From: Dendrobates tinctorius
Taxonomy: Eukaryota
NCBI RefSeq assembly: GCF_039654945.1
Contig: NW_027361688.1
Coordinates: forward strand, 8,680,001-8,744,000
Direction: 5' to 3'
Length of the DNA: 64,000 nt
Position numbers and translations under genes: made by a program. Every line of letters begins with the position of its first letter. Within the stretch, counting starts at the first letter, position 1. Positions 1 to 64,000 of the stretch are shown piece after piece. Under the pieces are notes generated by a model, which did no database searches, was not told the origin of the DNA, and saw only the letters and a program-made list of their open reading frames with translations.

Positions 1-183
1 GTCATGAAGGTTGCTTTCTTCCATGATCTAAAAACCCATAAGTTTCTCTCTAGCATGCTATGTGCTGAAAGAGATAATCAGCCATGATAAGGGACCAGGT
101 TTATTTAGGTGAGTAGGTCAGAGATGGTTGGAATGCCTACTCATCATATCTCCAACTCAAGGGTGTGGCTGGGAAGTTAAATG

Positions 184-1459
184 TGTGGCACCCCTGAGGC
201 TTCAGTCGCCACAGAGGTACTGCACCTTCTCCTAAGGTGTAGTGCCCCACCATCCAGGTAAAGTGGGAACTCCTGACCGCACTCCACACCTGCACCCCAC
301 ACACAGGAGAGTTCAGCAGGGACCCATCCATGCTTTATGCTGGAAAGGTCATAGGGTGCCTTTTGTTGTCCCTGGCTTCGTAACACGAGAGGTGCTGGGG
401 AGGCGGCTGGAGTTAGCTATAAAAGAGTGGGAAGAGTGAAAGTTAACAGAGAGTTAGACAGTTGGTTAGAGGAGAGAGAAGAGAGAAGATGGGTGTCTGA
501 GGGACGTGCTGCAGCAGGTCCCAGTGATCTGGGCTGCTGGCACGAGAAAGACCAGAGAAAGAGACTGATAAGATCGTAACCTAACCTTCCATAAGAGAGA
601 TAGAACAGATCGGAACGAAGGAGAATAGAAGGACGGTGGGAAGCAGGTTGAGAAAGAGAGAGAACCCTTCCAGTCCAGAGCGCAAAGGCCGGGGCCCGGT
701 CCCCGAGGTTGATTGGATCTTTATGTCCGGCAACAGACACCGGAGGAGTAGTGAGCCGCTAACGCCTTGCTCCCATCATAGACTTGGGACACAACAGCAA
801 CTGAATAGAGAGCCGGGACGCAGTGAGAAGTCCCTAAAGCAGGCTACAGCTGTCTGTCATAGAAGTAAAGACTAGGAACACCTAGAGAGAGGCATTCCAG
901 GGTAACTAAGTACTGCAGTGCTTCGCACCTAAAGGCACAATGGAGGAGTCGTTCAGTAAGGTACATATTGGCGGAGTGTGGAAGGGAGAACCCTATCTGG
1001 CCTGGAGGTTGGCTGGAGCCCTGACCCGGAGAACACAGTGCGGAGGCAGGCAGTTGTGTGAACTGCAAACAGTGAGTAAAGCCTTGGAACCGCACACCCT
1101 GGTGTCCTCCAGTTATTCCAGCACCGCCACATCTGGGTAACAACATCTATACCTTTCTGCGCCTCTCCTCATCCATTGCACCTACACTGCCCTGGGACTA
1201 CAGCTCCACCTGTGGGGAGCTACACCATCTTTGCTGCACCACACCATCAGTCCCAGTGGATCTGCATGCAGCGTTGGCTCATGCCACCACGGGTGGCGTC
1301 ACAAACTATTCTAATAAACTCTAACACCATTAACATCTCCGCCATTGACATTGGGCGCCCAGGGCCACAGGCTGGGTCACCGCTGCTGTGACACATTCCC
1401 GCCTTGACACCGTCCCGGTACCGAGTACCCCGCTGCTCTGGGTGTGCGAGGGCGACCCA
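184..1459 (+). mobile_element. Solo LTR, Gypsy-type
   Basis: TG...CA termini (TGTGGCACCC...GGGCGACCCA), 4-bp TSD AATG (180-183, 1460-1463); 3' half homologous to 7210-8210. Confidence 0.8.
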
Positions 1460-1499
1460 AATGCTCAACCACTGTTTTTTTTCTGTGTTGTGGTTTGGA

Positions 1500-2140
1500 G
1501 AGGAAATTCTCCAGCTGTGGCCCTAGGAGGAGCAGAAGAGACATATGAGCAGGCAAACCATTCAGACATAAGGACTTCACTCTGATTTATCTTTTGCTTT
1601 GCTGTTATGCCAGAAATGCCATGTTTACTTTACTGGACCCTCCTATGGTTTATGTTGTTCCATAATAAACCAGCAGGTGAGTTACCTAAGAAGTGTTTCT
1701 ATGTTTACTTCGGAAAGCAGCAGAGTCAACCCCTCGCACTTTATAGAAGCTGTAGACTGGCTTTACCGATGTATCTGGCAAAAGTCTTTTTTACCATTCT
1801 GACTCCATAACAAGGCTGCAAGTGTAGGGTGCTGGAGACACCTTTTCTAGGCTGCCTGTATGAAACAATACTTACACAAACATATATCATCAGATAGCTT
1901 GAACTCGACTGCAGGAGGCACATATGAAGATTCCAGAAGAAGGTTAATTTTCCAGCTGAATTCTTGCTGTTGTGCACAAATACAATACAGTATGTAAAAA
2001 ATAATTTTCTGAACCCGAGCTGCAAACACATGAGCTTCTAAGATGGCTGATAGACAGAGAATGAAGACAAAGGGAGGGGTTACTGACATCAGAGCTCAAG
2101 GGAAAAAGGAAGGACAAACTTCTAAAGAGAGGCAAACCTT
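1500..2140 (-). mobile_element. Highly decayed L2/CR1-like LINE RT relic (boundaries approximate)
   Basis: Minus-strand peptide LQLGFRKLFFTYCIVFVHN resembles the QSGFRxxHST..L..VxND motif of L2/CR1 RTs; no intact ORF. Confidence 0.3.
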
Positions 2141-2364
2141 ATTGCATTGCAATGAAACAGCATAATATAATGACACAATGATAATACAATACTGTCTTTA
2201 TGGTTCCCAAATCATGGGACATGAGAGGGTCAGTGGCTTCAGGAAACACTACAAGATTTAAGGAGGGTCAGGTAGTAAATATATTTTATATCATAGAAGA
2301 GCAGAAAAATGTTTACCGTAAAACGTAGTTTAAAAACAGGTCATTTTCTGGTGCTACGTTGCCT

Positions 2365-3969
2365 TTAAGTTCTAATCCTCACCCAGCTATCTAAATAGCG
2401 TCCGAAAAAATGTTCCCCAAATACACATAATGCAGCATGAAGGGGCTCCGTGAAGGTGGCAGTGAAGGTGTGTAAGTGTCTGATGGGGTCACACAGCTCA
2501 TAAAAGGACAACTGCCCGGCCCCATAATCCAGACATATCCTGACTCTATCACTGGAGATCTTGTCAGGTAACCGGATCTCATTCCTGTCATGTATCATTG
2601 AGTACTGATACTTGTATCTCCACAAACTCCAGGACTTGTTATCATTTCCAATGTATGATCGACCTCCCCTCCTGTCTATACTGGGGTAACACATCCCCAC
2701 CCTCCAACCCCCTGATCTACTGCTCTCCACATCCCAGTAATGTCGTCCTGAGGTAAATCCCCTCCTGCTCATCACCTGATAATACTGGAATCTCTCTGCT
2801 GTTTCTGGACGTTTCTGTTTCTCTCGTGTCCCGGTTGCAGTTTTCAGGTCGTCTGATATAAGGATATTATTAGCAGCTGTGGTTACATCCAGTAATATGT
2901 CTGCAGGATCCTCCACATAGATCCCGCTCCTTATACCTGATATTACGTCACATAATGTGTGTAATGTGTGTGAGATCACAGCCACATCCAGGTCATCTCC
3001 ATCATGGGGCTGTTTATCATGTTCCCCTGGGTCCTCATCACCTCCCTCCTCCTCAGGATCACACAAGTCACCGGTCTCTGGTTCCTGTAGGACAGTCAGT
3101 GGATCCGTCATGTTACACAGCTCCTCAATGTGTCTCATCTTCCTGGACAGCTCGTCCTTCTTTATTTCCAGCTGATGGATCAGAGCAGACAGTGACAGTG
3201 ACTCTTCCTTTTCCTGCCTGGAGATCTCACTCAGGACCTTCTTCTCCAGGTCGTCCACCCGTCTCTTGATGTCTGTACACAGGGCAGTGACGCTCTCGGC
3301 TTCTCCAGCTGCTTTCTCTTGAGCTTTTCTCCTGCGCTCCTCCAGACTCCGGACTCTTTCCTCAGTCTCCGCTCTCTTTGTGGTCATTTTCTGTAGAACA
3401 TTTCCCAGTTTTTTTTTCTTCTTCTTCCAGGCCTCATCCAGTGACTCCATTTTATGTCCATTATGTTCCTCAATCAAACTGCAGGACACACAGATACAAG
3501 CAGCGTCCTCAGTGCAGTAATATTCCAGGATCTTCTTGTGGACAGAACATTTCCTTTTCTCCAGATTAGTGCTGGGATCAGATAAGACGTGTTCTGGTGA
3601 TTTGCTGTGAGCTCTCAGGTGTTTATCACACAGAGAAGCCTCACAGTGTAGACAGGATCTAACAGCAGGTACCGGAGAGTCCACACAGTAAGTGCAGCAG
3701 ATCCCGGTGATCTCCTCTTGTTCTTGCTGAGTAATCAGGAAACGTTCTGCGACATTATGGAGATTTATGTTCCTCATCAGTGCCGGCCGCACTCGAAACT
3801 TTTCTCTGCAGTCAGGACAGGAATAAACTCCAGACCCGTCCTGTGTATCCAGCACACGATCAATACAGACCCGGCAGAAGTTGTGTCCACATCTCAGCGT
3901 TACAGGATCTGTAAAAATAGATAAACAGATGGAGCAGAGCAGCTCGTCTCTCAGAATATCGGACGCCAT
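2365..3969 (-). CDS. TRIM25/finTRIM-like E3 ubiquitin ligase, RING-Bbox1-Bbox2-CC-PRY/SPRY (copy 1), 534 aa, intronless CDS
   Basis: RING CSIC...CGHNFCRVC...CPDC; B-boxes SCLHCEASLCDKHL and CSVHKKILEYYC; PRY LDVTTA; SPRY GRHYWDVE and RICLDYGAGQLSFY; Kozak gccATGG. Confidence 0.95.
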   Translation of the reverse strand: MASDILRDELLCSICLSIFTDPVTLRCGHNFCRVCIDRVLDTQDGSGVYSCPDCREKFRVRPALMRNINLHNVAERFLITQQEQEEITGICCTYCVDSPVPAVRSCLHCEASLCDKHLRAHSKSPEHVLSDPSTNLEKRKCSVHKKILEYYCTEDAACICVSCSLIEEHNGHKMESLDEAWKKKKKKLGNVLQKMTTKRAETEERVRSLEERRRKAQEKAAGEAESVTALCTDIKRRVDDLEKKVLSEISRQEKEESLSLSALIHQLEIKKDELSRKMRHIEELCNMTDPLTVLQEPETGDLCDPEEEGGDEDPGEHDKQPHDGDDLDVAVISHTLHTLCDVISGIRSGIYVEDPADILLDVTTAANNILISDDLKTATGTREKQKRPETAERFQYYQVMSRRGFTSGRHYWDVESSRSGGWRVGMCYPSIDRRGGRSYIGNDNKSWSLWRYKYQYSMIHDRNEIRLPDKISSDRVRICLDYGAGQLSFYELCDPIRHLHTFTATFTEPLHAALCVFGEHFFGRYLDSWVRIRT

Positions 3970-3979
3970 GGCTGTCGGA

Positions 3980-3991
3980 AGAAATGAAACT
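3980..3991. promoter_or_regulatory. Candidate ISRE/IRF element just 5' of the copy 1 start codon
   Basis: AGAAATGAAACT fits the GAAAN(1-2)GAAACT ISRE consensus; same motif at 59188-59199 before copy 4. Confidence 0.45.
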
Positions 3992-4687
3992 AAATGCTAT
4001 GAGGCAGGATGAACAGTAAAGTCTTAGTTACACCCTTTTTACTTAACTCTTTAGTGATGCAGCATTTATTTTTTCATCGCTTCATGGTAAAAGCCATGGT
4101 TGTACTATTGTTCCATCAATGTAGCCGTATTATTGCTATTTTTAATTGAATAAGTTGGAAATTGTAAAGTCTAACAAAAGAAGGAATTAATTAAGCTGAA
4201 AATATCCTAATATCAAGACTGTTGTCGGGTGTCCCGAGATCCCTGTCCCTAATGCTAGGGCCACCCTAGCTCACCCTGCTCCCTGGGTTACTTCTGATGG
4301 TGAAGACGCCGGAGTCACGTACCGTGCCTTGGCTCCTGAATCCACCCTCAGTCTGTACCCTTCCCCCATCCAGGGAATAGGAGAGTAGTTGTATACCATA
4401 GTACTCCGTCCAGACTTAAAGGGGTTGTCCGGGCTTTTCACAAAATCTCAGTACATATCTGGGCTGCAGAATGGTGAAAATAAGTAATTTACCTCCTGTC
4501 ACCAGTTTGCAGGGTTTTCTAGATATCACTCTTGCTTCTGATCAGAACGTCCAAGGGGGGGGTGTGTTCTGGCATTGAAATGAGAACTGGTCGTTTCCTC
4601 CTACTCTACTAAAAACCTGCCCTCTATAGCAACAACCACACCCTCCATAGCAACAGGCCCTCCCCGTCCCACATGAACAAGCCCTCC

Positions 4688-4909
4688 TCACACAGTAACA
4701 AATCCTCCGCTCCATTCCCCCCCCCCTCCACACCGGTCCGGTCTCACCCGGTCTTCACACTTTATCAGCCTGGTCGCATGAACATCAGATGGTGGTACCC
4801 ACATTCTCTCATTACCATATCCCATCCATTGTATCAGATACTGAAGCAACCAACGAACTAAGTGAGAATCAACAATCTTGGCTATTTGAAATTCCAAATT
4901 TCCATCCAC
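4688..4909 (-). mobile_element. Gypsy (chromovirus) integrase C-terminal chromodomain relic
   Basis: Peptide EFQIAKIVDS...LQYLIQWMGYGNERMWVPPSDVHATRLI matches the chromodomain pattern; followed by a G-rich PPT-like tract on the minus strand. Confidence 0.7.
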
Positions 4910-5531
4910 AGCGGGTATCCAAGAGCCGCGCGGGTCTTAGATACCCGCTGTTTACCTTGGAAACCAGCTTGCTCGCTGGTCCTGATCGCTGGTGAGTCTG
5001 TCTATGTGACAGGTCACCAGCGATCAGCCTAACTATGTCCCAGCGATCCCATCCATGTCAGATCTTTGGTGGGATCGCTGGGACATCGTTGTGTGTAACA
5101 GGGCCTTAAGACATAACATACACTATAACAAAACAAACAGGTGTAGATCAATAATGTCACATTAGGGAAGGGGGAACAAAATTTTGGAAAAATTACCTGT
5201 CTCCTGATTTCCCTTTTCCCCGGTGAGGGCTTAGCAAAATGTTTACAAAAATACTAATTTGTGAGTGAAGAATTCAGCCTAACCTCTCCCGGGGTCTTCC
5301 TCAAACGACCAGCTAGGAAAAAGTGCTGTATTAAGGGGGAGGTGGGGTGTCATGAAGTACATCAGAACTCGGAGAGGAGGGGAATCACATTGTCCCTTGC
5401 TCGCCGCCCAACAATAATGAGATTAAAATAGTGTATGAGAGAAGATAAATGCATGTTAACTTAAAGCATTTCTATGCAAAAAAATCTCAGTCAGAAATCC
5501 AACATTGGTAAACAAGAGAAATTAATACATA

Positions 5532-7157
5532 CAGTGCCTTGCAAAAGTATTCGGCCCCCTGGAACTTTTCAACCTTTTCCCACATATCATGCTTCAAACA
5601 TAAAGATACCAAATGTAAATTTTTGGTGAAGAATCAACAACAAGTGGGACACAATTGTGAAGTTGATCGAAATGTATTGGTTATTTTAAATTTTTGCGGA
5701 AATTAAAAAACTGAAAAGTGGGGTGTGCAATATTATTCTGCCCCTTTAACTTAATACTTTGTTGCGCCACCTTTTGCGGTGATTACAGCTGCAAGTCGCT
5801 TGGGGTATGTCTCTATCAGTTTTGTACATCGAGAGACTGAAATTCTTGCCCATTCTTCCTTGGCAAACAGCTCGAGCTCAGTGAGGTTGGATGGAGATCG
5901 TTTGTGAACAGCAGTTTTCAGCTCTTTCCACAGATTCTCGATTGGATTCAGGTCTGGACTTTGACTTGGCCATTCTAACACCTGGATACGTTTATTTGTG
6001 AACCATTCCATTGTAGATTTTGCTTCATGTTTGGGATCATTGTCTTGTTGGAAGACTAATCTCCGTCCCAGTCTCAGGTCTTTTGCAGACTCCAACAGGT
6101 TTTCTTCAAGAATGGTCCTGTATTTGGCTCCATCCATCTTCCCATCAATTTTTACCATCTTCCCTGTCCCTGCTGAAGAAAAGCAGCCCCAAACCATGAT
6201 GCTGCCACCACGTTTGACAGTAGGGATGGTGTGTTCAGGGTGATGAGCTGTGTTGCCTTTACGCCAAACATATCGTTTGGCATTGTTGCCAAAAAGTTTG
6301 GATTTTGGTTTCATCTGACCAGAGCACCTTCTTCCACATGTTTGGTGTGTCTCCCAGGTGGCTTGTTGCAAACTTTAAATGCCACTTTTTATGGATATCT
6401 TTGAGAAATGGCTTTCTTCTTGCCGCTCTTCCATAAAGGCCAGATTTGTGCAGTGTATGACTGATTGTTGTCCTATGGACAGACTGTCCCACCTCAGCTG
6501 TAGGTCTCTGCAGTTCATCCAGAGTGATCATGGGCCTCTTGGCTGCATCTCTGGTCAGTCTTCTCCTTCATTTAGATGAAAGTTTAGAGGGACGGCCGGG
6601 TCTTGGTAGATTTGCAGTGGTATGATACTCCTTCCATTTCAATATGATCGCTTACACAGTGCTCCTTGGGATGTTTAAAGTTTTGGAAATCATTTTGTGT
6701 CCAAATCCGGCTTTAATCTTCTCCACAACAGTATCACAGACCTGCCTGTTGTGTTCCTTGGTCTTCATGATGCTCTCTGTGCACCAAACAGAACCCTGAG
6801 ACTATCACAGAGCAGGTGCATTTATACAGAGATTTAATAACACACAGGTGGTTTATATTTATCATCATTAATCATTTAGAACAATATTGGATCATTCAGA
6901 GATCCACAATGAACTTGTGGAGTGAGTTTGCTGCACTGAAAGTAAAGGGGCCGAATAATATTGCACGCCCCACTTTTCAGTTTTTTAAAATTCCACAAAA
7001 ATTTAAAATAACCAATACATTTTGTTCAACTTCACAATTGTGTCCCTCTTGTTGATTCTTCACCAAAAATTTACATTTGGTATTTTTATGTTTGAAGCAT
7101 GATATGTGGGAAAAGGTTGAAAAGTTCCATGAGGCAGAATACTTTCGCAAGGCACTG
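5532..7157 (-). mobile_element. Full-length Tc1 transposon, inactive
   Basis: ~220-bp TIRs starting CAGTGCCTTGC, TA TSDs at 5530-5531 and 7158-7159. Confidence 0.93.
5751..6768 (-). pseudogene. Tc1 DD34E transposase with premature stop and frameshift
   Basis: Starts MKTKEH; motifs [28 protein letters not shown] split over ORFs 6259-6531 and 5751-6371. Confidence 0.9.
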
Positions 7158-7209
7158 TAGGGGAAGGATAGTGTCACCAATGTCGTGAGATCAAGTAAAA
7201 GCACAATTC

Positions 7210-8210
7210 TGTGGCGCCCCCAGGAGTATGGTCGCCACACTGGCTTTGCCTTCCTCCAGGGAGGGTGAGGTCATGCTTGGAAGCAGTGAAGGGTCTCTCT
7301 CGCAGTTAACCTATACATGCAACACAGTTCCATTCCAGGCCAGCAGGGGGAACTCTGAACCGGAATTGAGGGGAGGAGTGCTCTCTGGGGGCCAAGAGGA
7401 AGGAGTGGTCAGTTAGTGTGAGGAGGTACACAGGTGCAGACTTGTGAAGAGAAGCTGGAGGTTGAGCTGAGGAAGGAGAGCTCCCTCACGGTGAGAGCGC
7501 ATGAACTGGAGCCTGGTCTCCACGGTTGTATGGATACTAACGGTCCTGCAACAGAAACCAGAGGAGTAGGAGGCTGTAAATGCCCTACTCTCATCTAAGA
7601 CTCGGAGACACAACAGCACGGAGTGAGCCAAGAGAGGAATACGGCTACAGCTGTCTGCCATACGAGGTAGTTCTAAGAGACAAGAAGAGAATTAGGAGTA
7701 TCTTCAGTGTAACTCAGTACTAGGAGTACTTCATTCAAATAAGCACTAGGAAGGAGACTGCACAGCCCGTCTGCTGAGAGAGAATCCTGAGCTGCTTCCA
7801 GGCTAGCCTACTCTGATGCCATCTGTAATCAGGATCCTGGACAGCAGTTATCAAATAAAGGTACAGAAATTGCACCCTGCTGTGTCTCTGTCTGCTTCCT
7901 ACCCTTCTGGCACTGCTACATCCCCGTGTCAACTACATCTACACTGCCCTGGGACTACAGCTTCACCTGTGAGGAGCTTTCACATCTTTGCTGCACCATA
8001 CCATCAGTCCCAGTGGATCTGCATGCAGCGTCGGCTTAACATCTCACTTGCCGAACACCACAGGTGGCGTCATGAACTATTCCATTACACCATTTCAATT
8101 CCCCCATTGCTTGGGCGTCCAGGGCCACGGACCGGGTCACTGCTGCTGTGACACATCCCGTTGACACCGGCCCGGTACCGAGTAGCCCACAGCCCTGGGA
8201 GGGCGACCCA
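7210..8210 (+). mobile_element. Solo LTR, same family as 184-1459
   Basis: TGTGGCGCCC...GGGCGACCCA termini, 4-bp TSD ATTC (7206-7209, 8211-8214); internal AATAAA. Confidence 0.85.
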
Positions 8211-8299
8211 ATTCCTCAGCTCGGGTCAGGCTGTGTTGCTTCTCGTGGTGAGGAACAGTTTTTCCTGTTGCTACTTGTTGCCAGATCGGTGAAGGTGCA

Positions 8300-9620
8300 G
8301 TGAAAGGAAGTTACAACTCCCAATCTGGAAGGCAAGGAGTAGGAATATTCAATTCAGTACAAAAAGTTGCCAGATCTCTGGGTGAGCATAGAGTCACTGG
8401 TCACCCATTTCTCATATCTGTAAAGGGTAAATGGGAAGTTCCACCTATATTGGAAGTTTTCGTTCCTTACAGCAAGAAGGAGGGGTCTTAGGAGTCTTCT
8501 TCTTTGAAGGGTAATTCAGGAGAGATCGGGGTATAGCTGAATAAGAGTTTCTTCAAATTAGATCTTGTGGAGCTTACGAGCTTTGGACAATATGAACTAT
8601 TTTAACTAAAAGTCGTGGACACAGCAGATTATATCCTGTGGTTGTGATTGAGACCTTTTGGGGTCTAGTGCTCTGTCCAACTTTATTTTATGGGAAGTTT
8701 GGTCCAGGATGGAATTGAATAACGATTCCAGTAGAGCATAAATATCCTCTGAACCTGTTGCTTCAGAAATATCTCTTACTCTGATATCGTTGGCTGGGTT
8801 TTCAAGGAGCTTATTTGTGTCATTTAAGGCCTTAGGGTAAACGGCGACATGACTCTGTAGCTTTTAGATGTATTGTTTGGGAACGACATTCTCTGTTTCC
8901 ATGAAGTCCACTCTGAGCACGAGAAGTTATACATCCTGACGCATGGAATTATTTTCTGCTCTGCAGGCATCCTTTACCTCAGAGACAAGGGATTTAAAGT
9001 CCTCTTTAGTAGGGAGATGACTGTTTCCTGAGAGGAAATCGATTTCTCTTAATGATGCCCCCAACTACGTATCGGGGGGTCTAACGAGGCTACTCATTTT
9101 TTTCCTAGTCCTCCCTTATGGGCAGATTGTTGTTGAAATTTTGATGGCATAGTAGTTCCGATGCGGATTTTTTGCAGTATAAGTGGAAGGGTAGAAGAAG
9201 TCTGAGTTTTAATTTATCCAAAAGGGGATATTCCCAATGGAGTATATAAAGGCCCAGGGAAGAAGCTTGCAGGTAATGGAGAGAGTGCGTGCTTGGTATC
9301 TCTCTCTTTCACTGCTGCACCTTATGGAGAATTAGCTGAGGGTTGTTGTCCTTTTAGTTGCAAGTCTAGTGAATGTATACGGGGAATGTCTGCATCACAT
9401 TGTGGCTCAAAGCTCAGAAGAGATTCCTCCTTGTTGCATCCCAGCAGAAGACAGGACGCCTTTGGCAAAAGTCTCGGTTCTGTTTCTGTAAAAATGTGAT
9501 GTTTTTTGTTGAGAAGTTTAGGGACACGTTCCCTTTACAAAGAACCAGTCTAGGGATGTTCAATGGATTGTTGATTGTTGTACTCTTGGGACTAATTCAG
9601 TCCTTCTCTCCTGGTTTTTT
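8300..9620 (-). mobile_element. Decayed L1-like LINE fragments (ORF1-like and endonuclease-like pieces)
   Basis: Minus-strand remnants resembling YRWxFP (ORF1p), and LNIP, FLQ, NYYA (APE endonuclease); many stops. Confidence 0.4.
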
Positions 9621-10494
9621 CTTGGCAAGTTAGTTTTAAATGCTGATGTGATTTCTTCTCTCTATGGACGGTGAGGAGGGGAATGGTGTTTCTACATATC
9701 CATCATGCCCAGTTACAAAGCATGCCTCTCTGGTCTATGAGATTTGATTTTCATGCAAACGTAATATATCAGAAGCCAACTTGTGGACCGGTATGGTTAA
9801 AGTGTAAGTCAATTTGATGCAGTAGCCAGAAAATGACAATGCAGTTACACGTAGTGCCACTAGGTGGTAGTAGAGCACTACAGATGATTAATTAATAGAA
9901 ACAATCTCCAAACCATAATCAGTTAATTTGTGGTGGCAAAAGTACCACCATGCTCAAAACTCAACATACAAGCAACGACTCATGGATTAAACTTGAAAAA
10001 AACCAGAGGAATGGAGTCTACGCTAATATGAAAAAATACAAATATTTTTATTGGTCATAAAATATGACATAAATATAGCAATAAGTATGAACAACACAAT
10101 AAGATAAACATACATGAGCAGAGAAAAAGTATAAGAGGGTAAAATTAGTAGACATTATAGTGACCTAAATACCCTAGATCTAGCAAATGACCTGCCCTCA
10201 TAGGAAAAGCATATAGGACGGGAATAGTAATAATAATTGTACCAATTGCCTATGAAAGAGAACAGTTCTAGATAAAAAAGACGTAATGCTAAACCCGAGA
10301 GTTTAGGGGCTTCCTAGGGAAAAATCCTAAAATAGTATACACTACATAGCCATATTAGACTCCACAATGAGACCAAGGGAGATCCATACACTGGGGAAGG
10401 CTAGCGAACTGTCCTCTGAAATTACATAAGGCATACTGAGAATAGGTCTGATAATAGCATTAGCAGCTGTGCATCATAATTAAATAATTACCCG

Positions 10495-10640
10495 TCATAT
10501 TGCAGATACGTAGGGGCAGGAAACATAAACCCCGACGCACGTTTCGGTGTGGATGTCCTTCTTCAGGGGGCGTGAAGGACATCCACACTGAAACGTGCGT
10601 CAGGGTTTATGTTTCCTGCCCCTACGTATCTGCAATATGA
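10495..10640. repeat. ~67-bp-arm inverted repeat (Penelope-like inverted terminus)
   Basis: 10495-10561 is the near-perfect reverse complement of 10574-10640. Confidence 0.9.
10530..10570 (-). ncRNA. Minimal type I hammerhead ribozyme, Penelope-type, weak stem II
   Basis: Minus strand CCCC-CUGAAGA-aggacauccacacc-GAAA-CGUGCG-UC-GGGG. Confidence 0.6.
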
Positions 10641-10891
10641 TAATATCTGCAATATCTCAGACCTTGACCCAGCTCTCATGCTTCTCCATCACAGCAACAT
10701 CCCTTTAAAAACATATAAATACTGAGACACTTGATCATGTCTGTCAGAGCATGTATTCCCCTGCTATGCAAAAGTAACACTATCCCAACAATCTCACTTT
10801 GGTACTCCAAAGTAAATGAGATTATGTTAATGGAGGAGCTCACCTCCATGATCAAATGATCAATAACTCCCATAATAAATTTTATAAAACA

Positions 10892-11933
10892 CTAGCTGAA
10901 GAGCCTGGCGCTGCCCGGGCATAGTAACTAACTGTGGTTAGTTATAACAAATTATAATGATTATCCTCCATCCCATAGTCCAGTGCCCATATACCCATCA
11001 TACACATCCTCCATCCCATAGTCCTGTGCCCATATACCATCATACATTTCCTCCATCCCATAGTCCTGTGCCCATATACCCATCATACAAATCCTCTATC
11101 CCATAGTCCCATGCCCATATACCCATCATACATATCCTCCATCCCATAGTCCCATGCCCAGATATCCATCATACATATCCTCCATCCTATAGTCCCATGC
11201 CCATATACCCATCATACATATCTCCTCCATTCCATAGTCCCATGCCCATATACCCATCATACATATCCTCTATCCCATAGTCCAGTGCCCATATACCCAT
11301 CATACATATCCTCCATCCCATAGTCCTGTGCCCATATACCCATCATACAAATCCTCTATCCCATAGTCCCATGCCCATATACCCATCATACATATCCTCC
11401 ATCCCATAGTCCCATGCCCAGATACCCATCATACATATCCTCCATCCTATAGTCCCATTCCCATATACCCATCATACATATCTCCTCCATCCCATAGTCC
11501 CATGCCCATATACCCATCATACATATCCTCCATCCCATAGTCCCATGCCCAGATACCCATCATACATATCCTCCATCCTATAGTCCCATGCCCATATACC
11601 CATCATACATATCTCCTCCATCCCATAGTCCCATGCCCATATACCCATCATACATATCCTCTATCCCATAGTCCCATGCCCAGATACCCATCATACATAT
11701 CCTCCATCCTATAGTCCCATGCCCATATACCCATCATACATATCTCCTCCATCCCATAGTCCCATGCCCATATACCCATCATACATATCCTCCATCCCAT
11801 AGTCCCATGCCCAGATACCCATCATACATATCCTCCATCCTATAGTCCCATGCCCATATACCCATCATACATATCTCCTCCATCCCATAGTCCCATGCCC
11901 ATATACCCATCATACATATCCTCTATCCCATAC
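10892..11933 (-). mobile_element. Non-autonomous Helitron 3' end carrying a minisatellite
   Basis: Minus strand ends with a GC hairpin (CCCGGGCAGCGCCAGG), then ~8 nt, then CTAG followed by T. Confidence 0.55.
10963..11933. repeat. 43/45-bp minisatellite, ~22 copies
   Basis: Unit ATCCTCCATCCCATAGTCCCATGCCCATATACCCATCATACAT. Confidence 0.95.
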
Positions 11934-14073
11934 ATCTAGAGAAGGTCCTTAGGGGGTCTCGTTTCCAAAATGGTGTCACTTGTGGGGGTTTCTACTGTTT
12001 GAACCCCCAAGTGCTTCACAGAAGTTTATAACGTAGAGCTAAAGAATTATATTTTTTTCACAAAAATAATCTTTTTGCCCCCAATTTTTTATTTTCCCAA
12101 GGGTAACAGGAGAATTTGGACTCCAAAAGTTGTTGTGTAAGTTGTCCTCAGTATGCTAATATCCCATATGTGGGGGTAAACCACTGTTTGGGCACATGGC
12201 AAAGCTCGGAAGGGAAGGAGCGCCAGATTTTACTGTCATGGTTTGCAGGTGCCATGACCCACTGGGAGAGCCCATGAGGTGCCAAAACAGCAGAACCCCC
12301 CATAAGTGACCCCATTTTACAAACTACACCTCTCAATGAATTCATCTAGGGGTGCAGTGATCATATTAACACAATGGGTGTGTCACAAAATTTTATACCA
12401 TTGGGCAGTGAGGACAAAATAACTACATTTTTACCACCAAAATTTTGTTTTAGCCAAATATTTTACATTTTCACACAAGAAGTGAGTAAAAATGGCACCA
12501 AAACTTGTCCCACAATTTCTACTGAACGTAGCAATACACCATATGTGGCTGTACAGTGCTACTTAGCCATGCGGAGAGACTTGGGAGGAACGGAGTGCTA
12601 TTTGCCTATTCAAGTGAATGGGTCTGTGCACATGTCAGTGTGTTTCCACGGACCATATGTCCATGGGGAAAACACTCTGACATCTCCTTTTTCTAATGTC
12701 AGCACGGGCTACAAAACATCCAGCACACGTGTATACACATAACAAACATGGATGTCATCCATGTGACATGCATCGGCGCCAGGAAAGAAGCGTTACAGTA
12801 AGCGCTGTTCCCCGGCACTGAGTGCTGAACACGGCTCTCATCATAAATAATTTTTTTAAAAAACAGCGTGGGGACCCCTCTATTTTTGATAACCAGCCTT
12901 GCTGAAGCTGACAGCTGAGGGTTGCAGCCCTGAGCTGTGAGTTTTGTCTGGCTGATTATCAAAAATTGGGGGGAACCCACGCCGTTTTGTTTTTTAATTA
13001 CTGTATTTATTTATCGGGCAGGAGCAGCAGATGAATACTTCCATCCAAATTGATAAAGCAGTTTTATTCTTCGGGTTAGTATGATTACAGCGATACCTCA
13101 TTTATATCTTTTTTTTATGTTTTGGCTCTTTTATACATTGAAAACTATTTTATATAAAAAATAATTATTTTTGCATCATTTCATTCTGAGAGCTATGACT
13201 TTTTTTTTGATGGAAATGTGTGGGGGCTTGTTTTTTGCGGGACAAGATAATGTTTTCAGCGGTACCATGTTTATTTATATCCGGCTTTTTGATTGCATGT
13301 TATTCCACTTTTTGTTTGTCAGTATGATGATAAAGCATTGTTTTTTGCCTTGTTTTTTTATGGAGTTCACTAAAGGGGTTAAATAGTGGAACAGTTTTAT
13401 AGGGCGGGTCATTACGGACGAGATGATACCAAATATGTGTACTTTTATGGTTTAGATTTTTTTCATTCAAATATTTATTTATTAATAGAATAAATATGGA
13501 TTTTTTTTTTTTTATATATATATTTTTCCAATTATTTCATTCTAAGTTTTACACTTTGTCCCACTATGGGACAATCATTTTGTGCAGGCTGATCACTTCT
13601 ATAGCATGCAGATGAAGCAGCAGCTACATGCTACAGAAGCTGTCAGCGCTGCATGTAATTTACACTGACCTGAGAGACTTCCTGAAATGCACTGCGCATG
13701 ACAGGAAGTTTCTCAGCTCTGGTGACCCTGATGTCATCATGACATCGGGTTACCATGGCAGAGATCGGGACCTCGCGTCATGCCGCATGGTCTCCGACCC
13801 AAAGACAGAGGGGCTCTCAGCCCTCTGCCTGCTCCAAGAGTGTTGCAATCGTGTGCGATTGCAACATTTCGGAGGTTAAAGTGCCGGGAGCCGCCTGTGA
13901 CCGCTCCTGACACTTAGTGCCGGGTGTCAGCTGTGAGAATCAGCTGACACCCAGCCGCGATCGGCCGCACACCACCCATGTGCGTGGCCAATCGCTATGA
14001 CGTATTATCCTGTCAATGATCAGACGGGCCCAGGGCACAAGGACGGGATAGTATGTCAGATGTCAGAGAGGGG
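11934..14073. mobile_element. Right portion of a non-autonomous TTAA-targeting DNA transposon (piggyBac-like)
   Basis: Ends ...GAGAGGGG followed by TTAA (14074-14077); internal palindromes; left end not seen. Confidence 0.55.
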
Positions 14074-16180
14074 TTAACTCTTCCGCCGATTACCTTGACC
14101 ATGTTTAAGTCTGAGTCACCATACCGGCATATCCTAAAACACGGTGAACCAATGAACTACCATCGACTCTACCTTGGAATATGTTTACTTCTTTCATGCA
14201 GTTTTTTCAAATGTTTTGGAAATACTGTATATTGTTATGGTTATGTGGTCATGTTTGACCTACTACTTGTGGCACAACTAGTACCCGGTGTTCGCATTTC
14301 TATTCCCTTTTGAAAACTTAATAAGGATAAACTTATATACGGTGTATAAAAAAGTCTCCATAGTTGTAACTGTAGGAGCGCTCTCTTAACACATTTAATA
14401 GTCGAATATGACAGACTAGAGATGAGCGGATCAGGCAAACTCCAAATTCACCTATTCTCAGGGATTTTCATAGGAAACTCAATTAGCAATCAAGTCATTC
14501 TCCATGAATTGAATGTTCTTTTTATGTTCTGGGGTCTCTAAAATTATATTTATGTTATAAACATAATAAAAATAAAAAATACTGATCCTCACCTCACCGC
14601 TCGCCTCTCCAGCCCCTCCATTTCTCACCATCACCCGTCCAGTCCTTGTCACATCTCCTTATCTTCCCTGCTGAGCGCTAATTTCTTGAGCCTCTTTGTG
14701 CTAGGCCGGGACTTCCGTCTCTGATGAGGCCCAGCATTTTTTTCACACCTGTTTAAAACTTTTGCATATTACTGTACTAAATCATCTGCTCTCAAAAGTG
14801 CAAGTGGAGTGTGACCACCTCAGCCCTGACGGTGACAACGCCATAATGTGGAAGATGAGAATACCTCTATAATGTCCACTGAACATTTTCTTGATAAATA
14901 ATCCGTTGCGGTTCTGTACATGTTACTTTCCATTTAAGTCAGTGGGAGACAAACGCCATGAATAGAGCATGTGGGGATTTATAAAAAGAAACGTTGGGTA
15001 TAAAGAGTTGTCCACTACTTTTATAATGATCACATATCCTTAGGATAGGTCGCCATTATAATGCCATAATATCATTACAATGTCATTGTACTATGGCCTC
15101 CATAGTGGGCAATGGCCAATAAGACATGGTCCTAATAGAGAGAACAGTAAAGTCAGGAGCTACGACCTGTTCCCAGCCTCCTGAATAAAGAAAACCTTTA
15201 GGAATCGCCAGTTTCCGTGAAGTTTCAGGCAAGATCGGGGGCGGTTGGGATTTGCTGACTCTTCCATGAGTCCGGATCGTCTCTTCTTCTTCTTCTGGCC
15301 CTGGTGCGATGGCTGCCTGTGAGCCCCCTACATCAACGCCTCCAGCCCCCACTATACCACAAGGAGACACGTGACAGAGTAGTAATATTACCGGAGGAGA
15401 GGACAGTTTATTATACCGAGCGGTTACATTAGATATAATACAGTGTGAGGATTACAGGAAAAGGAAAAACACAATCTCCAAAATGATAGAAAACCAGAAA
15501 TATCCCAGAAGTGACCAACACGGGACATAACGACAACCCTTGTCCTGTGAGATAGAAAGGTGGAATAAGGTTGTCACACAAATTATTGTATGATGAGCAG
15601 TTATACATTCTCCTGTTACATTTTATCAATTCCTCACTATGTGCAATATGTATAGGCCGCGTCTCTGCACCCTCGGTCCTATTGTAAGGCCCAGACTGTG
15701 ACTGAGCATCATAGGAAGCTGCCAGTGACTGTATACAGCAATCCTGAGATTATACAGTATATAGTACAAGCGAGCAAGCGACTGCAAGACTGAAAAAGAA
15801 GGATAAACTAAACAAAAGATATAAAAAATATGAACAAAAAACAATTAACATATTTTATCTTCCCAGTTACAATGACAATTTAAACATAAAATATTTCGTA
15901 TTCTCGCGTCCACAAAAATCCAACCTGTTGAAAATATAAAATTATTTCACCCGTACGGTGAAAATCATGAAGCAAAAAAGGAAAGAAATCAAAACTCCAG
16001 ATTTTCTGTTTTTTTTTCCATCACCTCAATTCCCTGAAAAAAAAATCAATCAAAAGCGATCAAAATATTGAATAGCCCCGAAAATATCACCTATAAAACT
16101 ACAGCTCATCATTTAGAAAACAAGCCCTCAAACATAAAACGGATCTCTAAAAAAGGGGGACACAAACCAATTTATTTTCA

Positions 16181-16361
16181 GGCCACGTTCACACGTTGAG
16201 TATTTGGTGAGTTTTTTACCTCAGTATTTGTGGCCAAAACCAGGAGAGGAACAATCAGAGGTAAAGTATAAAAGAAACACGGAACCGCTTCTGTATTATC
16301 ACCCAATCCTGGTTTTGTCAATGATATACTGAGGTTAAATACTGATCATGTGAAAGTGGCC
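16181..16361. mobile_element. Short PIF/Harbinger-type MITE
   Basis: TIR GGCCACGTTCACA / TGTGAAAGTGGCC, TNA flanks, palindromic body. Confidence 0.7.
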
Positions 16362-16364
16362 TAA

Positions 16365-17028
16365 GGGGAGGTTCTCGCGAGAGTATAAGAAACTGTCAGT
16401 TTCATCCAGAAAAGTAAAATGATTATTTTCTCACTTATCATCCTTGTACAATTCGTTTTTTACAGCAGCAGCTATTAACCATTTAGTTTCCTGTTGCAGA
16501 ATTGTAGTGTATCCGTAAAGATCAGACGCTACGCTGTGACATGTGATTTTTTTCTAGCACACCCATAGACATGAAAGGGGGAGTCTCTGCGCCACGGAAT
16601 AACATTGGCCCAAGTGTGGTCGGGTGAAATATAAGGTCGTGTGCAGAAGCGCTGATCGTCGTTCTCCAGACGGTCTTTTTGGTATGAGTGATATTGGTAA
16701 AAAAAAATAGACGGTGCCAGGAACAATGTCGGCAGGTGAACAAGAAAATCACAGCATGTGCGAGTTTCTTGCATAAGTTGGATTAGACTCATCTATTCAA
16801 ATCTATGGGTGCGGAAAAAATAAAATAAAATGTGATGCCATACAGCGCCAAGGTATAGGATCCGATTTGCACGGATACATTGCAATTCTGTAACACAGGA
16901 AACTGTAAATGGTTAATAGCTGCTGTATAAAATTGGATTGTACACGGAGGACAAATGAGAAAAAGATCGTCCCACTTTTCTGGATGAAACTCTGAATTAA
17001 TTTTTTATACGGTTTTGTGAACCTCCCC
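16365..17028. mobile_element. PIF/Harbinger-type MITE with long inverted arms
   Basis: TAA-GGGGAGGTTC ... GAACCTCCCC-TAA; ~150-bp inverted arms. Confidence 0.75.
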
Positions 17029-17178
17029 TAAAACTAATAACAGTAATGATCCTGGGGGGGGGCGTCCATAAAAGGGTCCAAAGATCATATGACCTGTTTT
17101 ATTAACTGTTCAGCCAATCAGATTCTCCTCCCTGTGATGTCACCGGTCTCTGGGAAAATTTCTTTCAATTATTATTCT

Positions 17179-18768
17179 TCAGGTGCAGATTCTAATCCAA
17201 GTATCATCAAAAAGTGATGGGAGACCTACACATAATGCAGCATGAAGGGGCTCGGAGAAGGTGGCAGTGAAGGTGTGTAAGTGTCTGATGGGGTCACACA
17301 GCTCATAAAAGGACAACAGCCCGGCCTCATAATCCAGACTTATCCTGACTCTATCACTGGAGATCTTGTCAGGTAACAGGATATCGCGACTGTCATGTTT
17401 CACTAAATACTGACTATCATATTTCCACAAACACCAGGACTTGTTATTATCTCCAATCACTAACTCACTTCCGCTCCTGTCTACACTGGGATAACACATC
17501 CCCACCAACCACCACTCTGATCTACTGATGTCCACATCCCAGTAATGTTGTCCTGAGGTAAATCCCCTCCTGCTCATCACCTGATTATTCTGGAATCTCT
17601 CTGCTGTTTCTGGACGATTCTGCCATACTTCTGTCCAGGCCGCAGTTTTCAGGTTGTCTGATATAAGGAGATTATTACCAGCTGTGGTTACATCCAGTAA
17701 TATGTCTGCAGGACCCTCCACATAGATCCCGCGCCTTATACCTGATATTACGTCACTTAATTTGTGTAATGTGTGTGAGATCACAGCCACATCCAGGTCA
17801 TCTCCATCATGGGGCTGTTTATCATTTCCTCCTGTGTCCTCATCACCTCCCTCCTCCTCAGGATCACACAAGTCACCGGTGTCTAGTTCCAAGACAGTCA
17901 GTGGATCCGTGATGTTACACAGCTCCTCAATGTGTCTCATCTTCCTGGACAGCTTGTCCTTCTTTATTTCCAGCTGATGGATCAGAGCAGACAGTGACAG
18001 TGACTCTTCCTTTTCCTGCCTGGAGATCTCACTCAGGACCTTCTTCTCCAGGTCGTCCACCCGACTCCTGATGTCTGAACACAGGGCAGTGACTCTCTCG
18101 GCTTCTCCAGCTGCTTTTTCTTTAGCTTTTCTCCTGCTCTCCTCTAGACTCCGGACTCTTTCCTCAGTCTCCTCTCTCTTTGTTGTCAGTTTCTGGAGAA
18201 CATTTCTCAGTTTCTCCTTCTTCTTCTCTGAGGCCTCATCCAGCATCTCCACCCGGTGTCCTCGATGTTCTCCTGCCAGACTGCAGGACACACAGATACA
18301 AGCAGCGTCCTCCGTGCAGTAATATTCCAGGATCTTCTTATGGACAGAACATTTCCTTTTCTCCAGATTAGTGCTGGGATCAGATAAGACGTGTTCTGCT
18401 GATTTTCTGTGAGCTCTCAGGTGTTTATCACACAGAGAAGCCTCACAGTGTAGACAGGATTTAACAGCGGGTACCGAAGAGTCCACACAGTAAGTGCAGC
18501 AGATCCCGGTGATCTCATGTTTTTGCTGAGTAATCAGGAAACGTTCTGCGACATTATGGAGATTTATGTTCCTCGTCAGTGCCGGCCGCACCTTAAATCT
18601 TTTTCTGCATTCAGGACAGGAATAAACTCTAGACCCGTCCTGTGTATCCAGCACACGACCAATACAGACCAAGCAGAAGTTGTGTCCACATCTCAGCATT
18701 ACAGGGTCCTTAAAAATAGATAAGCAGATGGAGCAGCGCAGCTCGTCTCTCAGAATAGCAGATGCCAT
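17179..18768 (-). CDS. TRIM25/finTRIM-like E3 ligase (copy 2), 529 aa from the ATG at 18768
   Basis: Same domain set as copy 1; MASAILRDEL aligns with paralog starts; the ORF-track extension to 18807 uses a non-ATG start. Confidence 0.95.
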   Translation of the reverse strand: MASAILRDELRCSICLSIFKDPVMLRCGHNFCLVCIGRVLDTQDGSRVYSCPECRKRFKVRPALTRNINLHNVAERFLITQQKHEITGICCTYCVDSSVPAVKSCLHCEASLCDKHLRAHRKSAEHVLSDPSTNLEKRKCSVHKKILEYYCTEDAACICVSCSLAGEHRGHRVEMLDEASEKKKEKLRNVLQKLTTKREETEERVRSLEESRRKAKEKAAGEAERVTALCSDIRSRVDDLEKKVLSEISRQEKEESLSLSALIHQLEIKKDKLSRKMRHIEELCNITDPLTVLELDTGDLCDPEEEGGDEDTGGNDKQPHDGDDLDVAVISHTLHKLSDVISGIRRGIYVEGPADILLDVTTAGNNLLISDNLKTAAWTEVWQNRPETAERFQNNQVMSRRGFTSGQHYWDVDISRSEWWLVGMCYPSVDRSGSELVIGDNNKSWCLWKYDSQYLVKHDSRDILLPDKISSDRVRISLDYEAGLLSFYELCDPIRHLHTFTATFSEPLHAALCVGLPSLFDDTWIRICT

Positions 18769-19174
18769 GGCTGAGGGAAAAAGGAGGAAACGGAAGAAGG
18801 AAGACAACGGAAGAACGCAAACTGAAAGTAGTGATGTGTCGTTCCTGAACGATCTGATAGGAAGAGTTGGCTCTTTGATGTTAATGAAGGGGGTGGATCA
18901 CCACTGAGAGCTGAGCCAAAAAATTTTTTCCCTGCTGTTTGCTAAGCTTCTTCTGGGGGCTGGGAGGAGTGGAGGAGGAGATTTAAAGCAGTGTATACAA
19001 GTGGGGAATGCTTGACTTGCTATGCAATCTTTCTTAAAGGTACCGCAGATATTAGCTGGTGTGGGGTCACTCAGTACAGGGAGAGTGAATCACCGGACAC
19101 TGCTGCTCAGGGGTACTCACTGCCGCCATGTAATAAAGGTATCACTGAGACACTGAGAAAGCTTCAACTGTCAA

Positions 19175-19804
19175 AGTGCCCCCATAATCAGTCAGGGTCA
19201 GGAGTACACATAACAATACCATAGTGCCCCCATAAGCAGTCAGGGAGTACACATAACAATACCAGAGTGCCCCCATAAGCAGTCAGGGAGTACACATAAC
19301 AATACCAGAGTGCCCCCATAAGCAGTCAGGGAGTACACATAACAATACCAGAGTGCCCCAATAAGCAGTCAGGGAGTACACATAACAATACCAGAGTGCC
19401 CCAATAAGCAGTCAGGGAGTACACATAACAATACCAGAGTGCCCCAATAAGCAGTCAGGGAGTACACATAACAATACCAGAGTGCCCCCATAAGCAGTCA
19501 GGGAGTACACATAACAATACCAGAGTGCCCCCATAAGCAGTCAGGGAGTACACATACCAATACCAGAGTGCCGCCATAAGCAGTAGGGGAGTACACATAA
19601 GAATACAAGAGCGCCCTCATAAGCAGTCAGGGAGTACACATAACAATACCAGAGTGCCCCCATAAGCAGTCAGGGAGTACACATAACAATACCAGAGTGC
19701 CCCCATAAGCAGTCAGGGAGTACACATACCAATACCAGAGTGCCGCCATAAGCAGTAGGGGAGTACACATAAGAATACAAGAGCGCCCTCATAAGCAGTC
19801 AGGG
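19175..19804. repeat. 43-bp minisatellite upstream of copy 2 (continues at 23159-23401 and 24197-24242)
   Basis: Unit GAGTACACATAACAATACCAGAGTGCCCCCATAAGCAGTCAGG; array split by two insertions. Confidence 0.95.
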
Positions 19805-19949
19805 CAGGGCTGCCACTAGAAATTTCGGGGCTCCATACTGGCAAAATTTTCGGGGCCCCCTTTAGACTACGCCCAGGCTCCACCCCAGCCCCGCCTCCAC
19901 TCCTCAAACTGTCCACAGCCCCACCGCTCTCTTGGAAAAACTCCACTTC

Positions 19950-20736
19950 AAAGCAAAAATCAAAAAAAATGTCCCCAAGGACTGGGAAAAAATTACCATT
20001 ACGTGCAAACATATATTCCCATTAAAACATCAATTTTTAATAGATAAAGGCTAAAAATTCACCAGCCCAGTGTACCAGATAACACAAGCAAACAAAAATA
20101 AGTTATCTGTCAAAAATCACTACGATAGCCTGCTGTCCCTTCCTGACAGTGGAGGTTGGCACCCTAGAAAGATACGATTGTTTGGCGCTCCCACTCCGCG
20201 GCGGCTATCCCAGACTGACCCTATTAGCCCCTAATAAACTATAGGTGTGAAAACAATGGGCATAGTAAAGGGATGAAGGATAGAACTTATATAAGAATAG
20301 AGAGATTACATAAAAATAAACAAGTTATATGACCCCAATATTCAATCAAAAAACAATGCTTCTTATCCCATAATCTTCTAGAATGCCCTATATTCACATG
20401 TCAAACATTGGACAATGTGCATTTTGTAGGATAACACACAGCAAAATGGGGTCACACAATAAATATTAAAATCGCCCCATTGGGGCAAAAAGATCTGACT
20501 GCATACCAGGAAACCAATTTTAAGTAGCAAGGTTCACATATCAATCATAAGGAACAGCTATATTTGTGCACATTAGTTCCAGATAAAGGAGAAATATCAA
20601 TATATACAACAGGGCACAAAGCCCCTACTTAGCTCCAGCCTTGACGCGTTTCCCTGTCTTTTGCGGTTCATCAGGAGGCCCTAATGAGGAACCTAGCAGT
20701 GCCAGCGATATGAGGTGTCCAGATGAATCGGCATAC
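19950..20736 (-). mobile_element. Hammerhead-bearing Penelope-like insertion nested in the hAT element
   Basis: Flanked by 9-bp direct repeat CTCCACTTC (19941-19949, 20737-20745); AT-rich; contains a hammerhead motif. Confidence 0.6.
20638..20679 (-). ncRNA. Minimal type I hammerhead ribozyme
   Basis: Minus strand GCCUc-CUGAUGA-aCCgcaaaagacaGG-GAAA-CGCG-UC-aAGGC. Confidence 0.65.
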
Positions 20737-21869
20737 CTCCACTTCTCACCAATCACACATTAACAGTTCCCATCACCAGATCACACATATAGCCGGCAGC
20801 TTTTGTTTTGGCCAAAAGATTTTTTAAGCCGCCACCACCACAACACTGTAGACACTTTTGGCCGAGCCCTACTCTACTGTAACGTATTAAATATTTGTTA
20901 AAATATGCAATACAATTTAGGTACAGTATATTTTTATTTATTTTTCAATTTTTAAAATGACCAATAATATCACATACAAGGGACAAATACCACCACACCA
21001 TGACCAGACCACATATTACTACCATAGTGACCAAATAATATCACATACAAGGAACAAATAACACCGCACCATGTCCAGACCACATATTGCCACCACAAAG
21101 TGACCAAATAATAGCACATACAAGGGACAAATACCGCAACACCATGTCCAGACCACATATTACCACCACATAGTGACTGAATACTACAATGCTGATCAGT
21201 AATAGAAAAAACACAATACTATCACCATAAGTGCCATTATACACAGGAGATCTGTACTTAGTATGCAGTGTCTGTGTACAGGTAATACAGTGATCAATGA
21301 CATTATACACAGGAGCTCTGTATATAATGTACAGGTAATACAGTGATCACTGGTTACATTATAAACAGGACCTCTGTATATAGTATATAGTGTCAGTGTA
21401 TAGGTAACACACTAACTCACCAGTGATGTATCTAGGTGAAGTCCTTCATCCTTGCTTTTCATCTTTCATCCAGCACAGACCGCCATCACTTCTTCCAGCC
21501 AGGGTTCATCTCTGCAGGAAATAACACAGTTATCTAGAGCTCTGCTTGCAGAACACATTACTTATTTTTTTCCCCAACTTCTACATTACATCACATGAAG
21601 AAAAAAAGGCGACATAGTGTTACTCTACACAGTAACAGGACCTTCCCCCATTTAAAACCATTTAAAACAGTATACTCAAAAAATAAAATAAAGACATCAC
21701 TGCAGTAATAATATCCCTTAATTAGCCCCGATGGTAATATACCCCATCCTGGCTCCCGTGTGTCTCATTCCTGGCTTCAGCCATATGTTCTCCCATCCCG
21801 CCCTCATGAGTATCCTTTGTGCCCGATACGATCTCCCCATCTGTCTCCATCATATCCATCCTGTCCCAT

Positions 21870-22760
21870 GATCCTGCACCCTCCTGTGTCTCACATTCTG
21901 CCCCTTCCTGTGTCTTACTGCCACATTCTGCCCAGTGCCTCACATTCTGCCCCTTCCTGTGTCTTACTGCCACATTCTGCCCCAGTGCCTCACATTCTGC
22001 CACCTCCTGTGTCTCACTGTCACATTCTGCCCCGTGTCCAATTTGCCCCCTCCTGTGTCTCACTGTCACATTCTGCCATGTCTGCATTCTGCCCCCATCA
22101 TGTCCAGCAATCTGCCCCCATCATGTCCAGCAATCTGCCCCATCATGTCCAGCATTCTGCCCCATCATGTCCAGCATTCTGCCCCATCATGTCCAGCAAT
22201 CTGCCTCCATCATGTCCAGCAATCTGCCCCATCATGTCCAGCATTCTGCCCCCATTATGTCAGCAATCTGCCCCATCATGTCCAGCATTCTGCCCCCATC
22301 ATGTCCAGCATTCTGCCCCATCATGTCCAGCATTCTGCCCCATCATGTCCAGCATTCTGCCCCCATCATGTCCAGCATTCTGCCCCCATGCCTGCATTCT
22401 GCCCCCATCATATCCAGCAATCTGCCCCATTATGTCCAGCAATCTGCCCCATCATGTCCAGCATTCTGCCCCATTATGTCCAGCATTCTGCCCCATCATT
22501 TCCAGCATTGTGCCCCATCATCTCCAGCATTCTGCCCCATTATGTCCAGCATTCTGCCCCATCATGTCCAGCATTGTGCCCCATCATCTCCAGCATTCTG
22601 CCCCCATTAGGTCCAGCATTCTGCCCCCCCCATTATGTCCAGCAATCTGCCCCATTATGTCCAACAATCTGCCCCATTATGTCCAGCATTCTGCCCCATC
22701 ATGTCCAGCATTGTGCCCCATCATCTCCAGCATTCTGCCCCCATTATGTCTGCAATCTGC
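21870..22760. repeat. Internal tandem repeats of the hAT element (~39-bp units, then ~22-23-bp units)
   Basis: Units CACATTCTGCCCCTTCCTGTGTCTTACTGC... and CTGCCCCATCATGTCCAGCATT. Confidence 0.9.
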
Positions 22761-23158
22761 CCGGGGCCCCCCGGATCGCCGCTTTCAATTAAAAAAAAAA
22801 AAGTTATTCCTAACCTGGCTACGCTCCAGTGGCGACGCTCGCGCTCCCTCCAGTCCACGCTGCTGAAGCGTGCATTCGCCGGCGACTGACAGTGACGTCA
22901 GATGCCGGCGATGGGCGCACTGCAGCCGACGTCAGCTGCCAGCCTCTGTTTGGCTGGCGGCTGTTAACTATTGATGTGCGGGCCGAAGGGACCGCATGTC
23001 AATAGCGTTCAGCTGCCGCAGTGCAGCGCCGCTAAGGGCCCGGTTTAGTGTGCCGGTAGGGGCCCGGTGAGCAGATGAGACTGGGCCCGATGCGGGCCCC
23101 CTCAGCCCACCGGGCCCCATACGTCTGTCAGGGCAGTAATGCCCTGATGGCGGCCCTG

Positions 23159-23401
23159 AGTCAGGGAGTGCACATAACAATACAAAAGCGCCCCCATAAG
23201 CAGACGTGGAGTACACATAACAATACCAGAGTGACCCCATAAGCAGTCAGGGAGTACACATAACAATTCCAAAGCGCCCTCATAAGCAGTCAGGGAGGAC
23301 ACATAACAATACCAAAGTGCCCTCGTAAGCAGTCAGGGAGTACACATAACAATATCAGAGTGCCCCCATAAGCAGTCAGGGAGTACGCATAACAATACAG
23401 G
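23159..23401. repeat. Continuation of the 43-bp minisatellite
   Basis: Same unit as 19175-19804. Confidence 0.9.
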
Positions 23402-24196
23402 TGTAAGAAGATGAGCCAAAACAGTCAGAGGTGACCGGTGCCCTTTAAGGCTGGAATTATCGGGACTGTCACCACTGTTAGCGGGGGAGGTTACTTCTAG
23501 GAGGGAGAGACCTTTCTGTTGGACAGCAGGGGGCGCGGGGTATATAAGGAGACCTCAATGTGGGAACGGGGCAGAGTTGGCCGGAAAGTGACAGGAAATG
23601 GTTGACTCCCTCTCCGCTGCTCGCGCTGACAACTCCATGTCACTCAATCCTCAGCGTGGTAACCTTAAGACTTCCTTTGACTCTAATATTTACCATCTGA
23701 ACCTGTACTTTTGGATACCCTTGTTTTGCCTGTGATAGAGGATAATCTGCCTAGAGACTACTCCATAAGGCCGCCAGTTGCCATGGTCTGTTATCGTGCC
23801 CCTGCTCCGTGTCCGGCGCCATTTCTGAGGAATCCACGTAAAGGACTGTTTCCACGTCCCGGCACACTCAAGTCAAGCAGAACCGAATTCATCAGCTCTG
23901 TCGGGAGACAGTGCTTCTCTTTTCTCCATAACAGAGCCAGAGACTTTTTCCACGATTTGCGATGCTGTCGGGAGATTTTCCAGCCCTTTCCCTGCAAGAA
24001 CTGCAAGCGATAAGTTCCCGTGTTTTTATATATTTTATTCCCAAGCATTGTGTTTGTATGCGATTTCCACTGCTCCTTTACTGGTCTTGCCTCCCTGGGT
24101 GGAGTATTACTTGTTAATTGCCTGTTCAGTAAACCCTTTTAACCCCTTCTCAGTCTCCTGCTATTCACTGCATCCAACGGACCTCTCCTCCTTACA
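23402..24196 (+). mobile_element. Solo LTR inserted in the 43-bp minisatellite
   Basis: TGTAAG...CTTACA termini; 4-bp TSD CAGG/CAAG (one mismatch); TATATAA near 23542; AGTAAA near 24128. Confidence 0.8.
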
Positions 24197-24249
24197 CAAG
24201 AGCGCCCCCATAAGCAGTCAGGGAGTACACATAACAATACCAGTCCTAA

Positions 24250-24650
24250 CGATAGGTCATCAATCAAAAAGTATTTCTACCAGAGAATTATTGCAATTAT
24301 ACATCTTTTGTTATACATATGTTTATTTCATTTGAGTGTATTGGAACAACATGAAAAAAAAAAAAAACAGAATAAAAAAGGCAAATTGGCCATAATGTCC
24401 CATGAAACCCCTAAAATGGGACAGACAAAACAGTTGAGTAGTAAACAACTTTGTTTCAAGCATGTGATGTTCATTCCGACTCACCTGTGGCAAGTAACAG
24501 GTGTGGGCAACATGAAAATCACATCTGAAACCAGATAAAATGGTTAAAAGTTGACTCAATCTTTGCATTGCGTGTCTGGGTGTGTCACATTGAGCATGGA
24601 GAACAGAAAAAGGAGAAGAGGACTGTCTGAGGACTTGAGAACCAAAATTG
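24250..24650 (+). mobile_element. 5' fragment of a Tc1 element
   Basis: Encodes MENRKRRRGLSEDLRTKIV, a Tc1 paired-domain N-terminus, then truncates. Confidence 0.65.
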
Positions 24651-26887
24651 TCCTATGTCATATCTATTACATTAACTCATTTGCAATAGAAATTTGCCTT
24701 CCTTTATGTTCGGGCAGTCCTTCCGACTCGCCAGACACTGATATCTAAATATAATGGACACAGCTCTGCTTATACATTGCTTATTTCTAGTGGAAGAACT
24801 TACCTACAAACCACATAGGAGGATGCTAGGAAATCTGCTGCAGTTTGTCCATGTGAGGGTGAGGGGGGTACTTATTTAAAGGGTTATTATCACAATATCA
24901 ATCACAGCTCGTTGGCTTAAAATACTAAAATAAATAAAGTTTTGAAATGCAATCAATTTCCAAAAGTGCTCACCGCTCCCGGTATCAGCCCTTGAAAAGA
25001 ATCTTTTGCCTACCTGGTTGCCCATGGATACGTCCTGTAGTTCTTTCAAGGATGGTCGCACATGCTCAGTAGATATTGGCTGTTCTTCTAAAGTGGGTGT
25101 GTAATTGCACCATCCTCACTGCACAGGGTTGGGCAAGACACTGTGAGGCGGCTCCAATAAATGGAGGAACAGGGATCCTCCTCCCCAATCGTGTCGCTCA
25201 GCGGTGTGATAGACAAAGCCGAACGAGCACAGACATATCAGGTATTTAACCACCAATGTTTTTTCTCATATAAAGCATTCATATTTCTGTCCATATTTGT
25301 TAGAATGGCGGTTTCCTATCTATTAATATAACTTGGCCTTCATCGTACTGTCTGAAAGAGAAACTGTCTTTGTTGCCCCTAGCGACCAATCAGAGCTCAG
25401 ATTTCATGTTTTAAGCATCTCTGGTAAAATGAAAGCTGTAATGTGATTGGTTACTATGGTTAACAAAGAGATAGGAGAGGACACATAGGGGAAAGATACC
25501 TAAAACACATACAGAATTGGAGGAAAGAGGATTAGAAACTTTTCCACAGGGTGGTCGGGAGAGACAAGAGTTACATTAGCACCACAACCCCTCCTGTTAG
25601 CTGTAACAGAGCAGTTGGAGGAGCAGCTAAAATCTTGCAAGGGGGAATGATGGGAACCAGGAAACGAAGCAGATGCTTGTGGGAATTGTAGTTTAAAGTG
25701 GTCACATGACAACACTTAATGACCGCCCACTGCACACTGAGCATAATAACCTATGTATAGATATGGAGGAAATGGAGCCAGAAAAAGATGTAAAACATTA
25801 CCCAGCAATGATCTGTAGATATGGATGGGGTACGTTAAAGAAGTATTTATCCTGTACAGAAAAAAAAAATAGATTCAAGGATTAATCCTTTAATTTTCAA
25901 ATCTTGAAGAGTTCACACCCACACACACATAATAAAACACAACGGCTCTAATATACAAGGATATGTCTGTTTATTGCACAAAGATTGCAGAACAAAGCAG
26001 ATATTACAAGCGGGGTGTAACTAGAAAGGGGTGTGGGAACTACAGTCGCTCCAGGATCCTGGGCTCTGAATCTAACAAGGACCCTAGGAAAGATGTGGCA
26101 GCCGTAAAAATAGGTAGAACGTCACCCGAAACCGGATATATTAGTGAGACGTGTACGCTAGAGGAATACTTCATACCCTTTATACATATCACTATGAAAG
26201 TGGCATTAGTAATTAGTAGCAATGAATATACAATATTGTAAGAATATAATCAAAATGATAATTAGTTCGTGTTCCTCCCACACCCAATTATCATTTTTGC
26301 ACTTTCCGTTCCTTGTCTATCTTTTTTCCCCATAAGCCATAACATTTTTTTTTTTCATTATTGTAATCGATATAGTCATATATACATGTGACCAAAAATT
26401 TTGGAAACCTGTAAAAAAAAATTGATTTGTGTTTCCATTTCCTGAGACTCCAAACCTTTTTGTTTTATGTTTATATTTTTTTAATTTATATCTATATAAC
26501 AATTATTTAATTAATATTTTTTGAATATTTGAGTTTCAATTCTCTATTTTTTAGTCTCCTTAGGCTATATAACCTGCAGTTGTGATCTGGATCATGTAGT
26601 GAATGAAGCCAGTCTTTTTTCCAGTCATTGCAGACCTGACAGTTGCAACTTAATAGTGCGACGGAACGTTCTACATGTAAATATAAAGGATTAAATGTGT
26701 CTATAAAAAGTTAGGTCTTTATATAAAAAGGTCATCAGGTCTTTCCTAGAGGGAAGATACTAGGGACTAAATACTCCAGTGGGAAATTCAGAAATTGGGA
26801 AGTGATCATTTGTTCTAGATCCAGAGCAAAGCTTAAGTTCTGTCAGGCTTTAACAGTACATGAATGTGTCATCAGAAAACTACTTGA

Positions 26888-27264
26888 AGAGGTTGACCAC
26901 TACTTTTTGATTGATGACATATCCTTAGGATATTTCATTAACGTCTGGTCGGCCGGGGTCCGACACCTGGCACACTGCCGATCAGCTGTTATTGGAGGCA
27001 CCGGCCGGAAGTACTCACTTGCGGAGCCGGCTATCTTCTGACAGTGGCCGACGCAGGGTACTACACATCCGCCTCCGATTGATTTGAAGGTCGATGTGTA
27101 GTACCAAGCCTCGCCCACTTCTAGAAGACAGAGAAGCGCCGCAAGTGAGTACTTCTGGCCAGCAGCAGATCGGCGGGGGTGCTAGGTGTCAGACCCCGGC
27201 CGATCAGACATTGATGACCTATCCTAATGATAGGTCATCAATCAAAAAGTAGTGGACAACCTCT
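26888..27264. mobile_element. Palindromic T2/Kolobok-type MITE, nested in an older related MITE extending to ~27738
   Basis: AGAGGTTGACCACTACTTTTTGATTGATGAC ... ATCAATCAAAAAGTAGTGGACAACCTCT-TTAA. Confidence 0.75.
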
Positions 27265-27749
27265 TTAATGTTGAAATTAAATTTTGGTGTTTCAATGTAT
27301 TTTTAAACTTTTTTTACATTATTTTTCATATCACAATCTGTATTAAAATAAAAACTAGAAATCTTGCAATTTTCACACGGCAATGATGAATAAACTCTGA
27401 CCCTCATCTGTTGTATCTAAGTATTTGTAGAGATTGTGCAAAGATCATTGTAAAAGGAGGGAGAGCAGGGTCAGCTGTGATATCACCTAGAGGTGTTGTC
27501 ATTGTAATCCTGCCTCTGATGATAATGAGCCTGCTGAAAACGCTTCCTGAAAGGACAGGAAGCAAGAGTCTAAAATAACCCCAGAGGCCAGTGTGAAAAT
27601 AGTAAGGTTACTAATTTTACTTTATAATAGAGATTGTGATATGAAAAAAATTAAAAACATTTCCAAATTATAAGAAAAATACATTTAACAACAAACCTGT
27701 TTTAAACGGTAGGTCATTTTCTGATGATACATTCCCTCTAAGATGTCCA

Positions 27750-28350
27750 TGAGGATTCGTGGTTTAGTAGGTGCTTGGACCAGATAAACTAAATGTAATG
27801 GGCTGGGTGTAGGCTTTTCTCTAGTGTAGCATGTTTGGGGGTATCTTAGGGGAGAGGAGATCTAACAATCTAGACAAAAAGTTTGCTTATATAAGTAATG
27901 CAAATCAGGGCTAATCCTCCCTGCCTTTTTAGGGGACCAAATTGAGTAGGCAAGTCTTAGTTGTCCATCTGGCCGTAGCAAGGAGTTAAAAAGGATGAGG
28001 ACTTCATGAAGAAGGACTTCAGGAGATATTAAATAGTAGAAGATACTTTATCTTCTGTAACTATTCTGGAGATTGATACTCTAACATAAGTGAAAAGTGA
28101 GGTTTAGTATTAAGAGAAGAGAAGATCAGGGTTGGCCTAAATGTGTGCTCTTAACACTCTGATTGAGACCAGTGGTTATAGGAAGGAGTGTGAGGAGATT
28201 AAGGTAATGTAATATAGGATGAGGGGCAGTAAAGTTCAAAATTTTGTTTTTCCCTAGGTTAATTTTTAAATTGGAGGCTCTCCTGAACTTCATGAAGATA
28301 ACTAGAATAAATCTGAAATGTGTCCAACAGTATGCCATTCACGCTGATCC
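27750..28350 (-). mobile_element. L1-like RT relic
   Basis: Peptide FRRASNLKINLGK matches the L1 RT F..xSG.KIN..K motif; FIWSK downstream. Confidence 0.55.
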
Positions 28351-28362
28351 AACCACTGTTAA

Positions 28363-28990
28363 AGGGAATCTGTCACTCCATTTTAGCCCTATAAGCTGCG
28401 GCCACCGCCATCAGGGGCTTATCTACAGCATTCTGTAATGCTGTAGATAAGCGCCCCCCCCCCCCCCCCCGATGAAACCTGAAAGATAAGAAAAACATGT
28501 TAGATTATACTCACCGGGGGGCGGAGTCGCGTGGGGTGGGTGTCGCGGTCCGGTCCGGCGCCTCCCATCTTCATACGATGATGTCCTCCTCCTTGCTTCT
28601 CCCTTGGCTCCTGCGCAGGCGTACTTTATCTGCCCTGTTGAGGGCAGCGTAAAGTACTGCAGTGCTCAGGCGTGGGGAAAGGTGAGAAAGGTCCGGCGTC
28701 TGCACACTGCATGTACTTTGCCCTCAACAGGGCAGATAAAGTACACCTGTGCAGGAGTCGAGGGAGAAGCAAGGAGGAGGACATCATCGTATGAAGATGG
28801 GAGGTGCCGAACCGGACGGCGACACCCATCGGACCGGACCGAATGCCAGGGTGAGTATAATCTAACTCTTTTTTTATCATTCAGGTTACATCGGGGGGCT
28901 TATCTACAGCATTACAGAATGCTGTAGATAAGCCCTTGATGGCAGTGCCGGTAGCTGATAGTCCAAAAATGGGGTGAAAGACTCCCCCCT
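28363..28990. mobile_element. Palindromic T2/Kolobok-type MITE just 3' of copy 3
   Basis: TTAA TSDs (28359-28362, 28991-28994); TIR AGGGAATCTGTCAC; whole body is an inverted repeat. Confidence 0.85.
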
Positions 28991-29023
28991 TTAATTGGCT
29001 CATGCCTTATAGGTGGCTATTCC

Positions 29024-30625
29024 TTAACTTCTAATCCTTAACCAGCTATCTACATAACATCCTTTGACCTTTCTCCAAAATACACAAACAGCAACATGAA
29101 GGGGCTCAGAGAAGGTGGCAGTGAAGGTGTGTAAGTGTCTGATTGGGTTACACAACTCATAAAAGGACAACTGACCGGCCTCATAATCCAGACAGATCCT
29201 GAATCTATCACTAGAAATTTTGTCAGGCAAAAGAATCTCTTTCTTGTCATGTCTCATAAAATAGTGATTATTGTGTGTTCTGCACAAACTCCAAGACTTA
29301 TTACTATTTCCAGCGTATGACTGACGGCCTCTTCTGTCTATACTGGGGTAACACATTCCCGCCCTCCCACATCCCGATCTACTGATCTCCACATCCCAGT
29401 AATGTCGTCCTGAAGTAAATCCCCTCCTGCTCATCACCTGGTAATCCTGGAATCTCTCTGCTGTTTTCGGACGTTTCTGCTTCTCGTCTGTCCAGGTTGC
29501 AGTTTTCAGGTCATCTGATATAAGGAGATTATTAGCAGCTGTGGTTACATCCAGTAATATGTCTGCAGGACCCTCCACATAGATCCCGCTCCTTATACCT
29601 GATATTACGTCACATAATGTGTGTAATGTGTGTGAGATCACAGCCACATCCAGGTCATCTCCATCATGGGGCTGTTTATCATGTTCCCCTGGGTCCTCAT
29701 CACCTCCCTCCTCCTCAGGATCACACAAGTAACCGGTGTCTGATTCCTGTAAGACAGTCAGTGGATCCGTCATGTTACACAGCTCCTCAATGTGTCTCAT
29801 CTTCCTGGACAGCTCGTCCTTCTTTATTTCCAGTTGCTTGGTAAGAGTAGACAATGACTCTTCCTTTTCCTGCCTGGAGATCTCACTCAGGACGTTCTTC
29901 TCCAGGTCATCCAGCTGTCTCCTAATGTCTATAAACAGGGCCTTGACTCTCTCGGCTTCTCCAGCTGCCATTTTTTGAACTTTTCTCCTGTGATCCTTCA
30001 GAGTCTTGACTTTCTCCTCTGTTCTTTCTCTCTTTATGGTCAGTATATGAAGAATATTTCTCAGTTTGTTCTTTTTCTTCTCAGAGGCCTCATCCAGCAT
30101 CTCCACTTGATGTTCCTCATGCTTTCCAACCAAACTACAGGACACACAGATACAAACAGCGTCCTCAGTGCAGTAATATTCCAGGATTTTATTATGGACA
30201 GAACATTTTCTTTTCTCCAGAGAAGTGCTGGGATCAGATAAGACATGTTGTGTTGACTTGCTGTGAACTTTCAGGTGTTTATCACACAGAGAAGCCTCAC
30301 AGTGTAGACAGGATCTAACAGCAGGTACAGGAGAGTCCACACAGTAAGTGCAGCAGATCCCGGTGATCTCCTCTTGTTCTGGCTGAGTAATCAGGAAACG
30401 TTCTGCGACATTATATAGATTTATGTTCCTCATCAGTGCCGGCCGCTCCCAAAACTCTTCTCTGCATTCTGGGCAGGAGTAAACTCCCGACTTCTCCTGT
30501 GTATCCAGCACACGATCAATACAGACCCGACAGAAGTTGTGTCCACATCTCAGTATTACAGGATCCTTAAAAACAGATAAACAGATGGAGCAGAGCAGCT
30601 CGTCTCTCAGATCAGCAGTCGCCAT
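29024..30625 (-). CDS. TRIM25/finTRIM-like E3 ligase (copy 3), 533 aa
   Basis: Intact RING-Bbox-Bbox-CC-PRY/SPRY ORF; paralog of copies 1, 2 and 4. Confidence 0.95.
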   Translation of the reverse strand: MATADLRDELLCSICLSVFKDPVILRCGHNFCRVCIDRVLDTQEKSGVYSCPECREEFWERPALMRNINLYNVAERFLITQPEQEEITGICCTYCVDSPVPAVRSCLHCEASLCDKHLKVHSKSTQHVLSDPSTSLEKRKCSVHNKILEYYCTEDAVCICVSCSLVGKHEEHQVEMLDEASEKKKNKLRNILHILTIKRERTEEKVKTLKDHRRKVQKMAAGEAERVKALFIDIRRQLDDLEKNVLSEISRQEKEESLSTLTKQLEIKKDELSRKMRHIEELCNMTDPLTVLQESDTGYLCDPEEEGGDEDPGEHDKQPHDGDDLDVAVISHTLHTLCDVISGIRSGIYVEGPADILLDVTTAANNLLISDDLKTATWTDEKQKRPKTAERFQDYQVMSRRGFTSGRHYWDVEISRSGCGRAGMCYPSIDRRGRQSYAGNSNKSWSLCRTHNNHYFMRHDKKEILLPDKISSDRFRICLDYEAGQLSFYELCNPIRHLHTFTATFSEPLHVAVCVFWRKVKGCYVDSWLRIRS

Positions 30626-31124
30626 GGCTTACGGATTACGGAAGAAGGAAGAAGTATGACACCGGTTAAACAATAAATTTGTAGCTACGCCCATTTGCTT
30701 AACCCCTTAAGGAGACAGCATGCTTTTTTTTATCGAATTACTGCATAGTGAAAGCTATAACCTTTTCCTTTTTCTGTTAACTTTGCCATTTAGTGGCTTT
30801 TTTATGAGTCCAGTAATGTGTCACTAGTTTGTGGTACATGTAATATATTGTATAACTTCAATACTTGTTTTTATTTTTTTTCTGTAGAGAAGGGGCACGC
30901 AATATCCACACTGTATTTTAGGATTTGTTTATAAAATATTCACTTTTCACTGCCATAATTGTAATAAACATTATCTTATAAGGATTTTTTACAATTATAG
31001 CATTGCAAACTTCATATAATTTTCATGTTTAGCACTCTTGCACAATTTTTTAAAAACAATTTCCTTTTGGACTACTGCATTTCAAGTACCAAAATCCATT
31101 TATTTTTCAATTTATAGAGCTTTT

Positions 31125-31440
31125 TGATGACCGCTACGTCATCAGAGGTCATTGTCGCAAGGCATCGCAGGGACCGGGAGCTGCCGGGAGCATCGCGAGG
31201 ACCGAGAAGGCTGCGGCGGACGTCGGAAGGTGAGAATATCCCGATTTTTTTATTTTTTTTTTACTACTGATGTGCATAGGCAGCATCATTAGTAAAAAAA
31301 ATGTTGGTCACACTTGTCAAAAACTATGTTTGACTAGTGTGACCAACCTGTCAATCAGCTTTCGGATTTTTCGCGTATTTCCCACGACAGGGAGTTGCCG
31401 AGGAAAATTCCGCGAAAAATCCGCACGTGGGTACATAGCC
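31125..31440 (+). mobile_element. Right half of a Harbinger-type MITE related to 45409-46434
   Basis: Shares TTGGTCACACT..TCAAA.ACTATGTTTGAC.AGTGTGACCAACCTGTCAATCAG; ends CACGTGGGTACATAGCC-TAA. Confidence 0.7.
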
Positions 31441-31621
31441 TAAAACTGAACTTTTTGGCCACAAAGGTAAACGCTATGTCTGGCGCCAAACCAACACACT
31501 CATCACCCCAAGAACACCATCCCCACAATGAAAAATGGTGGTGGTAGCATCATGCTGCAGGGATGTTTTAGAAGCAGGGACAAGGAAAATGGTCTGAGTC
31601 AATGGGAAGATGTATGGTGTG
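31441..31621 (+). mobile_element. Tc1 transposase relic, left piece (interrupted by the hAT element)
   Basis: Encodes [15 protein letters not shown]...[19 protein letters not shown]; resumes at 40893. Confidence 0.85.
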
Positions 31622-31783
31622 TAGAGTTGAGCGAAACGGGTCGAAAAAATTAAAAAGTCGCCGACTTTTGGCAAAGTCGGGTTTCATGAAACGAAACCCG
31701 ACCCTAGGATGAGGTCGGCCACGAGGTTGGCGACTTACGCGCCAAAGTCGCGTTTCAAAAGTTTGTTTTGCGCTCTTTTTCAG

Positions 31784-31930
31784 CCAATCAGGATCCACGG
31801 ACACTGTGGGCAACGTGATGACCTAGGCACGGGTCACCACCATCTTTCAGAAGGGCATGCAAGTGATTGGCTTGCTTTGGTGGGCGTCACAGGGGGTATA
31901 AAAGGGCGTGCACGCCGACCGCCATCTTAC
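31784..31930 (+). promoter_or_regulatory. Pol II promoter of the hAT transposase
   Basis: CCAAT (~31784), inverted CCAAT (ATTGG ~31866), TATAAAA at 31897-31903, YY1-like GCCATCTT at ~31921. Confidence 0.65.
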
Positions 31931-32189
31931 TTCTGCCGATCTTAGTATAGGGAGAGGTTGCTGCTGATTCTGTAGGGAGAGCGTTAGGCAGGGAAGAAGA
32001 CAAAAGAACTGCTTCTGCTGCTAGCGATTTGGCCTGCACAACACACAAGTCACTGTGTGTGCAGTGCAAGGGGAGGCTATATTGTGGTGTATCAGTGGTG
32101 TTGGTTGTTGGGCTGCCTTCTAAGGCTTCCTGACACGCTGGCATTGCTGTTTACCCACTGCTCCGCAAACTGCTTTTTTAAAAGCAATC

Positions 32190-34455
32190 CAATCTCCCTT
32201 ATCCTCTAGTCACTTTGGTCACAGCTGTGCCATCGAGCGTGTCACATAGCGCTCAGATATCAGTGGGCCTCACACAATCCACAAGTGTCCAGTGTCCAAA
32301 AGTGTACGCAGAGATTCAAAATCTCCATTATCCTCTCGTCACTTTGGTCACAGGCAGCTGTGCCATCGAGCGTGTCACATAGCGCTCAGATATCAGTGGG
32401 CCTCACACAATCCACAAGTGTCCAGTGTCCAAAAGTGTACGCAGAGATTCAAAATCTCCATTATCCTCTCGTCACTTTGGTCACAGGCAGCTGTGCCATC
32501 GAGCGTGTCACATAGCGCTCAGATATCAGTGGGCCTCACACAATCCACAAGTGTCCAGTGTCCAAAAGTGTACGCAGAGATTCAAAATCTCCATTATCCT
32601 CTCGTCACTTTGGTCACAGGCAGCTGTGCCATCGAGCGTGTCACATAGCGCTCAGATATCAGTGGGCCTCACACAATCCACAAGTGTCCAGTGTCCAAAA
32701 GTGTACGCAGAGATTCAAAATCTCCATTATCCTCTCGTCACTTTGGTCACAGGCAGCTGTGCCATCGAGCGTGTCACATAGCGCTCAGATATCAGTGGGC
32801 CTCACACAATCTACAAGTGTCCAGTGTCCAAAAGTGTACGCAGAGATTCAAAATCTCCATTATCCTCTCGTCACTTTGGTCACAGGCAGCTGTGCCATCG
32901 AGCGTGTCACATAGCGCTCAGATATCAGTGGGCCTCACACAATCCACAAGTGTCCAGTGTCCAAAAGTGTACGCAGATATTCAAAATCTCCATTATCCTC
33001 TCGTCACTTTGGTCACAGGCAGCTGTGCCATCGAGCGTGTCACATAGCGCTCAGATATCAGTGGGCCTCACACAATCCACAAGTGTCCAGTGTCCAAAAG
33101 TGTACGCAGAGATTCAAAATCTCCATTATCCTCTCGTCACTTTGGTCACAGGCAGCTGTGCCATCGAGCGTGTCACATAGCGCTCAGATATCAGTGGGCC
33201 TCACACAATCTACAAGTGTCCAGTGTCCAAAAGTGTACGCAGAGATTCAAAATCTCCATTATCCTCTCGTCACTTTGGTCACAGGCAGCTGTGCCATCGA
33301 GCGTGTCACATAGCGCTCAGATATCAGTGGGCCTCACACAATCTACAAGTGTCCAGTGTCCAAAAGTGTACGCAGAGATTCAAAATCTCCATTATCCTCT
33401 CGTCACTTTGGTCACAGGCAGCTGTGCCATCGAGCGTGTCACATAGCGCTCAGATATCAGTGGGCCTCACACAATCCACAAGTGTCCAGTGTCCAAAAGT
33501 GTACGCAGAGATTCAAAATCTCCATTATCCTCTCGTCACTTTGGTCACAGGCAGCTGTGTCATCGAGCGTGTCACATAGCGCTCAGATATCAGTGGGCCT
33601 CACACAATCCACAAGTGTCCAGTGTCCAAAAGTGTACGCAGAGATTCAAAATCTCCATTATCCTCTCGTCACTTTGGTCACAGGCAGCTGTGCCATCGAG
33701 CGTGTCACATAGCGCTCAGATATCAGTGGGCCTCACACAATCTACAAGTGTCCAGTGTCCAAAAGTGTACGCAGAGATTCAAAATCTCCATTATCCTCTC
33801 GTCACTTTGGTCACAGGCAGCTGTGCCATCGAGCGTGTCACATAGCGCTCAGATATCAGTGGGCCTCACACAATCTACAAGTGTCCAGTGTCCAAAAGTG
33901 TACGCAGAGATTCAAAATCTCCATTATCCTCTCGTCACTTTGGTCACAGGCAGCTGTGCCATCGAGCGTGTCACATAGCGCTCAGATATCAGTGGGCCTC
34001 ACACAATCCACAAGTGTCCAGTGTCCAAAAGTGTACGCAGAGATTCAAAATCTCCATTATCCTCTCGTCACTTTGGTCACAGGCAGCTGTGCCATCGAGC
34101 GTGTCACATAGCGCTCAGATATCAGTGGGCCTCACACAATCTACAAGTGTCCAGTGTCCAAAAGTGTACGCAGAGATTCAAAATCTCCATTATCCTTTCG
34201 TCACTTTGGTCACAGGCAGCTGTGCCATCGAGAGTGTCACATAGCGCTCAGATATCAGTGGGCCTCACACAATCCACAAGTGTCCAGTGTCCAAAAGTGT
34301 ACGCAGAGATTCAAAATCTCCATTATCCTCTCGTCACTTTGGTCACAGGCAGCTGTGCCATCGAGCGTGTCACATAGCGCTAAGATATCAGTGGGCCTCA
34401 CACAATCCAAAAGTGTCCACTGTCCACAAGTGTGTGCAGAAATTCTAAATCTCCC
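32190..34455. repeat. 133-bp tandem array, ~17 near-identical copies, 5' of the transposase
   Basis: Exact 133-bp periodicity (also visible in the ORF track spacing); only scattered single-base variants. Confidence 0.97.
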
Positions 34456-34531
34456 CTGTCCTATAGACACCTTTTACCTTGTTTTACATTACTATATAGT
34501 TTGTTGGATTTTGTCTACATTTCTACCAAAA

Positions 34532-37500
34532 ATGAGGAAGGCTGGTGGAAGAGGCCGTGGAATTGGGCGGGGGTTGGCAGCTGGTAATGATGGTGTTGGT
34601 GGTGGATCTGATGGTAGTGGCAAGAGCAAAATAGGACCGAATGCAGGAGGTGCTGACCCTGCGTCATCGTCTGGCTACATAAGGCCTCGAACGCTTAGTT
34701 TTCTAGGAGTTGGCAAACCGCTTTTAAAGGCAGAGCATCAGGAAAAAGTTTTGTCTTACATTGCTGACTCAGCCTCCAGCTCTATCGCCTCCTCTTCTTC
34801 AGTTGTAAAAAGTAAAAGCACTGAGTCGTCATTGGAGGCTCATGTTCATGAACCACACCTTTCCTTGTGTCCTTCACCCCAACCAAGATTGAAGGATGAC
34901 GCAGGCCATACTACTGATTACTCCATGGAGCTGTTTTCACATACCATGCCTGGATTATCAAGTCAAATGGTGAATTACCCAGGCCAAGATGAATCTGACA
35001 TGGAGTGCACTGATGCACAGCCGCTGATGGATGATTCTGCTGGTACATTCACTCAGAGCACTACATTGTCCTCGCAGTGTACAGAGCCAGATTTTGACCC
35101 TGATGAGACTCAGGTGCCCCTTCCCGCACACTATACCACCATACACGGTGACACAGAGAAAGGTGCACATGACATAGAAGAGGAGGTGATGGATGACCCA
35201 GTTGTTGACCCAGATTGGCATCCATTGGGGGAAGAGGGTGCTGCTTCCAATAGCTCAGATGAGGAGCATCCACAGCAGACATCGACATCGCAACAGCTGT
35301 TATCTGGCAGGCCCGGAGCACTCCAAAGACAGGTTCCAAACATCAAAAGAGTTGCTGGACAGCTTGTCCAGAGGGTCAAAAGATCACAGCGTGCTAGGCC
35401 GCAAAATGTATGCCAAAGTAGGAAGAGTGCAGTGTGGCACTTTTTTGAACAAAATCCTCATGATCAGGCCAAGGTTATCTGTAAGAAGTGCGCAAAGACC
35501 TTTAGCCGAGGGAAAAATCTGAAAAATTTGAATACCAGTTGCATGCTTAGACATTTAACCAGCATGCACTTGCAAGCGTGGACACAACACCAAACCTCAA
35601 GTGCCACATGTGCAACTGATCACAACGAAGGTAGTCAGCAACGCTACATTGTTTCCCCCACTGTCAGCACACCGGTTAGCACAGCAGCAAATGTTGAGGT
35701 GTCGTTGCAAGGCCACAGCAGTCAGGGAATCCCACTGTTATATCAACGAAAGACTGATTCTAGGCCATCAGAAAGAACACCAACTCCATCACCATCATCA
35801 ACCCTCTCTCAGTCCGCCCTGTCCACCGCTACTTCCACCATATGCAGCTCTCAAGTCCAGCTCACCCTCCCAGACACTATGAGTAGGTCAAGAAAGTACT
35901 CAGTCTCTCATCCGCGTACACTGGGTTTGAACGCCCACATTGCCAAACTAATCTCGTTTGAGATGATGCCCTTTCGGTTGGTGGAAAGCACAGCTTTCCG
36001 CGAACTCATGGCCTATGCAGTACCATGCTATGACCTACCCAGTCGCCACTTCTTCTCTCGCAAAGCCATCCCAGCCCTCCACCATCATGTGAAAGACCGC
36101 ATTGTCCATGCACTCAAGCAGTCAGTGAGCGGAAAGGTGCACCTCACAACTGATGCATGGTCCAGTCGGCATGGCCAGGGCCGTTACGTGTCCATCACTG
36201 CGCACTGGGTTAATGTGGTGGATGCAGGGTCCACAGGGGACAGCGGTGGTGGGACAGTGCTGCCTAGCCCATGGTCTAGGAAACAGTTGGCTGTAGGCGT
36301 TCGACCCTCCTCCTCCTCCTCCAGAAGCGACAGCTCGTCCACAGAGCGCAGTCGTACGAGCACTCCATCTGCAGCTGCCACTGTTGCACACGATGTGTCC
36401 CCCTATCGAGCAGCTAGTGGAAAGCGTCAGCAGGCTGTGTTGCAGATGATGTGTTTGGGCGACAGACACACCGCCGAGGTGCTGGCCGAGTACTTGAAGC
36501 GACAAACTGAGTCATGGCTGGGCAGTGTACATCTTGAGGCAGGCAAGGTAGTTAGTGATAACGGCCGTAATTTTGTGGCAGCCATAGCCCTTTCAAAACT
36601 CAGCCACATACCTTGCTTGGCTCACACCTTGAACCTGGTGGTGCAGTGCTTCCTCAAAAATTATCTGGAGTTAACAGCCCTGCTCCAGAAGGTGCGAAGA
36701 CTGTGCGCGCACATCCGCCGGTCACCTGTACACTCCGTTCGTATGCAGAAGCTGCAGCGATTGCTCCACCTTCCCAACCACCGCCTCATTATCGACATTG
36801 CAACAAGGTGGAACTCCACCCTGCACATGGTGGAGCGGCTGTGCGAGCAGAGGCAGGCCATAATGCATTTGTGGGAGGATACACGGCCAGGCACTTTGAG
36901 AGCAGACATGGAGTTGACAGGCGTGCAGTGGTCGAAGCTGAAAGACCTTTGTAAAGTCCTTCAGTGTTTTGAGGAATGCACACGGCTGGTAAGCGCAGAC
37001 GACGCCATCCTAAGCATGAGCATCCCACTTATGCGTCTGCTCATGCAAACTTTGACGCACCTTAAGGAGCAGGCGTCTGCAGCCAATGTTGATGAGGAGG
37101 AAGAGGAGGAGGGAATCCTTGATGACATTCAGCCATTGTCTGCTCAGGGACCTCTCCTGGACGAGGTGGAGGAAGAAGAGGAGGAGGAGGAGGAGGATGA
37201 TGGGGATGATTACTTAGGGGAGGAGGATGCATCTCGTGGGGCAAGTGAAAATGTTGGCGTGGCAAGGTCTGGTACAGGGTTTGTGCGTGACTGGAGGGTT
37301 GTGGATTTGCCAGAAAGTGCTCCTCCACCCAGCACTCGCAGTGCATCATTGACACCGGGAACATTGGCCCACATGTCAGATTATGCCTTGCGGATCCTAA
37401 AAAGGGACCCCCGCATTGCCAAAATGATGAACAATGACGACTACTGGTTGGCCAGCATCCTGGATCCACGCTATAAAGGCAAATTACAAAACATCATGCC

Positions 37501-38071
37501 ACAGGAGAACCTTGACCTAATATTGGCTAATAAACAAGCAACTCTGGTAAATCGGTTGCTTGAGGCATTCCCAGCACACAGCAGCGGTGATGGTTCTCAC
37601 ACGAGCCGTACGGGCCGGGGGCAGCTTGGCAGAGGTGTTCGTGGTGCACACAGCAGAAGTGGCGTTGGAGACAGGGGTTTCATGACAATGTTGTGGACTG
37701 ATTTTTCAAATACCGCTCACACAACTGGTAATACTGCATCGATGGAAAGTGACAGGAGACAGCAGTTGTCAACTATGGTTACAAACTACTTTTCCTCCCA
37801 TATCGATGTTCTCCCACACAGGTCATTCCCCTTTGACTATTGGGCCGCTAAACTGGACACCTGGCCTGAATTGGCCCAATATGCCTTACAGGAGCTCGCT
37901 TGCCCAGCTGCAAGTGTGCTATCGGAAAGAGTCTTCAGTGCAGCTGGATCAATCCTGACAGAAAAAAGGACCCGTCTGTCAACCCAAAATGTGGATGATC
38001 TAACCTTCATTAAAATGAACCACGCATGGGTTTCCAAGGATTTTGTCCCACCTTCCCCTGATGACACATAG
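34532..38071 (+). CDS. hAT transposase (BED zinc finger, DDE/RNase-H core, dimerisation domain; ZBED-like), 1179 aa, intronless
   Basis: BED finger VWHFF...CKKC...MLRHLTSMH; catalytic LTTDAW, VVSDNG, CLAH, TRWNS, SERVFS; first ATG at 34532. Confidence 0.93.
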   Translation: MRKAGGRGRGIGRGLAAGNDGVGGGSDGSGKSKIGPNAGGADPASSSGYIRPRTLSFLGVGKPLLKAEHQEKVLSYIADSASSSIASSSSVVKSKSTESSLEAHVHEPHLSLCPSPQPRLKDDAGHTTDYSMELFSHTMPGLSSQMVNYPGQDESDMECTDAQPLMDDSAGTFTQSTTLSSQCTEPDFDPDETQVPLPAHYTTIHGDTEKGAHDIEEEVMDDPVVDPDWHPLGEEGAASNSSDEEHPQQTSTSQQLLSGRPGALQRQVPNIKRVAGQLVQRVKRSQRARPQNVCQSRKSAVWHFFEQNPHDQAKVICKKCAKTFSRGKNLKNLNTSCMLRHLTSMHLQAWTQHQTSSATCATDHNEGSQQRYIVSPTVSTPVSTAANVEVSLQGHSSQGIPLLYQRKTDSRPSERTPTPSPSSTLSQSALSTATSTICSSQVQLTLPDTMSRSRKYSVSHPRTLGLNAHIAKLISFEMMPFRLVESTAFRELMAYAVPCYDLPSRHFFSRKAIPALHHHVKDRIVHALKQSVSGKVHLTTDAWSSRHGQGRYVSITAHWVNVVDAGSTGDSGGGTVLPSPWSRKQLAVGVRPSSSSSRSDSSSTERSRTSTPSAAATVAHDVSPYRAASGKRQQAVLQMMCLGDRHTAEVLAEYLKRQTESWLGSVHLEAGKVVSDNGRNFVAAIALSKLSHIPCLAHTLNLVVQCFLKNYLELTALLQKVRRLCAHIRRSPVHSVRMQKLQRLLHLPNHRLIIDIATRWNSTLHMVERLCEQRQAIMHLWEDTRPGTLRADMELTGVQWSKLKDLCKVLQCFEECTRLVSADDAILSMSIPLMRLLMQTLTHLKEQASAANVDEEEEEEGILDDIQPLSAQGPLLDEVEEEEEEEEEDDGDDYLGEEDASRGASENVGVARSGTGFVRDWRVVDLPESAPPPSTRSASLTPGTLAHMSDYALRILKRDPRIAKMMNNDDYWLASILDPRYKGKLQNIMPQENLDLILANKQATLVNRLLEAFPAHSSGDGSHTSRTGRGQLGRGVRGAHSRSGVGDRGFMTMLWTDFSNTAHTTGNTASMESDRRQQLSTMVTNYFSSHIDVLPHRSFPFDYWAAKLDTWPELAQYALQELACPAASVLSERVFSAAGSILTEKRTRLSTQNVDDLTFIKMNHAWVSKDFVPPSPDDT

Positions 38072-38269
38072 GGTGACAGAAAAATGGCTTGCTTTGGTCC
38101 ACCTCTTCCTGGTACTTCACCTATTTCGCCTTTTGCATCAGTTGAATGTCCAACAACAACATATGCCACTTTCTAAAACTCCCTAACTGTGCTGCCTCCC
38201 CCCCCATGGCCGGGGTCACCACCTAGCGCACGACACCGTGCGAGTGCCGTTGCCCTGAACAGGTGGGTA

Positions 38270-38413
38270 GGCCGACTCTTGGGCGCGGGCACTGGCACAG
38301 GGTCCATCATAGTGCAATCAAGTGTCTCTGACGGCGGTGGTGCACACCCGCCGTCAGACACACCGCTGTACTATGAGGGGCCCAGTGCCAGTACCGACGC
38401 CCACGAGTGGGCC
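38270..38413 (+). other. Long imperfect RNA hairpin 3' of the transposase stop codon
   Basis: Nested stems ACTCTTGGGCG/CGCCCACGAGT, ACTGGCAC/GTGCCAGT, TCATAGTGCA/TGTACTATGA, TCTGACGGCGG/CCGCCGTCAGA. Confidence 0.75.
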
Positions 38414-38490
38414 CCCCTTGCTTGGCCAGGGCCCCAGCATTTGCAATCTTTACCTCTCCCTGCTCCTCCGCTGTGTAATCTGGGCCGTCA

Positions 38491-40062
38491 AATCCATACT
38501 GTGCCTGACACCGTCTGAGCCTGCCTCCTGATGTATAGACATATATTTTGAATGTGTACGCTATCCATACATGTTATCCGGGGATACGTTACCCCTTCTA
38601 AACTTTGTGCAATGACGTGCAATCCATACTGGGCCTAACACCGTCTGAGCCTGCCTCATGCTGTATAGACATATATTTTGAATGTGTACGCTATCCATAC
38701 ATGTTATCCGGGGATACAGTACCCCTTCTAACCTTTGTGCAATGACGTGCAATCCATACTGGGCCTAACACCGTCTGAGCCTGCCTCATGCTGTATAGAC
38801 ATATATTTTGAATGTGTACGCTATCCATACATGTTATCCGGCGATACGGTACCCCTTCTAACCTTTGTGCAATGACGTGCAATCCATACTGGGCCTAACA
38901 CCGTCTGAGCCTGCCTCATGCTGTATAGACATATATTTTGAATGTGTACGCTATCCATACATGTTATCCGGGGATACGTTACCCTTCTAAACTTTGTGCA
39001 ATGACGTGCAATCCATACTGGGCCTAACACCGTCTGAGCCTGCCTCATGCTGTATAGACATATATTTTGAATGTGTACGCTATCCATACATGTTATCCGG
39101 GGATACGGTACCCTTTCTAACCTTTGTGCAATGACGTGCAATCCATACTGGGCCTAACACCGTCTGAGCCTGCCTCATGCTGTATAGACATATATTTTGA
39201 ATGTGTACGCTATCCATACATGTTATCCGGGGATACGGTACCCCTTCTAACCTTTGTGCAATGATGTGCAATCCATACTGGGCCTAACACCGTCTGAGCC
39301 TGCCTCATGCTGTATAGACATATATTTTGAATGTGTACGCTATCCATACATGTTATCCGGGGATACGGTACCCTTTCTAACCTTTGTGCAATGACGTGCA
39401 ATCCATACTGGGCCTAACACCGTCTGAGCCTGCCTCATGCTGTATAGACATATATTTTGAATGTGTACGCTATCCATACATGTTATCCGGGGATACGTTA
39501 CCCCTTCTAAACTTTGTGCAATGACGTGCAATCCATACTGGGCCTAACACCGTCTGAGCCTGCCTCATGCTGTATAGACATATATTTTGAATGTGTACGC
39601 TATCCATACATGTTATCCGGGGATACGGTACCCTTTCTAACCTTTGTGCAATGACGTGCAATCCATACTGGGCCTAACACCGTCTGAGCCTGCCTCATGC
39701 TGTATAGACATATATTTTGAATGTGTACGCTATCCATACATGTTATCCGGGGATACGGTACCCCTTCTAACCTTTGTGCAATGACGTGCAATCCATACTG
39801 GGCCTAACACCGTCTGAGCCTGCCTCATGCTGTATAGACATATATTTTGAAAGTGTACGCTATCCATACATGTTATCCGGGGATACGGTACCCCTTCTAA
39901 CCTTTGTGCAATGACGTGCAATCCATACTGGGCCTAACACCGTCTGAGCCTGCCTCATGCTGTATAGACATATATTTTGAATGTGTACGCTATCCATACA
40001 TGTTATCCAGGGATACGGTACCCTTTCTAACCTTTGTGCAATCACGTGCAATCCATACTGGG
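38491..40062. repeat. 130-bp tandem array, ~12 copies, 3' of the transposase
   Basis: Unit begins GGGCCTAACACCGTCTGAGCCTGCCTCATGCTG; 130-bp periodicity with one 129-bp unit. Confidence 0.97.
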
Positions 40063-40892
40063 CGTGAGAACGGCTGGCGAGCTGTTAAGCAAGGATTCCC
40101 TAGCGAGGAGACTTATTTGATTGTTTTCTATGTTGGGACAGCAATTTTTGGGGAGCACTATACTCTGGAGAATGATAGATGGGGCCCACCATACACTGAA
40201 ACATTCCAAAGGTGGACATCAGACACTGGAGCAGCATTTACAGGGCCCATTATACACTAGAGCATTAGAAATGGGGCCCATTATGTTTGGAGCATTATTT
40301 GGGCCCATAAGACAGTGGAGCTTCATCCATGGGGACCAACATATACTGTAGCATTATGTGGAGCTCATCATATACTGTTTCAAACATTATATGGGACCAA
40401 TGATTTTGTATGGAGAAATAGATGGGCCTCGTCATGAGATGTAAAAAGTGAGGTATTTTTCATTGTACTATACCGCTATTTCTCTGCCGTATCGGAGCAT
40501 GATGAGTTGTGGTATGTGTTAAAGGGTCGCTCTTTCGCCCAGGGCACATGAAAACCTGCAGCCAGCCCTCCCCCCCCCCCACAAATTTAGCCAAATAACC
40601 CCCATTTTTCAGTGCGTAACTTGTATTATGAAGTTAATTAAGGTTGACAAGCTTAAGTAAGAAGAATTGATGCTTTTGGCATTCAAATGGGCACTGTAGG
40701 TGTGTTTCCTGTCCTCCTCTCACTGCCGACTTTTATTCCCCATTGACTTACATTGGGTTTCGTGTTTCGGGACGACCCCGACTTTTCCCTATAATCGGAC
40801 GATCTTGCTCGACCCGACTTTTGGAAAAGTCGGGTTTCGCGAAACGAAACGCGACCCTAAAAAAGCAAAAGTCGCTCAACTCTAATGGTGTG

Positions 40893-41719
40893 AAATACAG
40901 GGTTATTTTTGAGCAAAACCTGTTTCAGTCTGTCAGTGATTTGAGGCTGAGACGGAAGTTCACATTCCAACAAGACAATGAACTAAAGCATACTGCTAAA
41001 GCAATGCTCAAATGTTTTAAGGGGAAAAGGGTAATTGTGTTGGATTGGCCTAGTCACAGCCCAAACCTTAATTCAATTAAGAATTTGTGTCAGATTTGAA
41101 GATTGCTCTTCACCATATAACTTGAAGAAGTTGGAGCAGTTTTGCCTTGACGAATGGGCAAAAATCCCAGTGGTAAGATGTGGAAAGCTCAGAGAAACTT
41201 ATCCAAAGCGACTTTATTATTATATTTATTATGCTTTAGCTTATATTCCGCAGCACTTTACAGACACTATCATTGCTGTCCCAATGAGGTTCACAATCTA
41301 GATTCCCTATCAGGGTGGGAGGAAACCAGAGAACCCCCACAGAAACACGGGGAAAACATACAAACTCCTTGCAGATGTTGTCCTTGGTGGGATTTGAACC
41401 CTCGACCCCAGCACCGCAAAGCAACAATGCTAACCACTGAGCCACCATGCTTGCAGCTGTAATTGCCACAAACTGAGGATCTACAAAGTACTGACTTTAG
41501 GGGGCTAAATAGTTATGCACCCTGAAGTTTTCAGTTATTTTGTCTTACCTGTTTTTTGCTTCACATTAAAAAGAAAACCAAATGTTCACAGTTGTAGACA
41601 TGTTCTTAACATGAACTGATGCAAACCCTATAAAAAAAAACAGTGAAATTTCAGTTTGTGAAGTAGAAAAACACGAAAAATGTCAAGGAAGGGGCGAATA
41701 GTACTTTTGCAAGCCACTG
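40893..41719 (+). mobile_element. Tc1 relic, right piece with right TIR (interrupted by a SINE)
   Basis: FTFQQDNELKH, WPSHSPNLNSI, ETYPKRL; ends TTTTGCAAGCCACTG. Confidence 0.85.
41213..41450 (-). mobile_element. tRNA-derived SINE
   Basis: Minus-strand A box TGGCTCAGTGGTTAGC and B box GGTTCAAATCCC; (TAA)n-like tail; splits the Tc1 PKRL|AAVIA sequence. Confidence 0.8.
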
Positions 41720-44700
41720 TGGGATCCTAGAATCAGAAGAACGATCAAAACTCTTGTGTCCCATAAAAAACTCTTCTTTATTGAAACTAGTTAAGACATG
41801 GAAGCAGAGGAGAGTGTCCCTTCTGTGCCACACTCCCTTGCAACCATGTCTTAACTTGTTTTAAAAGATTTTTTATGGAACATAAAAGTGCCGCCCATTC
41901 TTCTGACTCTACGATTCCACAAAGATCTTGTTTCCTCTAGGTGGAGCACCTGATTTCGAAGCCAGCAAGCTGCATTTACCTCCACGAGGCTGCGCAAGAT
42001 TGAATGGTGGCGGCGAATTCCTTGTTTTACTTTCACAACCCACTGTATATGCTTTTGCAGAGTCCACAAATGTCTGCAATATGTTGTCGGGCAAAGGAAG
42101 CATGAAGCACCCTCTCTATAATATCTAGATCTCCTAATGGGTATAAACATTGCTGAAGAGGTTAAATTAATTATTCAAGATGATGAATAAGCTGCACTCA
42201 GGCAGCAATACATGGAAAAGAGCAAATTAAATATACTCAGACTTTTATTCCTGCCCGATTCATCTACACGTCCCACTCGTTTTTGGTTTAGATTGGCTGC
42301 AGACATCACAGCCTGTATACACCACTTGGTGTCTGCAGCCAATCTGTAGCCTCTGCGGTATATAGCCAGAAACCGCTGAGGCTATTGATTGGCTGAAGGC
42401 ATCACAAAGATTACAGGTTGTAGGTTTTGTAAAATTTTGGAAATCCAAAATTTAGGACAGAGAAGGATCCAATGATTAACTGTTCGAGTCTCAATAGGGC
42501 CATGAGGGAATCATAGGACCGCTGAAGCCTGTGATTGTCTGCAGCTGTCCTATGATTTCCTCATGGCCCTATTTTCGCTACCCGACCCAGCGCAGACCAC
42601 CAGACCAGCCTTGGAGTCACTGGGGTGATATGTATGATGTAGCATATGTTTTGTCAGTTACTGAGATTGATCCTTGTACCTCCGTCTTTCATTAATATGA
42701 GCTGAGAGAGTCACAAACATCAATGTCCATGTTTTTTTTTATAACAGTAGGGATTACATTACAGTCCTTTCCAGGATTCCTGTCACAGCCTCCCCATACA
42801 TTCACTTTTGTCATTTACGCATTGGGCAATGGACGCCTTCTGTCAGGTGCCTCGGAGGATTATTACATCAACATCCAGTGTGGACATAACGTAGTAGCCA
42901 TATTGAGAAGGTCAACACACACAGCGGCAGAATTGTGAAGACAATCTACAGGAAAATCTGTATTTATTCTCCATAGCAACCAATCACAGAGCTGCTTTCA
43001 TTTTACCAGAGCTCTCCATAGCAACCAATCACAGAGCTTCATTTTACCAGAGCAGTGGAGAAAATGAAAACTGCACTGTGAACGGTCGCTATGGGAACAG
43101 AGACAGTGAGGCTTAGCACGCTTATAATTTCTATTCCGCCGGCTATATACAGCACACTGACCCATGTCATTCATTAGGGCTTTTTAGATGCACGGTACTG
43201 AGGTCACAGGAGTTCAGGCCGGCAGCGAGCGCAGGCTCAGTGACGTCACCGCTAGTCACTGAGCCTGCGCCCGCTGCTTCTCATTCATTCCCCAGTAGTT
43301 TACAGCCAGAGCAGTTGCATTATCACTGCTCCGGTTGTAAACCGATATCCGCCCAGATATGGATTACGGCGAGGGACTGAACGCTAGACAGGTATGGTAT
43401 ATTGGGAGATCAAGGGCATCTCCTGGAATAAGAGTAGACTAAAGATGGGAAACTGTGTTTAGTTTTATTTCATTAAAATACTTTTTTCTAGCTGTGATTG
43501 TTTATTTAACCCTTTCAATACTCTAGGATTAGTAATGGATAGGTGTCTTATTGTCACCTCTCCGTTATTAAGCCGGGCTTAATGTCACCTTACAATAGGA
43601 AGGTGACATTAACCCCCATTACCCCACTTGCCACCTCTACAGGGCAAGTGGGAAGAACTGGGCAAAGCTCCAGAATTGGTGCATCTAATAGATGCGTCTT
43701 TTCTGGGCAGCTGCTATCTGCTGTGTTTAGGCTTGGGGGGGCCCAAAACCCATGGCCCCTTACCAGTCTGAGAATAGCAGCCCGCACCTGTGAGTTTTGT
43801 CTGGTTGGTTTATTAAAAAAAGGGGGACCCCACGTCGGGTTCTTATTTCATTCATTCTCCCATTTCCATCATTTTCAGCAATTTTTAGACCCCCTCCAGA
43901 CCTCCGGGGCAGGTGTGGGGCCACCGGAAAAATATTCAAGTTTCTCATTGACTTCCATTATACTCGTTACTCGGGTCGAGTATCCGAGCATTACGATTTG
44001 CTCAACTTAAGTAACGAAAACCCAGGCATTTTAGTGCTAACTGATCACTATTTTTTACATATTACATTTATTATGTTCTGGGGTCTAAAAAGACCCCAAC
44101 GCATAATAAGGAGCAATACATTTGTGGGTAATAAGTTGACCGAAAATTGAACTCCCAAGGGAAAATTCTCCACGCGAATCAGCGATTTCAAACTTTGCCT
44201 GATCCACTTATCTCTAATCAACACAATAAAATAGGAGGCATTACCTGCGGATCAATTGTATGTTTAAAAAAAAATACTGTTTTTACTCCAATACACATTC
44301 TGAGCTCCATACGACAGTGCAGCATTCCTGTTAGCACTCAGGATGCAGACTTTTATATGTATGGGCAGCTCCACAATATACTGTAGACTCACTTATCTCC
44401 TGAAATACTACTGGAGTGTTCTTTTTCTTTCGCTATTGGTATATGAGCTCCCACTGATTATCAGCTTATGATTCTGTCCCACACATTATCAGCACACTCC
44501 TGATATACTCTGTGCTGCTCTTAGACGCTTTAATTTTCTCTCTATGATCTTAGGATGGGACATAAGTCATTGTCTCCTGCAAAATCAGTTCCCTCTTCTC
44601 CTGCTGCTTCCATCCAAGATCTGACTGACTCAAGAAATATGTAGGAGGAGTATCCTGGCAGCGCTCTACTAAATGCTATTGGTTGATGGAAGAATAAACA

Positions 44701-45049
44701 TAATAATATTGCTATTTATTTTTTTCCCGCCGCAGCTATTTTTCATTTTTGTGCCTTTTTTTATTCCGCATCTTGCAAGACTCATCACTTTTTTTCTCCA
44801 CCGACATAGCCGCTCGTTTCTTTTAGGACAAGTTGCAATTTTGAATGACGCCATTCATTTTAATAAGCTGTTCTGAGAAAATTGGAAAAAAATTCCAAGT
44901 GGAATGAAATGGTGAAAAAAACTCATTTCTGCCATTGTTTCTTTGATTTTATAGTGTTCATTCTGTGGTAAAAACAACCTGACACCATGATTCTCCAGGT
45001 CTGTACAATTACAATGCAATATTTTCTGGAAATTTAAATATGAAAATAG

Positions 45050-45270
45050 CCTCTTCAGAAAGGAGGACTTGAACTGTAGAGCCACCTATTAAAGGTTAGT
45101 AATCTTAAAAGTCAATATCGACCCTTTAACAAGCTTTGCCATGTGACTTAGCTTTGGAAGCCAAAGGAGACACTTTTGCAGACAGTATGTGTTTCAGGGT
45201 GTTTGCCCCTTATACGGTAAGTGCAAAGCAAGAGGACTGATTTGGCTAAATGAGAGGCTTCTGATTGGGG
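45050..45270 (-). mobile_element. Degenerate copy of the hammerhead-bearing repeat at ~51240-51760
   Basis: AAGTCAATATC...ATGTGAC...CAGACAG...TGTTTC.GGGTGTT.GCCCCT is homologous to the reverse complement of 51380-51500; CUGAUGA core disrupted. Confidence 0.65.
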
Positions 45271-45408
45271 GTCTTTGTGATTGTCACACAAGCAACAGGG
45301 AATGAAAATCTGTTCAATTTGGTGCAGCTCAGTTATGCAGAATTTCCTGAGGCCTTTTCTGGATTTTTTTTGTGTGAAGATTTTCCGCAAAATATCTTAT
45401 ATGTGTCA

Positions 45409-46434
45409 GGCTACGTTCACACGTGGCGTTTTTTGCATTTTCGCGGCAGTTTTAACCGCCCAATTTTGCCGCGAAAAATAAGCATCACATGCATTCCTAT
45501 GAGATTCCGCAATGCTGTGCTAATGCTGCGGTTTTTACCGCGGCGGAATCGCTTCGCGGTAAAAAACGCAGCATGCTCATTAGCGGAATCGCGGCGATCC
45601 CGCACCCATAGGAATGCATTGCTCTGCTTACTTTCCGCATGTGGCTGTGCACACCATGCAAAAAGTAAGAACATTTGCGGATGGTACCCACGGTTTGGAG
45701 GAGAGGAGACTGTCCTCCGTGCTTTGGGTACCATATCCCTGTATAAAATAGAATTTAAAATAAAAAATATTCTTATTCTTATCTTCTGGCATCCCGCGCA
45801 GCCTTCCCGCCTCTCTCCACGCTCCTGGTTCCAGTAATCCTTTGCGTAAATGACCGCGATGACGTCCGTTCTCACGGGATCGTGAAGCCTCGCGGTCATT
45901 CGTGTGACGTCATCGCGAATGGCCGCGATGACGTCCGTTCTCGTGGGATCGCGAAGTCTCGTGGTAATTCGCGCGACATCATTGCGAATGACCCCGAGAC
46001 GTCACGGTCCTGCGAGAACGGACGTCATTGTGGTCATTTTCGCAAAGGATTAGTGGGATCGGGAGCGTGGAGAGAGGCAGGGCAGCTGCGCGGGACGCCG
46101 AAAGGTAAGAATAACAATATTTTTTATTTTTTTATTATTTTTTTACATCCTATCTTTTACTATTGATGCCGCACAGGCAGCCTCAATAGTGAAAAGTTGG
46201 TCACACTCGTCAAACACTATGTTTGACCAGTGTGACCAACCTGTCAATCAGTTCTCCAAGCGATGCTCCAGATCGCTTGGAAAACACTAGCATTCTGCAA
46301 GCTAATTACGCTTGCAAAACGCTAGTTTTTCTGCGGGAAAATCACGGGAATTTAAAATGCGATTTTCCCGCGGAATGGAATTCGGAATTCTCGCGGTTAT
46401 TTCCGCGAGAGTTCCGCTACGTGTGAACGTAGCC
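45409..46434. mobile_element. Complete PIF/Harbinger-type non-autonomous element
   Basis: 16-bp TIR GGCTACGTTCACACGT; 3-bp TSD TCA on both sides; internal long palindrome. Confidence 0.9.
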
Positions 46435-46612
46435 TCAGTCTCACTTGTGAATTCCTCCTACCCAAATATTTATTAACTTCTAGCCTGGGGAGGGGGCAAA
46501 AGATGAAAGGTCAGGAATAATCTTTATTGCAGGTTATAAAAGGCATAGAGTGAAGGTGAAAAGTCACACGGGACCAAACTCAAAAGGGGGCATGTGATGT
46601 TGTTACCCTTAA

Positions 46613-46961
46613 AGGTTATGTGCACACGCTGCGGATTCTGCTGCGGATTTGGCCCTGCGGATCCGCAGCAGTTCCACAGACATTGTACAGTACAATGTTA
46701 ACCAATGGGATTTCAAATCCACAGTGCACATGCTGCGGATTTTTCTGTGCGGATTTGCTGCTGTTTTAAATCCGCAGCATGTCAATTCTTTCTGCGGATT
46801 CCACAGCGATTTGCCACCTGGTCCATTGTCCAGGTGTCAATCCGCAGGGGAAAACCGCTGGCAAATCCACAGGAAAACCACAGACTCACTTTACCTGCGG
46901 TTTTACCTACAAATCCGCGTGGAAAAATCTGTAGGTGAATCTGCAGCGTGTGGACTCACCC
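46613..46961. mobile_element. Harbinger-type MITE
   Basis: TAA flanks; GTGCACACGCTGCGGATT / AATCTGCAGCGTGTGGAC; GCGGATT repeats. Confidence 0.7.
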
Positions 46962-47620
46962 TAACTCCTTTACTGCACAGATGATCATACAATCTGGATG
47001 CAGAATGGTTAACCCAGGTACATCCAAAAAGGTGATAAGATATGAGCACATTTTATTACTCCAGGAGGTAGGGAACAAAGGGCACACAAGCATTCAAAGA
47101 TGGAGAAGTGCCAGGGGAATCTATAGTTAGTGGAGATGAGTGAAGGGGGCTTCACTGCCAAACTCTGAATTCATAAGAAATACTTAAAGAGAGCTTCAAC
47201 CAGCCTTCAACTCCTTAGCTGGTTTCTGAGCTCTAGAAGCACCAGAAGATTTGGTCATAGGCAACTCAGAGGCGAGATGACTCATTATGGGAAGCGATTT
47301 GATAAGGAACTAATGAAAGCGAAGGAATCAAGTTTTTTTACAAAATTCCTTGAAAAAGTCCTTTAAAAGTTCCTATCCTTATCTCTTTTAAGAGCACTCC
47401 GAGTAAAATCAATTGGCGAGATAAGGATAGTCGGATCTCCAGAAATAGGGCCGAGGGAGGAATTACCATCTAAAGCAAGAAATAAAGCTAATCACCTCTC
47501 CTACTCACCCTCCCAATATAAAGTATCAAATATTACATATAAATGTAAAATATATATGAGAAGTTATGAACTAGGTTTACAACCTATTTTATAATGAAAC
47601 AAAGTAACCGCGTTTAATAA

Positions 47621-47934
47621 GGCCTGTTTCACACTTAAGTTTTTTGTGTCAGTTAAAATCCGCCAAAAAGGCGGAAAGCGGATCCGTTCCTAACTGATGT
47701 GAACGGATGCCACCGGATCCGGGTTTTTTTACGGATCCGCCGAATGAAGAATTTTAAACGAACCGCTGCCCGGGGAAGAGAGAGAGATCCAACGGATGGC
47801 CATCCGTCAAGATCCGCCGGTAATGCAAGTCAATGGGGAAAAAAACGGATCTGCCAAAAAAAATGGCGGATCCGTTTTTTTGCAAAAACAGCGGATTTTG
47901 ACTGATGGTCAAAAACGGAAGTGTGAAACAGGCC
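47621..47934. mobile_element. Harbinger-type MITE
   Basis: TAA-GGCCTGTTTCACACTT ... AAGTGTGAAACAGGCC-TAA. Confidence 0.85.
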
Positions 47935-49591
47935 TAATAATATCACCAGCAAGGAGAAGGGAAGATAAAATGCAGGTGGGGCAAAGAAATGACACCAGCA
48001 GGCTATGAAAGACCTCACCAATAACGTGGCAACAAAAGCGCAGTCACTCAGTGTCACTCAATGTCCCATGTACTCCGGCAGCTGGCCAGCACCTGAATGA
48101 AGAGAAACTGAAGATTACCCCACCAACAAAATGGCCGACGCCAACAGCGGTGACAGTGGGAGGAAAGAAGATGGCGCCCGCAGCTGTGCCTCACAGGAAC
48201 TTCACCACCAGCGTGTTCATGGAAAACCTGAAAAATGAAAGTTAAAATCGCCAGGCCGGGCAGGGGCGCCTCTAGAGAAGAGCCACAGAGAGTTTTCAAC
48301 AGGTAGACAGCAGCAGCTAGAATGAAAATGAACGCTGAAGTCTTATCCCGCCAACAAGATGGCCGACGCAAGCAGCAGTGGGAGAAAAGAAGATGGCGCC
48401 CGCAGCTGTGCTGCACAGGATCTTCACCACCAGCGTGTGTGCATGGAAAACCTGAAAAGAAGAAAGCCATGACAGGATCTTCTGAGCCGGTGTGCCTGAT
48501 ATAAACGGGGTTTAAGGAGGGCGAAAACCCCCCGATTAGCACGGGGCAAGTCCTGAGAAGGTCAACAGGGGTATTCTTAAGAAAAAGCCCACAATGAAAA
48601 AAATCAATATTTATAGGTATAAGCCGCGTTGCCATGGAAACCAGCGGCCAGCAGTATAATAATCTATGCGGTTATGTCCATAAAAAATCCTTTAATTTAA
48701 CAAGGGCTATGAAAAATAAGAATATAAAAATAAAAAGACATATAAATATAGAAATAAAAAAAGCCCCCAGAAGAGCAGTATACAGTTAATATGGATGAAA
48801 TTACCTCAGAGAAGCAAGGCAAAACAAATGGACTAAAAAATGTCAGAAAGTCATACAATTGTATTAAATAACAATGAAAAAGATGTTTTAACAAGAAAAA
48901 GAGCGTTCATAGAGTTTATTTTACCTCAGAAAAGCAAGGCCTCACAGGGGCCAGCCGTGAAATGACGCCATTTTAGCTGTCTGTCACCTTGAAAAAATGA
49001 TAAATAGTCCCAGGAAAATGCGATAAAGACGGGGAAATGTCTCAAAATGTGCAGAATAAAATTCTGAATAAAAGTAAATCGGAAAGGAAGCAAAAATTTT
49101 CAAAAAAATAATAGTTGCGTTGTATGTAGCGTTAGAGGGTTTTACCTCAGGAGGTCGCGCGTATTGCGACCTACATTTCTGAGGAAAACACTGGCTAATC
49201 ATCTTTGCTGCGCCCAGGTAGCTACAGACGCCTTCTCTCACTCTTTCCCTCACTTCTGTCCCTTTCTGCCTCGGAGGATTATTACACTATCATCCATAAC
49301 ACAGACAAAAGGAAAAAAACTCTGACTTTGTTCTCAAATAGCAACCAATCACAGAGCTGCTTTCGTTTTACCAGAGCAGTTGAGGAAATGAAAGTCGCGC
49401 TGTGATTGGTCGCTCAAGTCAACACAGTCAAGACATGGAATACAAAGAGATCCAAACAAGGAAACGAAAAGATGGAGATGAAGTGCAATGAATGGTTGCA
49501 ATAATGAAGGTCAATAATAAAAAATAGATGGTAATAGACCAGGGGGATGATCAAAGTTGATTTTGAATAAAGTACAAGTACAATATGGATA

Positions 49592-51138
49592 TAGAGAGAA
49601 GGAAATAAGTATTCGATCCCTCGCTGATTTTGTAAGTTTGCCCACTGACAAAGACATGAACAGTCTATAATTTTAATGGTAGGTTAATTTTAATATTGAG
49701 AGATAGAATATCAAAAGTATAATCCAGAAAATCACATTGTATAAATTATATACATTTATTGGCATTTTGCAGTGAGAAATAAGTATTTGATCCCCTACCA
49801 ACCATTAAGAGTTCTGGCTGCAACAGACCAGTTAGATGCTCCTATTAAAGACACCTGTCTTACATAGTCACCTTTATAAAAAGACTCCTGTCCACAGACT
49901 CAATTAATCAGTCAGAGTCTAACCCCCCACAACATGGGCAAGACCAAAGAGCTTTATAAGGATATCAGGGACAAGATCATAGACCTGCACAAAGCTGGAA
50001 AGGGCTATAAAACCATAAGTAAGACGCTGGCTTAGAAGGAGAGTGTTGGTGCAATAGTAAGAAAATATGGAAGAAATACAAAATGACAGACAATCAACAT
50101 CGATCTGGGGCACCATGCAAAATCTCACCTCGTGGGGTATCCTTGATCATAAGGAAGGTGACAGATCAGTCTAAAACTACATGGGGGAACTTGTTAATGA
50201 TCTCAAGGCAGCTGGGACCACAGTCACCAAGGAGACCATTGGTAACACATTACGCCATAAAGGTTTACAATCCTGCAGTGTCCACAAGGTCCCCCTGCTC
50301 AAGAAGGCACATGTGCAGGCCCATCTGAAGTTTGCCAATGAACACCTGGATGATTCTGTGAGTGGTTGGGAGAAGGTGCTGTGGTCAGATGAGACAAAAA
50401 TTGAGGTCTTTGGCATTAGTTCAACTTGGAGGAAGAGAAATGCTGCCTATGACCCAAAGAACGCCATCCCCACTGTCAAACATGGAGGTGGAAACATTAT
50501 GTTTTGGGGGTGTTTCTCTGCTAAGGCTACAAGACTGCTTCACCGCATCAATGGAAGAATGTATGGAGCCATGTACCGTAAAATCCTGATTGACAACCTC
50601 CTTCCCTCTGCCAGGACATTAAAAATGGGTCCTGGCTGGGTCTTCCAGCAAGACGATGACCCAAAACATACAGCCAACGCAACAAAGGAGTGGCTCAAAA
50701 GAAGCACATTAAGGTCATGGAGTGGCCTAGCCAAGTCTCGAGACCTTATTCCCATAGAAATCTTATGGAGGGAGTTGAAGCTCCGAGTTGCTAAGCGACA
50801 GTCACAAAATCTTAATGATTTAGAGATGATCTGCAAAGAGGAGTGGGCCAAAATTCCTCCTATTCCTCCTGACATGTGCGCAAACCTCATCATCAACGAC
50901 ACAAAACGTCTGACTGCTGTGCTTGCCAACAAAGGTTTTGCCACCAAGTATTAAGTCTTGTTTGCCAGAGGGATCAAATACTTATTTCTCACTGCAAAAT
51001 GCTAATAAATTTATATAATTTATACAATGTGATTTTCTGGATTTTATTTTTGATATTCTATATCTCAATGTTGACATTAACCTACCCTTAAAATTTTAGA
51101 CTGTTCAGCAAGGGATCAAATACTTATTTCCTACACTG
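49592..51138 (+). mobile_element. Tc1 element of IR/DR type, inactive (left end approximate)
   Basis: Long TIRs containing the direct repeat AAATAAGTATTTGATCCC; transposase remnant inside. Confidence 0.88.
49934..50954 (+). pseudogene. Tc1 transposase pseudogene (stops and frameshifts)
   Basis: MGKTKEL start; [25 protein letters not shown]. Confidence 0.88.
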
Positions 51139-51383
51139 TGCAGCCCAATGGATATACAGCTCAACAACCTTTTCTATTCTTATTTTAATTGCTATTTAAT
51201 AAAAATAAAGTCTTCATTTTTTGGTTGACTCTGCCAGGCGTCGTGGCGGCACCCATCTGCCGTGTCTGATTGAGCGCCTTTTCCGTCTGCCACAGTGTTT
51301 TCTTTGACTGGTCTCCCTGAGGTCAATGAGTGTTTCGTGATGTTGGTCTACTAGGCATTGCTCCTACCTAGCCAGAATCCTAC

Positions 51384-51427
51384 TCCACACTGATGAGGGG
51401 CAACACCCCGAAACAGCTGTCTGTGGA
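51384..51427 (+). ncRNA. Intact type I hammerhead ribozyme
   Basis: UCCACA-CUGAUGA-GGGG caaca CCCC-GAAA-CAGCUG-UC^-UGUGGA: perfect stems I and II, palindromic stem III, GUC cleavage triplet ending at 51421. Confidence 0.9.
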
Positions 51428-52034
51428 TGGATACCTGGCCTTGGTATTTCCCTTGTCACATCTGTAAACTCGTAAAGAGCTGGATATTGACTTAAAGGGC
51501 CACTTAATATGGTGGTTTCCGAAAGGAGCCACCCCTTGGCTGGGTTCTTCCCTGGAGGAAGATCTGGCTAGTCCCGTGTTTGAGACTCTTAAATGAGGCT
51601 CCACGGACTTTATTTGCATATTCATATTTCCCAGGGAGCATTGCACCTAGGATTTCACTGATTGAGCGCCTTTGCCGGCTGCCGCAGTGTTTTCTTTGAC
51701 TGGTCTCCCTGAGGTCAGTGATTGTTTCGTGATGTGTGTCTCCTATCACAGCGCCCCCCATATGCATTCTTTGATTTCTGGTTTGCTTTTTTCTGTGCGG
51801 GCACCAGCAATCAGCGCCATCTTCCTCCACATTGTTCCATGATCATGTGCACTAATATGGATACAGTTTATTAATCCATTCAGCTGTATTAGCTTACTAT
51901 ATCCGTCTGTTCTTCCCTCTGATTGGTTCTCATCCACCTAAATAGCCGCACTCTCTGTGCCTGTGTTACGCCACCTTCATTATTGCAGCCATGCATTGCA
52001 CTTCATACCCATCTCTTTTGTTTACTTATTTTTT

Positions 52035-52649
52035 GCTTTATAAGACGCTCCCCAGAAAAATAGGAAAAAAACCTTTTTTTTAATAAAATGGTGTTGCTTC
52101 TTATAATCCAGGCATCTTATTGCATACCGGGGGTTGTGGCTGCGGCGAAATGGGTTGCTGCTGGAAGAGGCAGGAGTGGAACGTTGCTGCTGAGATGAGG
52201 GGGTGTTTTGATGTGCGGCGCACCGCTGCAGGTGTCCGATGCTGCCGCTGTGCTATGTCCCCAGTGTTGCCAAGTGTTGCTGTCATCGTGCTCTGTCCCT
52301 GGTGCTGCCGTCTGCTCTGTCCCCCGGTGCTGCCACCCGCTCTGTCCCCCCGGTGCTGCCGCTCGCTCTGTCCCCTGATGCTGCCGCCGCATTCTATCTC
52401 CCGAGATTTCAGTGCCGAGATCTCCATCTGCGCATGCGCGGCGGCCATGCAGAGCCCCCCACGCAGCACGGGACAGAGCACGGCGGTGGCAAGCACCGGG
52501 GGATAGAATGCGGCAGTAGAACCCGGCAGCACTGGGGGACAGAGCGCAGCGGCAGCACAGATAAGGTATATCCGCATTGTAAGACGCACCCCTATTTTCC
52601 CCCCAAATTTGGGGGAGAAAAAGTGTGTCTTACAAAGCGAAAAATATGG
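52035..52649. mobile_element. Pogo/Tigger-type non-autonomous element (left end eroded)
   Basis: TAAGACGC subterminal motifs; right end GCGAAAAATATGG-TA. Confidence 0.55.
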
Positions 52650-55382
52650 TATTATATTTTATTTATCCTCTATATGGCATCTTTTTTTCTTTCCTCACAT
52701 TTATTTCTACAGGTTGCACAGCACCAAAAAACTACATCATAAACACAAAATCCTTGTCCAGGCGCTAAGTACACAATAGACCCTGGCTACTTGTACACTG
52801 AGCTAGTCCCAGTCCGATCAAACTAAACGGCTATTGACCATAGCATCCAGTGATACTTGCAGTTTGGTGCCCACTCTCTGTGCAGTCTCTTCTCAGAGAG
52901 ATTCTGGCTTCTCTCTTTCTTTATCTCCAACACAATCCAGTCTTCTTAGCTTCCCCCAGCTGACTTCGACTGTGGTGAACAACTAGCCTGGCTATATACA
53001 GAGCTAGCCAGGTGACCTAATCAGAACCTGTAGTGCTAGGATTTAACCATAGACTACCTGGCTTTCCTACAGTCCTTAGAGTTCCAAAAACAGCATATAC
53101 ATCTACTTATGTCAAATATTACATTACTGTCTTTACATCTGAGCAAAAAGGTTCACAGGGTTTTTGTACCCCATCCATGTCGATACTCCGAGGCAGTCAC
53201 AAAGTGCCTTCATGCTGAACCCCAGGCATAAAAAAATTAACAGTCCGGGTTCACAGAAGCATCTGCAAAATCATATGTCTTCACTTCACCTTTGCGTATT
53301 TAACAAAATGATCAAATCAACAATAGTTCGGGGCCCAGCAAATCCGCTGCTCTTTTGATTAGCTGGTTGGGTTTGCAGGCGCAAAGATGACATTGTGCCT
53401 ACAAATCAGAGGAGGCGCCGGGGATTCTAACAGAAAGTAGATCTGCAGGGATCCTGTCTGGTGGCCACGGACAACTAACGTGGCCTGTAGACCAAAGTCC
53501 TGTGAATCAATTTGCTCATCTCTAAGGTTTACATGTTCAAGAACCAGGCCATGGTTTATTTTTTTCCCCTCTTTTACTTTTTCCTTCTCAAATTCAAAGA
53601 GCCATAACTTTTTTATTTTTCATTTGTCATAGCTTTATGAGGGTTTTTCATTTTTTTCTAAATAATGTAATGAAAAAAAAAAAGAGTAGGAAAAAAAATT
53701 CAAGAAGGTGGAAACGGTGAAAAAAAAACCTAAAATGTTATTTTATTGTTTTTTAATTTTTTTTAAATCATTCATTGTATGGTAAAAATTACCTGGTAAT
53801 GTGATCTCTCAGGTAAGTGATTATGGTGATTCCACAAATATAGTTTTTTTATATTAATTTAGTGGCTAAAACAGATTGAAAATACTGTAAAAAAAAAAAA
53901 CTTTTTTCCTCCATTTTCAGAAAGCCGCAACTTTTTTTTATTTTTCTGTTGATGGCGCTGTTTGAGGGCTTGATTTGTGTTTGCATACCAAGCTGTAGAT
54001 TTTACTCATATTATTTTGAGGTACATACAGTATTTTAATAATTTTTATTGCATTTTTTTGACAGGAGTGGCAACGAAAAAGCAACATTTCTGGCATTTAG
54101 GTTTTTTTCTATTCTATATTTTGATAGATTAAACTTTTATCAGTGTGTCAATACCAAGATGATTTTTTATTACCTTATTTATTAATTTTTAAAGGGGTGA
54201 TTCATTTGCTTATATTTTTTTTTTTTTTAAACAAAACTTTATTTTGTCTTTTAGTCCCATTAGGAGACTTGAACCTGTGATAGTAAGATGGCATATACTG
54301 TAGACTGCAATACTAATGTATTGCAGTATATACTGAGGCATGATAGCTCATATAAGTATCTGAAAACAACCCCCTCGCCGCATATGAGGGCCCCAGCACG
54401 GCTCCACAGTTACATCCATATGTACCAAACATTTAAAAATGACGCTGCTGAACTTGTTTTTTTTGGTGTTTTTATCTCCTTTAGGTTTCGAGAACCAGAA
54501 AAAACACATCTAGAAAACAAATTTGTGACATCACCGCTCATCATTCTGAACTCTTGCTCTGCTGTCTTTGAGACCAACGGCTGTGAAGTGCGGTAACCTA
54601 ACTGACAACACTGCAGTTTACAGGCAGGTTCATACGTAGTACAGCGTGAGAACCAGCAGTGGCTGGTTATTGGGCCCTTCCCAGGCTAATAAGACCAGCC
54701 CCCACCTGTCTGATTTACCTTAGCTGGCTATCAATTATAGAGAGGAACCCCACGTAATTTGTTAAAATTATTTAATTATTAGCTAAATAAATGTACAGTA
54801 AGTTACACACGTAAAGCAGTGATTATATATCTCACGGACATCTAACTATTCCATTTATCTATATTTATATCTGTATATAAGATTGCTTTATTAGTTTTGT
54901 AAACTAGCTTTAAATTACATAGAGAATTACTATATGTAAAACATGATGTTAAAAGCGCATTTCATACGGCTGTCATACGAATGATAAGTGAATGAAAAAA
55001 CGAAGATGTGAGCGAACACTTGTACCGTGAGCACATTCCGGCAGAGTTTGTAACTCTTTTATCCCTCTTTTTCTGACCTCTTCTCAGCTAATTTATGAGC
55101 ATAGACCAAATCAGAGATAAACAGGGAAACAAAAAGCCTGTAAAAGCCAAACCGACGAAAATTCTTAATGAAATCCTCATGTAAAACATGATTTTTAACC
55201 CTAAATACAAGCATTTAAGTAGAATGAAAAATGCCCCCAAAGGTGGACAACCCCCGTAGCTTAACCTTAAAGTTTATTTTCATTATAAATAGTTAAAATT
55301 TCAAAGGTCTATTAAAAGGAAGGATCTACAATTTACTTATTAAGATTATCAATGAATGTTATTGTTTACAGCTTGGTGCTTA

Positions 55383-56334
55383 GTTTGTGGCACATTAGTA
55401 TATAGGAGGGGGAAAACTTTTCAAGATGGGTGGTGACCATGGCGGCCATTTTGAAGTAGGCCATTTTGGATCCAACTTTATTTCTTCCAATGGGAAAAGG
55501 GTCATGTGACACATCAAACTTATTGATAATTTCACAAGAAAAACAATGGTGTGATTGGTTTTAACATAACTTTATTCTTTCATGAGTTATTTACACGTTT
55601 CTCTTTGTTTACAGCCATTGACATGTCGCAGACCGATCTGGGTTTTCCTTGTTGAGATGCTGCAGCAGCTAGATTCTGTAAGGGTGCCATTTGTGAGTAG
55701 CTAATATCCGCCGAAGGATGTTCAACTGATGCCAGATGGGAGCACTGAATTTGCAGAATGGGCAAAACAAAAATTGGAACAGGACCCTCAGTTTACACAG
55801 AACATTATGTTCAGTGATGAGGCAAACTTTTTTGGGTGGGCTATTTAAATGGATACACCTAAATAAAGTGGGAATGGTGACTGTTTTCTTGCGTAGGGTG
55901 TCTTGCATTGAAATCTGCTGTAATGACCCGGGTACTGCGTTCACCAGACATCAACACAATTTCTATCTGCTCCGACTCCTCACGTGTTAACCTCTGCGAC
56001 ATGTCAATGGCTGTAAACAAAGCGAAACTTGTAGATATCTCATGAAAGAATAAAGTTACATTTAAACCAAGCACACCATTGTTTTTCTTGTGAAATTCTC
56101 AATAAGTTTGATGTGTCACATGACCCTCTTCCCATTGGAGAAAATAAAGTTGGATCCTAAATGGACGACTTCAAAATGGCCACCATGGTCACCACCCATC
56201 TTGAAAAGTTTTCCCCTTCCCATATACTAATGTGCCACAAACAGGTAGGTGATATCACCAACTATTCCCATTTTATTTAGGTGTATCCATATACGTGGCC
56301 CACCCAGGTGTATCCATATAAATGGCCCACCCTG
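55383..56334. mobile_element. Rearranged Tc1/mariner-derived element with ~245-bp inverted arms
   Basis: 55383-55628 is the reverse complement of ~55997-56241; terminus TATCCATATAAATGGCCCACCCTG; transposase N-terminal scrap IEIVLMSGERSTRVITADFNARHP. Confidence 0.7.
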
Positions 56335-56552
56335 TCCCTGTATTTATAAGCAATGTTGGGAAGCTGCCTGATCTCTGGTTCTGCTTCAGTGCAAATGCGC
56401 TCCTCTAATGGAGCTAAGGCAAAGCTGACCCTGATTGTATCATCCAAGGGCACACGGATAACTATCAATAAATCAGGAGCTGAGGCATGAAATATGGAGC
56501 GGTGCGGTCCTCAACTGCAATGGTGAGAGAGCACCTCATAAGATGTCATTTC

Positions 56553-59170
56553 CTATCCTGTAATCCTCACCCAGTTATCCACACAGCTTCCATCAACTTT
56601 TCTCCAAGGTACACATAATGCAGGATGAAGGGGCTCGGTGAAGGTGGCAGTGAAGGTGTGTAAGTGTCTGATGGGGTCACACAGCTCATAAAAGGACAAC
56701 TGCCCGACCTCATAATCCAGACAGATCCTGACTAGGGATGGGCGAATCTACTCGTTAGGACTCGTTACTCTGCGAGTAGTAGGGGACTCGCAGGAGTCGG
56801 TACTCTGCGAGTTTCCAAGCGATTACTCGCACAGTAACGAGTCCAATGCAAATAAGGCTAAGTGCACACGTACCGGAACTCTCGCGGAAATTACCGCGAG
56901 AATTCCGGAATTCCATTCCGCGGGAAAATCGCATTTTAAATTCCCGCGATTTTCCCGCGGAAAAACTAGCATTTTGCAAGCGTAATTAGCTTGCAAAATG
57001 CTAGCGTTTTCCAAGCGATCTGTAGCATCGCTTGGAGAACTGATTGACAGGTTGGTCTCACTCGTCAAACATAGTGTTTGACAAGTGTGACCAACTTTTT
57101 ACTACTGAGGCCGCCTATGCGGCATCAGTAGTAAAAGATAAAATGTAAAAAAAATAAAAAATATTGTTATTCTTACCCTCCGACGTCCCGCGCAGCCTTC
57201 CCGCCTCTCCACGCATCCGTTCCCAGTAATCCTTTGCGAAAATGCCCGCGATGACGTCCGTTCTCGCGGAATCGCGATGTCTCGCGGTAATTTGCGATGA
57301 CGTCCCGCGAATGACCGCGAGACTTCGCGATCCCGCGAGAACGGACGCCATCGCGGGCATTTTCGCAAAGGACTACTGGGAACGGATGCGTGGAGAGGCG
57401 GGAAGGCTGCGCGGGACGTCGGAGGGTGAGAATAACAATATTTTTTATATTCTATTTTTTACAGGGATATGGTACCCAAAGCCCGGAGGACAGTCTCCTC
57501 CTCTCCTCCGGACCGTGGGTACCATCCACAATTGTTCTGCTTACTTTCCGCATGGTGTGCACAGCCACATGCGGGAAGTAAGCGGAACAAAAAAAATGGC
57601 AGCACAGGAATCGCTGCAATACTCGCATCCCCATTCATTAACATTGGACTCGCTAGACTCGCAACGAATAGCGAGTTTCCGAGTCGGACTCGTTAGAGTC
57701 TAGCGATTCCGAGTATTTCAGGATTCGCCCATCCCTAATCCTGACTCTATCACTGGAGATATTGTGAGGTAACTGGATCACTTTACCGTCATGTCTCACT
57801 GAATACTGATTATTATATCTCCACAAGCACCAGGACTTATTATTATATCCAATCAGTGACTGCTGCCCTCTCCTGTCCATACTGGGGTAACACATCCCCA
57901 CCATCCACCCCCCTGATCTTCTGATCTCCACATCCCAATAATGTCATCCTGAGGTAAATCCCCTCCTGCTCATCACCTGATTATAATACTGGAATCCCTC
58001 TGCTGTTTCTGGACGATTCTGCTCCTCTCGTGTCCAGGTCGCAGTTTTCAGGTCGTCTGATATAAGGAGATTATTAGCAGCTGTGGTTACATCCAGTAAT
58101 ATATCTGCAGGACCCTCCACATAGATCCCGCTCCTTATACCTGATATTACGTCACATAATGTGTGTAATGTGTGTGAGATCACAGCCACATCCAGGTCAC
58201 CTCCATCATGGGGCCGGTTATTATGTCCCCCTGTGTCCTCATCACCTCCCACCTCCTCAGGATCACACAAGTCACCGGTGTCTGGTTCCTGTAGGACAGT
58301 CAGTGGATCCGTCATGTTACACAGCTCCTCAATGTGTCTCATCTTCCTGGACAGCTCGTCCTTCTTTATTTCCAGCTGATGGATCAGAGCAGACAGTGAC
58401 AGTGACTCTTCCTTTTCCTGCCTGGAGATCTCACTCAGGACCTTCTTCTCCAGGTCGTCCACCCGTCTCCTGATGTCTGTACACAGGGCAGTGACTCTCT
58501 CGGCTTCTCCAGCTGCTTTTTCTTGAGCTTTTCGCCTTCGTTCCTCCAGACTCTGGACTCTTTCCTCAGTCTCTCCTCTCTTTGTGGTCAGTTTCTGGAG
58601 AACATTTCTCAGTTTCTTCTTCCTCTTCTCTGAGGCTTCATCCAGCATCTCCACCTGATGTCTCCGATGTTCTCCTGCTGAACAATAGACACAGATACAA
58701 GCAGCGTCCTCAGTGCAGTAATATTCCAGGATCTTCTTATGGACAGAACATTTCCTTTTCTCCAGATTAGTGCTGGGATCAGATAAGACGTGTTCTGGTG
58801 ATTTGCTGTGAGCTCTCAGGTGTTTATCACACGGAGAAGCCTCACAGTGTAGACAGGATCTAACAGCAGGTACCGGAGAGTCCACACAGTAAGTGCAGCA
58901 GATCCCGGTGATCTCCTCTTGTTCTTGCTGAGTAATCAGGAAACGTTCTGCGACATTATGGAGATTTATGTTCCTCATCAGTGTAGGCCGCAGCCGAAAT
59001 CTTTTTCTGCATTTAGGACAGGAATAAACTCCAGACCCGTCCTGTGTATCCAGCACATGACCAATACAGACCCGGCAGAAGTTGTGTCCACATCTCAGCA
59101 TTACAGGGTCCATAAATGTAGATAAACAGATGGCACACAGCAGCTCGTCTCTCAGATCTATAGACCCCAT
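56553..59170 (-). pseudogene. TRIM copy 4: CGA>TGA nonsense at 57944-57946 plus hAT MITE insertion in SPRY; 408-aa truncated ORF remains
   Basis: Frame continues HYWDVEIRR after the TGA; removing 56733-57745 restores RVRICLDYEVGQLSFY...CVPWRKVDGSCVDNWVRITG*. Confidence 0.92.
56733..57737. mobile_element. Non-autonomous hAT element (1005 bp) inserted in the SPRY region of copy 4
   Basis: 16-bp TIR TAGGGATGGGCGAATC; perfect 8-bp TSD ATCCTGAC (56725-56732, 57738-57745). Confidence 0.95.
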
Positions 59171-59187
59171 GGCTGACAGAAGAAGGA

Positions 59188-59200
59188 AGAAATGAAACTG
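59188..59200. promoter_or_regulatory. Candidate ISRE 5' of copy 4
   Basis: AGAAATGAAACTG, identical core to the copy 1 motif. Confidence 0.45.
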
Positions 59201-60001
59201 AACTTACCTCACCCTGAATATACAGTAATATTGTTGCTACACCCATTTCTTTAACCCCCTTAAGGACAGTTGCATGCCACTATTTAGTGGATCATGTAAT
59301 ATATTGTATAACTTAAAGGTGTTTTCTCACGAACAAAGTACATTTTCATCAACAGATCCTGAAATATTAATAAGTTCCACAACTGGATGTGTTGAAAAAA
59401 TTGTTCCTGTGCTGAGAATCTCATCATTGTGCTCCTTCCTATGTACTGTATTATTATTTGCTGTGTCCTGCATACAAACCCCTGGCCAGGTGAGAAAGCA
59501 TAAGTGAATATACTGATGATACAGGAGGGACTCTCAGCTGTGTATTTGTGTGAGGGAATACGTTTCCATTTTTGTTTGTTTTATCACAGGAGCAAGTGTT
59601 TCTGCCGTGTCACCAGCCCTCTGAGCTTATCATAAATCTAGTCAGTGATGTACAGCGATGTAGACCTGGGATCTGTGATAAGGTATAATCTGCTGTTGAA
59701 CTTTTTGTACAATCAATTATTGATAGCATAGAAGTGTATGTGGCAGATGACTTTTCTTTGAGCTTTGTAATACAGTCATCATACCTCACAAATTTTGAAG
59801 AAGGGAAAGAGGGACAAAGAATGTGGTGCGCGCAGCGCGTCGTGGCATATTGTAGGTCATGCCCCCCGACCACACCCATTTCGCTACTAGTCACACTCAT
59901 GTCCACACCCAACCGCACCCATTTAGCACTGCTGATCACACTGTCTGTTACTGAGGGCACAGTGGCTGGCATTATGGGCACAGTGGCTGGTACTGTGGGC
60001 A

Positions 60002-60141
60002 NNNNNNNNNNNNNNNNNNNNNNNNNNNNNNNNNNNNNNNNNNNNNNNNNNNNNNNNNNNNNNNNNNNNNNNNNNNNNNNNNNNNNNNNNNNNNNNNNNN
60101 NNNNNNNNNNNNNNNNNNNNNNNNNNNNNNNNNNNNNNNNN
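60002..60141. other. Assembly gap (140 N)
   Basis: Run of N. Confidence 1.
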
Positions 60142-61490
60142 AGCAAGAGAATAAAGGACAGAGAGAGAAAGAAGAAAGAACAGAGAGAGAAAGAAAGAAC
60201 AGAAAGAGAGGGGAAAGAAAGAACAGAGAGCAAAAGAAAGAACAAAGAGAGAAAGAAAGGGGAAAGAAAGAAAGAACAGAGAGAAAGAGGGGAAAGAAAG
60301 AACAGAGAGAAAGAAAGAACACAGAGAAAGAAAGAGGGGACAGAAAAATAAGAACAGAGAAAGAAAGAGGGGAAAGAAAGAACAGATAAAGAGAGAGCAG
60401 AGAGAAAAAGAAAGAACAGAGAGAAAAGAGAAAGGAAGAACAGAGAGAAAGAAAGAACAGATACAGAAAGGGGAAAGAAAGAACAGAGAAAGAAAGCAAA
60501 ACAAAAAATAACAGTGAGAGAAAGAAAGAGGGGAAAGAAAGAACAGATAAAGAGAAAGAGCAGAGAGAAAAAGAAAGAACAGAGAGAAAAGAGAAAGGAA
60601 GAACAGAGAGAAAGAAAGAACAGAGAGAGAAAGGGGAAAGAAAGAACAGAGAAAGAAAGCAAAACAAAAAAGAACAGTGAGAGAAAGAAAGATGGGACAG
60701 AAAAAAGAACATAGGGAGAGCAAAAGAAAGAAAGAGGGGAAAGAAAGACAGAACAAAGAGATAAAGAAAGAGGGGAAAGAAAGAAGAGAGACAGAAAGAA
60801 AGAAGTAAAGAAAGAAAGAGAAAGAACAGATAGAAAGAAAGAGGGGAAAGAAAAAGAAAGAAAGAAAGGGGAAAAAATGGAAAGAAAGAAAGAGGGGAAA
60901 GAAATAGAAAGAAAAAAAGAGGGGAAAGAAAGAAAAAAAGAACAGAGAGAGAGAATGAAAGAACAGAGAGAGAGAATGAAAAAAAGATTAGAGAGAGAAA
61001 GAAAGAACAGAGAAAGAAAGAGGGGACAGAAAAAACAGAGAGAGAGAAAGAGGGGAAAGAAAGAACAGAGAAAGAAAGAGGAGACAGAAAAAAAGAACAA
61101 AGGGAGAGCGAAAGAAAGAGGGGAAAGAAAGAACAGAGAGAGAAAGAAAGGGGAAAGAAAGAATAGAGAGAAAGAGAAAGAAAAAGAAAGAAAGAGGAAA
61201 GAAAGAACAGAGTGATAGAGAAAGAAAGAGGGGAAAGAAAGAACAGAGAAAGAAATAAAGAGGAAAAAAGAAAGAAATAAAGAGGAAAAAAGAAAGAAAG
61301 AACAGAGATAGAAAGAAAGAAAGAGTGGAATAAAGAACAGAGAGATAAAGAAAGAAAGAACAGAGGGAAAGAAAGAAAGAAAGAAAGAGGGGAAAGAAAG
61401 AACAGAGAGGGAAAGAGAGGGAAAGACAGAACAGAGAATGAGAAAGAAACAGAGAGAAAGAACAGAGAAAGAAAGAAACAGAGAGAAAGA
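60142..61490. repeat. GA-rich polypurine simple repeat
   Basis: GAAAGAAAGAACAGAGA-type units over ~1.35 kb. Confidence 0.95.
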
Positions 61491-61804
61491 TTCTATAAAG
61501 ATACTATAGCAGCCCGATTCCCATTGTAATGCTCACCTGAGCCTCCCGGTGCAGGACATATCATGATCCACTCACATGGCCGGCATCCCTGATTCCAAGG
61601 CGATCCTGCTGTCCGCGCCGTTGGAGGAGGACATGGTGATGGATCTGAAGCATTCCTGGTTCCATCACAATCTCTTCATGAAATTACCTCATTTCTGGTC
61701 AGCTTCCAGCACATCACTTCCGGTGGACCGTCATGTGCGAGTTTTAAAGTGCTCCTCGGGGATCCGCCGTGTACTCCTCTGTCTGTGGGAAAAGCCCGCT
61801 TTGT

Positions 61805-62790
61805 ATGCCTCGTACACACTTGGCTCCACTCCGTACATTCCGTACACATATGGCTCCACTCTGTACACACACGGCTCTGCTCCACATACCCCATACACAC
61901 GCGGCTCCGCTCCGTACACCAAGTACACACACGACTCCGCTCCATACACCTCATACACACGTGGCTCCGCTCCGTACACCTGTGGCTCCGCTCCGTACAC
62001 CTCATACACACGCGGCTCCACTCCGTACACCTTGTACACACATGGCTCCACTCTGAACACCTCATACACACGTGGCTCCATGCACCTCGTACACGCGCGG
62101 CTCCGTACACCTTGTACACCTCATACACGCGCGACTCCACTCCGTACACACTGGACACATGCGGCTCCGCCCCATACACACGTGGCTTCGCTCTGTACAC
62201 CTCATACACACATGGCTCCGTACACCTCCTACACACACAGCTCCGCTCCATACACACGCGGCTTCACTCCGTACACCTCCTACACACACGGCTCCGCTCC
62301 GTACACACGCGGCTCTGCTCCGTACGCCCCGTACACACTCGGCTTTGCCCTGTACACCTCATACCCACATGGCTCCATACACCTCGTACACACGCAGCTC
62401 CGCACAGTACACCTCATACACGTGGCTCCGTACACCTCATACACGCGCGGCTTTGCTCTGTACACCTCGTACACACGTGGCTCCACTCCGTACACCTCGT
62501 ACACATGTGGCTCCACTCCGTACACCTCGTACGCACACGGCTCCGCTCCGTACACCTCGTACACACACGGCTCTGCTCCGTGCACCTCGTACGCACACGG
62601 CTCCGCTCCGTACACCTCGTACTCACATGGATCTGCTCCGTACACCTCGTACACACACGGCTCTGCTCCGTACACCTCGTACACACACGGCTCTGCTCCG
62701 TACACCACGTACACACACGGCTCTGCTCCGTACACCTCGTACACACACATCTCTGCTCCGCACACCTCGTACACACACAGCCCTGCTACA
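61805..62790. repeat. ~30-bp minisatellite
   Basis: Unit CCGTACACCTCGTACACACACGGCTCTGCT. Confidence 0.93.
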
Positions 62791-64000
62791 TCCAGAAGGT
62801 AAACCCCTCCTGACCCCACAAAGAAACTTTACCTCATCCAGCACCATGACAACCAACACAGCAGAGTCCTGCAGAGTGCAGACACGGAGGCCCCTGATCA
62901 TGTGACCCCCGACTCCTCCCCTCTCACAGGTCCTGTGCGCACAGAACACACAGCACAGCAATATCTTTGCAGGCTGCAGTGGGTCTATCTGGAAGGGTGA
63001 GGATGGCGTCGGTGCATGGGGGTGGGGCGTGGCAGCTCAGTGCAATGCGGGAAAAACAGTGTCCTGGGTGGGGGGTGTCAAAAACGGGACTGTCCCGCAA
63101 GAATCGGGACGGTTGGGAGCTATGCAGTCATGCTTGATGTAGATGGCTTTGAGGATCTTATGGTCCATTGAAATTGGTGGTGAACATGGGAAGCAACTCA
63201 GAAGTTGTTATTAAGTTTGGGAAGCCATAGATTGTTTTGAGGGTTTCTCTTTTTAATGTTTTGGACAGATGGTGGGTGGCGTAGTGTCATCTGTGCTATT
63301 CAAACTCCGCTGACCATTAGAAGGTGCAGCAATGACATGTGCTATTAAAGGGGAGAGGTGGACGATCTGCTGGTCCTCCGAGAATAATTTCAGACTGCCT
63401 TACCCTGACAGGCCATTTGGCAAGTAGGGCCTTCCCTGGAGTCTGATCCTAAACTAAGTGTGAGTTGCTGTATATTGGATATAGTGCTTATTCCAAGAAA
63501 TTCTGCAGCGACGGAGATTCTGGGACATTTTTAGCACGGCGACTATGAGTGCATGAGCTGGTGACACTTGTCTGAATTCTCTGGTTTTGTGGTGTAATCC
63601 CTGGCACAGGACAGTTTGTACACCGATATTTTACGGGCGGATGAGAATAAAATCTCATGTTCTCGGCTGCTCCTGTAATGCACTGTGGATACTGTATATT
63701 ATCTATATCTTCTCTATCTACTGTATCTTCCTGTGTAATCTGTGGGAATACGGTGTCAGATGTGTCCCAGTGTATTACATACACTCTATTCCAGAGTCTA
63801 CGGATCCTTGCTGCTTTGTTCTAATCTTACCTAAGCCAGCAAGTCCGGAGCTCTGAATAGTAAGAGAAGTGAGGAGACAGGAACGGATCCAGCTCCAATG
63901 GAGATAAAATCCCAAACTGTTATTAGATGATAAAATCATGGTCACATCCAAGGACTGTCCATAACAGGTGTCACCAACGCGTTTCTGGACACCATGAGTA

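Follow-up and report, generated by a model that had tools for sequence, protein, structure and literature searches.

A putatively autonomous hAT transposon of Dendrobates tinctorius with two unrelated tandem arrays and a predicted long AUG-free leader

DNA transposons are usually seen as compact elements, in which a transposase gene is joined by cis sequence of a few hundred base pairs. The hAT elements Ac of maize and Hermes of the housefly have 8-bp target-site duplications (TSDs), short terminal inverted repeats (TIRs) and clusters of subterminal hexamers within about 150–200 bp per end (PMC3260210). In Ac, about 200 bp per end is sufficient, and AAACGG hexamers are used (PMC3260210). Tandem repeats inside mobile elements have been described in two other settings. 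In frogs, miDNA4-Xt and Xstir of Xenopus and FEDoR of Rana temporaria are TIR/TSD-bounded transposons that spread internal tandem repeats (PMC9659126, PMC12054243). In mouse, L1 carries upstream of its ORF an array of ~200-bp monomers that varies in number, is inherited and is tied to expression (PMC9022269, PMC6454616).

Here we analysed a 64-kb stretch of D. tinctorius DNA (the window), in which one copy of a hAT element occupies positions 31622–40884 (9,263 bp). The element has in common with Ac and Hermes the type of ends described above, and also a BED-type DNA-binding region, a DDE/RNase-H core with CxxH and W, and a C-terminal hAT dimerisation domain. However, Ac and Hermes span 2.7–4.6 kb and contain no kilobase internal arrays, whereas this element measures 9.3 kb and is 41% tandem array, and it encodes, without introns, a longer transposase of 1,179 aa that contains acidic and Ser-rich inserts. 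The sequence-only reading had held that hAT elements are usually compact and free of kilobase arrays. This is roughly right for the classic elements; the non-autonomous frog transposons named above, however, do carry arrays. Those are non-coding and have a single array between their ends, whereas here two unrelated arrays flank an intact transposase gene in what appears to be an autonomous element. The likeness to mouse L1 is that of an autonomous mobile element with a tandem array directly upstream of its ORF. In contrast, the monomers of L1, a retrotransposon, themselves serve as promoter, while this element has a separate predicted TATA promoter before the array, and its units are devoid of promoter motifs.

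Ends and coding capacity of the element

The ends and the transposase gene consist of the following features.
31614..31621, no strand: left TSD ATGGTGTG, same 8-mer at 40885–40892
31622..31634, + strand: left TIR TAGAGTTGAGCGA, 13 bp, exact reverse complement of 40872–40884
31635..31760, no strand: left subterminal region with five AAGTCG/CGACTT hexamers (31655, 31662, 31674, 31731, 31745), CpG o/e 1.78
34532..38071, + strand: transposase ORF, 1,179 aa, intronless, ATG at 34532, stop codon at 38069–38071
40720..40871, no strand: right subterminal region with five AAGTCG/CGACTT hexamers (40727, 40779, 40815, 40827, 40869), CpG o/e 1.54
40872..40884, − strand: right TIR, 13 bp, perfect reverse complement of the left TIR
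40885..40892, no strand: right TSD ATGGTGTG, 8 bp, identical to the left

The perfect TIRs and 8-bp TSD proposed from the letters alone are both present. The TIR starts with TAGAG, as expected of short hAT TIRs (about 10–25 bp, YARNG start), and its only two exact matches in the 64 kb are the element ends. The TSD has the length typical of hAT elements; their target preference is nTnnnnAn, with which ATGGTGTG agrees at position 2 and disagrees at position 7. The hexamer AAGTCG/CGACTT, a candidate transposase-binding motif, was found ten times, always in about 31654–31750 and 40727–40875, and never in the 9-kb interior, including arrays A and B. In addition, a 46-bp palindromic block (31661–31706) recurs at 40814–40859. 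The cis sequences needed for cut-and-paste would thus lie in the terminal ~150 bp of each end, as 13-bp TIRs plus hexamer clusters that may be analogous to the AAACGG sites of Ac. With the cis sequences placed there, the interior would be free to carry long non-coding DNA.

The ORF contains no internal stop codon and encodes a zf-BED domain (PF02892; aa 299–346, E 1.8e-11) and a Dimer_Tnp_hAT domain (PF05699; aa 1093–1162, E 1.1e-11, 44.8 bits, cut-off 21.4). Its C-terminus matched that of Hermes (E 1.5e-13), a profile of five homologues matched Hermes 132–294 (E 4.6e-6), and the BED structure of ZBED2 (2djr) was matched with the homologue profile (E 3.2e-6). The motifs TTDAW, VSDNGRN, CLAH and TRWNST align to TIDLW, VTDRGAN, CSSH and TRWNST of Hermes. 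Candidate catalytic residues are D541, D676 and E1132, the last in SERVFS within the PF05699 region, accompanied by C695-H698 and W760; we take the three acidic residues to correspond to Hermes D180, D248 and E572. The features by which an element is assigned to hAT, namely the dimerisation domain, a DDE RNase-H-like core bearing CxxH and the W that is conserved in the insertion domain, and the BED zinc finger of the Ac-like and ZBED-like lineages, were all found, in agreement with the uninterrupted 1,179-aa BED-DDE transposase claimed before. No canonical poly(A) signal was detected between the stop codon and the element end. The perfect ends, intact ORF and catalytic residues argue for a young, structurally complete, autonomous hAT transposon, which, as had been suggested, may still be active.

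No further copies were detected in the rest of the window by blastn and tblastn, and self-BLAST revealed neither a second transposase N-terminus nor an internal duplication in the element. At gathering score, Rfam showed no family anywhere in the window, and no 18S relic was present in the element; a sub-threshold match to the histone stem-loop at 32166–32210 (E 0.14) was treated as chance. Members of the same transposase family are present in multiple copies in Ranitomeya variabilis and R. imitator as 'ZBED4/6-like' models (P0001–P0013; 55–70% identity). These share the start MRK.GGRGRG with the element, the start Met being kept in five Ranitomeya models, but, in contrast to the element, they carry annotations as host genes or chimeric models. 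Word-index protein searches with the whole ORF, with its N-terminal 350 aa and with the array translation joined to the N-terminus found Ranitomeya models only, with no D. tinctorius and no Logan contig. The R. imitator model P0013 includes exactly repeated peptides that derive from ~2.7 kb before this start codon. The upstream peptide has no homology to the element leader, and the repeats are a weak hint that relatives also carry upstream repeats.

Anatomy and age of the two arrays

The non-coding interior contains two arrays and two smaller repeat features.
32191..34454, + strand: array A, period 133, 17.1 copies, 98% matches, upstream of the ORF
38270..38413, no strand: GC-rich imperfect palindrome, 77% over 144 bp, seen by self-BLAST and as an inverted repeat
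38491..40063, + strand: array B, period 130, 12.1 copies, 97% matches, downstream of the ORF
40150..40440, no strand: decayed short repeat (GGGCCCAYYATAYACTG...AGCATT-like motif), read from sequence

The copy numbers agree with the ~17 × 133 bp and ~12 × 130 bp reported previously, and the arrays together measure 3,837 bp, or 41% of the element, close to the earlier ~40%. Array A comprises 17 units and a decayed partial eighteenth. Its interior units differ from the consensus at 0–2 positions, whereas the edge units depart from it at 6 aligned positions (2 substitutions and a 4-bp deletion) and at 8 sites. The arrays are distinct, as had been noticed: the best local alignment between units A and B reached only z=1.7 against shuffles. 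Array B has four ATGs per unit, lacks an RNA structure signal and bears no functional signature. Satellite DNA in the strict sense would form long arrays at many loci outside the element, which had been suggested as a possible seed of such DNA; within the 64-kb window neither unit occurs outside it, and metagenome scans with the unit A DNA pattern and with protein-derived patterns gave no match. The decayed repeat has no homology to either unit, and TRF reports nothing there at score 30. The GC-rich palindrome has a core hairpin at 38322–38363 (RNA fold −35 kcal/mol, z −5.6).

The edge units A17 and B01 have diverged by 6.0% and 4.6%, respectively, whereas the intactness of the ORF bounds the neutral age of the copy at 2.1% or less. 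Because the edge units are more diverged than this bound, both arrays are suggested to be older than the insertion at the present locus, although the argument becomes borderline if the divergence is shared between two lineages. The arrays therefore look inherited rather than local accidents (edges at 4.6–6% against an age bound of about 2%), in line with the proposal that they are built-in parts. A variant at position 94 of unit A is common to units 5, 8, 9, 12, 13 and 15, pointing to duplications of several units at a time. Two unrelated internal segments may have expanded into arrays by slippage or unequal exchange; the arrays would then travel along with each transposition and may be inherited throughout the family.

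Predicted promoter and AUG-free leader

Two further features lie between the left end and the start codon.
31784..31933, + strand: predicted Pol II promoter, from sequence motifs
31929..34531, + strand: predicted 2.6-kb 5' leader without sense-strand ATG, including all of array A

The predicted promoter combines CCAAT at 31784, an inverted CCAAT at 31866, TATAAAA at 31897–31903, GCCATCTT (a YY1-like core) at 31921 and the Inr-like TTACTTC at 31927–31933, with the TATA box at the correct spacing of 32 bp upstream of the Inr-like A. The last upstream ATG (31857) precedes the TATA box, and the 2,675 bp between it and the start codon at 34532 form the longest ATG-free interval of the window. The leader was collapsed to 511 non-redundant nt by reducing the array and was compared with dinucleotide shuffles (n=20,000). 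No ATG was observed against 8.0 expected, and not one of the shuffles was ATG-free (p<5e-5). The absence of ATG was significant for the 378 non-repeated nt of the leader by themselves (p=0.0008) and weaker for unit A alone (p=0.045). No trinucleotide other than ATG and CGG is absent from the leader. In addition, no GTRAG or AGGTRA splice donor was found between the TATA box and the start ATG. Unit A folds more stably than shuffles as sense RNA (z −4.1 to −6.7) and less markedly as antisense RNA (z −1.9 to −2.6), and unit B gave no such signal. Since ORF windows span −81 to −152 kcal/mol and the leader, at about −135 kcal/mol per 400 nt, does not fall outside them in absolute stability, it can be called strongly structured only relative to shuffles.

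Because it is ATG-free, devoid of a consensus donor and folded as sense RNA, array A most likely represents a long AUG-free 5' leader. Its position inside 2.6 kb without a start codon suggests that the array probably belongs to the transposase message rather than serving as a docking site for the enzyme. It would not be an inert spacer: lying downstream of the element's predicted CCAAT/TATA promoter and ahead of the conserved start codon, it would most likely be transcribed and stay in the mRNA, forming a long folded 5' UTR to be scanned by ribosomes, and the length and structure of this leader would plausibly damp or tune transposase translation. An expression rheostat had been among the functions proposed for both arrays. 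An expression role is plausible for the upstream array only, whereas array B has no signature to match and is most likely a tolerated passenger of the 3' non-coding part. From sequence features, we consider it reasonably probable that the element is an autonomous hAT with terminal cis sequences, in which array A is a transcribed, retained 5' leader and array B a passenger. That array A is in addition selected, as a structured AUG-free leader whose variable copy number tunes transposase output, is possible but doubtful. If true, array A would do in a DNA transposon what the monomer array does in mouse L1, but at the level of translation instead of transcription, and gain or loss of units would give daughter copies different activity settings.

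Alternative readings and implications

Array A could instead be made of monomer promoters as in mouse L1, with transcription starting in, or boosted by, any 133-bp unit and unit number setting its level. The tandem arrangement upstream of the ORF resembles the L1 5' UTR monomers (PMC9022269, PMC6454616), unit A has a GCCAT core resembling GCCATCTT at the predicted start site, and this model, too, would require the lack of ATG. However, the YY1-like match in unit A departs from the consensus after CAT, a complete conventional predicted promoter already stands upstream of array A, and at the level of motifs no TATA, CCAAT or Inr match was found in unit A, which has just the partial YY1-like core; we regard promoter activity of the units as unlikely. 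Array A might also lie within a 5' UTR intron and be spliced out, which would make its content irrelevant to translation. Introns are common in long leaders, a decent candidate for a 3' splice site, with a pyrimidine tract and TAG, is located at 34466, just past the array, and a weak non-consensus donor could still remove it. But with no consensus donor from the TATA box to the ATG, and with the ATG depletion of the unit and the whole leader left without explanation, splicing seems distinctly unlikely. That both arrays are neutral passengers and the ATG-free leader a chance event amplified by repetition agrees with the ease with which this genome makes minisatellites (at least eight other arrays in the window), with the lack of any constraint on array B and with the borderline p value of the single unit. 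The ATG-free state of the non-repeated leader, the result for the collapsed leader and the loss of ATG and CGG alone among trinucleotides argue against chance, and we hold this reading to be quite improbable.

Two further alternatives fare worse. Examination of a single copy would be compatible with arrays that expanded only here after insertion, or with a copy number that is an assembly artefact. The edge-unit divergence exceeds the ORF-based age bound, and a collapsed or invented array would not be expected to show the interspersed unit variants. The published D. tinctorius assembly was built from HiFi reads >10 kb (PMC11152451), which easily span 2.3 kb, if the window comes from it. Local expansion or artefact is thus very improbable. 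Least probable of all is a need for the arrays in transposition, as platforms bound by the transposase or as chromatin boundary modules, two functions that the sequence-only reading had also proposed. They are symmetric about the ORF with similar unit lengths (133 and 130 bp), and internal inverted repeats of unit A could bind a dimer. On the other hand, the two units have no common sequence, and studied hAT elements require only ~200 bp per end (PMC3260210). A binding platform is also unsupported because all ten copies of AAGTCG are confined to the terminal ~130–160 bp and none lies in an array.

Tandem arrays thus make up 41% of this putatively autonomous vertebrate hAT element, and a 2.6-kb AUG-free repeat leader lies between a predicted promoter and the start codon. 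These findings suggest that amphibians with large genomes harbour DNA transposons whose long regulatory leaders can be compared with the L1 monomer arrays of mouse. The element would also be a tractable model, since reporters with different numbers of units could address how a transposon controls its own dose. Such elements are easily mistaken for ZBED-like host genes in annotation, Ranitomeya being an example, and would scatter kilobase 'satellite' arrays across euchromatin.

Anatomy and family membership of the element

The hAT element at 31622–40884 spans 9,263 bp. Its termini are perfect 13-bp TIRs (TAGAGTTGAGCGA), for which only two exact matches were found in the 64-kb window, and it is flanked on both sides by an identical 8-bp TSD (ATGGTGTG). 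The transposase open reading frame (ORF) lies between an upstream array of 133-bp units (array A) and a downstream array of 130-bp units (array B), which together account for 41% of the element's length. Units A and B have no sequence relationship (best local alignment a 12-mer, z = 1.7 against shuffles).

Features of the element and its surroundings (arrays A and B from Tandem Repeats Finder, as assembled; promoter from motif reading)
2365–3969, 17179–18807, 29024–30625 and 57944–59170, minus strand: tandem cluster of intronless TRIM-type genes
10962–11932, 19197–19804, 22077–22762, 23159–23398 and 61864–62778: other minisatellites (43-, 22- and 30/60-bp units, 74–94% matches)
31784, 31866, 31897, 31921 and 31929: predicted Pol II promoter just inside the left end (CCAAT; inverted CCAAT; TATAAAA; GCCATCTT; A of the Inr-like TTACTTC)
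32191–34454: array A, 133-bp unit, 17.1 copies, 98% matches
34532 (ATG) to 38069–71 (stop): transposase ORF, 1,179 aa, uninterrupted
38270–38413: GC-rich imperfect palindrome, 144 bp, just 3' of the transposase stop codon
38491–40063: array B, 130-bp unit, 12.1 copies, 97% matches
40150–40440: decayed short repeat

Pfam placed a BED finger at aa 299–346 of the transposase and a hAT C-terminal dimerisation domain at aa 1093–1162. The C-terminus matched Hermes transposase structures (E about 1e-13), and a profile of the transposase with four Ranitomeya homologues matched the Hermes catalytic core (E 4.6e-6) as well as the ZBED2 BED structure. In pairwise alignment, TTDAW, VSDNGRN, CLAH and TRWNST of the transposase corresponded to TIDLW, VTDRGAN, CSSH and TRWNST of Hermes, respectively; this alignment of signature blocks points to D541, D676 and E1132 (within SERVFS), plus C695/H698 and W760, as candidate catalytic residues. 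The element belongs to the hAT family and, as far as its sequence can tell, displays every testable defining feature of an autonomous member. The perfect TIRs with an 8-bp TSD, the uninterrupted 1,179-aa BED-DDE transposase and the two distinct arrays around it, put at about 40% of the element by the sequence-only reading, were all borne out. Since the published D. tinctorius assembly was built from HiFi reads longer than 10 kb (PMC11152451), arrays of 1.6–2.3 kb fit easily inside single reads, if the window comes from that assembly. The element is a real, clean hAT transposon and probably still competent for transposition.

The only relatives of the transposase that protein searches found are gene models, present in multiple copies and either unnamed or labelled 'ZBED4/6-like', from Ranitomeya variabilis and R. 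imitator; identity is 55–70%. Two metagenome scans, one with the DNA pattern of unit A and one with protein-derived patterns, gave no match. Five of the Ranitomeya models start at an identical methionine (MRK.GGRGRG), which establishes 34532 as the true start codon. In Ranitomeya, the related models P0001–P0015 are transposase copies that carry host-gene annotations ('ZBED4-like', 'ZBED6-like'). Parts of tetraspanin, peptidase M14, serine deaminase or reverse transcriptase are joined to the transposase in some of the models, which are likely annotation chimeras. No other fragment of the element's family was found in the rest of the 64-kb window. Termini resembling TAGAGATGAGCG at 14417–14429 (+) and 53512–53524 (−), each with two mismatches to the element's TIR, may belong to further hAT-type elements, and showed no subterminal similarity to the element's family.

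The element stands head to head with the third TRIM-type gene, 997 bp upstream of its start codon (30625). The TRIM-type ORFs (533–542 aa) encode RING, B-box, coiled coil and PRY/SPRY, and the fourth ends after PRY (408 aa). The 43-bp minisatellite unit at 19197 is found again at 23159, and tandem repeats arise commonly across this region rather than in the hAT element alone. An ORF at 50181–50954 with a Tc3-type HTH and a DDE_3 transposase domain is a Tc1/mariner remnant, and a run of 140 N (60002–60141) precedes a degenerate, AG-rich simple repeat of 1.3 kb (60160–61490). No Rfam family reached its gathering score anywhere in the window.

Probable inheritance and age of the arrays

Interior units of both arrays differ from their consensus at 0–2 sites, and edge units are more diverged: A17 at 8 sites (6.0%), B01 at 6 sites (4.6%) and A01 by two substitutions and a 4-bp deletion, with the partial 18th unit of array A decayed further still. 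Such clean interiors with diverged edges are the pattern expected from unequal-exchange homogenisation over time. Units 5, 8, 9, 12, 13 and 15 share a variant at unit position 94, which indicates duplications of multi-unit blocks.

Stop codons would arise from 4.0% of possible substitutions in the transposase ORF. Given that the ORF is intact, neutral divergence since insertion is bounded at no more than 2.1% when substitutions alone are counted, and at no more than about 0.7% if indels arise at one tenth of the substitution rate. Divergence of the edge units exceeds this bound, although it comes close to the looser value (2.1%) if split between two lineages. We therefore consider it most likely, on an argument of moderate strength, that the arrays predate the insertion of this copy and travelled with it. 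In R. imitator, model P0013 (277 aa over 3,283 bp) carries exactly repeated peptides that derive from the ~2.7 kb preceding the same start codon, a weak hint, in line with inheritance, that repeats also lie upstream of the ORF in another genus; these peptides showed no similarity to unit A.

Terminal sites and the downstream array

The element contains ten copies of the hexamer AAGTCG/CGACTT, with five at 31654–31750 and five at 40727–40875; the remaining 9 kb, arrays included, has none. The two subterminal regions, just inside the TIRs, have a 46-bp palindromic block in common and a CpG o/e of 1.5–1.8, versus 0.3–0.7 elsewhere. For Ac, the ~200 bp at the termini, including AAACGG hexamers, are sufficient and bind transposase (PMC3260210), and the clustering of hexamers near the termini of the frog element is the same classic hAT layout. 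The proposal that the arrays serve as a transposase-binding platform thus found no support: their lack of the hexamer, together with the Ac-like terminal layout, makes them unlike extra binding platforms, although they might conceivably bind transposase through a different motif.

Downstream of the stop codon, the palindrome, whose core hairpin is very stable (−35 kcal/mol, z −5.6), is followed by array B, the decayed short repeat and the right subterminal region. Unit B carries four ATGs, shows no sign of RNA structure on either strand (z +1.5, +0.7) and lacks the subterminal hexamer motif. Neither AATAAA nor ATTAAA occurs between the stop codon and the right end of the element, where the sole variant poly(A) signal is AATAGA at 40417. 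As ATG count, fold and subterminal motif revealed no functional signature, array B is treated as a tolerated passenger.

The upstream array as a predicted leader

The Inr-like A at 31929 lies 32 bp downstream of the TATA box and opens a predicted 5' leader (31929–34531) that includes array A. On the sense strand, the last upstream ATG (31857) precedes the TATA box, and for 2,675 bp from there to the start codon no ATG occurs; no other ATG-free interval in the window comes near this length. Since array A is one unit repeated, the leader was collapsed to 511 non-redundant nt before testing. The collapsed leader contained no ATG against 8.0 expected, and none of 20,000 dinucleotide-preserving shuffles was ATG-free (p = 0.0008 for the unique parts alone; p = 0.045 for unit A alone); of all trinucleotides, just ATG and CGG were missing. 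No GTRAG or AGGTRA splice donor was found anywhere in the leader, and hence there is no sign of array A being spliced out. Sense RNA of unit A folded more stably than shuffles (z −4.1 for a monomer and −6.7 for a dimer), whereas the antisense signal was much weaker (z −1.9 and −2.6); the leader's absolute stability (about −135 kcal/mol per 400 nt) reached only the upper end of the ORF range.

In apparent mode of working, the element comes closest to mouse L1, whose 5' UTR holds ~200-bp monomers in a variable tandem array that precedes ORF1 (PMC9022269, PMC6454616). However, L1 monomers are the promoter, whereas the frog element has a separate predicted promoter before array A and its unit A lacks promoter motifs. 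Arrays are also found inside the frog DNA transposons miDNA4 and Xstir (Xenopus) and FEDoR (Rana temporaria) (PMC9659126, PMC12054243). These are non-autonomous, as array carriers predominantly are according to reviews, unlike the autonomous hAT element described here. The D. tinctorius genome paper assigns 3.91% of the assembly to hAT elements and does not mention arrays (PMC11152451). The literature searched, Repbase and Dfam lying outside its scope, described neither an autonomous hAT element with a kilobase array on each side of the transposase nor a DNA transposon with an AUG-free repeat leader.

Of the built-in module once proposed, the binding platform lacks support, while probable inheritance of the arrays (edge divergence above the age bound) and a probable expression-related role of the upstream array (AUG-free leader) stand. 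On the best reading, transcription from the element's own promoter would run through array A, which would stay in the mRNA as a long 5' UTR, folded and free of AUGs, and it is plausible that leader length affects translation.
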